NCBI GenBank assembly: GCA_002269645.1
Contig: NIVC01000581.1
Span: forward strand, 186,001-250,000
Reading direction: 5' to 3'
DNA from: Macrostomum lignano
Lineage: Eukaryota
Length of the DNA: 64,000 nt
Shown here: one piece after another, positions 1 to 64,000 of the stretch
How the letters are laid out: every line of letters begins with the position of its first letter
How positions within the stretch are numbered: position 1 is the first letter of the stretch
Notes under the pieces: generated by a model
The model's database searches: none
Told to the model about the DNA's origin: nothing
Seen by the model: the letters and a program-made list of their open reading frames with translations, nothing else
Program-made: the position numbers and the translations under genes

Positions 1-278
1 CCCACACCAATCAGCTCCATCACCCACACCAATCAGCTCCATCACCCACACCAATCAGCTCCATCACCCACACCAATCAGCTTCATCACCCACACCAATC
101 AGCTTCATCACCCACACCAATCAGCTTCATCACCCACACCAATCAGCTTCATCACCCACACCAATCAGCTTCATCACCCACACCAATCAGCTTCATCACC
201 CACACCAATCAGCTCCATCACCCACACCAATCAGCTTCATCACCCACACCAATCAGCTTCATCACCCACACCAATCAG
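1..278. repeat. 22-bp minisatellite (CCCACACCAATCAGCTYCATCA) x~12.5, in PSMG1 intron 1
   Basis: Direct tandem repeat read from the sequence; C/T variant at one position; runs off the window start. Confidence 0.97.
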
Positions 279-388
279 CATGAGTACGAGTGGTCGTTTG
301 CGTACAGTATTGGCGCACTTTTATGTGTGTCTCAGCGCTGGTTGTGTGACATAGTGTGTCGCCAAAGGCGTTGCACCCTCCCACCAAC

Positions 389-784
389 CTGCGGGTTGCA
401 CTTCAGCCGATACAAGAAGCAGCCAAAGTCCCCCAGCGCAGTCTGCCCCAGGCTGTTGGCCAGCCCAGCCTCCGGGAAGCCACAGCTGATGAGGCCCAGA
501 ATCTCAGCGTCATCGCCCAGAACGCAGGCGGTTAGGAAGCCGCAGGCGGCGGGCCCGACGCCAACCAGCAGGGTGCTGCAGTCGAGGACCCGCCGGTCCC
601 CAGCCGCCAGCTGCTGCCGAGCAGCGGGGCTGAGGCGCATCGCGCAGCTCCGGACATCGGAGGCCTTCAAACGGCCACTGTCGCCTCCTTGATCCTCGCC
701 GCCGTCCCAGTCGGAGTCCTCGGAGTCGTCAACGGCGCGGGAGAACTCAGGCAGCCGCTTGGGAAACGGGCCGTCGGCGGCCAT
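389..784 (-). CDS. PSMG1: Proteasome assembly chaperone 1 (PAC1), first coding exon; the gene continues beyond the window start
   Basis: MAADGPFPKRLPEFSRAVDDSED..CSTLLVGVGPAACGFLTACVL..FGCFLYRLKCNPQ parallels PSMG1 (MAATFFGEVVKAPCRAGTEDEE..CSKFIIAIGNNAVAFLSSFVM..AFCVFYHLKSNPS), recalled from memory. Donor CAG|GTTGGT at 389/388. Confidence 0.8.
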
Positions 785-1703
785 GGAGAAGCAAGAATTT
801 GTGGCAACTGCGGCTTGGCGAGCAAAACTGAAGCGGTTTGTTCAGTGCAACTGCCATCAGCTCTGGTGTGAGATAAAGTCAAACGAATATTAATTGTACA
901 GCAGTCTGTAAATTAACTTTGACAGCAGTCTGTAAGCTAATTTTGACAGCAGTTTGTAAACTAATCTTTATAGCACTCAGTAATAATTTTTACTAAAATA
1001 AATATAGGTTATAATTTTTAGCATATACAAATGGAAGGATTAAACTTTTTTTAAAATAAAAACCTCCTTACATAGTTACATTGTCATTGCTTCTTTTATG
1101 ATTCATAGATGACCCATCCCCCCCCCTAGTCCATTATGCTAAGCATGTAGCAGCCTAATTAGCATTAACTTAGTATGCTAGTGTGCCAAGTATGCCAGAC
1201 AAAATGCACTAGTGCACCAGGTGTGCCAGCAGTGAGTCTAAAATCTCTTAGCTGCTGACTCCAGTATTGATATAAACATTTATATAAATTTAATCCATCC
1301 CAGTCATTTTGTCCTCTGTCCAGTGCGTGCTCCCAATGCTTGAACGATTTCTTTATGCTATTTAAACTACCGTTTTGGGCTCTATCATTTTCATGCTCTT
1401 CCATCTCCTCTGTTTTCTTCTCCTTTTATGTTAAATTTGCATTGTTTTCGATTGACTACCAAGCCTATTTAGCCCAACCGCAAAGTTTATTAATTTTAGT
1501 TTAATTTCTTTATTGTAATTTAGCACCCCGGTATAGCTGCGAACCAATCTCTGTTGACAAATTAATTACCTTAACCCACCTGCTACTCATCATCAGACAC
1601 CTAGCCTTTTTTTGCTTGAATAATAATATTAATTACCATAATAAGTATGCCAATTAATTTTTTGTTGATCATTAAGCCATAGCCCATCTTGAGTTATTTG
1701 CCC

Positions 1704-3462
1704 GTGGTCCTTGTGAATCTGGACATCGCCACAACCTATCCCACAGTCGTCAGGATGGAGCTGCCAGATAATCTAACGTTTGGTGAGTTCAAACAACGAT
1801 TGTCTGAACGTTTTACGCATGTGGCCGACACGCTGGAGTACCGGGAGCAGTTCCGAAGCTGCCAGCAAGGCAAGAACGAGAGCATTGACGACTACGGCGA
1901 TCGACTAATTGCTCGGGCCGATAGAGCATTTCCGCATTTTACCCCGGTTCAGAAGCAGGCTAAACTGGTGGATCAAATTCACTGTGGGAGTGCGAATCGC
2001 TCAGTCGGCCAGAGAGCAGCTAATCCTGGTGCGACCGCAGAACCTGACCGCAGCGAGACGGGCCGTGCTACGCCTCGAGACAGCAGCTAGCCTGGCTCAG
2101 CGAGTAGCACCGCCGCCAGCAGCGAGACATGTCCGGGTTCTCGAGGATGACAACAGTTAGCCGCCCAGCAGCAGCAGCGGCAGCAACAGTCGAGTTCGCG
2201 CCCGCCGCCCTATCAGCTGCGGCGAAAAATGCAATGTGCTACAGGTGCAACCGCGAGCATCGCGCCGAAGAGTGCCCACACCGACGGTCGACCAGCACCG
2301 CGTCCCAGCGCAACGGCAGCTCGGGAAACGGGACGGCTGGACGCGCCATCGGGGGCAGCGCCATCTAGCAGCCGAGCCAGCACTAAAGTCCCCGCTGCGG
2401 ACTTTAGTCGCTCGCCAGGCCACTGCTGAGACCGCCTCCGCCGCACCTGTACAGAACCCTGCACCCAAGCGACCTCGAAGGGATCCGTTTTTAACTGATG
2501 AGATTCAAGGCCGTTATTTTGCTTTTCTGCTTGACACCGGCTCCAAGTGCGAAGTCCTAGGATTCAGCATCTGGCACCGACTATGTACCGACGACCCGAC
2601 CCTGCGTGGCCAAATCGAGCCCTGCCTGTAGCGCATCGTGACCTATAACGGAGAACCTATTCAAATGGCAGGCCAATTATCTATTAAAGTTAGAATTGGA
2701 AATTTCGAGCCTACAGTCAAGTTTCTGCTAGCGAAAGGATCGCATGACAACATCCTGGGTTTCGAGTTCCTGGAAAAGTACAGCAACTCCCTAGAGTGTG
2801 AACTCAAGTCCAGTTGAAGTTAAATTGCCAGAATCATCGCTAGTAGGTCTAGCCAAGCCAGTGCGAGCTAGAGAACTTACTATCTATCTAGCGAGATAAA
2901 TCAATCAGAGCCAGTTACCGGACGTGTCAATCAGGCGCAATCTAAAGACGAATCTTGGATTAGTGAAATTAACATTAGCGAAAAATTAACAAAGGAGCAA
3001 AGAGAGAAAGTGATTCAGCTCGTGTGAGAACACGGTGAAGCCCTTTCGCAGAATGAATTGGACATGGGCTTAACTCAGTTAGTGACGCATGAAATTTCAT
3101 TAAAAGATTAAACACCTGTTAGGATTCCGAATAGAAGGATTCCCTCTCATCCCCAGAAGCAGGTTGACGCTCAGTTAGATGACATGCTAGCTAAGAATTT
3201 AATCCGACCATGTTACTCTACGTACTCAACACCCTTGGTGATTGTATCCAAGAAGGATGGTACTAATCGCATTGTGAGTGATTTCAGAGTACTGAAGTCT
3301 AGAGTAAATTACTTCTATCTGTTGCCTAATATTCAGGAAGCATTCTCGCATTTGATGGGCAGTCAGTATTTTAGTAGCATTGATGACCTAAATTCTGGTT
3401 ATTGGCAGGTTCCAATCAAAGAAGAGCATAAATTCATGACTGCTATATTAATGAGTTATTAA
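1704..3462 (+). mobile_element. Degenerate Ty3/gypsy LTR retrotransposon: gag (capsid + zinc knuckle), protease, N-terminal RT; 3'-truncated
   Basis: Gag-like TFGEFKQRLSERF..Q..NESIDDY; zinc knuckle CYRCNREHRAEEC; protease FLLDTGS and DNILGFEFL; RT PLVIVSKKDGTNRIVSDFR..YFSSIDDLNSGYWQV. In-frame stops (2088-2090, 2629-2631) and frameshifts. TGGTCCTT PBS-like motif at ~1705. Confidence 0.9.
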
Positions 3463-3512
3463 TGAGTATATTAATGATCAATTTAATAAAGTACAGAACC
3501 CTGGTTCTGTAC

Positions 3513-4100
3513 CAGAAATATCTTTTTCAAAAATCACAAAGTATAGTATTCAAAACTTTCATTTACCTTGTACTACAAGTCAAATGTTTCACTTAATACA
3601 ATATTTTGGGCTTCTTTTTGGTAACTTATTTGATATTGAAAATGAGATTTGGTGTCTATTCTTATACCATCATTTATTCATTGATATTGTGTTTTCACCA
3701 TACAGTGATAATGCAATGAATGATGACCCTATATATTTCCAACATTTAATTGCCTATCAAATAGAAAAAGTCTTTGAATTTACCAATAATAATCCAAAAT
3801 ATAAATGTAAGCTTCATTTTATTTGTCACTATCCAGATCTATACATTCTATATATTGGTTTGTATTATCTTTGGACTATGCAAAGTGAATCACAACATCA
3901 AGTGGTAAAAATATCAGTAGAAAGTCAAGAAATTATAAAAAATATTGCATTGATATATGCTATAAAGTTTTAAGTACAAAAGGCATTGATAATTTCTAGT
4001 TATGTACTTCTTGAGTTTCAATATTCTAAACTATCACCAGTGGCACTTGATTCATTCTTGCAATATTTTGGTCAATTAAAGCTATGTGAAAAAAAAAACC
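3513..4100 (+). pseudogene. Decayed CMC/EnSpm(CACTA)-like transposase, C-terminal fragment
   Basis: KCKLHFICHYP..LWTMQSESQHQVVK..KNIA matches the animal CMC-EnSpm motif PK.HF..HYP..GPL...W.MRFE.KH..FK..KNI; AT-rich, CpG-depleted and interrupted. Confidence 0.6.
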
Positions 4101-5027
4101 ATAGAAGTCTTAGTGACATTTGTTTCTCTTCAAAAGATCATTTTTTATAGGTGTTCATTATTTAACTCCAACAGTAAATAAGAGGTTTGTTGTCTCTTCA
4201 AAAGATCATTTTTTATAGGTAGTATCTATTATTTAACTCCAACAGCTAAATAAGAGGTTTGTTGTTCTAGGTTGCTAAACAATAATAATGCCATAGAATT
4301 TTTACTTATTGACAATATATTCTAAGTCCAAAATGCATGGGTCATAGTCTGCAAGCAAGTAAAAAGTACTTTTATCTATAATCTAAATTCTTTTTATGTA
4401 TAGTTGATAATGATAGTATAGTTATAATTCAGCCTAGGGAGCATTTATTACATAAAGCAGTTCCATTAGTGCTATTAAATGGTCACCTATATGCTTCCTT
4501 AAAATATAGTTTTAATATAAATTAAAGTAGATCAAGCAATTAGTCATAAATTCTAATGTAATGATGTATGTAGAGTCTTTAGACTCTATGCAAAACAAAA
4601 GCAGTTATCTTGGTTTCTAGTATCCTCTTGTAGGGTTAATGAAGATTGTCAATGGCAGTCTGACAACACAAATATCATGGTAGCTATACTGGTTTTCTAG
4701 ATATTTCCTGCTATAAAAGATTCTAATTTGCTGCCAGTTGGTTTGGTTTACTTTTGTGTCTTACAGAGTCTATAAGAATACTTATTTCATATTTCATATT
4801 TTATCTTCTGTCTACACTTTAAGGAGTCAAAGGAGTCTTGTAGGGTAGAGTGTCTAATATATGCAGCTTATCTCAGAAGCAATGGGAAATTGGGGATAAG
4901 TTGGGAAATCATACACACACACACATAACATATACACAGCAGAAAAGTATAGAACCTTAAAAACTTATATTATTCTCCCAGCTTATAAACAGACTCTAGG
5001 TGTCGATCCCACAAACTTTCATTTTAG

Positions 5028-6348
5028 CTTCAAATTAGCAACTGTAATAAGTCATTGAAGAAGCTTATTGTAGCTTCATCTCACACTGCTCTGCTATTGC
5101 AAGGCTGTTCTAAGCTAGGAATTAATGCCATTGAAGGCATACGAATCCTGACATTAGTCCCATTGGATGGATTTGAAGTCGATGGAGATGAGTTCCTTCC
5201 TGAGCTTAGCAAGGCAAGAAGCGAGCTTTTCTTCATTGAGCCTAGCCAGTCTTTGCCTGAGCAATGCTTGTCTGGTAGAGCGGCAACATCTGGTGGAGCG
5301 GCAGTGTCTAGTGGAGTGGCAGCGTCTAGTGGAGTGGCAGCATCTGGTGGAGTGGCAGCATCTAGTGGAGCGGCAGTGTCTGGTCTAGTGGAGTGGCAGC
5401 ATCTGGTAGAGTGGCAGCATCTGGTGGAGCGGCAGCATCTGGTAGAGCAGCAGTGTCTAGTGGAGTACTAGCATTTGCCTTACTAAAGCAGATGCCTAAA
5501 ACAGCTGCAGTGCATGAGGTGGAATCTCATATCCAAATCTCAAGAATGCCATGGCCCACCATCTATTCATTGCCACCAATGCAAGATTTGGATTTAGCCC
5601 TTCAGGATCTACATTGCACTCCATCGAAAGGACCAGATTCAATGTTAAAAGGAAGCTTTGTCAATAAGTTTTTGAAATACATAATCATTGACATCTTTAA
5701 CAAGTACAAAGACAAGCATGACCTATATCTTAAGGGTCATGAGTTTGACAATGTATGCTGCTCAATTGTTGCTGCATTTCTAGGGCTGCGTGATGGATCC
5801 AGTGAAGGAGTCCAGTTTTGGTGGAAAAGGATTCATTGTAATCTTAAAGAATTAAGATCAATGATACTCAGAGTGCAGCAGTCCTGTGGTAATGGAACTC
5901 TGACGCAAGCATGGGCAGAAACGAACGAGAGTTGAGACTGAGGCCAACAAAGAAAATGATGACAATTATGACAATGACGAAGATGACAGCAAAGAAGAAC
6001 CTGCTCCAGTATTTGTTCTGCACTATCAAGAAACAACAAGAGCTTGAATTATACAAGCCATTGGCATTAGCACCCATGCTTCTTCAGGAGGCATTTTTTA
6101 TGATCAAAATATATAATTCAAAGTGCAAGTCAGACTACATCCTGCCCCATTCACCTGAAGACATTAAGTTAAATGTCTATGCTGCTCTGCATATTATATG
6201 GGACAAGCGTTTATTGATGAAGCAGTTCAAGTTGTGTAAAAGGGTTGTTGAAAGTAATGCAGAGTCCGAAGATAAAGTGCTCCAAAATGGCATCTCTTTG
6301 CTTCTTGGCTGCTTGAAGCTGGATCCAGACTTTGATTTTTTCCTCTGA
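5028..6348 (+). pseudogene. Transposon accessory ORF remnant: CIDE-N-like domain + Ala/Ser/Gly repeat + SAMD3-like region (frameshifted, with stops)
   Basis: After acceptor TTTTAG|CTT (5027): LQISNCNKSLKKLIVASS..LTLVPLDGFEVDGDEFLPEL resembles CIDE-N (FRVSNHDRSSRRGVMASS..VTLVLEEDGTVVDTEEFFQTL). Downstream WPTIYSLP..CSIVAAFLGLRDGSSEGVQFWWK is SAMD3-like. An 18-bp coding repeat at ~5279-5465 contains a frame change. Confidence 0.55.
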
Positions 6349-9300
6349 GTTGCCAATTCACATTTTGAGAAAAGAAGAGGTATGGAATAATGTGTCCATG
6401 AATGGTGCCAAGCTGCTGTTTGACAATGTTTAGGACATTGTTGTACTTGCCACATTCTCTGTTGCCTTCAATTTGCAGCACATGCCTTCTCTAGAGGCAT
6501 TTCTAGAGGCATTCGAAGTTATTTCTAACTTGCGTCAGTGTGATGCCATTTCTCGAGAGTCTGCACAGTTGCTGGTAGCAGGCTTTTGTTAGATGTGGTG
6601 CACTTGACACTCTTAAAGTAGCAGTTGAACACATTATACAATTTTGTCATCAACAAAGCTGTTAAGATTAAAATTAAAAAATAAACAAATCAACATAATA
6701 TTAATTCATATTAATTCTTAATTAATATACGAGTATAATTTCTAATTCAGTATCTTTAAAAAGCATGAATTTAAGAATAAAGAATTTTTTTGCCTTAAAT
6801 AATTTTTTATGCAATATTTGTAACTCATAAGGGAAAATTAAGGGCTGGGCTAGACCTCTGTATGGACCTTATATTGGACTTTAACATCCAGACCTTTACA
6901 AACATCTGGACCTTTAGAGGTCCGTATATAGTGACAGTGCAAACCTTTGCATATGGACCTTCTGTGGACCTTTTTGGGACCTTCTTGGTTTACAGTATAG
7001 AACTAGAAGACCAGCTGAGAAGCTATGTCAACAAGAAGTAGAATCAGCATCATCAGATGAAGAAGACCAAATCAATTGGCAATGCAAGCTCTGTGATGGA
7101 AATGAATCAGTAAGAGGAAGTGACTTAGAGATAGAAGTAAAATTAGGGAGGAAGGAAGTGAAGAAGAGAGTACACAGCATGAGAGCTCAGAGGAAGAGAT
7201 TGAGGAAAGTGAGAAGGGAGAGGATGAAGGAGAGAGGGAAAGTGAGGAGGAGGTTGCACGCAAGTGTAGTGAGTCAAAGGAGGAGATATCGCATGCTGAG
7301 CAGAGTGAAGGACAGGATGACATAATACTAGCCAAAAGGTATAACACGTACAGTCAGACCAAGCCCTCAAACAGACATCAGTGCTATCTGAAAAGTCGAG
7401 TCTCTGTGTGGAGTCTATTAGAGGGATTAACATTCTAAATATAAGGAATTGGTAGCAAGGGTAAGGCACAGAATCAAAGCAAACAAGTAAGACTTCATTG
7501 GGCAAGGGGAAGATAAGTATAACAGCCAATTAGAAGTCAGCTATTGGGAAGGCCAGGACTAGTCAAAAGGGAAATCAAGGCAGTCAGCCAATGAAAATTC
7601 AGCTTTTGTCTAAAAGAATTGATGGGCAAATTAAAACAAAAACGCCTGGGAAAGGGTGCCAAGCCTATATAAACAAGAACTCAAAGGCGAGAGAAAGTCA
7701 ATTATAGTTGTGATAACAGATATTAACCATTCTGGCTTGAATAACCATGTTGGAAAGTAAACCACTATAATGGAAGACACAATTGACATCATTGTGGATG
7801 ATGATATTCTCGACAGGATATTATGCTAATATGGAGGTAGACATTAGACAATGAGATAAAAGTGAGCTCAAGCATGAGTACGCCAATGATAGTCACTAAT
7901 GCCAGTTGCTGCGACTGCAGAAGATGCCGTGATGGCACCAACAACAATGGTGGCACTAGTAGATTTGACTGCAGAGAACAACGCCGTGATGGTGCCAACC
8001 ATGGCAGAAAGCCAAGATGTCGAGCAGCTAGTTAGGCAGCTCAAATCAGTTGTCATTAAGTATACTGCAACAGGAGAGCAGGAAGTCTAGGCAGCCAAGT
8101 GGCCAACCTTGGAGAAACAACCACTGGTGTTGCATGATCCAAAGGTGCGAGCTCAATTGCTGAGAGACAGGCCAGCAAACTGGTGCCAATTATCGTGGCC
8201 ATTATGAGGAGACAGCCACAAGGTGCGAGAAGTGCAGTTTGCATCATAAGACAGTATTGGCCGATTCAACTGAGACCACTGCCAGCAGTTATCAGGTGCC
8301 AGCCAGGGGTGACAGCTTCAGCAGTTGGCAGGTGACAACCAACGACAGCAGTGTCAGCAAATGGTTGCCTGTGATGACAATGTTAGCAGCTGCTCCGACA
8401 CAACTGGTAGACAGAACAGCAGTCTACAATTCTGAAGCAGGGTCAGCAATGGTCCCAAGATTCAGCAGCACAAGGATCAGTCAATGCTGTTTTGTCACCA
8501 GATCTCAGTTTGGGCGCCAACTTCCTGACTGTTCTAGACAAGCTCCCAAGAAGTCAACATGAGCAAATCAAGAGGTTCGTGAAGATGCTAAAGGGACATC
8601 TGATACGCATGGCCTATATGCGCACAGACTGGCCCATACCTTGCCAGTGCACTCAGGCCAAGCCAGTACTGCGATTGATGGTTCAACAGTTTGACCTTAA
8701 GTTGTGGATTGCAGTGGTACAGTACACGCTGTACAACCTGAGTCAGGTGGGCCAAACATTTCATTGCCTACTATTTCACATTAAGGTCTGGTGGATGGCT
8801 GATCAGCTTAGCTGACCATTTTAATGACCAGCTCCCAGACAAGTTTGAACTGGAACATAACTAAGTAAATTAGATTATTATTAACTATGAACTTTTGCAT
8901 TAGCATGCTATAATACTATACTTATGCCTTGTGCATTTTATAAAATTTATCCTATGCTTATTTCATTTGCATAGTTTCATATGACTCTGCAAATTACATG
9001 CTTATTCTGTTTATTTTTATGTTGCTTAATTTCATGTGACCATAAGAATATGCTTATCTTTGCATGAATTTTACTTGTATGTTACACCTATGCTTTTGCA
9101 AGCTCCAAGCCTATGTGAACTTTGCAAACTTTATTTGATGTGAACTTACTTTTATTTGTGAACCCAGTGAACTATATGTTTTTTTATGTTAATAGTCTGC
9201 TATTTCTTTGTGACCATTATATTGCTCAGTTTTTGATCCTTATGTATTGTGTTTTCTTTCATCATATATTTTATTATTTTGTTCACTTAATAATTTGCAA

Positions 9301-12255
9301 AATAATATTCAGGGAAACCCAATTGGATTGGTGTATTTTATTTTAAGAAATATTAGTATTTTATTACCAAGTCAAATTCCTACCAAAAATATCATATACA
9401 CATTATTTGTTTAAATGCACTAGTTGTTTTAACAAAGTAATTTTGTTTTAGTGAATTGAATTAATTTGTTTTAGTAAAGTCTTTGTTTAAATGAAGGTAG
9501 AGCTAGCTAATGGAAAGAAAGATTTGTCAGTATAAATTTAAGACAAAAACTAAGGAACTTTCTTTAACCTTCTTTTTGGTTCACTATTTTGATAACCTAG
9601 AAATTAAGATTTCTCTGGTTTCACTGTCTTAGTTCTTTATAGTAGGATTGCAAGAATAGAAAGGCCCTGTTGGATAGAAAGAGGCATTTTGATAGATCAG
9701 TTAAGCAGGTGACTGTCGAACAAATGTGTTTTTCAGAATAAAAGAGGATTGATTGCCCAATGAGAAGGGGGGATTCCCATAGTAAATCTAAGCTATTGTA
9801 GCTAGAAGCATGATACAATGTTAAGTTATGAGACTGTACTAAGCTGGAAACCCTTCAGTCTATGGTAATAGTCTGACCTCGGGGAGCTCAGGGAGCACCT
9901 TGGGGAGCTTGTCGGGGAATACTCCCTGGGGAATTGGACCGGGGACACTAGGGAGAAAAAAAATTAAAAACTGCGCCGTGATAAATCATTTGTAACTTAA
10001 TTTTTGCCATTTAAATAAGAAAATGATTCACAGAAAGCTGATAACTGCATAACTGCTTATTTCACTGTATTATTTCAAACACAACCCATGTTTGAATGTT
10101 TTTTCACTAGGAGTCTTCAATCAGCATAGAAAAAGAAACCCGTCAGGAAAAATAAGCCTTACTGACTACTGTGCTAGGCCTAATCCTATATCAGTCACTG
10201 ATCTGACATATAGGGGGGGGTCAGGGGTGTTATACAATAACAAAATACTCCTTATTAGACAAGGACAAAATGCAAGAAATAAAAATTCCAATTATAAAAA
10301 CAATCTCATTCATTAATTATACTAAAAAAGTATCACTCACACTGTCACTTTTTAACAGCACTATTTTGCACCAAATATGAATTTCAGCTTCACCTTTGCT
10401 TGCGTTGCATGCCTCTGGAGTCTGAACTCTTTTTTTAACAAAGGTGAGTGCACAATTTAGTAATATGATGCCCCACGTTGTCAAATAGACTTTTTAAATA
10501 AATATTGTCCAAAGTTTTGACTTTTTACCCTTGAGCAGTTTGCGCCATGAACATGTAGTCCTAACCTTAAATCAAAGTTTAAAAATGCCACTTAAGATCT
10601 AAGTTATCTGCCTTTTTTTACTTATCTTTTTCTTTTCCCTGGGGTCCCCAATAAGAAGATTCCCCAGGGAATCGACATCCCTAGTGATTAGTAATCAGCA
10701 GTGTCTTGCCGTTTGGGCACTGAAGCTACCAAAGTAACTTGTACTGACGATAGCCCATATATATGCATATAAGATAAAAATAATAAAATCATTTAAACAA
10801 GGAAGAAGTAGGCCTGCTACAACTAAAAGCAGACAAACTTCACATGCTTAGTTTCTATTTTAACTGAGTTATAAAATTGAGACTTTAAATTTAGATAAAG
10901 AATAAAAAGTCAAAGAAAAATTGTATCAAGTTTGAAGTCAATTGCTTCATATGAAGCAAACTTATAGTAGCCAAAAGTTAGTCAATTATAAACCCCTGTC
11001 ATATCTAGCCAGATAAGGAAAGGAGAGGTAGAAGTTAGGATGGTTGCTTTGTTGACAAAAAACAGACTAACTTTAAAAGTGTACCATGCAATTTAGGATT
11101 AGGCCTAACTTAGAGACTTGAAATTTTATACAATTTTGTCAAAATAGTTAAACATTATATCAAATTTATAGGCCTATTCAATTTTATAGGCCTAATGCTA
11201 GACTAGAGTAGCACTAGCCACTATGAAAAATTAAGACAAATAAAAATTCTACTTTTTAACATTTTTGTTTGAATTTTACTTGTAGGTAAAAGAAGACATA
11301 TATAGGAAATTTTAAGGTAGCCTAAGATATTCTCCATAGTAAGTTAGGCCTTACTATATGTGTAAAATTTGGTATTATTTGCCAAATTTGGTTGAGCAAT
11401 TTGGGAGTCTATACCATAGGCTTAGCAAAAGCATAGGCCTATCCATAGTTGCTATAATATAAGCATCTATTTTATTATATTTGCCATAAGATCTCATAGC
11501 CATAGCCATAGATATGGTGGAACACTATTTTTAACTTTGTCTAATTGAAATTAAATATCAAAATCATTAGTCTAGAGTAATAGGTACTTGTTATTTACCA
11601 TGTAAATAGTGCTAGTGTTATTTATATGATAACTGAAATAAATACCTTATAAATCAAAATTGACAAATTTAGACTAGAGTTTTGCATAAAACTAAAAGTT
11701 TGTTTTATTCCAAGGTAAATACAGTGTTCTAAACTATTACTGTAAGTATAAAAAGGAAATAGAAAAATAATTTTTATTATTTAAAAATAGTGACAAGCAA
11801 TAGAAAGTTATAAGTAGAAAAAATAGTTTTCATTTTTATAGGAATTACAGGTAGAGTTTTCATTTTTTTCCTATAAATTTACTGTGTTGTTTGTTTAAAA
11901 GTACAATGATATACAAAGCAATAAAAATTAAAAAAGGGTTCATTCATCAGGGTTCATTATTATGTTACATGTTATATTACATACATTATACATATTATAT
12001 TATATTTATTTTATCTATATAGGTTTGATCAGGGTTTTTTCATTTGAAAATATGTGCCATGGCACCTCGCCCTTAAAAATGTGCTATTTTGAAACTCAAT
12101 GTGCCCATAACACATTTTTAAATTGTTTACTTGTTTACTTGCCTTTATTGTATTTAAAAAGAAAAGAGCATATTTTACTTTTTTAATTTTTGTTGCTTTG
12201 CACGTCGTTGTACTTTTGAACAAACAAACAAGAAAATGTACATAGGAAAAATAAA

Positions 12256-13721
12256 GGCAGTGACTATTCATCCGGTATCGGGTGAACAATGTGGATATTA
12301 TTCGTCCGGTACCGGGTGAATAATGTCGTTTTTATTCGTCCGGTAGGGTTTAACAAAAGGAATGATGGTTGTTGACCGAAAATTTGTACATGCGCGATTG
12401 AAATTAATTTGCATCACTTCTTGTTATTCATGCTTAAATCTTCTGTTCCAGCTATTAAGCATGTCGTAACAATGATCCTTCGCGATACAGGACGCTACAT
12501 TTTTTGAATTGTATTACGAAGTTGCGAAGTTGCATTTGTAGTGAACGGGGATTTTGTAAATTCTGATCATTTGACTGATATAAAACATCAAACTTTGACA
12601 GACATGAACGGTATGTGACAGCACAGCAGAAGTTAGATTTGTTGAGGACCTAGCGAATGCATCAAGACGCATTTGATAAAGTAGTAAAGCTAGTATGCTG
12701 CGTGTGTCTCTATTGATATTAGTTTTTTGCCAAGCCATAAACATTCTATATTGATCGCCACTTATTAGATCAGAATATCAGAAGGCAATGAGCATGCAGG
12801 TCGAACTTTTTGAATACTAATTAAAACTAGCTACAAATATGTCCATCAACCAATTGCATGTTTTTTCATCTCATGAGTAGCTGCATGTACATTGGCTCAA
12901 GTTTCTTTGTGCTTGATGGTGAAGGTTCATCGATCCATTGAATTGTTGTCTTATGCGTGTGTATGCATAGATTGCATGGAAATTTTCAAACCCCAAATTT
13001 CACACAAAGTGCATGGTGGTTTGTGTGCAAGCGACAGTAGGCTGCAGCACAGCGCGCATTGAAAAGCACTGTGTATCTGAATTCTGAAGTGAACCTCTTG
13101 ATCTCCATTTTACGCTTTTATATGAACCATCGGCTTTCATACTATACATGTAAAGCCATCATAAATGAAACTTAAATACGATGGACGTAGCCTTTTATCT
13201 CCTGAGTGGTAAAAATATCAACCTACAATTAATCTTTGGTTACGGAAGCAAATTCACGTGCATGTACACTGTAGAGCGTCCCTATTTCATGTGTTTACAT
13301 TTTACTACTTAAATATGCACAGACATACATGTACCGTGCATTTAACGTAACTTCTGTACCCAAAAAAACAGAGAGAGAGGGAGAGAGAGAGACAGAGAGA
13401 GACAGAGAGAGATGGGGATATTCACCCCGGTACCGGACAGTATATTAATTTCTGTTTAGTTTACACAATTCAAAAAATGTAGCGTCCTGTATCGCGAAGG
13501 ATCATTGTTACGACATGCTTAATAGCTGGAACAGAAGATTTAAGCATGAATAACAAGAAGTGATGCAAATTAATTTCAATTGCGCATGTACAAATTTTCG
13601 GTCAACAACCATCATTCCTTTTGTTAAACGCTACCGGACGAATAAAAACGACATTATTCACCCGGTACCGGACGAATAATATCCACATTGTTCACCCGAT
13701 ACCGGATGAATAGTCACTGCC
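12256..13721. mobile_element. Non-autonomous long-TIR DNA transposon (MULE/Mutator-like), 1466 bp
   Basis: 257-bp TIRs at 12256-12512 and 13465-13721 with 2 mismatches seen; GGCAGTG...CACTGCC ends; 9-bp flanks AAAAATAAA (12247-12255) and AAAAAGAAA (13722-13730) match 8/9; no transposase ORF inside. Confidence 0.85.
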
Positions 13722-14147
13722 AAAAAGAAAAAATTGAAAAGTCAATTACATCTTGATCTATAAATATAATATGATTCAAAACGTCAATTATAAGTAATTA
13801 AGCTGCCTGAATGACTATATGATAAATTTGCTGGTGATTTTTCCGAGCTATTACTGTGATTGTGGGGCTACCACTATTTCTTAGCTTTATTTAGTATCAA
13901 GTAGTTCGCGTGTTGGAAATTTTGTTTAAAAATTCCACGGAATAGTCTCCTACTTGTCGTTTGTTCCATCGGATATTCCAGCCGATGCGCTCGAAGGACC
14001 AAGGATTTAGCCCAATGCTCGTTGGAGCATTCAGGGTTCTCCACCTCGCCAACTCTCCTCGTTTTTACCTTAACTCACGAACTCTCTTCGCTAATAACAT
14101 GGTATCGTTTTAACTTTACGGTAACATAATGTACAATCTCCGTGGTA

Positions 14148-14149
<2 letters not shown>

Positions 14150-14187
<38 letters not shown>
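14150..14187. repeat. (CT)n microsatellite (GA tracts also at ~13370-13412 and ~17504-17529)
   Basis: Direct reading. Confidence 0.95.
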
Positions 14188-14190
<3 letters not shown>

Positions 14191-16622
14191 GAAAACCCCC
14201 TGGCGACAACTCTGCAACGAAATGGAACCATCAGATCTGGCCTCAGTATAGCGCAACAGTCATCCACCATGTTGACCTTCACTGCAAACTGGATGCTTCA
14301 GCCGTCTCAAAATTTTTGGATTGATTTTGAATTCTTTTGTCTATGAACCCTGGCATCGATCTATTGACTTACTCGATCTTCGCGCTTGTCGCGCTTGCTG
14401 CACCGGCCATCACCTCGGTGGAGAATCTAGACCTCGCAAAAGGAGGGCACGGACTTTTGGAACCTAGATGACGATCGTCAACGGTCAGCCTCAACAATTT
14501 CTTACCGTCAAAAAACCAAGCGGATCGACTGGAGTCAATTTTTTGGCCAAAGAAGTCACCCCTTAGCTTATCGGCATTCTTCAGCATCAGGACGACCGGA
14601 ACCGCGACTTATTCCTTTGTTCGGCCCTGACTACACTAGTACGCTCAAATGGGCCAATCCCCTCAGGGAGCTCTAACCTCTACTCAAGTCCGTTGAAGCT
14701 TTCGACAGGAAAGCGTCTCAACTCGGTCCGGGCTCTCAATTCGTCGGCTGGCTTGCGGATTACGAATCGTGCTCGGCGTCGACCCTTCATCGCTTCAGTC
14801 TTGGTCGGGTGCCACCCGAAACTTAATTGAGCTAAAAGCATACATGTAGCTAAGTCTTCGACTTGTTTACATTCCAGATTCCCAGAATAGGTGTGGGAAT
14901 TCCAGATACCGAAAATTGCAGAGGGAATCCCAGATACTCAATCTCTCGATCTCTTTCATGGCAGTCTTCTAACCAATGTCTGTCAACTGTGTCTGCCAAT
15001 TTTCATCATCGAATTCCTCGCAACACCGCAAATCTGGCCGCCGGTTCTACTTGACCTTCCGCTGGACTCACAAAGGTGCCACTGGGGCTTCCTTGGTCCC
15101 ATCTGAACACGGTGCCATCAATTCTGCACCGCGATCTCTCTTACTGCAAGCCTTGCACCCAGTCGACCTCGATGAGAGCGACCACTCTGCCGAACATCGT
15201 GTGATCCCAGAGGACGTATACCACACGACAGCCAGCACGATCGCAGCAACAAACAATGAATCTACGGCAAGCACGAGCACGAAAGACCAAACTCTGACTC
15301 GCCAGTGGATGGCAGCGCGACGACCATCGAAGTCGCGGCAGCGAGCGCTTGCGCGACAACCAACGGAGACAGGCAGTGGGCGCCGGCGCGACAACCAATG
15401 GAGACGTGACAGCGGGCGCCGACACGACGATCAGCAACGACCCGTCAGCGGACGCTTGAGATGCATCATCAGACGGAGGCCAGCGGCAGCGGGGGGGGGC
15501 CTCGCCGACAACGGCCATGCGACGGGCAGCGCGGCAGACGACCTGTTTGTGACCCCGCCTCAAAAAAGCGGAAAATGCATTGACTTCTTTCTTAAACCGA
15601 TTGCCCAACCAAAATTTGGGAATACGACTTTTCTGGGCAGCAAAATACTATGATATATTAGACTCGAAGGATGCATGCGCATTACACCTACATGTAATGT
15701 ACGCGTACGCTGGCCTTACATTAACGGGCAGTACATATGCTGGTCTCGAATCGCCTCAAAGTGCCCGGCAGCAAATTCGACGTCTGATTCACTTTAACTG
15801 ACCGTAAAATAACCGAATCTTCGTACCAGTACGCAAGCTTGGACCGATCAATACCTCGATTCTAGGTCAGCCAATTAAAGGAAAGCAGTCAGTCATAAAC
15901 CGCTTATTAACTACGCCGAAGCACATGATTTATGCCTTTTTGATATGATTTATGAAGCAACTCGGCAGATTAGTTTTTAAAAATATTTTTCAGGATTTAA
16001 CTGGCAAACAGGAAAGCGAACTGATGGAATACGTCATGCAGACATTCATGCAGGTGCTTGAAACAAAAAAATAAAGGTACCTAACTGCAGAAATTGAATA
16101 TTGCTATTGGAATTGCTAGGCTTGCAGGTGCCCGATCCGATCCTGAATCGTCAAATAACAGAATAGGAAACATAGGAAAATGAGCCGTAAAATACAAATT
16201 TATATGATATACTGCACTACTAAATATTACAATTGCACGAATTATTGATGGATATTGCTATTGCTACAACAAGATTTCATGTTTACAGTAACTATTTGGC
16301 TGAGAATTTGCTCTTGAATTTGCTTTGGCCATGGAATTGGATATGGAAGATACTGCAAATGATTCATAGTTCTAAAACATGCAGCTAACTAACTAATAGC
16401 ATATTACTTACTGCAGTAATTAATGTTCTATGCATAGAGTTGCTTTTACTTGCCGCCGGATAAACAAGCAACAGACGGGTTCAAGCAGTTGGCAGCCGGG
16501 GCTTTGAGTGCCTTGCACTGGAGAAGCGGAGAGTTTTCCAAAGCCCCACGCATCTCTCGCATAGTCCATGCACTTTCCCTGAGCTCCCACCCAGCCCGGC
16601 AGTTTCTTCTCACTCAACCAGC

Positions 16623-16868
16623 CTACTGCCGCCTCTGCCGGCTCTTGCCGCTCAGCTTCATGTAGAGGGTGACGCCGGACCAGATGAAGATCAGGATGGC
16701 GTACAGGATGGGCAGCGATATGGCCAGGTGGATCCAGGGGTTGAACTCGTCGGTGTCATAGTAAATGTACTTCTGCGGGTTCGACTTGCCCTCTTGAAGA
16801 GTGACGCCCCGGACAGGGCTGTGGAGAGCGGCGAGCAGCAGCACGACAGTCAGCAGCGAAGTCATCAT
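16623..16868 (-). CDS. 81-aa predicted type-I membrane microprotein (signal peptide + one TM + basic cytosolic tail)
   Basis: MMTSLLTVVLLLAALHSPVRG (signal-like), VTLQEGKSNPQKYIYYDTDEFNP, WIHLAISLPILYAILIFIWSGVTLYM (TM), KLSGKSRQRRQ. GC3-rich codons like the other exons here; acceptor CCCGCAG| at 16895, 26 nt upstream of the ATG. Confidence 0.7.
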   Translation of the reverse strand: MMTSLLTVVLLLAALHSPVRGVTLQEGKSNPQKYIYYDTDEFNPWIHLAISLPILYAILIFIWSGVTLYMKLSGKSRQRRQ

Positions 16869-18106
16869 GACCGGCACAGACAGGCAGATACGACCTGCGG
16901 GCAGCAGGGTTTTGGAGTTGCCTCACCTGAACTGCAATTCTTTATAGTTTCACGCTGTGCATTATACGAGCTAAGAGCACAACTCATTCTGGCGAAGAAT
17001 GAGCGAACGAAGCCATTGGGCTTTAATATTTCTGGGGTCGCTTTCAAAAGACAGTAAAATTTATAAGCTCGAAACTTCAGTGCGTCGAAATGGTCGAATT
17101 CGCTCAAGTTGCGAGCTAGCGGCTAGGGAGTGTCTAGCAAGACTTTTAGACAAGATGAAGTTTCGAGCTCGTGAAGCTGACTGAATTTTTTTTAGTTTTC
17201 AACCATTTGAAATTTTGAGCTTGATTATTTCGTTTAAATGCCATTAATAAAAGTGACCCGATGATTACTGTACCATACTGGCCTAAAGATTTAGACTTCT
17301 GAGCCTGACCGACCTGGACCGCCTGACAATTAGAAAATTGGTCTGCAAACTGGCCGTTTCAAAGCCTGCGTCAAGCAAGTGGTCGGCACTGGCCCGGCAC
17401 CCAGTGACCCAGTTTGAAAGGCTGGCTCCTTCCCACTGTCTTATCTACCGAGTAACAGCTTATCTTTGTCGTTGCATGCATTGCATACCTAAATCCATAC
17501 ACTAGAGAGAGAGAGAGAGAGAGAGAGAGCCCAGGCAAGACACTTTGAGTCAAAATTCGGTTACACAAATATCAAAACTGAGCGAGATAGTAGCATTCAA
17601 TGATTCACACACTCACTGGCTTATACAGACTCGAAATAAGCACTGAGTTCAAACTTACTTGGAGTTGAAGAGCTTCGTTGGTAAGTCAGTTAGCAGAAGG
17701 GCTTGTAGCGAATGCTGAAAACTCAGTTTAGCTCTGGCTGGCCTCGCTTTCCTGCCCTGATCTGAAACTCCTGTCCGTCCGCTGCTATATTGGAAACCGG
17801 TTCTCACCAACTCTCCTACTTCTTACCGCTTGTGCAAAGCGTGCAGCCACCCCCATCCGGTCCCCCTTCGCACCACCGCCGTCGCGTTGCCCGTAGCGAA
17901 TGAGAGGAGCGGACAGGGGGGGGGGAGAATGAGCGTGTCCTCTACTGCCACAGTGTGCAAGGACCCTTGCAAGGCAGCCAGTCCCTTGTCACATTCAGCC
18001 AATACCAACATTGGGGTTGAGGGTTCTGTGTGAGTGTGAACACATGCACAGCCAAAGTGGAGCCATTGCGACAGATTTAGGGGTGGCGAATCGGGCTGTT
18101 GTTGGT

Positions 18107-18470
18107 GGGTCATAGAGAAAGCTTCTGTCTGACCTGAAGCTTGGGTAAATGAGTGGCTGTGTTGGGTCATAGAGAAAGCTTCTGTCTGAAGCTTGGGTAA
18201 ATGAGTGGCTGTGTTGGGTCATAGAGAAAGCTTCTGTCTGAAGCTTGGGTAAATGAGTGGCTGTGTTGGGTCATAGAGAAAGCTTCTGTCTGAAGCTTGG
18301 GTAAATGAGTGGCTGTGTTGGGTCATAGAGAAAGCTTCTGTCTGAAGCTTGGGTAAATGAGTGGCTGTGTTGGGTCATAGAGAAAGCTTCTGTCTGAAGC
18401 TTGGGTAAATGAGTGGCTGTGTTGGGCATAGAGAAAGCTTCTGTCTTACCTGAAACTTGGGTAAATGAGT
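18107..18470. repeat. 52-bp minisatellite x~7
   Basis: Unit GGGTCATAGAGAAAGCTTCTGTCTGAAGCTTGGGTAAATGAGTGGCTGTGTT; period checked at 18181/18233. Confidence 0.95.
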
Positions 18471-18618
18471 GTTGGTGAAGATAGCGCTGGAGCGACCTTG
18501 AGATAGCCAAAATTTCTGCACTTAGTTTAACAGCTTACTTTTCTAACTAATATCATGGACTACTAAAGTATTATTATTACGTAATCTTCTAGTGGTCCTT
18601 GATTGTGATAACTACGGA

Positions 18619-18830
18619 TGATGAGGGCAGAGCAGCTCACACGTCTGACTCTCGCGCCACGACCCCCCAGGTTCGATTCCCTTCGCGGCCATTCATTTGG
18701 GGCTCGTGCACGAAAATTAGCCGGAATTGGGTTGTTGCGCAATTCACTGGGTTGTTGCGCAATTCACTGGGTTGTTGCGCAATTCACACCCACGAGGGCT
18801 GCCAACCCCTGAGGCACAGAAAGTGTACAT
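18619..18830 (+). mobile_element. Possible tRNA(Arg)-derived SINE head and body
   Basis: CGTCTGACT...GGTTCGATTCCCTTCGCGGCCA (to 18691) resembles the 3' half of tRNA-Arg with a B box; the 5' half is degenerate; followed by 3 x 20-bp repeat (18727-18787). Confidence 0.35.
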
Positions 18831-18846
18831 GCCTGACGATTGGAAA

Positions 18847-19184
18847 GGGCCTGTCAACTAAAGCTCATAAAGTGGATCCTGAGTAACTTATACGTCATTT
18901 TGCTTACAGTGCCACCAGAAATGTGGATTTGTCAAAAAAGTGACAACAATAGACTTGTATTAGTAAATTATTTAGGGACTACATGTACGAGCGTACTATG
19001 TCAACTTAAGCTCATAAAGTAGAGTCCCCAATTATCCCTCTGCTTGTTCTCCCCAATCCCAAGTCCAATTTTCGTCGCTTTCTTGTCAAATCCAGCTTCC
19101 TGGTATCACTGTGAGCAGAATGACATAACATTTTTGTACATAAGTTACTCGGGCTCCACTTTATGAGCTTCAGTTGACAGGCCC
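18847..19184. mobile_element. MITE with 44-bp TIRs (GGGCCTGTCAAC...), PIF/Harbinger-Tourist-like
   Basis: TIRs at 18847-18890 and 19141-19184 with 3 mismatches; extra partial TIR copy at ~19000-19030; no clean 3-bp TSD (AAA/TTT). Confidence 0.65.
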
Positions 19185-20387
19185 TTTACACCTTGTCTGA
19201 GTGTGTGTATGAGCTGCATACAGTATTGGCGCGACTGTATATGTGCTCTAGCATTTAATATTATTAATATTAACTACGAATAATCTACGTGTACAGTGTA
19301 AAAAGCCACCATTGAGTGCTTTAACAGCACACACCGTATCTAAATCAGAGATATCGATATCATTTCTATATAATACAGCATATGCCTATAGTTTCTTCTG
19401 TGTAGCTGATACTCTGCGATTGATTAAGTTAAATACAAGTAGAGGGGTACAGTAGTTCTAAGCTAATGACATACATAGCATTTGCGCTGGGATGTCAAAA
19501 CTCGCAGGAGAAATTTCAAAGCTCATGGTGAGATCGCTGAAATTGTGTGGCTGAGGGGGAATCGCTGAGTTGTCAAGGTTTATGTGAGAAAATTCTGAGA
19601 TGTCAAGGCTCATATGGGGAATCGCTGAAATTCTGTGGCTCATAGGAATTGCTCAGATGCTTTGAGCCGAACATCATAGGGGATGCTGATATCTTAGGCT
19701 GCATAGCTGGCTTTCAGGGCGGATGCTATTCTGCTTTAAAACGTCATTTTCCTTATGAGATCATCAGTTGACTTACAAAGCCAAAACCTATACATGTAGT
19801 TTATTCAAAAAATTGTAGCCTCAACAACGGGGAGCGGCACAGATTGCTAATCTAGCTCTAAAAGTGCTTACGCTCGCACCTACGAGTGCATAGTTTCTAT
19901 TTTTACTCATTTCGTTTTAGTTTGCCTGAGCTTTACTACTTGAAGTAGGAGTGTATTAATCTCACGGGTCGCAGAACGATCCATTCAAGCTAACGACATA
20001 AACAGCATTGACGCCCAAAACGCAAAATCATCACTCGATCGTCCAAGACTGACAGTTAATAACAAGCACGACAATAGTACGAGTGCACAATAATCCCATG
20101 GAGGCATGCCGGCAATCGTCGTGCAGGTGAGTTTGAGCGGGAAAGCTGCGACCCGGCATGCGTCAGTTTCAAGTTCCCAGCTCAGCGGCAGCAGTGGAAT
20201 CGATACAACTTGACTGCATGGGCGCGGTCTGCGAAAGAAAAAAGGCAGAAATTACTAATGAGATCTTCATGTGGACTGCAGCTGACTGGCAGTGACTGGG
20301 AGTGCAAACTGAAGCTCTGCGGCTCTATATTGGTTTGCGTATACGAGACTCGTATGAACTATGAATACCTGAACTGCTATCACAGCT

Positions 20388-22455
20388 ACAGTGTGCTGTG
20401 CATGCTGAGAGTGCATCCAGTGTGCTGTGCATGCCGAGAGTGCATCCAGTGTGCTGTGCATGCCGAGAGTGCATCCAGTGTGCTGTGCATGCCGAGAGTG
20501 CATCCAGTGTGCTGTGCATGCCGAGAGTGCATCCAGTGTGCTGTGCATGCCGAGAGTGCATGCCGAGAGTGCATCCAGTGTGCTGTGCATGCCGAGAGTG
20601 CATCCAGTGTGCTGTGCATGCCGAGAGTGCATGCCGAGAGTGCATCCAGTGTGCTGTGCATGCCGAGAGTGCATCCAGTGTGCTGTGCATGCCGAGAGTG
20701 CATGCCGAGAGTGCATCCAGTGTGCTGTGCATGCCGAGAGTGCATGCCGAGAGTGCATCCAGTGTGCTGTGCATGCCGAGAGTGCATGCCGAGAGTGCAT
20801 CCAGTGTGCTGTGCATGCCGAGAGTGCATGCCGAGAGTGCATCCAGTGTGCTGTGCATGCCGAGAGTGCATCCATGCAGTGTGCTGTGCATGCCGAGAGT
20901 GCATCCAGTGTGCTGTGCATGCCGAGAGTGCATGCCGAGAGTGCATCCAGTGTGCTGTGCATGCCGAGAGTGCATCCAGTGTGCTGTGCATGCCGAGAGT
21001 GCATGCCGAGAGTGCATCCAGTGTGCTGTGCATGCCGAGAGTGCATCCAGTGTGCTGTGCATGCCGAGAGTGCATGCCGAGAGTGCATCCAGTGTGCTGT
21101 GCATGCCGAGAGTGCATCCATGCAGTGTGCTGTGCATGCCGAGAGTGCATCCAGTGTGCTGTGCATGCCGAGAGTGCATCCATGCAGTGTGCTGTGCATG
21201 CCGAGAGTGCATCCAGTGTGCTGTGCATGCCGAGAGTGCATCCATGCAGTGTGCTGTGCATGCCGAGAGTGCATCCAGTGTGCTGTGCATGCCGAGAGTG
21301 CATCCATGCAGTGTGCTGTGCATGCCGAGAGTGCATCCAGTGTGCTGTGCATGCCGAGAGTGCATCCATGCAGTGTGCTGTGCATGCCGAGAGTGCATCC
21401 AGTGTGCTGTGCATGCCGAGAGTGCGTCTAGTGTGCTATGCATGCAGAGAGTGCATCCATGCAGTGTGCTGTGCATGCCGAGAGTGCATCCAGTGTGCTG
21501 TGCATGCCGAGAGTGCATCCATGCAGTGTGCTGTGCATGCCGAGAGTGCATCCATGCAGTGTGCTGTGCATGCCGAGAGTGCATCCAGTGTGCTGTGCAT
21601 GCCGAGAGTGCATGCCGAGAGTGCATCCAGTGTGCTGTGCATGCCGAGAGTGCATCCAGTGTGCTGTGCATGCCGAGAGTGCATGCCGAGAGTGCATCCA
21701 GTGTGCTGTGCATGCCGAGAGTGCATCCAGTGTGCTGTGCATGCCGAGAGTGCATGCCGAGAGTGCATCCAGTGTGCTGTGCATGCCGAGAGTGCATCCA
21801 GTGTGCTGTGCATGCCGAGAGTGCATCCAGTGTGCTGTGCATGCCGAGAGTGCATGCCGAGAGTGCATCCAGTGTGCTGTGCATGCCGAGAGTGCATCCA
21901 GTGTGCTGTGCATGCCGAGAGTGCATGCCGAGAGTGCATCCAGTGTGCTGTGCATGCCGAGAGTGCATCCATGCAGTGTGCTGTGCATGCCGAGAGTGCA
22001 TCCAGTGTGCTGTGCATGCCGAGAGTGCATCCATGCAGTGTGCTGTGCATGCCGAGAGTGCATCCAGTGTGCTGTGCATGCCGAGAGTGCATCCATGCAG
22101 TGTGCTGTGCATGCCGAGAGTGCATCCAGTGTGCTGTGCATGCCGAGAGTGCGTCTAGTGTGCTATGCATGCAGAGAGTGCATCCATGCAGTGTGCTGTG
22201 CATGCCGAGAGTGCATCCAGTGTGCTGTGCATGCCGAGAGTGCATCCATGCAGTGTGCTGTGCATGCCGAGAGTGCGTCTAGTGTGCTATGCATGCAGAG
22301 AGTGCATCCATGCAGTGTGCTGTGCATGCCGAGAGTGCATCCAGTGTGCTGTGCATGCCGAGAGTGCGTCTAGTGTGCTGTGCATGCAGAGAGTGCATTC
22401 AGTGTGCTGTGCATGCCGAGAGTGCGTCTAGTGTGCTGTGCATGCAGAGAGTGCA
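20388..22455. repeat. ~2.07-kb variant-repeat minisatellite (29-bp core GTGTGCTGTGCATGCCGAGAGTGCATCCA with +13 and +4 nt variants)
   Basis: Direct reading; explains all ORFs between 20210 and 22477 in the track. Confidence 0.97.
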
Positions 22456-23325
22456 CAATTGCTTCCAGCCCAATTGAAAATATCCAGAATACTACCGACT
22501 GTCTAACAAGGCAAAGTCAGGGACTGTGCGTATTGGGATGGACCTTCCGACTTTGCATGCATGCAAACACAGAAACTCTTTTCAAAACTCGCGAACGTTG
22601 AAAGCATCAGAGAAGCATCTCAACACTAGGAATTTTGAAAGCTGTTGAAAGAAAGATGAAAGATGTTGAAAGCATCTCAACACCAGGAAATTTTCACATG
22701 TATACCTGCTCTTGGTTATGGCTGTTTGAATTGATTACTACTGCATTGCCACATGTATCTTGGCTATACGAGCGTACTACTGTTATTGCCAGCTGTTGAT
22801 TTTTCTCACCACTTTCCCTCTTTGTTCCCACCTCTCTTGAGGAAAGCAGAGTTGATGCGGATGTAGGTAGCTTGCTAGTCACAATCTCCCAATTCAGCCC
22901 GGGGCCAGCAAGGGATCAAAGCTTAGTTGTTTGGCCCAGCCTGAAGCTGTGAGTCCATACATGTATGTGCGGGCTCATTGATCGCACGAGAATCAATGCT
23001 GAGATCTGAGTACGCATCGGCCTGAAGCACCGGACTGTAGAAGTTTTGCATCGGACCGAAGGACTGAGTTTGAGTTGGGTGACTACAGGCTTGACTACTT
23101 CGGCTTTCTGTCTTGGTGTGGTTTAATGAGGCTTTGATCTACAATTATTCCTGTAAAAATCCTGCAGTAATCGGTCGGTGCTCAAGCCTCAGCTTATCTG
23201 GGATGCTATCAGGTGAGCTGACAGATCGGCTGCGGTTTGCGCTAGGCTTGCCTTGAGCAAACCGGCTTTAGTGCCCAAGCGCGCTGCGTCTGTGGTGCGC
23301 CCCCCCCGCCGCGTGTGTACGTTCT

Positions 23326-24141
23326 GTGTTGTTTAGGTGGGCGCCCACCCCTCCGTCGGCGGGGGGGTATTTTACTCCAGCCGCGCTGCTGAGTCGGCAG
23401 TGTTTTCGCGCAGTTCTTTTTTTCGAAGGAAAAACTTTTCTGCGTGATCTGATCGAAGTGTGCAACGCTATGCGGCCTGACGAGAGAATTAAAGTCAGCT
23501 TACAGCTCTGTGACCAATTCAGCTGGTGGATTGTAGCGCTGGAGTCGGCCAGGTGGGTGGAGCTCTGGCCTGTTTTCAAGAACCATGTGGCAATCGAGTC
23601 CGATGCATGTGGAAGAGGCGGGCCAGCGGTGCTTCGAAGATCAGATGGCAGTTGGGACTGGTGCTACATCAATTGGAGCCAGGATGGGGCCGGAGTGTTC
23701 GCTGATCTGCCAATCAACTACAAAGAGGCGGTGGCTCCTTTGCTGTCAATCCTGCGCTGGAGGGAAGAGCTGAAAGGCTGTAACGTTAGCGTTTATTGTG
23801 ACAACATGGCGGCCTGTCATATTATCAATAATGGCACTTCGAGGTGTCCTGTCGTGCAGAGGCTACTGCAAACGATTGCGTTGATGTCTTTACGGCATGG
23901 TCTGAGTGTGCGAGCCTTTCATGTGCCGAGAGAGTTTCAAATTCTCGCCGATGCAGCGTCTCGGTTGCACGAGCGCAGTCAGTTGATTAATTTTTTATTT
24001 CGCTGCTATGGCAACTTGTGCCCGTTTGCTTTGAAATCAATGCATCGACATGCTTTCTGCCCTGCCTCTGCCCACTTTCTTCATTTTCAGGCCGTCCAGC
24101 TGCGCCAGACTCTCTCAGCCGCCGGGCCGCGTCGCTGCTAG
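23326..24141 (+). mobile_element. DIRS/Ngaro-type retroelement: RT C-terminal tether + RNase H (RT catalytic core deleted)
   Basis: GKTFLRDLIE..RIKVS..FSWW tether; ESDACG, INYKEAVA, VYCDNMAA, HVPREFQILADAASR match the DIRS1-type RNase H pattern; no YxDD upstream. Confidence 0.85.
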
Positions 24142-25076
24142 GTGTCTCCTATGCACCACGGTCAAGGCAGGCGGTGGCAAGGCACATACGCGAGTGGCTA
24201 GCTTACTGCAAGCAGACCCGCTGCAGTCCTGTATCCTGTCCGCTGAACAGCCTGCTCGACTACCTGGCCAGCCTAGTCGGGACGCGTTTGCGTGCGTACG
24301 GAAGCGTTGCTTTTGTCGCCAGCTCGCTGTCCGTTTGGTTTCGCGTCAACTCTGCACCAGATCTGACGAAGCATGCCGCCACGACTCTCCTCCTGCGAGG
24401 CGCCAAGCGAGAGCTGGGACTTCGGGTGTCGAGAAAACGACCAGTATCGCCGCTCATGTTGTCGGAGATTCATCAGCGAGTCAGTCGTTCTGACGGGCTT
24501 CAGCTGGCATGCTGGGCAGTCACTATCTGCTGTTGGTGGGGCATGCTCCGAAAATCCAGCGTGCTGCCGACTTCGGGAAAAGGTCCGGCACGTGTGCGCT
24601 GCGCTGACATCTTTCGACACCCGCGAGGTCTGATCTTGCGCCTGGAGCAAGGGAAGACTCTCCAGTTCAAAGAGCGGGTGCACCAGGTGCTTCTACCAAG
24701 GCTAGTGAGGCGGACGTCGCTGTGCCCGGTGTTAGCAATCGAGCAGCACGCAAGATTCAATAATCTGCAATCGGCTGATGCGCCTCTATTCACTTATCGC
24801 GACGCCGGAGGCAACCAGCGGCTGCTGACGGGCAGGCAGCTCGATCGCTTCCTAGCGGACAAGCTAGGGGCTGCGGGCTTCAGGTGTGAGCACTTCTCAG
24901 CCCACAGCCTCTGCCGTGGCGGCGCGACCTGGGCCTCGGTGTTGGGTGTGCCGGTGCCCGACATCATGCGGATCGGTGACTGGAAGAGCGACTCAGTGCA
25001 GCGGTATCTCCCGCAGTCGCAGCAGGGCTTGGCAGCTTCCGTCGTGTTTGCTAGAGGTGTGGGATCTCTCGTTTGA
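24018..25076 (+). mobile_element. Tyrosine recombinase of the DIRS/Ngaro-type element; catalytic HxxR mutated to HSLC
   Basis: SAM-like N-terminus YAPRSRQAVARHIREWLAYC; WGMLRKSS (catalytic R); GKTLQF (K); HSLCRGGATW; GDWKSDSVQRY (W, Y). Overlaps the RNase H ORF on the same strand; no methyltransferase domain between them (Ngaro/PAT-like layout). Confidence 0.9.
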
Positions 25077-25650
25077 CGTTGGCATCAGCTTTTCCATGTT
25101 CCGTTTCCTTCAATTTTTTTTTCTTTCGCGCGCTTTCCCGTTGTTGCTTCGGCTTTGGAGGCCTCGTTACTGCTTTCGCTTTCGCCAACATCGCGTATTC
25201 GTGTTTTGCTTTGGGGCACCAATGCAGGGCTTGCAAGTCGCCACACTTCGAACTGCTCTGTTTCAAATGAGACAGCCACAACCACGTTAGCTACACAATG
25301 GAAAGGGTGTAGAGGCCTGTCCCACTGGAAGCAGGCTTGAAATTGAGATTGGTCAACTCTGATTGGCCTGACCGGACTCTCCACTTGAGAGCTGAGACTT
25401 ATGTAAGAGCTCCCTGCTGCCATGCTGGGACTCAGCACAGTTCCCGGCTTGCTGCGAGCAGAATGGGTAAGTATTGCACCTAAGTATAGGGCGTTTGATA
25501 GCACATCAAACTGATGAGAAGTTTATTGAATTTCGAATTTCGTTTAAAATAATGTTGAGACAACATTCATTATTTAAGGAAATTCTTTCAGAGAGCTTGG
25601 TAAGATAGCCTGTGTTTGGTGCTAGGTTTATGACATGTAGGCTGACTGCA

Positions 25651-28600
25651 ATGCATTTCATGCTCACCATAGCAAGCGTTTTCCATCGCCCATCCCCGAC
25701 CACCCCGGATGGATCAGCGGCAGAGCCGAAGAACGAATTCGACGCGGTCGAAGCGCTGCTGGAGAATCCGGCAGATCGGCGGCTTGGCCTGGCGCAGAAT
25801 TTTCAGCGTCATCATCAGCAGGTATTTTGCATGGTGAAATCCACCTGCCTACTCAGCTCAGCTGAAACAGCTCAGTTTTTGAGACGGCTTCTTCTCAGAT
25901 TAGAATGCTTCAGTGCCAAACTTGGGCCCGCGGGGCTGGCAAAGCTTGAGCTGCTGCCCCGCCACTCAATAGTCCGGGCTGAGCAGCGATGCCTGAATTA
26001 TGCATGAAGTCCGCTGCCTGATGCGGGAACCGCTTGGACAGCACTTGCCGCTGCGGCACCGCACCATTTCTCACATTTGTGCACTGCTAGGCACTATTTA
26101 TAGATTTCTAAACTTGGTTTTGCTTTTAAACTGCGAGGACCAGCATGAAAAAACTGCTGATCGACCTGTGGTAGATCAGACTGAGACTGAGATCGATAAG
26201 TCTTAATAAACTTGCCCAACTCGCCTCTTGCAGAGCTCTCACTCAGTCTCGTCTGCAGAAGACTCGTTGGCTACCACGGGTAGTGCTGCGAGCGCCGCGG
26301 CAGACGAGACAGCAACCTGGAACGCTGCAGTTTTCCCAGTCAGCTGCGATGACGACAATGAGGACCACCGATCCAGCCTGCTCATGACCACTGTGAATGT
26401 TGTCAACTGCGTCATCGGCTCGGGCATAGTTGGTCAGTAATTTACCTTGAACTCAGAATAACTCCTGTCTAAAGCTGCTTAATGCCTTGCGTGGAACTGC
26501 AACTCCGCTGTTAGAGCTGGGGCGAATCCAATTAATGTGAATGATGGACACCTGCATCGTGGCACAGTGCGTACTGCACCTCCTGCACCAGGAAAAGCAA
26601 TAAGCTGCGACAGCCCCAACTCAGTAGTGTCTTGCCTTTTGCCCCGCCTTTTTTTAATGCCAGTCACTGGCTGCCTCTCATAGCCTGCACGAGATGTGGC
26701 AGAGAACTGGGGAAAAGTTGGCGGCCGGGGCGGCTGTCCGCATTGCGTGGCCTCCACTGGCGGTGGGCGTGCGGGCAGCGGGCAGAAACTGCTGCGAGGC
26801 GCGGCTGCTCCGGCACCCCCTGCGGGCTCCGACGTGAGCCGATGCGTGAGGGTCTGCGTAGCTGGGATTTGCGGGTGAACTCCCAAAGTCGGCTACTCTC
26901 ACAAGGCCTGTAGCTGTAGTTTAAGTCTCCTGCAGCCTGCTTGTTGTCTCCGCTGCACTATATTCTGGCTACCCTTGTCCCTGGCTTGTGGCGAATGACA
27001 AGTATGGATTTTGAGAAAATTCTAATTAAAGCTTCCATAATATTGGAAACGATATGCTCAGAAATGCGTGTGTACTGGCTTTACCATCTGAATGTGTGAA
27101 ATACGAGCCATATGTTTAATACTCGTTAGTTTGACTCGTATGTAGCAAGAGCTGCAAGCATGGAAACAAAAAATTAATTATAGTCTACTTTTCCAGAGCA
27201 GTAAGTAACCATATAGCACTAAAGCATAAAGACTATAAATGTACAGTACGACTTTAGACTACATCGGGTGTTGCCTACAAGACTAAAATGGGTGTCCTCT
27301 GTGAGACTAGATGCCGTGAGACTAGATGCCTTGCAACTAGATCGGGTATTACCTGTGAGACCAGATCAGGCGTCCATCGCGAGACTAAATCCGGTATTCC
27401 CTGTGAGACCAGATCAGGTGTCCAGACTAGATCCGGTATTCCCTGTGAGACCAGATCAGGTGTCCAGACTAGATCCGGTATTTCCTGTGAGACCAGATCA
27501 GGTGTCCAGACTAGATCCGGTATTCCCTGTGAGACCAGATCAGGTGTCCAGACTAGATCCGGTATTCCCTGTGAGACCAGATCAGGTGTCCAGACTAGAT
27601 CCGGTATTCCCTGTGAGACCAGATCAGGTGTCCAGACTAGATCCGGTATTCCCTGTGAGACCAGATCAGGTGTCCAGACTAGATCCGGTATTCCCTGTGA
27701 GACCAGATCAGGTCTCCAGACTAGATCCGGTATTCCCTGTGAGACCAGATCAGGTGTCCAGACTAGATCGGGGGTCACCTGAACAGACACAACACGCCTT
27801 CTCAATGAGCCCCGAACCGCCACCAGGCATTCCCTTCGCCCTGCACTGCTCCGGCATCGGCCTGGGCCTCCTGCTGCTGGCTGCTGTGGCGCTGGCCACC
27901 GACTACTCCATCCACCTCATCGTCACCGGAGGCGCCCTCTCAAATACCGTCTCTTATCAGGTATTAGCCACTTTTTCTGTTCTATTGACTCAAAATTAAC
28001 TTGTTTGATGCCGGATCGTTTAATGAAGAACAGTTACGGAGGAGGCAAAGATCTGATATCTGGGCAAGGACGACATGATAAATAGTATTGGAGACCGGTG
28101 AAAAAAACAGAACTGAAGTTCACTTGGTACATGAAAATAAAGGAGAGAAAGCTTAACACATTTTTTTGCATTCCTTTGTGAGTTGTCCTTGTCTGTGGCA
28201 TCGGCAACGCCAGGCATATTTTATCCGCTTTCCAGAACATGGCCAGAGTTTCCCTCGGCAAAGCGGGCTACCTGACTGCCACCGCCATGCAGGCCGTCTA
28301 CCCCTTCATCTGTGAGTCCGCTAGTTTCTTGTCCTGTGTCAAAGGACCACTGTTAGTCCCGTGAGAGTACTAGGCCAAGGACCACTGTTAGTCCCTTACT
28401 AGCCAAGGACCACTGTTAGTCCCTTACTAGCCAAGGACCACTGTTAGTCCCTTACTAGCCAAGGACCACTGTTAGTCCCTTACTAGCCAAGGACCACTGT
28501 TAGTCCCTTACTAGCCAAGGACCACTGTTAGTCCCGTGAGAGTACTAGGCCAAGGACCACTGTTAGTCCCTTACTAGTCAAGGACCACTGTTAGTCCCGT

Positions 28601-31600
28601 GAGAGTACTAGGCCAAGGACCACTGTTAGTCCCTTACTAGCCAAGGACCACTGTTAGTCCCTTGCGAGTACTAGGCCAAGGACCACTGTTAGTCCCTTAC
28701 CAGCCAAGGACCACTGTTAGTCCCTTGCGAGTACTAGGCCAAGGACCACTGTTAGTCCCTTACTAGCCAAGGACGACTGTTAGTCCCGTGATAGTACTAG
28801 GCCAAGGACCACTGTTAGTCCCTTACTAGCCAAAGACCACTGTTAGTCCCTTACTAGCATGGACCACTGTTAGTCTCGTGAGACTACTAGCCTGTTTACC
28901 TCGCCAATGCGTGCACAATTTTCCCTTTAACTGGACTCCAGCTCTGGTCAGCTACAATGTCATAATTGGGGACTCCATTGCCGAGATTGTCATCCGGACT
29001 CGAGGACGTGAGTAAATTTTTAAGCATTGGGTGCCGTAAATTCGTTGCTGAGCGTCGATGAATCTCAGCTGAGAATGGATCCACGAGTTCGAATTCCAAT
29101 TCCAAATCCCACAGCGGAGGCGCGCCATTCAGTTTTGGCCAACCGAAACTTTGCCGTCTTCCTCGCTTCGCTGTTCGTCTGCCTGCCGCTCAGCTTGTAC
29201 CGCAACATCTCTAAGCTGTCCAAGGTATGCGATGAGATGCATTTTGCAAGGTAGCTTTAAATTAATAAATTTAATGAAAGTAGCTACCAATGCATTTTTT
29301 TCATTTTTTAAACTTTTACGCGAGCCAACGAACAAAAAGGTTAAAAGGTCAAGTTTATTTACCGACAGTCGGCAGTGCAATTTTTGACCCTGAGAAACTC
29401 AAGTTTCAGAAACAACTTATACTATGCACAACTGAAATTTGTAACTTAAACGAAAATCAAGTTGTTTGGAATTTTTTTCTCTGAGTAGTTCGAACCGAAA
29501 GTGCATCAGCAGCCGACTGGGCCACGCCCAGATCACCACTGCTCGTCGACTCCACTGGCCTGCTTTGGCTGCCGCTCCAGCTGGATGTACTCTGCAACCA
29601 AGTCAACCGTTCGCTTCTCGGCCTCGGCAAAGTCCGCCTCGGTGAGGCCTTCGTACCAGTGCATGAAGGCGCGCTTCTTGAACATCTTGCGAAATTTGTC
29701 CACAGAGCGGGCCAGCGCGCGGGCCACGGCGGTGTGGTTGGCCACCAGCGTCCCACTGGCCGTAAAGCCCGGCGGCGGGATGTCGCAGACGGAGCGCATC
29801 ACGGCGTCCGGCACCAGGCCGCTGCTGGCGATGCGGCCGTTGGCCTTGGCGACTGCCGCGTCCACCTGCGCCATGCTGAGCCGGCCGCGGAACAGGGCGG
29901 CGCAGGCCAGGTAGCGGGCCTGCTTGTCGTCCCAGTGCATGAGGAAATTTTCCCTGCTCACCAATTCCTGCAAGAAAAAGGTTGCTTTGGCTGCTTCTGA
30001 GGTTGTTTCTAAGACACGAGCTAAATGAAAATGCAATTGGACTGGATTAGTGCTCCTTGATTTTTAGCTCGCCTTGAAATTAAAGGCTTTGAATTTTAGC
30101 ACTGAAGCCGAGCTAGCGCCTCGAATCTCTTAGAATGAAACCTTTTGTACTTTCTCATCGCCTGTCGAAGTTCCTGAGGGACGGTCAAACCGACAATGAA
30201 TAAGAATGCCGAAGGAGTTGCTGCTATCCGGCATCGCGGATATCCTGCTATCCTAGCTGTCTTACAAATCGTGGACCTAAATCTTGGTGAATATGCGATC
30301 TTTAATAGAACTGACGCGCCTGCAAAGCGACCGAAAGATCGCCGGGTGAACTGGGAGTTCCCTATCAAAAAGCCATCACTGGATAAGCAATCACCTGCAT
30401 GAGACCCTGTGGGCCGAGGTTGCGGCTTTGCTCGGCGAAATTGCGGGCCAGCGGAGCCTGGCTGAGAGTCAGGAAGTGCAGCCGGGGAAACGGCACAAGG
30501 TTGGCGGTGACGCCGCGCCAGTCGGAATTCTGCTGGCCGGGGAACCGGACGCAGGCGGTGGTGCCGGACATGGCCAGCGCGGCCACGGAGTTCATGACGT
30601 CGTAGTTCGGGTGAGCGGTGCGCAGCTTGCCGGAGCCGATGCGCGCGAGCGCCTCGTTGTCGATTGCGCAGACCACGTCGGCGCTGTCGATCAGAGCGGG
30701 CACGCTCAGCACTGCATTGTAGGGCTCGACCACCTTGTCCGAGACCACCGGGCTGGGCAGCACCGTCCAGGTCGTCACCAGCCGGGTGTTGTCGTCGCGC
30801 AGTTCGCGCAGAAATGCGCTGACGAGGCCCGAGCCAGTGCCGCCGCCGATGGCATGGATGACCTGCACGGCCTGGAGGGATTCGAGAGTCTCGCTGACGC
30901 GCCGGAAGTTTTCCATCAGGTTGTCGACGACCTTGCTGCGGTGCAGCAGTCCGTGCGAGAAAACGTTGCCCGTGCCAGCCGAGCCGCTCACGTGCGGCAG
31001 GGTGATGAGCATTGGCAGCTGCCATCTGTTGTACTTGGTCGAGTCTGTCACGTTGCCGGAGTCCACCAGGATAGCCCGCGGCACGTGTCGCTTCATTTCG
31101 ATGTCGCTGAAGTACACATCGATGTACTGAAGTTGCAGGTGGCTGTTGCCGTGGTACACTCCCAGGTGGTCCACCCCGTGCTCCGTCCGAATGTAGTCCC
31201 AGAACTGTTTTCAGGCATACAAGAATTAGGAAGTTTTCTGTGACTTTTCCACACACCTTCATAAGTTTTTAATTATAGAGGCTCACCTGATTTCCTAGCC
31301 GGATGCCGGCGCCACCCACTTGCACAGTGAGAATCTCCCGCATGGCGAATGGATCTTGGCTGGCTGGGCAGTTCGTTATGGAATGCAGCAGGAACGGTTT
31401 GACTCTAGCAGCAAAATGCGCGCATATCCTTAACTGCTTGTCTGTGGTTCAACCCAGGGACATTTGCCGAGCCAGTTGCGATCATGGAGGAAAGAATAGA
31501 ATGGAGTGCTAATCTGAGCCAGTTATTTTTATCTCGCTCGATTTTCGCTTTTAACATCCCTTTCCCCCCGTTCTTTCCTATTGGCTCGTGACTGCCATAG

Positions 31601-33706
31601 ACAAAGTATTTTTCGTCTCGTTTTCGCTTTCGTTCCCCTCTAAAAGGTACGAGCGTATGTCCCAGCATAGTACGAGCTCGCATCAAAATATGCTTTCAGC
31701 CAATAGGAAGGAACGGGGGGGAAAGGGATGTTAAAAGCGAAAATCGAGCGAGAAAAATAACTGGCTCAGATTAGCACTCCATTCTATTCTTTCCTCCATG
31801 GTTGCGATTAACGCTACACACGTCTAACGCCTTGGGTAAAAGAGTTGATAAACTTCCATTTTTTGAGCATATTAGCAGCAAATTGAGCCGCAGAACATGA
31901 GAACGCAGTGTTGGGGTTATAATGGTAATTACTGGTTACTAATGCCCTCGTAGAGTTTTCTTTACTTACCTCCCGAATTTCGGATATCCCATGTCGCACG
32001 TTTCCATTGTATTTCAGACATCGCTTCTGTCAACTGCGGTCCTGTGCCTCATCATGCTTTCTATGGCCTCCAGACTGTCCGCCTACTCGCCTGTTGCGTA
32101 AGTTGTTCCCGCTCAAGCATCGGTTCTCAGGCATATCAAGCATAGTGCTGAGTTAATGCTAGCTGCTGAGTTAAAGTTGCTGAGTTAAAGTTGCAGTTGC
32201 AGCTGAGATCTTCACGAGCTGTAGCCCGCTCCAGCATACTTATGAATTGATTTTTTTGGCCGGACCGCCACGAAATAGCGTATACAAAAACAGCAAAATC
32301 GATTAGTTAAAGTATACCAATAGAACCACAATGCCTCTAATTTATTGATACTTTATTTGCAGTAAAATAACTCGTAGCAGCATACTAAATTTATAAGATT
32401 GCCTAAGAAACTTTTTTGATACTCTACTAATAGTAGAAATATAAGGAAAATACGCTAACAGTAGAAAAAAAATAGAGTACTTTCAATACACATACATGTA
32501 CTGTTCCTTAGTCCTAGTCCTCAAGAGTCCTTGAGGATAAGAAGATTGATACCTCGCGTGTTCCTCTTTGTTAGGGATATCTTTTGAAAGATAATTTTGA
32601 TCTTTTGAAAGCTACTTCCAGTTTGCTTGTATTTACACTGGCAAATTTAGAATGAGGTGAAAGCGCAAGGTGAGTTTGCATCAGACTTTCATGGCTCTGC
32701 AACCCTGCTTCACCAGAACGCCTGCGGAGTTTGAGTGGACATTCGCCAATGACAGAGTTCCCCAGGCCGTGTGCATTATGGCTGCCGGTGAGACACATCG
32801 TTTCTCAAGCACTTCTTGATTCGCTTATCAGTAGCACGAGCACTGCATACTGCAACGCTCACAGGAAGAGGTGTCAAGCATTTCACGACACCCCCATATT
32901 AAACTGCAGCTTTCATGTGCCAGCACAGCACGCACCTGTGCTTTCACTCGCTGCAGCGTCGCAGCCTGTCGCGCTGGTCGCTCGTGTCGCACGCCGCCGT
33001 TGGCAGCTGCCTGCTGATCTTCGGCATCTTCGGCGCCCTCGGCTTCGCCACCTTCACCTCGGCTGTGCAGCCCGATGTGCTGGAAAATTACTGCAGCTGG
33101 GACGACCTGATCAACTTCTCCCGGCTGCTGTTCGCTGCATCTCTCGTGCTCACCTTCCCAGTTGACTGCTTCGTAGTCAGAGAGGTCGTGGAGACCTTTC
33201 TGTTCCAGCGCCCCGGCTCGCCGCTCTGGCGCCACGTGACAGTCACCGGCACCGTCGTCGGCTGTGCATTTCTGGTCTCCATGGCAACACCTTGTCTTAA
33301 CATTGTTCTGCAGCTGAATGTGAGGAATTTTTGAAGTTCACGAATAATAGCTGGATGTATTCAGCCCGAGACCATTCTCACCGACCCCTCCCTCACCCAG
33401 GGCATCCTCACAGCGGCTCCGCTCGCTTTCATCCTGCCGCCGCTGTGCGTGCTGCAGCTGCAGGACGAGCCCTTCTGCCGGCTGGCAAACCTCCCGCTGC
33501 TGGCCACCGCCGCCTTTGGCTGCCTCATCGTCGCCGCTGGCTTCGCCGCGATAGTCGCGGACCTGTGGAGCGGCGGAGGTGCAGGCGTCGGTGGGTCCGC
33601 ATCTGCCTGCTTCGGGATCCGCGGTGCCGAGACGGCTTCAGCCGCGCTAGCGTACTGCCTGACATCTTCGGCGGCCAACAGCAGCGCAGCGGCTGCTGCC
33701 GGTTGA
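25651..33706 (+). CDS. SLC38A11: SLC38A11-like amino-acid transporter (AAAP family). Exons 25651(uncertain start)-25821, 26234-26432, 27827-27960, 28236-28311, 28942-29007, 29115-29224, 32018-32097, 32717-32787, 32910-33319, 33401-33706
   Basis: All GT-AG junctions are phase-consistent. Motifs NVVNCVIGSGIVGIPF, TDYSIHLIVTGGALS..YQ, YPFI..SYNVIIGD, LPLSLYRNISKLSK, AFMCQHST..SL, VLQLNGILTAAPLAFILP match SLC38A11 as recalled. The 5'-most exon is the least certain. Confidence 0.88.
27350..27770. repeat. 42-bp minisatellite x~10 in SLC38A11 intron 2
   Basis: Unit CCTGTGAGACCAGATCAGGTGTCCAGACTAGATCCGGTATTC. Confidence 0.95.
28345..28875. repeat. 28-bp minisatellite with longer variant units, filling SLC38A11 intron 4
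   Basis: Unit GGACCACTGTTAGTCCCTTACTAGCCAA, with GTGAGAGTACTAGG-type variants. Confidence 0.95.
29533..31343 (-). CDS. Highly divergent beta-like tubulin, 433 aa; exons 31343-31287, 31204-30395, 29967-29533; nested antisense in an SLC38A11 intron
   Basis: Exon 1 MREILTVQVGGAGIRLGNQ ends at codon 19 (the conserved beta-tubulin intron position), then FW..EHG..PRAILVD, GGGTGSG, VVEPYNA, IDNEAL, RFPGQ, VPFPRLHF, beta-type CDIPP loop and AFMHWY. All junctions are GT-AG, phase 0, with no internal stops. Confidence 0.92.
31483..31800. mobile_element. 318-bp MITE, ~104-bp TIRs, perfect 8-bp TSD (P-element- or hAT-class)
   Basis: CATGGAGG...CCTCCATG ends; TIRs 31483-31586 and 31698-31800; TSD GTTGCGAT at 31475-31482 and 31801-31808. 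Confidence 0.9.
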
Positions 33707-33742
33707 CTTTGATTTTGCCTTTTCAATAAGTACTTATAAGTG

Positions 33743-33972
33743 ATCCTGATCTATAAGTACATGCAGATCTATAAGTACATGCAGATCTATAAGTACATGC
33801 AGATCTATAAGTACATGCAGATCTATAAGTACAAGCAGATCTATAAGTACAAGCAGATCTATAAGTACATGTGGATCTATAAATACATGCAGATCTATAA
33901 GTACATGCAGATATATAAGTACATGCAGATCTATAAGTACATGCAGATCTATAAGTACATGCAGATCTATAA
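33743..33972. repeat. 18-bp minisatellite (GATCTATAAGTACATGCA) x~13 just after the SLC38A11 stop
   Basis: Direct reading. Confidence 0.95.
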
Positions 33973-34351
33973 CTCCGCCCGGGACAAAGCTGGCCCTCGT
34001 GGTGCATTCCCCCCCCCCAAAGTCGCATCAGTCAAAACATGCTCGCACAGCCGACCATTCTTTCTGGCTCGGCCTCGTCCGTATTGGATCCAAAAAAATT
34101 CTCAGCTACAAGTAACCTGTACTCAATGTACTCAGTTTTGAACTTCTAGCTAATCGGGCTAAAAAATTAAGCTTTAGTTTTAACCGACAGTTGGTCCGTC
34201 GAGCTGAGCCAATTGGGATTCATTGGCAGAGATCTGAAGCTTTGAAGCAAGTTGAAGCTTGACAAGAGCATGACGTGGCATTTGTTTCCACAATCTCTTT
34301 TAGCGCCGCTGAGTCAACTATAGCTATATTGAATTTGACAAAGTTTGGCTG

Positions 34352-34562
34352 TAGGTCAGTAGGTCAGTAGATCAGTAGGTCAGTTGGTCAGTAGGTCAGT
34401 AGGTCAGTAGGTCAGTAGATCAGTAGGTCAGTAGGTCAGTAGGTCAGTAGATCAGTAGGTCAGTAGGTCAGTAGGTCAGTAGGTCAGTAGGTCAGTAGGT
34501 CAGTAGGTCAGTAGGTCAGTAGGTCAGTAGGTCAGTTGGTCAGTAGGTCAGTTGGTCAGTAG
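34352..34562. repeat. 8-bp tandem repeat (TAGGTCAG) x~26
   Basis: Direct reading. Confidence 0.95.
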
Positions 34563-35863
34563 GAATACCAAGCTATTTTTCCACCCGTCGAGCTACGTCG
34601 AATGTCCATATCCATATTTCATAGTCTCAGCATTGGAAGCAATGCACATTAGAAAACTTAGTCCAAACCTAATAATTCATATAGACAATAACCGCGCCAG
34701 CGTCCAGCTTAAAATATTCTGAACTTTAGTACCATCTATTCTACTTCATATTCATATCATTTATCTGACTTGCGCCGTTCAGCATTCAGTGTTTCATTTG
34801 CAAAAATCTGCTTAAAAAACAGCATTATATACCTGGTTTAGCGAAACATGTCGCATAATTAAATTACTACGTAAAAACAATTTCTTCGTCGATTTTTCTC
34901 TTTTTGATTCTTACGAGATTCAGAAAACTTTCTAAGTTGTACTGCAAGATCAGCACTAGATATGGAATCACAGTACCAGAAAGGACCTGCTTGACCGTTT
35001 AGAACTGTGTGACCACGAATTTATGCGCTTAAGTATAACTATTGAATATATTGAAGTCTCAATTTAATCCCTTACCAGCATAATTTCAGTCATGCAATTT
35101 CGAAAAGCCCGGACAGACGCAGGCTACCTGGGTGGCCCTAGCCCGGACCACTGCTCCAGTGCACTGCAGCTTGCTTGCATTCACTGAGAAAGCTCAGTGA
35201 GACAGAATTCTGTTTGCCCATTTTTTCAAACTCGTTGCTCACCTCCGGGCCGGCCTTACTGCAGTTGGATCACATGACGCCTCGTATTAATGATGTCTTG
35301 AGTATGCTCAGGGAATGCCATCAATAGGCACACTTGTGTGCAAATGCAAACATGCGCTCCTACATGGCCAGCCCAAATCATTCTCCGCCCCAGAACAACT
35401 CGCGCTGCTCTGCTTGTTTGCTGAGCTCTCCTGAACCACGAGAAATGCGCAGGCCAGTTGCTGGGCTCAGAGAGAGCCGCCAAAGTGAACGTTAGAAAGC
35501 GCGATTCGCTAACGTTTTGCTTTGTTTGACGAGTTCCTGTGGCTTGCATGGGCCTGCTGACTGTGTCAACTGTGCAGAAGGGGGCATGAAAACCCTGTAA
35601 ATCGTGTTGCAAGGCTCGATTAATCCTTTTAAATCTACACACCTCGCGCACAACTCTTTGCGGGCTTATTGAATTATTTGACTAACTGTCGAAATTCCCT
35701 ACTTCACTGTCTCAGTCTGTTTCGAAATGTGCACCAAATCCAACTTTAGCACAATAGCCGAAGACTTTGGTCAAGACACTCTAAACAGGTTTCCACAGGC
35801 CTCCGAAAGCTGGGGCATCAGTTCGGCAGCAACAAAATAGGCTGCTTGTAATTAAGCTGCCCA

Positions 35864-37315
35864 GGGATAGATGCCGTGGGATAGATGCCGTGGGATAGAT
35901 GCCGTGGGATAGATGCCGTGGGATAGATGCCGTGGGATAGATGCCGTGGGATAGATGCCGTGGGATAGATGCCGTGGGATAGATGCCGTGGGATAGATGC
36001 CGTGGGATAGATGCCGTGGGATAGATGCCGTGGGATAGATGCTGTGGGATAGATGCCGTGGGATAGATGCCGTGGGATAGATGCTGTGGGATAGATGCCG
36101 TGGGATAGATGCCGTGGGATAGATGCCGTGGGATAGATGCCGTGGGATAGATGCCGTGGGATAGATGCCGTGGGATAGATGCCGTGGGATAGATGCCGTG
36201 GGATAGATGCCGTGGGATAGATGCCGTGGGATAGATGCCGTGGGATAGATGCCGTGGGATAGATGCCGTGGGATAGATGCCGTGGGATAGATGCCGTGGG
36301 ATAGATGCCGTGGGATAGATGCCGTGGGATAGATGCCGTGGGATAGATGCCGTGGGATAGATGCCGTGGGATAGATGCCGTGGGATAGATGCCGTGGGAT
36401 AGATGCCGTGGGATAGATGCCGTGGGATAGATGCCGTGGGATAGATGCCGTGGGATAGATGCCGTGGGATAGATGCCGTGGGATAGATGCTGTGGGATAG
36501 ATGCCGTGGGATAGATGCCGTGGGATAGATGCCGTGGGATAGATGCCGTGGGATAGATGCCGTGGGATAGATGCCGTGGGATAGATGCCGTGGGATAGAT
36601 GCCGTGGGATAGATGCCGTGGGATAGATGCCGTGGGATAGATGCCGTGGGATAGATGCCGTGGGATAGATGCCGTGGGATAGATGCCGTGGGATAGATGC
36701 CGTGGGATAGATGCCGTGGGATAGATGCCGTGGGATAGATGCCGTGGGATAGATGCCGTGGGATAGATGCCGTGGGATAGATGCCGTGGGATAGATGCCG
36801 TGGGATAGATGCCGTGGGATAGATGCCGTGGGATAGATGCCGTGGGATAGATGCCGTGGGATAGATGCCGTGGGATAGATGCCGTGGGATAGATGCCGTG
36901 GGATAGATGCCGTGGGATAGATGCCGTGGGATAGATGCCGTGGGATAGATGCCGTGGGATAGATGCCGTGGGATAGATGCCGTGGGATAGATGCCGTGGG
37001 ATAGATGCCGTGGGATAGATGCCGTGGGATAGATGCCGTGGGATAGATGCCGTGGGATAGATGCCGTGGGATAGATGCCGTGGGATAGATGCCGTGGGAT
37101 AGATGCCGTGGGATAGATGCCGTGGGATAGATGCCGTGGGATAGATGCCGTGGGATAGATGCCGTGGGATAGATGCCGTGGGATAGATGCCGTGGGATAG
37201 ATGCCGTGGGATAGATGCCGTGGGATAGATGCCGTGGGATAGATGCTGTGGGATAGATGCCGTGGGATAGATGCCGTGGGATAGATGCCGTGGGATAGAT
37301 GCCGTGGGATAGATG
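35864..37315. repeat. 14-bp minisatellite (GGGATAGATGCCGT) x~103, nearly homogeneous
   Basis: Direct reading; only occasional C>T variants (GCTGT); explains the 537-aa minus-strand ORF. Confidence 0.98.
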
Positions 37316-38307
37316 TAGATTCCGTAGGATAGTTGCCGTATAATAGATGTCTTGGGGTAGGGGTGCCGTGCTATAGGAGCGCCATGGGATAGATGCCCCG
37401 TCTGTCCAACAGCCAGAGGCCCACATGGGAGGCGGTTGCACCAGCGCTAGGCCACCTATAGCCAAGAATGTTTCATCGCCTTCGGAAGGGAGCGACGGAA
37501 TCGGCTAATTTTGAAAACAAAAAAATAATTAACTAAGCAAAGTCGGATGTTTAAAGTGCCTTCAACACTTCTGCGGTCTCGCGCAGGCAAACACACTAAA
37601 AAACAAACATTCAAAAATTGCACCTGTTTAGTTATGAATTTTAGTTATATAGATTTAACTTGGGGTGGGTTAAGTAGAGCGAGAGAGGGGGTGGGTGGCT
37701 CATGTACATTAAAGATCGATGCATGCACTATGAAACAAGAGAAACTCCCTAAATTATAACGAACAAATGAAACTCCAGAACAGGGTCGGTTTTCAAAGCA
37801 AGTGTCCAGAGGTCCCTGCTGTGTTTGAATTGAATTCAGCTTCGGATAGTCATTCAGCTTCGGATTGGTAGAAAGTGAGGGCTGGTTTGACTACACAATT
37901 TCTGATCGCGAATCCACGCCTCTCTCTATTGGAGGGTAGCCCGACTAGAGCACCCCCCAAGTTTCCTGCCCCACTTGGACAGCCTTGCGAGATGAATATA
38001 CATACGAGCTGGTATCAAATAAAATCCCAGCAGGGCTCAGATCCAGTTAGCTAGGGCATGAATTGTGCTATTTTACAGCCTTACACCAAGATGAGTTGTG
38101 AGTGATCATTGCGCAGTGAATTGTGAAAGGCCGAACGAACTCCATTGGGAACTTGCCGGAAAAACAGCCTCCATTACTATTTCAAGTGCAATCCATCTTA
38201 TTAATTAAGCAATACGATGCTGCGCGCCTCTCTTTGCAAAGAGGCGCTTTGAGGTCATCAATCGAGTCAGCGAAACTGCAAATTAGCAGTCACATTTCTA
38301 AACTGCA

Positions 38308-39457
38308 ATGGCTCAGCAGATTAGGTTTTGCTACATCCGCTGCAAGAAATTTGCTCTAATTCGACGAGTCGCCAGTCTTTACGTGACAGTGGGCGCTACC
38401 TTAATATTTCTATTTTTCTGCCTGCATCAGAAGCACTTCAGTCAAAACAGTTTCGATTCGCAACCTGAGTACCAGTCCAATGAGGAGCTGCTTCCCCAGT
38501 CTCCGTTCGGCATCGCCAACAGCACTGATGCCGCCTTCAAGAAGCTGTACCTGCACGTGCTTGATCGCATGAACAGCTCGCTTTACGGGTTCGATAGGCC
38601 CGGCCGGCTGCTTCCCCTCATGCGGCTGTCAAGAGCCGAGAGGAGCCGCGCGTGTGGCAGCCACCGTGCGCAACGGCATGGCCGGTCTGCCGAGCTCCCT
38701 GCACAACATCCAGCGCCTGCGAGCCCTGTTCAACAGCTCCTGGCTGGTCTTGCTTGAGAACGACTCGACCGACTTGACTCGCGACTACTTGCACAATTTA
38801 ACACTTACTGACCCCACCGTGACGCTGCTGGGCTGCGGCCGGGTCAACTCCCCGCTGCCCTGCCGAGTCAAAATTCGCTACAGCAGCGGTCGCATACACA
38901 AGCCCGGCTACAAAATGAAGCGCAGCTTCACTGAAGAAGTCGAGCGCGGTCTGATAATGTCCGCCCTGCGCAACCAGTACCTGGACTACATATACAAACA
39001 CCTGGCTGATCAGGCATCGATGCTGCTCATAATCGACCCGGATATAAGTTGGATGGAGTGGGATCTGGACAATATAGCACAGGGTGTCTATTACTTCGCT
39101 GCGAAGCCCCAGCTGCAGCAGCTGTGCGCTCACACCACGTACAAAGGCAACATTTACGACCCATGCACGCTGAGCTTCCACCTGAACAAGCGCTTCGGTG
39201 AGGACACAAAGTACCCCGTGGTCAGCTATGAAAAGTCGCTTCGCGATGCACCCAACAACCTGCCGCCTGTAAAGGTGGAGAGCTGCTTCCAGGCTGTGTC
39301 GTTTTATCGCATGTCCGATCTGAGATCGCGCAGGCTGCTTTACGAGCGCAGTCCGGGCGAGTGGATTTGCGAGCACAACACTCTGTCCAGACAGCTGCAC
39401 GAAGTGTACATCGATCCTCAGATGAGGCTCCGTGTCAAGGACGAAAATACACCCTGA
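38308..39457 (+). CDS. Intronless type-II membrane GT-A glycosyltransferase (CAP59/GT69-like), interrupted by a single frameshift at ~38645-38656
   Basis: ORF 38308-38757 gives an N-terminal TM (LYVTVGATLIFLFFCL) and stem. The +1-frame ORF 38654-39457 gives ATVRN, VLLENDSTDLTRDYL, MSALRNQYL and the DxD motif LLIIDPD. Joined length ~383 aa. Confidence 0.7.
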
Positions 39458-41434
39458 ATGTATACACAAAGCATTGTTGAAGTGTATTCAACAATGTATT
39501 CAACAATAGCAAAGTTGAAGTGCAACTTTCAATTGCACAATTGAAAGTAGTGCAATTCAATCGCAAGCCTTAATCTTGCGCGTTTCTGTTAAATCGCATC
39601 TTGATCACTTCTCAGTTGCACATTCAGCATATTTTATTACCTGTACGATCGAGCTCGTACATGTAGTTATACATGTATGAAGTCAAAATAGACCAGTCAA
39701 AATAAAGTCAAAATAATTTTATTTTTTAGATACGAGCGTTTGTGTTTTTTGTTTTATATGGATAAAACAAATCAAAAGGGATATACTGTGGTTCAATATA
39801 GTAGTTAAAAAATCAATAGCCCCCATTCACAATTTTCTGGATCTGCACCTGCGACCGGACAGGCATGCAGTAATACTCGCACTCTCTAAAATTTGCATGC
39901 TACAGAGTATGGAGTCAGGAGTTAGGAACTCATTTTTGCTTTAAAAGCAATAAAAGCAATGTACAAGCTATTGCATGGTATGTATATAATGTACGTAACT
40001 GCAAGAAAGGTGCAAACAAATTCTGCACTGACCCATAATTACTGTATAACAGTATGACATGTGCCCCTTGTTATAGGTCATATTGACTCATTTAGCGTGA
40101 ATACTAATGGTTTCCCTGAGTACATTACATCTCGGCTTCCCTCCAAGTTTATTTCGAGAAATGGATAGCAAGAGTTTGGCAATTAATAAACGGCAAGTGT
40201 TCTGGCGAGAGTAAGGCAATGCAAGACCTTACTTCTGCCGCGCTGGGGAACGCCCATCTTGTTCCCGTCGATCCATCGAGCCTTCTAAGCATCTCAAAGG
40301 CTCCGTGTGTTTATAATCCAATCAAGAGTGGTCTTGACAACAGCAGCGAAGCACTTCAAGAGTCTCTCAAGCAGCTAAATGCTCCCTCGCTCAGCATGAC
40401 AAACTTGAAGCTGGTCAGCAGTCTGTGCGGAAACGTTGGGCAGCCCGAGTCCATGCTCAAAACGATTTGAGCAAAGGCTGAGAACTATTTAGTAAAAATT
40501 TAGTAAAATAATGCTATCAAGGAATTTTACCAGCTCAATGAAGGCATGATTGTTTTTAAGCAGATCAACGAAGCCCATCTTAGTTTTTTCCTATTTTTAT
40601 TACTTCGTTAATTTCCACAATGCCTTCTTAGTAAAAAGGAAACTCAACCAATTGATACTGATGGGTTTCGACCTTTCAGGCCCCTTGTTAGGGAAGCCTT
40701 CGGGCCTCAGGTCTCAGAAATAAATCAATTAGAGCCCTGGCCCCCCACTCCTGTCAGATGGTCAGCCCCATGGTAGCTTGATCGTGTGGCGAGCAGTCTA
40801 GGTCCTATAGCTAAGAGAGGGACAGCGAGAGACAAGCAGGGAGAATTTTGAAGGTAGAAATTAGTTAACCCGCAGACTAAGCTAACTCGCTGCCACCAGC
40901 CCGTGCGTCCTGGCTCACCACACCGGGACTCTCGAAATCGGGCTTCCGACTAGAAGGGGCTTTGCGCTTACCTGCCAACTAGTGTCTTTTTGCTGTCATC
41001 TCGAAGTCATAGCCGATGATAAGGGACACTGCTGGGACTAGATCGCATTGGCCATGCAGGTACAGAGGGGACTTGTGCAGGGGATTCTTGCAGTGGCGAG
41101 TCTATGGGGTAGCTACATGTACTATTACATTGCTAAATACAAAGATATGTACTTTTGGCCTTCAACGCGCCAACTAGCCTCTCATAGCGCTGATGATAGA
41201 CTAACTCGAACTTCAGAGACCGCATGATTCAGTACCCGAGCCGCTTGGCGAACCTGGAGTGCACAAAGTACATCTCTGGCGCCGATTCTGCACTTCTGGC
41301 AGTTTTGCTCACCGATTTGGTAGATTGATCGACTGAGAACTGCCTTGCCATTGGTCCACTGTGACTGGCGCCTACAAGCTTAGCTACTCATCTGAGCCAT
41401 CGGCGAACGAAGAAATAAAACCGATAAAAATAAC

Positions 41435-42122
41435 TGTTAGGTTTAACCTTCTCCTTAGATCACTTCACACTTCAGATTGAATTGGAGTTTAGAATACTAG
41501 CAGTATTATTGAATGACTTCTGCCTCAGCAACAGCACTACTGAACAAAATGAGCAAAAGTGTGCGCCTAATTCAGCTACTGAAACAGGGGACAGATAGGG
41601 GATCACCCAATCAAGCAAGTCTAGGTAGCCTCTTACCCAACCAATCAGAAACTCAACAGCCGGAGACCAGGTAATCCACAGTGACCGAATCGGCTTGATG
41701 CTCTGTAGCTGTAGACTCGGGATGATGTTGATACAATCTTCGCTAATAGCTAGCAGGTGATGATCTTCGCTTGATGTTCGCTGCTGACGACCGGGGGATT
41801 CGTCCTTGATGATGATGGGGGGAAGTCGCAATCCGGGGATCAAGAAACGACGGTCGCGCTCCGGGAACCAGAAGTTGCGTGCTGGACCCGAGCAAGAGTT
41901 AGTCCGAGCGGGCCAAAAACTCCGGTTTAAATAGCCGCCAACTGGACCGCAGTTTGTTATAACGGAACACGTCGATTCTGATTGGCTGAGCCGTTTTGTT
42001 AAAATGAGCGCCGAATTTTCTGATTGGCTAAGCTTGTTGCTACCCAGAATCACGTGACCGAGAGATCCTATCAGTTCCCACAGGGTCGTAAAAAGATGAC
42101 AGGTGCGGCCATAAATCACTCA
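41435..42122 (-). promoter_or_regulatory. LTR-like segment with two CCAAT boxes and a TATA box (possible solo or 5' LTR)
   Basis: Minus strand: CCAATCAG twice (42023-42027, 41981-41985), TATTTAAA (41926-41933), ends in ...CTAACA; no TSD or second copy found. Confidence 0.35.
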
Positions 42123-45015
42123 AAATCGCAACAAAATGATTTATGACTTTTCGCGTAGGATTGACAGAAATTAATGAAAAAATATACATTAGAAAGCTCT
42201 TATTAAATAGAAAGTGAAGATAATGAAGAGAAATTGCTAATCGCTAATCCCAAAGTACTTTTAGGGGTAAAACGCATAGCTGTCAAAGCTGTCACACGCT
42301 TGAGTGAATCCGAACAATAGGCTCTGACCTCATAAATCTTGATGGCCTGTCAAAATGATGAGAAAAAAGCTACCGCCCGCATCCTCTCAGACCATCTGGC
42401 GCCCGTCTCAACACTGAGTGAGGCGCAGGTGGCTGTCAGACCAACTTCGGAAGCGATGATTTACGACCCAAAAAGCTACGCCTATGTTATTATGACTACT
42501 AGTATGGCCAGACATTATATCTAGTATAGATTCTATGACAATTTGCAGAAAAAAGATAAAAATGCCCCTTGCCCACTGTTAGTAGGCAAGTAAGTTTAGA
42601 GCCCATGTGCTAGCGCGGGATTTGGGAAAAAGTGCGTCCTCATCAATATACTCTAAATGAAATGGTTAAATATCTACCGTATGTGAATGACAATCAAAAA
42701 CCGCATTGTAACGCAATTTTACACATGTACACCATGTTACATGTACATAAAACCAAGTAGCCAAAGATTTTTTGAAAAAAAATTGTAAATATTTGTCATT
42801 GATGATGATTCTAGGTCACATGCTGTTCCTGGACTTGCAAAGTAGTTTGTAACGATCGACTAGTAACGCAGACATTACTTTGTTTTAGTCAAAACGATAA
42901 TGCAGCGAACTTGATGCATTTGCTGGAGTAGAAAGTACGTACGCATGATGTACGTATGAGCGGGGCGCACGCTTGGCATGGTGAGCAGGGCACAAAGTGA
43001 GTCAAAGTTAAATAGTTAGCCAGCCAATAGTCAGCGACAACTCCCAACACGTCAGATTAAAAAATCGTTCAGCCTAAAGATCTTTTCTAATTTCCGGTAC
43101 TGACAATTTGTTAAAGAGTCAGTTATTAACAAACAATGTTAACAAACAAAGCAAACTTACGTCTTATATAAATCATATTAGCTCATTTTCTTGCAGTTTA
43201 TTGTTGTTATTTTTATTATGATTTATATGCGTATAAACGATTAGCTAACCGCAATGTAATTTTTTCATGATTTTTTACATTTGTGGCAGTCGGGTTGCCA
43301 CGTATAGGAATTCGTAATTATTTTTTCGTTCATTTTACTAATTTTTTTTGGAAATTAATTATGTGCCCCAACTCCCGGAAATTTCGCGTAATTTTGTCAA
43401 TGGTTGTTATTTCGTCATTTTTTCCACAGGTTGTCCTCTCGTCCCAATTTTTGTTCCTCCCATCTGTCCCACCTTTGAAGCGATGTTTTCACCACTCTTG
43501 TTTGTTTTCTTTCCGGTTTATTTTCCGCGCTACCGCCTCTGCCCAACCTTGTGCCCACTCCCTTTGCCCAACCCGCTGCATGCCCAGCTGCCCGTCCAAG
43601 TTTCGCCCCTGTTGTTGATTATTTTTGCTATCTATTTATTTTGCACGTTTCAAACGCTACTGCAAAAGCGGCCCCCGGACCGACTGACTGGCTGACCAAG
43701 GCCCCTTAGTAATATATTTTTCAAGGCGTACGAGTCGCATCTTAATCTCGTAGTGCACCGCGGCTCTGTTCGAGGAATTATATCCGTCGTACCTAACTAA
43801 CTTTTACCTGCCTGCTAAACTATAATCTTCTATAACGATAATATTCAGTTAATCAATAATAATAATAATAATAGTAATCGATAATACTGCTTCATAACTA
43901 ATTCATTTAAGCCTATAGCCTATCTTGAGTTATTTGCCCACGGGGCGTAAAACAAACCAAGTTCTCATCTCAAAGAAGCTCTGAGACATAATCGTTCCGT
44001 AATACGAGAATTACGGTGGTGGCAGCCAGCACTACCCTACCCTACTGAAAGTAACACGTTCAACTCATCGACGCATTAATTTACGGAGTCAGAATCTCCT
44101 GTGTTTCTACAACTGAACGACCGTGCCGCTCTACCACCGCTCCGCTACGATCACAACTACCCTCCCCCCGGACTTGAGAACCCGGCTGTCGGAGTAAAAA
44201 GAGAAGAAATTCGTTGGGATTCGTCTGCGCTAGTTTTCCGGCTTTATTCGTGCTTCAACAACGCCGGCGGCAATTCAAACGAGGAATCCGCCCCACCTCA
44301 TTGGTGTCAGCAAATTTTCAAAAGCAACAGTTCCAAGAAAATTCTTCTCCACCCCCACCTCACATTATTGTGTATTATGGACTTTCAATGATAGGACGGG
44401 CGCGCGCGTGCGGCAGTTTCGACCAGGACATCAGCAGGCGCCCTATTTGATTTGAATATTAACTTACTCAGTGAATGGACATGTAGGTCGTACTCGTAGT
44501 TCGTCGGTCGTCGTAAAGGCTCGTTTTCACCACCATCAAATAATGCCGAATTTCGTGTGACTGTGACGTGTGAGGTGGGATCACAACTTGTACTGTACAT
44601 TGTAGTTTGTACTACTGTCACTGTGTTATACAACAAAATTGATTCAAATTTAAACAAAATTTGAACAAATTTACCGAAATGGTCATTTTTTGTTACCATT
44701 TTTGTTACCAAACGGCAATTACCAAAGTGGATTGTATTCGGTACTACACTACTAAGCATTGGGAGAGGCAATGTAGACAAAATCTGCCATATGGCTAAAT
44801 ATACTGTAGTACAAAAGTATTATAGGCAAACCTTAATAGGCCTAAGAAAAAAACTTGTTGGGCAATTTGTTCTTAGGCAATTCACTCTTGGACAAAATAC
44901 ATTCCAAGTACTATAGGCTATAGTTTCTATTTTAAATAATAATATAGGGCTAGGCCCTACTATCCCTATTGCAGCTTATGACCATTATCATAGATAGTTT
45001 TTCATTATCATAGAT

Positions 45016-46505
45016 GACTTAGCTTGACTTAGCAGCAGGGGGCTCCGTGCGTCCGGAAACAGTGAGGAGGCGTTGCCGCCCATTTCGCTAACCCCTGGCG
45101 ACCACGGGCAGCTAGTGCTGCGGTGTCGCGCAGGGAGTTCCGGTGGCGCCGGCGTCCGCAGCGCGGTCCCCCTCTGGAGAGTCCAGGAGGTGGATTGTCG
45201 CTCGCCCGGTAGCCCTTAGGTAGCGGACAAGCTGGCAGAGATTCTCGGGCCTGAAAACGTCGGAGAGGTCCGGGTTTGGGCCGAGGTAGGTGAGCCTGTC
45301 CTGAGTAAAGGCGGGGCATTCACAGATGAAGTGCTCCGCATTCTTGACACCGGAGAGGCAGAAAGGGCATTCCTCACTGCGGATTTTCTCCTGGAGGTAA
45401 CGATGCCTGGCAAAGCAGCCATGACCCGAGAGGGCCATGGTAACCGCCCTGATGTCCCTGCGGTTGAGTCCAAGCAGGGCCCTGCGTAGGGCGGGGGAGG
45501 GACAGGGGACAGCCACGCGGGATTGCCGGCAGTCGGGGGCGTTAGCCCACCTCTCCCTGTGCTTAGAAGCCACCCACTGGTTGATCCGAGTGGTGACAAT
45601 GGCGATGGGGGTAGGGGCCACGGGCAGGGGACCAGTAAAAGAACCCGTTGAGCCAGCCTTGGCCAGACGATCAGCCAGCTCGTTGCCGGGGTGGCCCGAA
45701 TGCCCAGGGATCCACCTTAGGAACACCTTGTTGGAGGCACCTAAGTGGTTGAGCTGCCCGATGCAGTCGAGGACTATACGCGAGCAGGTGGTAGTGCGCT
45801 CAAGGGCGTGAATCGCTGCTTGACTGTCCAAGTGGAGGGTAATTTCCTTCCCCCAGACGCGCTGATTGTACAGCTCCATGGCGCAGGAACTGATGGCGAG
45901 AACTTTGTTCTGGAAGACGGTGGAGCAGATGCCGGTGTGTTGGGAGAAGGTCGCCACAGTTCTCCCTCCAGACACGATGCAGTAGCCGTATCTAGAGGCG
46001 GAGTTGATTTGGGACCTGTCAGTGAAGCAGTGGATTTCATGGGGTTTCCAGTTGTCTCTCGCTTCATGGCATGGTGGAATGCTGGTTTTGAATTTGAGCG
46101 GGGGGCAGAGTGTGGACGGGATTCCATCCGAGAGGGTCAGCAAGCCTCTCGCTGCTTCCAGGTCTTGCAGGCTGAGGTCGCCATGCGGCTGGAGGTTCCG
46201 CTTTCTGAAGGCAAACTGCTTCTGGATTTGGACACCCGCGTCAAGCAGACGACGGGTGGTTTTCATAGCCTCCCCTCTAACAAAGAGGTCGAGGGGGGGA
46301 ATGTCCAAGAAGGAGTTCATGCCAGCGAAGGGCGTTGAGGGAGCCGCGCTCATGATAGCTCGACAAGCGCGGCCTTGCACCTTATTTAAAACCTCAAGAA
46401 CCCCTTTTACCTCTAGGGCACTGTTCCAAATGAAGCCGGCGAAGGAGATGGCCGGTCTAACAATGGCAGTGTAAATCCACCAGAGGCGGCGGGGGGTGAG
46501 GCCCC
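45016..46505 (-). mobile_element. 5'-truncated non-LTR retrotransposon (LOA/R1 group): RT C-terminus + RNase H + CCHC finger
   Basis: [17 protein letters not shown]; [22 protein letters not shown]; RNase H FTD / FQNK (E>K) / DSQAA / WIPGHSG..GNELAD; [28 protein letters not shown] at 45003-45015 and 46506-46518. Confidence 0.92.
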
Positions 46506-47472
46506 CATTATCATAGATAGTGCTAATAATAAATAATTTATGATTGATAATAGGCCTAATATAATAGGATAATATAATGTCTATAAAATGAATTCTTTAT
46601 GGCCCAGATTATTATATAGTATATCTAGGCCCTAATAAATGCTAAGTAGGGGTAGCAAAAGGCATTTTACCAATTATAATAAATTATACTTAAGTATTAT
46701 GTATTCTAAAACAAGTATATTTTATTTCTTTAACATAAAATAGCTAGATATCTAGCTAGACCAACATAGATAAGCCTAATGCTACTAAACAAAATCCCAA
46801 TTATGCATAACTATTATTTGAAGCAACTAAACATTTTTCTAGTTTAGGGCCTATTTAAGCTAACAAATTTTCTATGTTATAATAGGTTATTTACATTCTT
46901 AGAAATAAGAAAATCTACCTAAATTTGTTTAACTCAATTTAAATAAGAAATTATTCTGCAAAAAACTGTATCAATGCTATTACTTTAGATATGATCTGAA
47001 GATTTTTTGAAAATGGTTGGAATAGAAAGGTATTAATTTAAGATGAATAAAGTCAATGGGAATAGGGAAGCCACCTAGCATTTGCTACTATCAAATAATG
47101 CTAGATTACAAAGAAGGCACAATCAAGTTGATATGCATTGAATGTCATAAATGCATTTTGTAGAAAACTTCATAGTTGCATCCTTATAACTATAATAGCT
47201 AATTGTGAGAGGTCTTAATGCTTGACATTAATGGCAAACTGCAACCATAGAAAAAATTATAAGATGTTATAGAAAGTTTACTAGATAGAATATAGATATA
47301 GATAGGCTATGGGAAAAATGCAGATATGATATACATATAGATATGTCTACAGACATGGATATGGAAAAATGGTTATAGCAGAACTTGACTAAACAACCAG
47401 TTAATCAAGGACTATATAGCTATTAGCATTTTACCAATATATGACATTGTATAACACTAATAGTATAATATA

Positions 47473-48780
47473 CAAGGGTTATATCATAAGTTCACTGACA
47501 AATGTAACTATTAAACAAGTAAAAAAACAAGAACTTATATAATCAGTGTCACACTTCTCAACATAGTCACCCCGGAGCTGAACACATTTGTGCTATCTAT
47601 CTGGTAGCTTGCTGATGCCCTAAGCAAAGAATTCTCTTGGGACACTTTGCAATCACTGATTGATTACAGAGCCAAGAGCAGAAAGGCTTCTATAGCAGTG
47701 ACCATGAAGTGGCTCTTTCATTTTAGGAAACAACCAGTAGTCACTAGGGGCCAGGTCAGGAGAATTGGCAGGGTGAGGCAGAAGCTCAAAGCCTAGTCTC
47801 TTAATAGTGTCCAGAGTTGCATTGCAGGTATATGGCCTGGCATTGTCATGCTGCAGCACTATGCCTCTAGTGATCATTCCATTGTGCTCACTCTTGATCT
47901 TTTCATGCAGCCACTGTATGATTTCATAGTAATATTGGGCATTGATGGTTCTTTCTTACAGTAGCCATTCAATTAGCAAGATGCCTTCTTTGTCCCAAAA
48001 GACTGCTGCCATGCACTTCCCAGTAGACTGTATAGTCTTGGCCTTGACAGGTAGGGCTTCATCATGTGCCTTCCTTATGCTACTCTGCTGCATGGTCTCT
48101 AGTTCGTAGTAGTGAAACAATGATTCATTACTAGTCACTAGGTGACCAAGAAAGTTGGGCTCGTTTTGATAAGCATTTAGAAGTTGGTTGTAGATATGGA
48201 CCCTCTCTTGCAGCTAGGCCAGTGTCAGGAGTTTGGGGACCCATTGAGCAATAACTCATGTCATATTGAGATGACCAGCAATGATAGGATAAATGCTCTT
48301 CATGGTTATCTCCAGAAAGTCTTCAAGTTGCTGAAGGGTCATGCAATGATCATCATTCAGGGCATGCAGCACCTGCTACATAGACATAGACGTAGATGTA
48401 TATGGAGCACTTGAGTAAAGAGCATCATCTACAGTCTCCCAGCCAGCCTCAAAGCATGGGACCTACTTTGACAGTTTGTTTGAAAGGTGCATCTTCGTCA
48501 AATATCTGTTTCATTTTGTGAAAGATGTTGGCCTGCTTCTTTTTTTGTTTCCACAGGGACCAAATGATGGTATGCTTTGAAAATTCACTTCTATCCATGG
48601 TGGCTTAAGAGGGTGGTATGAAAGATACAGGATTTTCTGTCTTATATTAAAGCTAGAAAAAAGATTTCTCATAGACATAACTGTCATGAGCCCTAGAGCC
48701 CTAGACTAAAATATCAACTCAAATAAAGAAACAGGAAAAAACTAGTAAAATTTGTCAGTGGATTTATGACACAACCCTCA
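47473..48780 (-). mobile_element. Full-length decayed mariner (DD34D) transposon, 1308 bp
   Basis: ~31-bp TIRs (47473-47503 / 48750-48780) with TA TSDs. Fragments VTSNE(<TGDE)..VFWDKEG, LQHDNARP, HPANSPDLAPSDY; multiple stops and frameshifts. Confidence 0.92.
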
Positions 48781-49491
48781 TATATTAAAAAGTTTTTGAG
48801 CATCAAACTAAAATAAAAATATTTAGTTAAATGTCTTTGAAAAGAACTGTTCTTAGTTTTTAATAGAATTGGAAATATGCTTCAATCAAGCTAGCAAATT
48901 AAGGTAAAAGGTAAAAGTGCAAAACTTTCTGCATTATTCAAGTTTTTATTGGTTTTTCTCAGCCTAAAAGTTATTTAAATTAAATATCTACTTTTTATAC
49001 CCCAATATTTATTTAATTAAGCTTAGTAGAGGAAGGAATAATATAGAAATACTTAATCAATGTACTTATAAGTCATGTCAAGTATCAGATTATTTCTAAA
49101 TTGCATATTAAAATATTGTTATCTTAAATTTACCTAATATGTTGCCCTTGCATCTATAATATGTGGCTAAATAAATGATAAATCATTCAACTTTATACTT
49201 AAAGGAATAATATGAGAGTGCATTGAATTCAGTGTTGATCTTGAACAATCAAAATGGCAATATTTTAGATATAATAAAAACTTTCAATATTTGACAGATT
49301 GATTCCTTTATTGTGGCCCCATTAAAGCAAAAAGTTTAAATTCTGATAAATTATCTCTAGGCTACATGTTGATTTCCTTTAAAAATATAAGTCGAAGATT
49401 TTCTATCAACCAGTACCTGAGATGCAAAGTTGCCAAAGAAACCTGGAATCTGCAGACCAGCCCCTCAATCCATCGCCATCCAGCAGCCTTC

Positions 49492-52400
49492 ATGAGCTTC
49501 AGCCTGGCTGCGGCCAATGCCACCGCTGAGCCCGGGTCGACTCCGGCGGCCACCGAGGATCCCAGCGGCGGCGGCGGCCAGCTGTTGAACTCCAGCAGCA
49601 GCAGCTCCCCAACTACTGCGGACTCAACTGGCGCCGTGGCAGCCCGGAGTCTCGTGCTGGTGCTGCTGATGGCGGCCTCCTGCTGCACCAATGTGCTGCT
49701 CATAGTTGTGCTGCAGTACAGCCGCACCCTTCGCCGGCGCTCCGTGTACCGCCTCGTGTGCAGCGTCTGCGTGGTGAACGGGCTGGACACCCTGCTGAAC
49801 TGCACCGTGGCCCTGGGCGCCTCCATCACTAACGGCTGGCCGCACCCTGACTGGGCCTGCCGCATGAGCGCCTTCGCCGTGTCCATGGTGGATCACCTGT
49901 GGCTGTTCAACCTGCTGCTGCTCGCCTCCGACAGGCTGTGGGCCCTGCGCGACTTGGACAGCTACAGGCGCCGCTTCCGTGTGGCCCCCGTCAGCCTGGC
50001 CGCCTTCTCCATTTGGGCCGCCGCCATGGCGCTGGCCCTGCCGCCAGCCGCCGCTCCGCTGGCCGTGCCGAGCTCCTTCGTGTCCGGCCGCTTCGTCTGC
50101 GGGGTCGGCCCGGCCGCGCCCCTGGCCTACGTGCTGGCCTGCCTGTGTCTCGGCTTCCTGCTGCCCTTCGCCACCCTCTGCTTGCTGTACGTGGCCATTG
50201 TGGCCATCGGGGCCAAGGAGAGCGAGCGCCGGGTGGCCATGCAGACCTCCACTGGCTACACGCAGGACCGGGTGCCCGCGCCTCAGGTGGGTGGCTCAGG
50301 CATGGGCTGGGTGCCCGCGCCTCAGGTGGGTGGCTCAGGCATGGGCTGGGTGCCCGCGCCTCAGGTGGGTGGCTCAGGCATGGGCTGGGTGCCCGCGCCT
50401 CAGGTGGGTGGCTCAGGCATGGGCTGGGTGCCCGCGCCTCAGGTGGGTGGCTCAGGCATGGGCTGGGTGCCCGCGCCTCAGGTGGGTGGCTCAGGCATGG
50501 GCTGGGTCCATCTGGCTGCTCCGGCTGAATGGAAGCCCCCAAATTAATAAAGTGCAGAGAACTCCCAAATTGAAGTTGTTGAGAAAGAGAATTCATTTAA
50601 TTGCTGCTGCAAAATTTTAAGTGACAAGTCAGCTAGCTGAGTCCATGACTCCATGACCAGTAAGGAAGATTATTTAAACAGCTTTATTTAATTCACTTTG
50701 TCTCCATTGAGGAAAGATATGCTAAACATATTGTTCTTGAGTTTCCGAAATGTACCGTTTGACTTTTTGTTGATCTCGAACTGAAAAGGCCAGTACGATT
50801 GAATTCTGTCCTCAAAAGGGCCGTTTTTAGGCTGTAGCTTTATCCTGGCCGCTGCTCCGCCTCTCCGCAGACCTGGTCGGACCTCAACTTGGCCAAGATG
50901 ACGGGCGCCCTGCTGGCCGCCTGGATCCTCCTGGCCGGGCCCTACACCGTGGCCGTCAGCATCGACCGGGTCAAGAACTCCCTGGAGCTCCGCGATTCCC
51001 TCAACCGACTGCGCGAGTCAGCCGACCCGGCGGCCGAGACCGCCCTGTTCTGGCTGCGGGTGGCCTTCGGGCCCGCCTGCCCCTGTCTGGTGCTGGCCGT
51101 GCGGCCGGACGTGCGCCGGAAGCTCAACCAGCTGGCCAGCTGCAAGACGCCAAAGTCCAGCAATCACGTGACGGACGGACCCAGGCTGCTGCATGGTGGC
51201 GGCGAAGCTAACGGTATCCATGGTGACGGAAACGCCACAGGTAACTCGGAGCTGTCGACTCGAGCGGGAGGCGACGCGGCTTCAGCGACTCTGGCGGATG
51301 CTGGCGGCGCTGAAGCCGACCTGCAAATCACCGACGCTGGCAGCGAGTGGGAGCCGGCAGCAGAGACGGCTCTGGCTGAGACCGGGGAGCCGTTGCGAGT
51401 CCCCGTGCTGTTCGCCAATTCCAATGGGCTTCACATGCAGGTGAGCACCGATTTTAATGACCCGTTTGGCTGTGACTGCGGGAGCTCAGTGGGGCAGGCA
51501 GGGGAGCTCAGTGGGGCAAGCAGGGGAGCTCAGTGGGGCAGGCAGGGGAGCTCAGTGGGGCAGGCAGGGGAGCTCAGTGGGGCAGGCAGGGGAGCTCAGT
51601 GGGGCAGGCAGGGGAGCTCAGTGGGGCAGGCAGGGGAGCTCAGTGGGGCAAGCAGGGGAGCTCAGTGGGGCAGGCAGGGGAGCTCAGTGGGGTAGGCAGG
51701 GGAGCTCAGTGGGGCAGGCAGGGGAGCTCAGTGGGGCAGGCAGGGGAGCTCAGTGGGGCAAGCAGGGGAGCTCAGTGGGGCAGGCAGGGGAGCTCAGTGG
51801 GGTAGGCAGGGGAGCTCAGTGGGGTAGGCAGGGGAGCTCAGTGGGGCAGGAAAATCCCAGACTTATCCGACCTCTCCGCCGCACCGCCAGCCGCACTCGT
51901 CCGACCAGCCGGTCGCGTGCGACGTCGCGGACTCCCGGCTGGACATTCGCCAGGCCGCGTCGGCGCCGTCCTTGGCCGGGCAGCTCGGCGACATCAGCGG
52001 TGACGAAGAGGCGAAAGAGGCGGCGAGCTCGGCAGCAGCTGCGGCATCGGCACCGACCGACCCGGAGCTGGCCACCAAGGACGCTGAGCCCCAGCAGGCG
52101 TTGGAGGAGCCGCAGAAACCAAGGCGAAAGAAAAGCAGCAGCGGCCAAGAACCGGCAGTGGCGCAGAAGCAGAAAAAGAAGAAAAAGAAGAAAGCCGCAC
52201 CCGTGGAGCCGACAGCGCCGGCAGCGGACTCCAGCTTCAACAGCCAGTCGGGCCTGCTGGTGGCCAGCGGCGACGTTCCTGATGCCTCTAAGGACGCTTC
52301 GGCTTCCGCCAAGCGGCGGCCACGTCGCGTGCGTCAGAACTCGGTGGAGCCGCCGCCCGTGCCGCAGGCGCAGCAGCAACCGCAGCCTTTGCCGCCCTGC

Positions 52401-52652
52401 ATCACGAAGTCGCCTGTTCGGCCGAAGCGGCGTCCCGACCTGCCCGAGGTCCCGCCGGAGGCTCCTTCGGCAACGCCTCGCGAGGAGGCCACGGAATTGG
52501 CGGAGATTCCGCGCGACAGCGGCGGCCAGCAGCAGCCGGAGTCGACCGCTGTGCAGAAGAAGAAGAAGCGGAAGCGAACGGCGTCCCGGACGTTGCCGCT
52601 AATGCCGCAGCCAGTGTTAGATAACAGCGCCTTCGTGGCTGGGGACTCCTGA
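49492..52652 (+). CDS. Class-A (rhodopsin-like) orphan GPCR with a long C-tail; exons 49492-50286, 50871-51440, 51861-52652
   Basis: TM1-5 in exon 1 (N in TM1, W..C in ECL1/TM3, SDRLWA at the DRY position, FLLP in TM5); TM6-7 in exon 2. All junctions are phase 0 GT-AG. Loosely GPR161/GPR101-like; orthology not established. Confidence 0.85.
50272..50507. repeat. 39-bp minisatellite x6 spanning the GPCR exon-1 donor
   Basis: Unit GTGCCCGCGCCTCAG|GTGGGTGGCTCAGGCATGGGCTGG; donors at 50286, 50325, 50364, 50403, 50442 and 50481. Confidence 0.97.
51481..51850. repeat. 22-bp G-rich minisatellite (GGGGAGCTCAGTGGGGCAGGCA) x~17 in GPCR intron 2
   Basis: Direct reading; ends ~10 nt before the acceptor at 51860. 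Confidence 0.95.
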
Positions 52653-52877
52653 GTAGCTTGAGCACTGTAGGGCGCCTTCGTGGCTGGGGACTCCTGAGTA
52701 GCTTGAGCACTGTAGGGCGCCCTCGTGTTTGGGGACTCCTGAGTAGCTTGAGCACTGTAGGGCGCCCTCGTGTCCGGGGACTCCTGAGTAGCTTGAGCAC
52801 TGTAGGGCGCCCTCGTGTCCGGGGACTCCTGAGTAGCTTGAGTACTGTAGGGCGCCCTCGTGTCCGGGGACTCCTGA
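52627..52877. repeat. 45-bp repeat x~5.5 whose first unit contains the GPCR stop codon
   Basis: GCGCCTTCGTGGCTGGGGACTCC-TGA-GTAGCTTGAGCACTGTAGG repeated with divergence. Confidence 0.93.
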
Positions 52878-53159
52878 ATGGCGCAGTAAAAAGTTTTGCC
52901 CTCAAATTGGCCCTAACCGGTCTATTTTTAGCAAGGAGTCCAGCCAGGCTGAATCCATGCACTTATTTCTTACAGCCGCCCAATGCAAACAAATTCTGAT
53001 CGCTGTTGTATTGCGTGTTGCATTATCGGTATGCTCTCTGTCTTCACTTTCAGGCTCCGCATAATCTGCCTATTTTACATGCAAATTGCGCACTTTTATC
53101 ATCTACCCTTCTGTGCAGGACATTGATTCAGGCTTTCCCAGTTGCATTGTGCATGAATT

Positions 53160-54003
53160 CAGTGTTGGTTGCTATGCATAGTCAGGCATCCCACAGTGCC
53201 CTAGTGCAGTGTTGGTTGCTATGCATAGTCAGGCATCCCACAGTGCCCTAGTGCAGTGTTGGTTGCTATGCATAGTCAGGCATCCCACAGTGCCCTGGTG
53301 CAGTGGTGGTTGCTATGCATAGTCAGGCATCCCACAGTGCCCTGGTGCAGTGGTGGTTGCTATGCATAGTCAGGCATCCCAGTGCCCTGGTGCAGTGGTG
53401 GTTGCTATGCATAGTCAGGCATCCCAGTGCCCTGGTGCAGTGGTGGTTGCTATGCATAGTCAGGCATCCCAGTGCCCTGGTGCAGTGGTGGTTGCTATGC
53501 ATAGTCAGGCATCCCAGTGCCCTGGTGCAGTGGTGGTTGCTATGCATAGTCAGGCATCCCAGTGCCCTGGTGCAGTGTTGGTTGCTATGCATAGTCAGGC
53601 ATCCCACAGTGCCCTGGTGCAGTGGTGGTTGCTATGCATAGTCAGGCATCCCAGTGCCCTGGTGCAGTGGTGGTTGCTATGCATAGTCAGGCATCCCAGT
53701 GCCCTGGTGCAGTGTTGGTTGCTATGCATAGTCAGGCATCCCAGTGCCCTGGTGCAGTGTTGGTTGCTATGCATAGTCAGGCATCCCAGTGCCCTGGTGC
53801 AGTGGTGGTTGCTATGCATAGTCAGGCATCCCACAGTGCCCTGGTGCAGTGGTGGTTGCTATGCATAGTCAGGCATCCCACAGTGCCCTGGTGCAGTGGT
53901 GGTTGCTATGCATAGTCAGGCATCCCAGTGCCCTGGTGCAGTGGTGGTTGCTATGCATAGTCAGGCATCCCAGTGCCCTGGTGCAGTGGTGGTTGCTATG
54001 CAG
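53160..54003. repeat. 47/45-bp minisatellite x~18
   Basis: GTGCAGTGGTGGTTGCTATGCATAGTCAGGCATCC(CA)CAGTGCCCTG. Confidence 0.96.
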
Positions 54004-54554
54004 TGCCTTGGCTGCAGCTCAACCAGACTTCATCGCTCTCCGTCCGAAATTCGCCGCCTTCTGTTTTATATTGATTTTTAGAAATTTGAATTTTGACAGC
54101 ATCTTTATTTTATTTTTTATATCTGTTTCAGCCGGCTGTGATCCGCCCCGCATAAAGAATTCGCTGCACCACATTTGAATGGCCTTACCAAGCACTGTGC
54201 TCATGTACAAACCGTTTTCTCCGTCTCCCAGGTTTATATAGCTTTACCTGTCTGCTTGCGCGTTAACCAAGCGTCTTTATGACTTTCTGTGCGTGTCTGC
54301 CTTCGGCCTTCTCTCTCTTACCAATGGTTATTATTGTTTATTCAACCTGTGTATATAAACTGCGCCTATTGAATACTTGGCCGTGACGCACAATGGAAAG
54401 ACATTCCGCTTCTGGGGCCGGCGTTTGCTATTTTTAGCCTCTTTATATGAAATGCTTTCGTGTTTGTCATTTGAACTTGGCTAATTATATTATTCTATTG
54501 CTGCTTGATCTGCTTTGTACTCTTGTCACCCTGTTCTTATGCATTTGTCTGGGC

Positions 54555-54781
54555 ATCCATCTGCACATGCCTGCATCCATCTGCACATGCCTGCATCCAT
54601 CTGCACATGCCTGCATCCATCTGCACATGCCGACATCCATCTACACATGCCTGCATCCATCTGCACATGCCGACACCCATCTGCACATGCCGGCATCCAT
54701 CTGCACATGCCGACACCCATCTGCACATGCCGGCATCCATCTGCACATGCCTGCATCCATCTGCACATGCCGACATCCATC
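54555..54781. repeat. 20-bp minisatellite (CATCCATCTGCACATGCCTG) x~11 upstream of BCCIP
   Basis: Direct reading. Confidence 0.95.
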
Positions 54782-54902
54782 AATCCGGGTCTGAATCCGA
54801 AAACAGTGTCTACATCTGCTGTCTACCCTGTCAATATCTATACCCCCTGCATCTATCTACACAGGCCCTGTTCCCCGCAGCCAAGCGCTCTTCCGCTGCG
54901 TC

Positions 54903-55790
54903 ATGCCCGCCGCATCAAAGAGGCGCTGTCGCGAAGCAAAAGAAGAAGATCGAAAGAAAAAGCAGAAGACTGAGGCAGAAGAAAAGCTAGATGATGATGA
55001 CTCAGAGTCAGACGAGGACAAGGAAGCAGATGCTGAAGAGGAAGACGAAGATTCAAGCGGAGGTGACGATGATGAGGCTGAGGATACTGGGCCCGAGGAG
55101 CTGGAGTGGTTCTCGCTGGAGGGCTGTGACCCGGAGCCCAGTGACGCTGCTGCTGTGGCCCGCCTGATCCGGCGCTGCCAGCTGCCGCCCTGGGCTCCGG
55201 CCGGCGCGGCTGCCGCCTTAGCGGAGCGGCTGACCGACACGCCGGAGGGCCGCCGGTTCGCCAGCGTCGTCAAGCAAAGCCTCCCTGACGAGGAGGAAGA
55301 AAAGGAGGCCGACGGCGAAGACGCGGAGGACGACGGCGTGCTGTCGGTGCTGGGCATCGCGGACTTGGACTCCGCCACGGGGCTGCGCGAATGCCTGGGC
55401 GAGGCCGCGATGGCGCTGCAGCAGCAGTTGCTGGTGAAGGCTCGGGCTGAGGAGCTGCCGCCCGAGCTGTCGCTGCCGCAGCTGGAGGCCCTGCAGACGG
55501 AGCTGGCCCAAGCCAAGTCGGCGCCATCGCGGCTTCTCCTGATCAGTCCAGCATGCGTGGCTGGCGAGGGTGACAGCGCCGGTGCGGAGGAGGCCGTCTT
55601 CGCCGAGGACGACATCCTGCAGGCGGCAGCCGGTCTGGGCGCCTGGAAGCCGCTGCGGCCGCCAGCGGGCCGGGGCGAGGCCGATGGCCAGTCGTGGATC
55701 TACCGGGTCTGCCTTCTGGATGCCAACCGGCTGTCCGCGGCCATCGACCGGCTGAGGCAGACGGTAGGCGGCAGACTCCGGCCAGTCTGA
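54903..55790 (+). CDS. BCCIP: BCCIP / Bcp1 homolog, single coding exon, 295 aa
   Basis: Acidic N-terminus; FSLEGCDPEPSD (cf. FEAYSLSDND); SVVKQ (SVIKQ); LPPELSLPQLEALQTEL (VPPQIALPMYQQLQKEL); LLLIS (YLLIS); VFAEDDIL (ANAEEEFF); RVCLLDANRL..IDRL (RTVMLIPGDKM..MDKL). Reference motifs recalled from memory. Confidence 0.9.
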   Translation: MPAASKRRCREAKEEDRKKKQKTEAEEKLDDDDSESDEDKEADAEEEDEDSSGGDDDEAEDTGPEELEWFSLEGCDPEPSDAAAVARLIRRCQLPPWAPAGAAAALAERLTDTPEGRRFASVVKQSLPDEEEEKEADGEDAEDDGVLSVLGIADLDSATGLRECLGEAAMALQQQLLVKARAEELPPELSLPQLEALQTELAQAKSAPSRLLLISPACVAGEGDSAGAEEAVFAEDDILQAAAGLGAWKPLRPPAGRGEADGQSWIYRVCLLDANRLSAAIDRLRQTVGGRLRPV

Positions 55791-56257
55791 TAGACTTGAT
55801 GTGTAAATTTACTCCTAGCCTTGTCCTTCGCTGTGTCTTGCATTTCTGACATTGTGAAACAGTGCGGCAAATACATAACATGGCCATGTTATTGCTGGCC
55901 AGTCCGTATTCTCGCGATTGATTACCGTGCACTGGAATTTTTGTTGGATACCATTTTAAGTGTGTTTTTTTAAACAGTCAATTATCCCGCCTGAGCACTA
56001 GGCTGTGAGTTAAAGCTGCAGTGATGCCATGCGTACGGCAGCAGCTTCGGTTTTCTGGTTCTAAATTTAGCAGCCAAAGCCGCTGCTGGGCGGTGCTGGC
56101 AACTGTTTTTTCAGCGCATACAGGCCTGGACCTGTCCTAGCCTGTGCAGTTCCTGCGTGTTTTTACTGGCTCAAATGCAAGCAGCTGCTGCTGTAGTGCT
56201 ATGGGAGAATTCAGGCAATGGGGAAGCAAGCCGTCATCACTGCTGAAAGCAATGGGC

Positions 56258-56668
56258 TATCTGACAGTCCCTCTGCCACCAGCATCAGTGCTGCAGTGAG
56301 CTATCAGTGCTGCAGTGAGCTATCTGACAGTCCCTCTGCCACCAGCATCAGTGCTGCAGTGAGCTATCTGACAGTCCCTCTGCCACCAGCATCAGTGCTG
56401 CAGTGAGCTATCTGACAGTCCCTCTGCCACCAGCATCAGTGCTGCAGTGAGCTATCTGACAGTCCCTCTGCCACCAGCATCAGTGCTGCAGTGAGCTATC
56501 TGACAGTCCCTCTGCCACCAGCATCAGTGCTGCAGTGAGCTATCTGACAGTCCCTCTGCCACCAGCATCAGTGCTGCAGTGAGCTATCTGACAGTCCCTC
56601 TGCCACCAGCATCAGTGCTGCAGTGAGCTATCTGACAGTCCCTCTGCCACCAACATCAGTGCTGCAGT
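56258..56668. repeat. 44-bp minisatellite x~9
   Basis: CTATCTGACAGTCCCTCTGCCACCAGCATCAGTGCTGCAGTGAG. Confidence 0.95.
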
Positions 56669-57049
56669 GCATCCTCCCCGAAGTCTATCAGCGGCGTCTG
56701 AGCTGCCGCTCTGTTTTGAATTTCCATTCTGTGCTGTAATGACTGATGCAGAGCAGAACTGCACTGTGCCGTGTTTCTAACTTTCTGTGTCCTGTGAAGT
56801 TAGCAGGCCAGATTTGTTCATTGTTTTGCAAGCTCAGCTATCAGCAGTCGGTGAGTGCGGGACACTTTGCGCAAGGTAAAAGCTGTCTCTCTAAAGCTTC
56901 AATCGATTGCACTTCTGTTTACTCACGGGAGTGTCGGCTTCGGCGGTGGTATCCACTAATATGAAAATCTCACTCACTCTCGCCCGCATCCATTAATCTG
57001 AGCAGAAAGCCCTAAACTCGATGGGGTGACTTCCTGGGAATGGCCCGGT

Positions 57050-57163
57050 GTCTGGCGCTGGTCCCCCGGCAGCTGCAAACTGATTGCCAAGAGTCGGAGG
57101 TGATTGTGCCGACAGTGCATAATTTTTTATTGCATGACTGGGAGCTGCTGGCTGTCCCAGCGC
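57050..57163 (+). ncRNA. Candidate Sm-class snRNA-like element (U11-like 3' two-thirds)
   Basis: GCAA-ACTGA-TTGC hairpin, GTCGG/CCGAC hairpin, GCATAATTTTTT Sm-like site and CTGGGA/TCCCAG terminal hairpin occur in U11 order; the U11 5' AAAAAGGGC is missing. Confidence 0.25.
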
Positions 57164-58073
57164 ATCGGTAAATTTTCTCGCAGTCCGTAGTCCCCACAAC
57201 TGATAGTAGCGCTGCTTTATTTGGCGGAGGAGTGAGTCGAGTGACCGAACTCTGCTACGCGCTTGGATGCCTCTTTCATAGAGAGCTGCAGGCTTGAAAT
57301 ATCACTTAACACGGTTAATCTATCCAGCAACGGTCAATTCTTAGTCGAGGCAAGTTTGAGTTCTGCGAGCAGAAATTTCGGTCCATTGCACAATGGCTCG
57401 GCAAGGTTGCTGTTTCGCGTTAAGGACCAAGAATAAACTATTTAATCGGTAATAACTATCGAATCATCAAGCCAGATCCCGACGATTTTTTGGTTGTTTT
57501 ACGTTGAACATCTCAACAGCCTGAAGGGCTGGTAACTAGAGTTTTGTTTGAGAGGTGCGCAACACTAATGACGCCACGAATTATCCCTTGGTAGCTCGTA
57601 ACTGTACTTTATACCAAGAGTACAGAGTAAATTTTCAGTACAGAGCTGCTGTGACTGCGGAGCAAAGGTTTTAGATTTACTGGATTTTGAGAGGGATGTC
57701 GAGAGATCCGAGACTCGCTTTTGTAAAAAACTGCTGGAACAAAGCACAAGCAAGAAAGTGGCAGTGAAAAAGTGCTTGTAAAGAGGCCAATAGAGTTGCG
57801 AGCGGAGAAGCTGAAGGCTGTGAAACATGCGCAGATAAATTAGCGGAATCGGAGATGAAGGCACGCTGGCCATAGGCAATAAAATGAAGCAAAGAGGATG
57901 TTGAGGATATTGAGGACTGCCTCGTGGGAACGCGAGATCGAATTGGCTGCTTTGGCTCGCACTTCGGCATGCAGCCAATGAGGGCTGAGCTGATGCGGGT
58001 TTTGCTAAGCTGCCGCTGCCAGCGCACAGCTCACCGCCCTCCCGACTGAAGCAGCTCTGGCCTCTCCGCGGCC

Positions 58074-60835
<2,762 letters not shown>

Positions 60836-61156
60836 GTTTGTGAAGACTTGTCAGGCGGGTTCATGGATTCCTCAGACCCCAGGTTCAAAACTGAGTACAT
60901 TGTTTACCATAAACTGTCTAAACATATTGATAGATTTTTTCAAGTTAGCCCTTGTAAATTTGAAATTTAATGCACTTCCCTAGTAGCCAATGTTTAAGAC
61001 ATGCACTTTCAAGTTTCCAATATCAGCTCTTGCATTCTCCTGGAAACACTGCAAAGTCCAGCAGAGCTTGCCGCAGCTGGCACGAAGAGGCGTGGGCTGC
61101 TTAAAGCTTTTGTCACCTCTCAGGGTAGTTGCGAGTAGCAAATTAGCTGAGCTCCA

Positions 61157-61318
61157 GGTCAACCTGCTGTGATTGGGTAGCAGCTATGTGCTCCATGTGG
61201 TCAACCTGCTGTGATTGGGTAGCAGCTCTGTGCTCCATGTGGTCAACCTGCTGTGATTGGGTAGCAGCTCTGTGCTCCATGTGGTCAACCTGCTGTGATT
61301 GGGTAGCAGCTCTGTGCT
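61157..61318. repeat. 42-bp minisatellite x~4
   Basis: GGTCAACCTGCTGTGATTGGGTAGCAGCTCTGTGCTCCATGT. Confidence 0.93.
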
Positions 61319-61877
61319 GTAAAAAGCTTTAGTAGATTATTGTGAAAGTAATTGTTGGTTTTAGTCGGTCAAGAACACAGACAGAACTGCATGGCTGGAG
61401 CTCAGTGCGTGGTCCTTGCCGTCCGTGCTGTCTGCACCGCACACAGGACGGACTGCATGATTCTCGCTAATCCCGGATTACGGGTCGAGCCCGGAACCTG
61501 AGACGCAGGCTGTAAAAGAGGCCGATCATTAGGCGGGGACATGCGGGCCGCCACACACAGGTTGGCCGAATTGCTCAGCTTAAACTGCCTGGCTTTGGCA
61601 GTAAAAAGCAGAGAAGCTCAGAAAGCAGCAATTAGAAGTTTATGGCTCAGCCTGTCCCGTGTCAGCCTGTTTTTGTCCTGTGCAGAGCGATTTGAAGCAA
61701 ATCTCTTCCTTGGTCATGCCAAGCAAATATTTTATGCATGGTGTAAAAGTCCCAATTGTACAATTACAAAAATGACTTGTAAAAACGCTAAAATCCAAAT
61801 ACCAATTTCGCTTGATCCGTTTGATTTAAAATCAAGATTCTTTAGATAGCTTACTGGCCTATTGAAAAAACAAATGA

Positions 61878-62275
61878 TACATGCATTACTCTGCGCTGAC
61901 TGCAGGTGCATGCATTGTTCTGCACTGACTGCAGGTGCATGCATTACTCTGCACTGACTGCAGGTGCATGCATTACTCTGCACTGACTGCAGGTGCATGC
62001 AGTACTCTGCACTGACTGCAGGTGCATGCAGTACTCTGCACTGACTGCAGGTGCATGCATTGTTCTGCACTGACTGCAGGTGCATGCATTACTCTGCACT
62101 GACTGCAGGTGCATGCAGTACTCTGCACTGACTGCAGGTGCATGCAGTACTCTGCACTGACTGCAGGTGCATGCATTGTTCTGCACTGACTGCAGGTGCA
62201 TGCATTACTCTGCACTGACTGCAGGTGCATGCAGTACTCTGCACTGACTGCAGGTGCATGCATTACTCTGCACTG
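61878..62275. repeat. 29-bp TGCATG-containing minisatellite x~14
   Basis: TGCATGCATTACTCTGCACTGACTGCAGG with variants. Confidence 0.95.
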
Positions 62276-62550
62276 TTTTCCTGTAAACACGCGATTTTCC
62301 GCTTAAAGACCGAAGGCCATCAATCAATATAAAGTGATGTTTCCTATATCCCTTAAAATAGCGTGCTTTTCTGCTACTCAATTCTTTTGCGACTCAAATT
62401 TTCTTGTTAATGCGCATGGACTTTTCTAGGATGGTTGGCAGATATTTGCTCGGTTAGGAGCCCCTTTGCGACACGGCCGGCTGAGCGCCTCGCATTTCAA
62501 TTGATGCTCGCCTCTCTCTGGGAGCCCCGCAGGCCTGCAGAAGCCGCTCC

Positions 62551-62640
62551 GGCCGTCCGGCTGCATCTCGCGAGTTTCGGCCGTCCGGCTGCATCTCGCG
62601 AGTTTCGGCCGTCCGGCTGCATCTCGCGAGTTTCAGCCGT
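62551..62640. repeat. 28-bp repeat x3
   Basis: GGCCGTCCGGCTGCATCTCGCGAGTTTC. Confidence 0.9.
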
Positions 62641-64000
62641 CCTGCGCTCCAGCGATCAGGGGAGAGGCTGAGGGGATCAGCTGGAGGGCGAGACGGCCAG
62701 CGGCTCCGCAACCCCAAATCAATTTCCCTTCCATTTCTTTTCCCCCAAATCATGTTCGTTTATCAGGCAGGCCGGGGCGGAGCAGCGGGGACTCCGGGCT
62801 CTGGCACTGTTTGATGGATGACCATGACTGAATTTGCTCGGCTTCCCCATGTCCGCAAGTCTTGCCGATCAGCTCGTTGCCAACTGCTCAGCTATCCGCG
62901 TTCCCCTAAATTACCCGGCGATTGCTACTCCAACTTTGGAATCGGGAGCTGTCCCATATTGAGTTTTCCCTGCAGAGTGTTCACAGATCAGGGCATTGCG
63001 GCTCAGTCAGGGGCTTTGGCTGCTTTGAAAGCTAGTCTTAGCAAAAGCCCTGCATACTGCTACCAAATCAAAAAATCTAATTAGCAAGCTCATAAAATTC
63101 GATAGCAGTTTGATAGGTTCATAACCAGTTCTGTGTGTATCAGTTGCTTACAGAGCTCGTGCTGATGCTGAAACTGAAGCTGGACTTCGCGTAGTGAGTA
63201 TTTAGCCAGTCTGCATTGCTCAAGAGAGTGAGATATATCTACTGAGAAGTATAGCACATCAATCAAGCAAATTCTAGGCTTGTGACCCGCTTCTAGGACT
63301 CAGTGTGCAATTCAGCAGCGGGCAACTCCGGAGCCCGTCAGACCCCGCGCAGCCCCCAGTGCAGTGCAGACTTGCAAGTCCTTGGCTGCAGCCAGTCTTG
63401 ATGGCCGCCGTCTGTCTGCTGCACTTTGCAATCAGGAGCCAGGATGGGTGCAGTGGGCGTAACAGCAGGAGGAGCATGGAAACTTTTTTGCTGACTGCCC
63501 AGGGACATTTGTACGGTCGCATGTGCTGCACTAAGATTAGTGACGCTTATTTGAAAAAAAATTAACAGTTCTAATTTTTGCTTCTGGCTTTAACGAAAAG
63601 TTTCGGAAGTGCAGAGTTCGAGATGCAAAAGTACAAGGCAGCCTGAGTTTCTGACTTTTTGGGGACTCTCTCACTGGAGCGAGCTCTACTGCTCAAAGCT
63701 CTAACATTCTAGCTGTCACAGCGGTCCCCAAAGAAGAGCAGCGCACGGTCGCGCTCCAAGGCGAAGGAATAATGGGGCCGCGCCATCGACAGAATCCAGG
63801 GGCGACGGCGTCAGCCAGCAGACAGCCGATGAAACGCGGACTGCGCACCTGTCGTTTTCAACCGGTAGGGTGCCTGCCTGCGGAGCACAGATCGGCGCAG
63901 ATGAAGTGCCTGCCGGCTGGAGTCTCCGACGCCACAGGTCGCTTGGACGGACCGGATCTTCAGAGACTTACAAGTGAAAGCAAGGAAAAATACTGACTCG

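What the first reader, a model, noticed from the sequence alone, without database searches (positions are those of the whole stretch)
29533..31343. Intact but radically divergent, tail-less beta-like tubulin hidden antisense in a transporter intron
Seen: an open 433-aa frame with canonical splice sites, the ancestral codon-19 intron, the MREI N-terminus, GGGTGSG and a beta-type S9-S10 loop. Core residues are changed: GQCGNQIG>GGAGIRLG, DLEPGT>DSGNVT, GNNWAKG>GNVFSHG and DLRKL>DWRGV (the beta Lys opposite alpha's catalytic Glu254 becomes Gly). The acidic E-hook is replaced by ..ERQPKQASGVDEQW, so there is no EGEF axonemal motif and few glutamylation sites. Known: beta-tubulins are usually very highly conserved, MREI drives TTC5 autoregulation, and the tail recruits motors and MAPs. 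Inference: a lineage-specific tubulin isotype or class with altered nucleotide handling, perhaps for specialised microtubules (e.g. flatworm sperm cortical arrays), or a non-polymerising regulator still under tubulin autoregulation.
Basis: partly seen in the sequence, partly recalled or inferred. Interest (0 to 1): 0.78.

Follow-up and report, generated by a model that had tools for sequence, protein, structure and literature searches.

The report
Divergent tail-less beta-like tubulin gene
The flatworm Macrostomum lignano carries an intact, strongly conserved gene for a beta-tubulin relative that is as different from normal beta-tubulin as alpha-tubulin is, lacks the usual acidic tail, has no counterpart in other organisms in the databases searched, and has an unknown cellular role.

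Summary
On the minus strand, three exons (31343-31287, 31204-30395, 29967-29533) with GT-AG introns encode a 433-aa protein with both Pfam tubulin domains. The window is Macrostomum lignano contig NIVC01000581.1. The gene is already annotated as hypothetical protein BOX15_Mlig010323g3, from a transcriptome-based annotation, so it is not hidden.

It is 40-41% identical to canonical beta-tubulins, against 30% to alpha and epsilon, 29% to gamma and 22% to delta. It falls in the beta-like clade (89% NJ bootstrap) and shares the phase-0 intron after codon 19 with mammalian and cestode beta-tubulin genes. A scan of 1.84 billion representative proteins found no orthologue outside M. lignano.

It is not decaying. 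Three genomic copies differ at 9 synonymous and 1 nonsynonymous sites (omega about 0.04, p=2e-5), while introns differ at 5.4%.

The fold, G-box, T5, T6 and T7 backbone are kept. T1, T2 and T3, Lys254, helix H3, the H2-S3 region and the M-loop are replaced, and the E-hook is absent.

It sits antisense in an intron of an amino-acid transporter gene.

Most likely it is a neofunctionalised, lineage-restricted beta-like tubulin, comparable to the Tetrahymena BLTs. Expression site and polymerisation remain untested.

The parts
31287..31343 (-). Exon 1: ATG plus codons 1-19 (MREILTVQVGGAGIRLGNQ). It contains the altered T1 loop GGAGIRLG. The donor is GTGAGC.
   Evidence: The exon 1 length of 19 codons and the phase-0 donor are identical in Meles TUBB1 and Echinococcus beta-tubulin genes.
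31205..31286 (-). Intron 1 (82 nt, GT..AG, 35% GC), at the conserved beta-tubulin position after codon 19.
30395..31204 (-). Exon 2: codons 20-289. It covers the GTPase domain (T2-T7, G-box GGGTGSG) and the M-loop.
29968..30394 (-). Intron 2 (427 nt, GTGATT..TTGCAG, 45% GC), phase 0 after codon 289. It is not seen in the two comparator beta-tubulin genes.
29533..29967 (-). Exon 3: codons 290-433 plus the TGA stop. It covers the Tubulin_C domain, H11, H12 and a short non-acidic tail ...ERQPKQASGVDEQW.
29354..29359 (-). AATAAA hexamer about 174 nt downstream of the stop. It is a candidate poly(A) signal by consensus match only.
31459..31824 (.). Palindromic, MITE-like insertion starting about 120 bp upstream of the ATG. 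Its inverted arms are 31459-31586 and 31698-31824. It is present in this copy only and absent from the two paralogous copies.
26210..29251 (+). 5' exons of the host gene, an Aa_trans (SLC36/38-like) amino-acid transporter. Coding pieces lie at about 26351-26437, 27862-27996, 28240-28310, 28920-29010 and 29135-29236. Exact splice sites were not determined.
   Evidence: open frames; the concatenated pieces hit PF01490 profile positions 1-150, E=6.5e-15, 55 bits.
32903..33703 (+). 3' exons of the same Aa_trans host gene (PF01490 profile positions about 205-408).
   Evidence: E=1.3e-22, 80.5 bits.

Best explanation
This is a functional, lineage-restricted paralogue of beta-tubulin in Macrostomum lignano. 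In the Mlig_3_7 assembly it is the gene cluster Mlig010323, with three near-identical copies.

Shown:
- It descends from a beta-tubulin gene.
- After duplication it changed about 60% of its residues.
- It is now held almost invariant by purifying selection.
- It keeps the tubulin fold and the core of the guanine-nucleotide site: G-box, T5, the T6 Asn, the H7 Tyr and Asn, and the T7 backbone.
- It has replaced the T1, T2 and T3 phosphate/Mg loops, the beta-specific T7 lysine, nearly all of the lateral-contact elements (H2-S3, H3, M-loop) and parts of both longitudinal faces (H8, H10-S9).
- It has lost the acidic E-hook.

Inferred mechanism:
- It still binds GTP or GDP and pairs with an alpha-type partner.
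- Its new lateral surfaces and missing tail would stop it mixing freely into the canonical lattice.
- They would also stop it recruiting tail-dependent motors, MAPs, glutamylases and glycylases.
- It would therefore build, or be confined to, a specialised non-axonemal microtubule population, as the noncanonical beta-like tubulins (BLT1, BLT4) of Tetrahymena do.
- Where that population is in the animal is unknown.

My confidence is about 0.9 that it is a functional, beta-derived, lineage-restricted tubulin. It is about 0.45-0.5 that it acts as a polymerising beta subunit of specialised microtubules.
For: Identity and descent:
- Pfam Tubulin and Tubulin_C both match.
- The best 60 PDB sequence hits are all beta-tubulin, E about 1e-100.
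- Identity is 40-41% to beta, 30-32% to alpha, 29-31% to epsilon, 29% to gamma and 22% to delta.
- NJ bootstrap places it inside the beta-like clade at 89%. It groups with alpha, gamma or delta in 0% of replicates and with epsilon in 0.2%.
- The phase-0 intron after codon 19 is shared with mammalian and cestode beta genes.
- The S9-S10 loop has beta length.
- The AlphaFold2 model has pLDDT 80.7 and pTM 0.87. Its 50 best Foldseek PDB matches are all beta chains, TM 0.87-0.91.

Functionality:
- Three genomic copies (window, L001, L006) encode proteins that differ at one tail residue.
- There are 10 variable CDS sites, 9 synonymous and 1 nonsynonymous. Omega is about 0.036, binomial p=2.4e-5.
- The nonsynonymous rate is 0.1% per site, against 5.4% variable sites in introns (Fisher p=2e-12).
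- GC3 is 0.86, like neighbouring genes.
- The GenBank models derive from an RNA-seq-guided transcriptome assembly with expression filters.

Lineage restriction:
- An exhaustive HMMER scan of 1.84e9 representative proteins found nothing between 42% and 93% identity.
- The word-indexed search of 5.8e9 proteins agrees.

Pattern of change:
- 44 of 135 positions that are at least 98% conserved in 88 canonical beta-tubulins are altered.
- Kept, as residues identical to the canonical consensus: S2 5/5, T5 8/10, T7 6/8.
- Lost: H2-S3 0/10, H3 2/19, T2+H2 2/10, H10-S9 1/8, M-loop 5/14.

Precedent:
- Tetrahymena BLT1 and BLT4 carry C12A, M-loop and H3 changes and lack EGEF and EEEE.
- They nevertheless incorporate into non-axonemal microtubules (PMC3382179).
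Against: - No direct expression, localisation or biochemical data were found.
- At 40% identity it is far more divergent than the BLTs (65% and 56%). Both longitudinal interfaces carry indels: a 2-residue deletion in the H10-S9 region and a 2-residue deletion in the H11-H12 loop.
- The T2 Glu and the T7 Lys are lost. Dimerisation with a canonical alpha-tubulin and lattice incorporation are therefore far from assured.
- The selection test covers only the shallow divergence among the three copies, about 2-5% at neutral sites.
- The timing of the duplication is unresolved. Only 3 of 16 M. lignano-specific canonical-beta states are shared, which is a weak hint.
Confidence: 0.6

Rival explanations
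1. It is a non-polymerising tubulin-fold protein. In this reading a beta-derived protein is kept for a non-lattice role. Examples would be capping microtubule ends, sequestering or chaperoning alpha-tubulin, or acting as a structural or templating component in the way delta, epsilon and gamma tubulins do. It would not be a bulk lattice subunit.
For: - Lateral-contact elements are almost entirely replaced: H3 2/19, H2-S3 0/10, M-loop 5/14, with the M-loop Tyr changed to Ser.
- Both longitudinal faces carry deletions and lose conserved residues, including the Trp344-equivalent (changed to Leu), the T7 Lys (changed to Gly) and the T2 Glu (changed to Gly).
- AlphaFold confidence is lowest in the T2-H2-S3-T3 segment.
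- Strong purifying selection shows that some function exists.
- Findeisen et al. 2014 propose structural, non-polymerising roles for very divergent Paramecium beta-tubulins (PMC4202323).
Against: - The G-box, T5, T6, the H7 nucleotide contacts and half of H12 are retained. That is more than a pure scaffold would seem to need.
- The best-studied analogues, the Tetrahymena BLTs, do enter microtubules.
- No data exist on partners.
Confidence: 0.3
2. It is a decaying duplicate or pseudogene. In this reading the open frame survives only by chance or by recent origin.
For: - 33% of near-invariant beta positions are changed.
- No orthologue exists elsewhere.
- No expression record was found in paper supplements.
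Against: - Three copies keep intact 433-codon frames and canonical splice sites.
- They differ by 9 synonymous and 1 nonsynonymous changes (omega about 0.036, p=2.4e-5), while their introns differ at 5.4%.
- Codon usage is native and strongly biased, with GC3 of 0.86.
- The annotation is transcript-derived.
Confidence: 0.03
3. It belongs to an ancient non-alpha/beta class (delta, epsilon or zeta), or is a relic of an unrecognised ancient class, and is not a derived beta.
For: Its distance to beta (40%) is as large as the alpha-beta distance (39.5%). In the NJ tree it sits at the base of the beta-like clade, not among metazoan beta-tubulins.
Against: - It never groups with delta or gamma, and groups with epsilon in 0.2% of bootstraps.
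- Identity to delta is 22% and to epsilon about 30%.
- All top hits in an exhaustive library scan are beta.
- It shares the beta-specific intron position.
- It has the MREI start and a beta-length S9-S10 loop.
- A basal position is what long-branch attraction would produce. Its apparent sister P0186 shares no excess of derived states.
- No named zeta sequence was included.
Confidence: 0.04
4. It is an assembly, annotation or contamination artefact.
For: The M. lignano assembly is highly redundant and repeat-rich. Older ML2-based models of the same gene are frameshifted (P0002, P0009).
Against: - The same gene occurs on three contigs with collinear M. lignano flanks.
- It has spliceosomal introns and sits nested within a host-gene intron.
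- Its codon usage is native.
Confidence: 0.01

Closest known systems
Canonical metazoan beta-tubulin (for example M. lignano A0A1I8HMF1, insect beta1, Echinococcus beta-2)
   Same: - The tubulin fold, with TM 0.87-0.91 to beta chains.
- The MREI start.
- The G-box GGGTGSG, T5, the T6 DNEAL motif, the H7 Tyr and Asn, and the RFPGQ and VPFPRLHF motifs.
- A beta-length S9-S10 loop.
- The phase-0 intron after codon 19.
   Different: - Only 40% identity. M. lignano's own canonical beta is 89% identical to insect beta1.
- T1 reads GGAGIRLG.
- The T2 loop is one residue shorter and lacks the Glu.
- T3 reads NVFSH in place of NNWAK.
- The T7 Lys is changed to Gly.
- H3, H2-S3 and the M-loop are replaced.
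- There are two 2-residue deletions, in the H10-S9 region and the H11-H12 loop.
- There is no acidic tail and no EGEF motif.
Tetrahymena thermophila noncanonical beta-like tubulins BLT1 and BLT4 (Pucciarelli et al. 2012, PMC3382179)
   Same: - They are beta-derived paralogues with substitutions in the GTP pocket (including C12A), in H3 and the M-loop (including the M-loop Tyr) and in the longitudinal faces.
- The GGGTGSG motif is retained.
- They have no EGEF axoneme motif and no poly-Glu modification site.
- This is a resemblance in how the protein may work, not shared ancestry.
   Different: - They arose independently, in a ciliate rather than a flatworm.
- The BLTs are 65% and 56% identical to their canonical beta, against 40% here.
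- The BLTs have long divergent tails (458-471 aa), whereas this protein is shorter than canonical beta.
- BLT localisation is known (spindle and cortical microtubules, not cilia). Nothing is known here.
Other uncharacterised divergent beta-like tubulins found here (Ptychodera flava XP_070536937.1, Tritrichomonas musculus KAK8840813.1, Mycena and Flagelloscypha 'beta-tubulin 2', Apiculatamorpha)
   Same: They are long-branch members of the beta-like clade with altered T1 loops and non-canonical tails.
   Different: - None is an orthologue. They are 33-38% identical to the query, which is less than canonical beta is.
- Most are closer to canonical beta (42-58%) than the query is.
Delta- and epsilon-tubulin
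   Same: They show a comparable degree of divergence from alpha and beta, have no E-hook and have specialised roles.
   Different: - The query is 22% identical to delta and about 30% to epsilon.
- It never groups with delta and groups with epsilon in only 0.2% of bootstraps.
- Delta and epsilon are ancient, widely distributed classes. This protein is confined to one lineage.

Membership tests
Tubulin superfamily (eukaryotic tubulin) | Tubulin/FtsZ GTPase domain followed by the Tubulin C-terminal domain; tubulin fold | tested here: met
   PF00091 E=1.5e-35 and PF03953 E=1.2e-17, both above the gathering cut-offs. AlphaFold2 pTM is 0.87 and Foldseek TM is 0.87-0.91 to tubulin chains.
Tubulin superfamily (eukaryotic tubulin) | G-box/T4 signature GGGTGSG | tested here: met
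   IGGGTGSGL at residues 138-146.
beta-tubulin | Closer to beta than to any other class, by both score and tree | tested here: met
   Identity is 40-41% to beta against at most 32% to alpha, gamma, delta and epsilon. NJ bootstrap for the beta-like clade including the query is 89%. The top 60 PDB sequence hits and top 50 Foldseek hits are all beta. Zeta was not sampled by name.
beta-tubulin | Very high sequence conservation typical of canonical isotypes (at least about 75% identity across eukaryotes) | tested here: not met
   40% identity. 44 of 135 positions that are at least 98% conserved in 88 canonical beta-tubulins are changed.
beta-tubulin | T1 loop GQCGNQIG | tested here: not met
   GGAGIRLG.
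beta-tubulin | T7 loop Lys254 (alpha-aligned numbering), where alpha has the catalytic Glu | tested here: not met
   The residue is Gly (K252G in plain numbering). It is not the alpha-type Glu either. The T7 Asp and Arg are retained.
beta-tubulin | Short S9-S10 loop without the alpha-specific 8-residue insertion | tested here: met
   The alignment to beta is ungapped across DIPPPGFTASGT, and 5 of 5 conserved sites are kept.
beta-tubulin | Acidic C-terminal tail (E-hook) with glutamylation/glycylation sites and, in axonemal isotypes, EGEF | tested here: not met
   The tail IQLERQPKQASGVDEQW has 3 acidic and 2 basic residues. There is no EGEF and no downstream acidic exon.
beta-tubulin | Conserved phase-0 intron between codons 19 and 20 of metazoan beta-tubulin genes | tested here: met
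   The position and phase are identical in Meles meles TUBB1 and Echinococcus granulosus beta-tubulin.
beta-tubulin | Forms a heterodimer with alpha-tubulin, exchanges GTP at the E-site and polymerises | not testable with these tools
   This needs biochemistry or multimer modelling. Only monomer prediction was available.
alpha-tubulin | MREC start, catalytic Glu254 and the S9-S10 insertion | tested here: not met
   The protein has MREI, Gly at the T7 position and no insertion. It is 30-32% identical to alpha and groups with alpha in 0% of bootstraps.
delta- / epsilon-tubulin | Groups with named delta or epsilon sequences | tested here: not met
   Identity is 22% to delta and 29-31% to epsilon. 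Bootstrap support is 0% and 0.2%.
zeta-tubulin | Groups with named zeta sequences | not tested
   No named zeta sequence was obtained. The indirect evidence is that every top hit in the exhaustive 1.84e9-protein scan is beta-like.
Noncanonical beta-like tubulins (a functional kind, exemplified by Tetrahymena BLTs; not a clade) | Beta-derived; GTP-pocket and interface substitutions with GGGTGSG retained; no axoneme motif or polymodification site | tested here: met
   compared with PMC3382179. Incorporation into non-axonemal microtubules, the functional hallmark, was not testable.

The most novel reading that the evidence does not exclude
The gene founds a Macrostomum-specific tubulin class that no longer behaves as a lattice beta subunit. 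It would either form its own polymer with new lateral contacts or act as a cap or regulator. One possible setting is the sperm of this flatworm, which I recall, from knowledge I did not verify here, as lacking axonemes and relying on cortical microtubules. That would make it a rare, recent birth of a new tubulin function in an animal that can be studied by RNAi and transgenesis.
Probability: 0.2. Interest if true: 0.7.

Novelty: new member of a known kind. Interest (0 to 1): 0.42.

Why it matters
Beta-tubulin is among the most conserved eukaryotic proteins. A metazoan paralogue that has drifted to alpha/beta-level distance, yet is now held under omega of about 0.04, is a natural experiment.

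It shows which parts of tubulin can be rewritten: the lateral contacts, the T1-T3 loops, the T7 lysine and the E-hook. It also shows which cannot: the G-box, T5, T6, T7 backbone, the H7 base contacts and the S1-S2 core.

M. lignano offers RNAi, in situ hybridisation and transgenesis, so the function is directly testable.

The result would bear on two questions. One is the multi-tubulin and tubulin-code hypothesis, namely what a tail-less, non-modifiable beta does. The other is how new cytoskeletal polymers or regulators arise.

It is not a categorically new thing. Divergent beta-like tubulins are documented in ciliates, and similar unstudied sequences occur in other lineages.

Tried and rejected
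1. Expression evidence.
- A full-text search for 'Mlig010323' found nothing.
- Searches of the held supplements of six M. lignano transcriptomic papers (PMC5816591, PMC5730564, PMC7336406, PMC12896417, PMC5946080, PMC8662610) also found nothing. A seventh paper, PMC10786194, had no supplements held as text.
- Some supplement files may be truncated, so absence is not informative.
- No M. lignano single-cell atlas was found.

2. Orthologue hunt.
- The only sequence that groups with the query in the NJ tree is P0186, at 76% bootstrap. It comes from Logan assemblies of SRR29782982, SRR29782978 and SRR29782974, and the organism is unknown.
- It is 34% identical to the query and does not share the query's deletions.
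- It shares no more derived states with the query than unrelated divergent tubulins do: 20, against 21, 21 and 21.
- I rejected it as long-branch or compositional attraction.

3. P0002 and P0009. They look like 79% and 58% identical paralogues, but they are frameshifted gene models of the same gene from the older ML2 assembly. They are not usable for dN/dS.

4. Epsilon-tubulin in the PDB. It is not there. I obtained named delta and epsilon sequences from the protein database instead. Zeta could not be obtained.

5. Hidden acidic-tail exon downstream. None was found.

6. Foreign origin or contamination. I rejected this on native GC3, spliceosomal introns and three syntenic copies.

7. Timing of the duplication. 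Shared rare states with M. lignano canonical beta (Q19, L115, S193; 3 of 16 sites) give only a weak hint of an origin within the Macrostomum lineage.
Full report
1. What is in the sequence

- On the minus strand, ATG at 31343 opens a 19-codon exon (MREILTVQVGGAGIRLGNQ) that ends in the donor GTGAGC.
- After an 82-nt intron, exon 2 runs 31204-30395 (270 codons, donor GTGATT).
- After a 427-nt intron with acceptor TTTCTTGCAG, exon 3 runs 29967-29533 and ends in TGA.
- The three exons join in frame to 1302 nt, or 433 aa.
- Pfam finds Tubulin (E=1.5e-35) and Tubulin_C (E=1.2e-17).
- The 60 best PDB sequence matches are all beta-tubulin chains, at E about 1e-100 over residues 1 to about 423.
- An ORF with these scores is not a chance product.

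2. Source and annotation status

- The 433-aa product is 100% identical to 'hypothetical protein BOX15_Mlig010323g3 / g1 [Macrostomum lignano]' (PAA72309.1, PAA80446.1).
- The window is contig NIVC01000581.1 of assembly GCA_002269645.1, with a 100% match over 21.8 kb.
- A third copy, g2 (PAA51787.1, contig NIVC01003358.1), differs only by S427G. UniProt auto-names it 'Tubulin beta chain'.
- The gene is therefore annotated, not hidden, but no paper I could search mentions it.
- That GenBank annotation was built from a genome-guided transcriptome assembly: StringTie and TACO on RNA-seq plus a de novo transcriptome, with strand and RPKM filters (Wudarski et al. 2017, PMC5730564).
- A model with exactly these splice junctions is thus indirect evidence of transcription and splicing. 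I found no direct expression record.

Against 88 canonical beta-tubulins:
- MREI and GGGTGSG are kept.
- T1 GQCGNQIG becomes GGAGIRLG.
- T2 VDLEPGT becomes VDSG-NVT. The loop is one residue shorter and the Glu is lost.
- T3 GAGNNWAKG becomes GTGNVFSHG. The first Asn is kept.
- T7 NADLRKL becomes NSDWRGV. The Asp and Arg are kept, and the beta-diagnostic Lys becomes Gly.
- The S9-S10 loop has beta length.
- The tail after the EY anchor is IQLERQPKQASGVDEQW, with 3 acidic and 2 basic residues. An insect beta1 tail has 12 acidic and 0 basic residues.
- No acidic open stretch lies within 5.5 kb downstream on that strand, so a missed E-hook exon is unlikely.
- The intron after codon 19 is at the identical position and phase in Meles meles TUBB1 and an Echinococcus granulosus beta-tubulin gene.

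4. Which tubulin is it

- In a trimmed 434-column alignment it is 40-41% identical to canonical beta-tubulins from animals, fungi, apicomplexans, diatoms and kinetoplastid relatives.
- It is 30-32% identical to alpha, 29-31% to epsilon, 29% to human gamma and 22% to delta. The gamma sequence was verified against PDB 7qj0.
- M. lignano's own canonical beta is 89% identical to insect beta1. The alpha-beta identity in the same alignment is 39.5%. The protein is therefore as far from beta as alpha is.
- Neighbour-joining with 500 bootstraps puts it in the beta-like clade (canonical plus divergent beta-tubulins) in 89% of replicates.
- It groups with alpha, gamma or delta in 0% of replicates and with epsilon in 0.2%.
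- An AlphaFold2 model (pLDDT 80.7, pTM 0.87) superposes on beta chains with TM 0.87-0.91. All 50 best Foldseek hits are beta chains.
- I could not obtain a named zeta-tubulin. The indirect argument is that every top hit in an exhaustive HMMER scan of 1.84 billion cluster representatives is beta-like.

5. Lineage restriction

- The same scan found nothing between 42% and 93% identity.
- The hits above 90% are mis-framed older models of this same gene (P0002, P0009).
- Other divergent beta-like tubulins exist (Ptychodera, Tritrichomonas, basidiomycetes, various protists). They are less similar to the query (33-38%) than canonical beta is.
- The one apparent sister is P0186, an intronless ORF on Logan contigs of unknown origin (76% bootstrap).
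- P0186 is 34% identical and lacks the query's deletions.
- It shares no more derived states with the query than unrelated sequences do. I read the grouping as long-branch attraction.
- Three of 16 rare states of M. lignano canonical beta (Q19, L115, S193) recur in the query. This is a weak hint that the duplication happened within the Macrostomum lineage.

6. Is it decaying

No.
- The three genomic copies are the redundancy expected from the duplicated DV1 karyotype. Aligned across the gene, they show 27 variable sites in 500 aligned intron positions (5.4%).
- In 1302 coding positions they show only 10 variable sites, 9 synonymous and 1 nonsynonymous. The nonsynonymous change is S427G in the tail.
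- With 317 synonymous and 982 nonsynonymous sites, omega is about 0.036.
- The binomial probability of at most 1 nonsynonymous change among 10 under neutrality is 2.4e-5.
- Nonsynonymous sites against introns give Fisher p=2e-12.
- Gene conversion could lower exon divergence but would not produce the synonymous/nonsynonymous asymmetry.
- GC3 is 0.86, in line with neighbouring genes (0.62-0.82), so codon usage is native.
- The test reaches only as deep as the copies' divergence.

7. What has changed and what has not

Figures are residues identical to the canonical consensus.
- Kept: S2 (5/5), T5 (8/10), T7 (6/8), S8 (7/10), the S9-S10 loop (5/8, all 5 highly conserved sites), H8-S7 (9/14), the H11-H12 loop (7/12) and H12 (11/22).
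- Also kept: all 10 highly conserved sites of the H1-S2 loop, plus the G-box, the T6 Asn and the H7 Tyr and Asn.
- Replaced: H2-S3 (0/10), H3 (2/19), T2+H2 (2/10), H10 (3/17), H10-S9 (1/8, with a 2-residue deletion and loss of the conserved Trp), H9-S8 (3/16), H8 (2/8) and the M-loop (5/14, with the Tyr changed to Ser).
- The H11-H12 loop also has a 2-residue deletion (HWYTGEGMDE becomes HWY--EGLTE).
- AlphaFold confidence is lowest over residues 71-100 and in the tail.
- By established tubulin structure knowledge, H3, H2-S3 and the M-loop make the lateral protofilament contacts. T7, H8 and H10-S9 face alpha within the dimer. T2, T3, T5 and the H11 region face the next dimer.
- The nucleotide-binding core is thus largely kept, while the lattice contacts, especially the lateral ones, and the modifiable tail have been rewritten.

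8. Most likely mechanism and its rival

- Shown: this is a beta-derived, lineage-restricted, selectively maintained tubulin-fold gene.
- Inferred: it still binds guanine nucleotide. Either it pairs with an alpha-type partner to build a specialised, non-axonemal, tail-less microtubule population, or it acts off-lattice as a cap, a sequestering factor or a structural element.
The closest studied analogues behave that way.
- Tetrahymena BLT1 and BLT4 show the same kinds of change: C12A, M-loop Tyr and H3 changes, and no EGEF or EEEE. They still incorporate into spindle and cortical, but not ciliary, microtubules (PMC3382179).
- The M. lignano protein is far more divergent (40% against 56-65%) and has indels in both longitudinal faces. 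The non-polymerising reading is therefore a serious rival.

9. Genomic setting

- On the plus strand, open pieces at 26.2-29.25 kb together match Aa_trans (PF01490) profile positions 1-150 (E=6.5e-15).
- Pieces at 32.9-33.7 kb match positions 228-408 (E=1.3e-22), collinearly.
- The intron may contain a further small exon that I did not find.
- The GenBank record lists no gene model spanning the tubulin.
- The window copy alone carries a palindromic MITE-like insertion of about 320-365 bp at 31459-31824, beginning about 120 bp upstream of the ATG. Its coding sequence is nonetheless unchanged.

10. Verdict

- This is a new, uncharacterised member of a known kind, the noncanonical beta-like tubulins. 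It is unusual among animals for its degree of divergence combined with strong constraint.
- It is moderately interesting, and it is experimentally tractable in M. lignano.

Noticed in passing
window 31459-31824: A palindromic, MITE-like element begins about 120 bp upstream of the tubulin ATG. Its inverted arms are 31459-31586 and 31698-31824, up to 98% complementary. It is present only in this copy (g3) and absent from the g1 and g2 loci. It might alter this copy's promoter or 5' UTR.
   Followed up: partly
window 20389-22455: A satellite of about 2.1 kb with nested periods of 29, 62 and 71 nt (unit CAGTGTGCTGTGCATGCCGAGAGTGCATC). It is open in all six frames, so the long ORFs listed there are spurious.
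   Followed up: no
window 18106-18446; L001 19194-21812: A 52-nt tandem repeat has 6.5 copies in the window but spans more than 2.6 kb at the paralogous locus L001. This is a large copy-number difference between the duplicated loci.
   Followed up: partly
window 27336-27769 (within open frame 27223-27996, + strand): A 42-nt tandem repeat of 10 copies is in frame with the second Aa_trans exon and encodes a 14-aa repeat (PVFPVRPDQVSRLD). Whether it is coding or intronic was not determined.
   Followed up: no
window 23326-24141 (+) and 45112-46380 (-): Retroelement remnants: a weak RT_RNaseH match (E=1e-3, below the cut-off) and an RNase_H domain ORF (E=2e-10).
   Followed up: no
window 49366-50547 (+): A 393-aa ORF with a rhodopsin-family 7tm_1 domain (E=6e-16). 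It is probably a single-exon or first-exon GPCR gene.
   Followed up: no
window 28342-28875, 33748-33972, 34351-34563: Further tandem repeats of 28/63 nt, 18 nt and 8 nt lie in introns of, or just downstream of, the transporter gene. The locus is very repeat-rich.
   Followed up: no
L003 308-1615 (Logan SRR29782982), also L004 and L005: An intronless 435-aa divergent beta-like tubulin (P0186) from an unidentified organism. Its T1 loop reads GGCG and its composition is GC-rich. It is followed 89 nt downstream by a 280-aa ORF. It is not an orthologue of the query, but it is another example of the same kind.
   Followed up: partly
window about 38308-39457 (+); L001 2672-3868: A 398-aa gene is called at the paralogous locus and matches no Pfam family. 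The corresponding ORFs in the window also have no Pfam hit.
   Followed up: no
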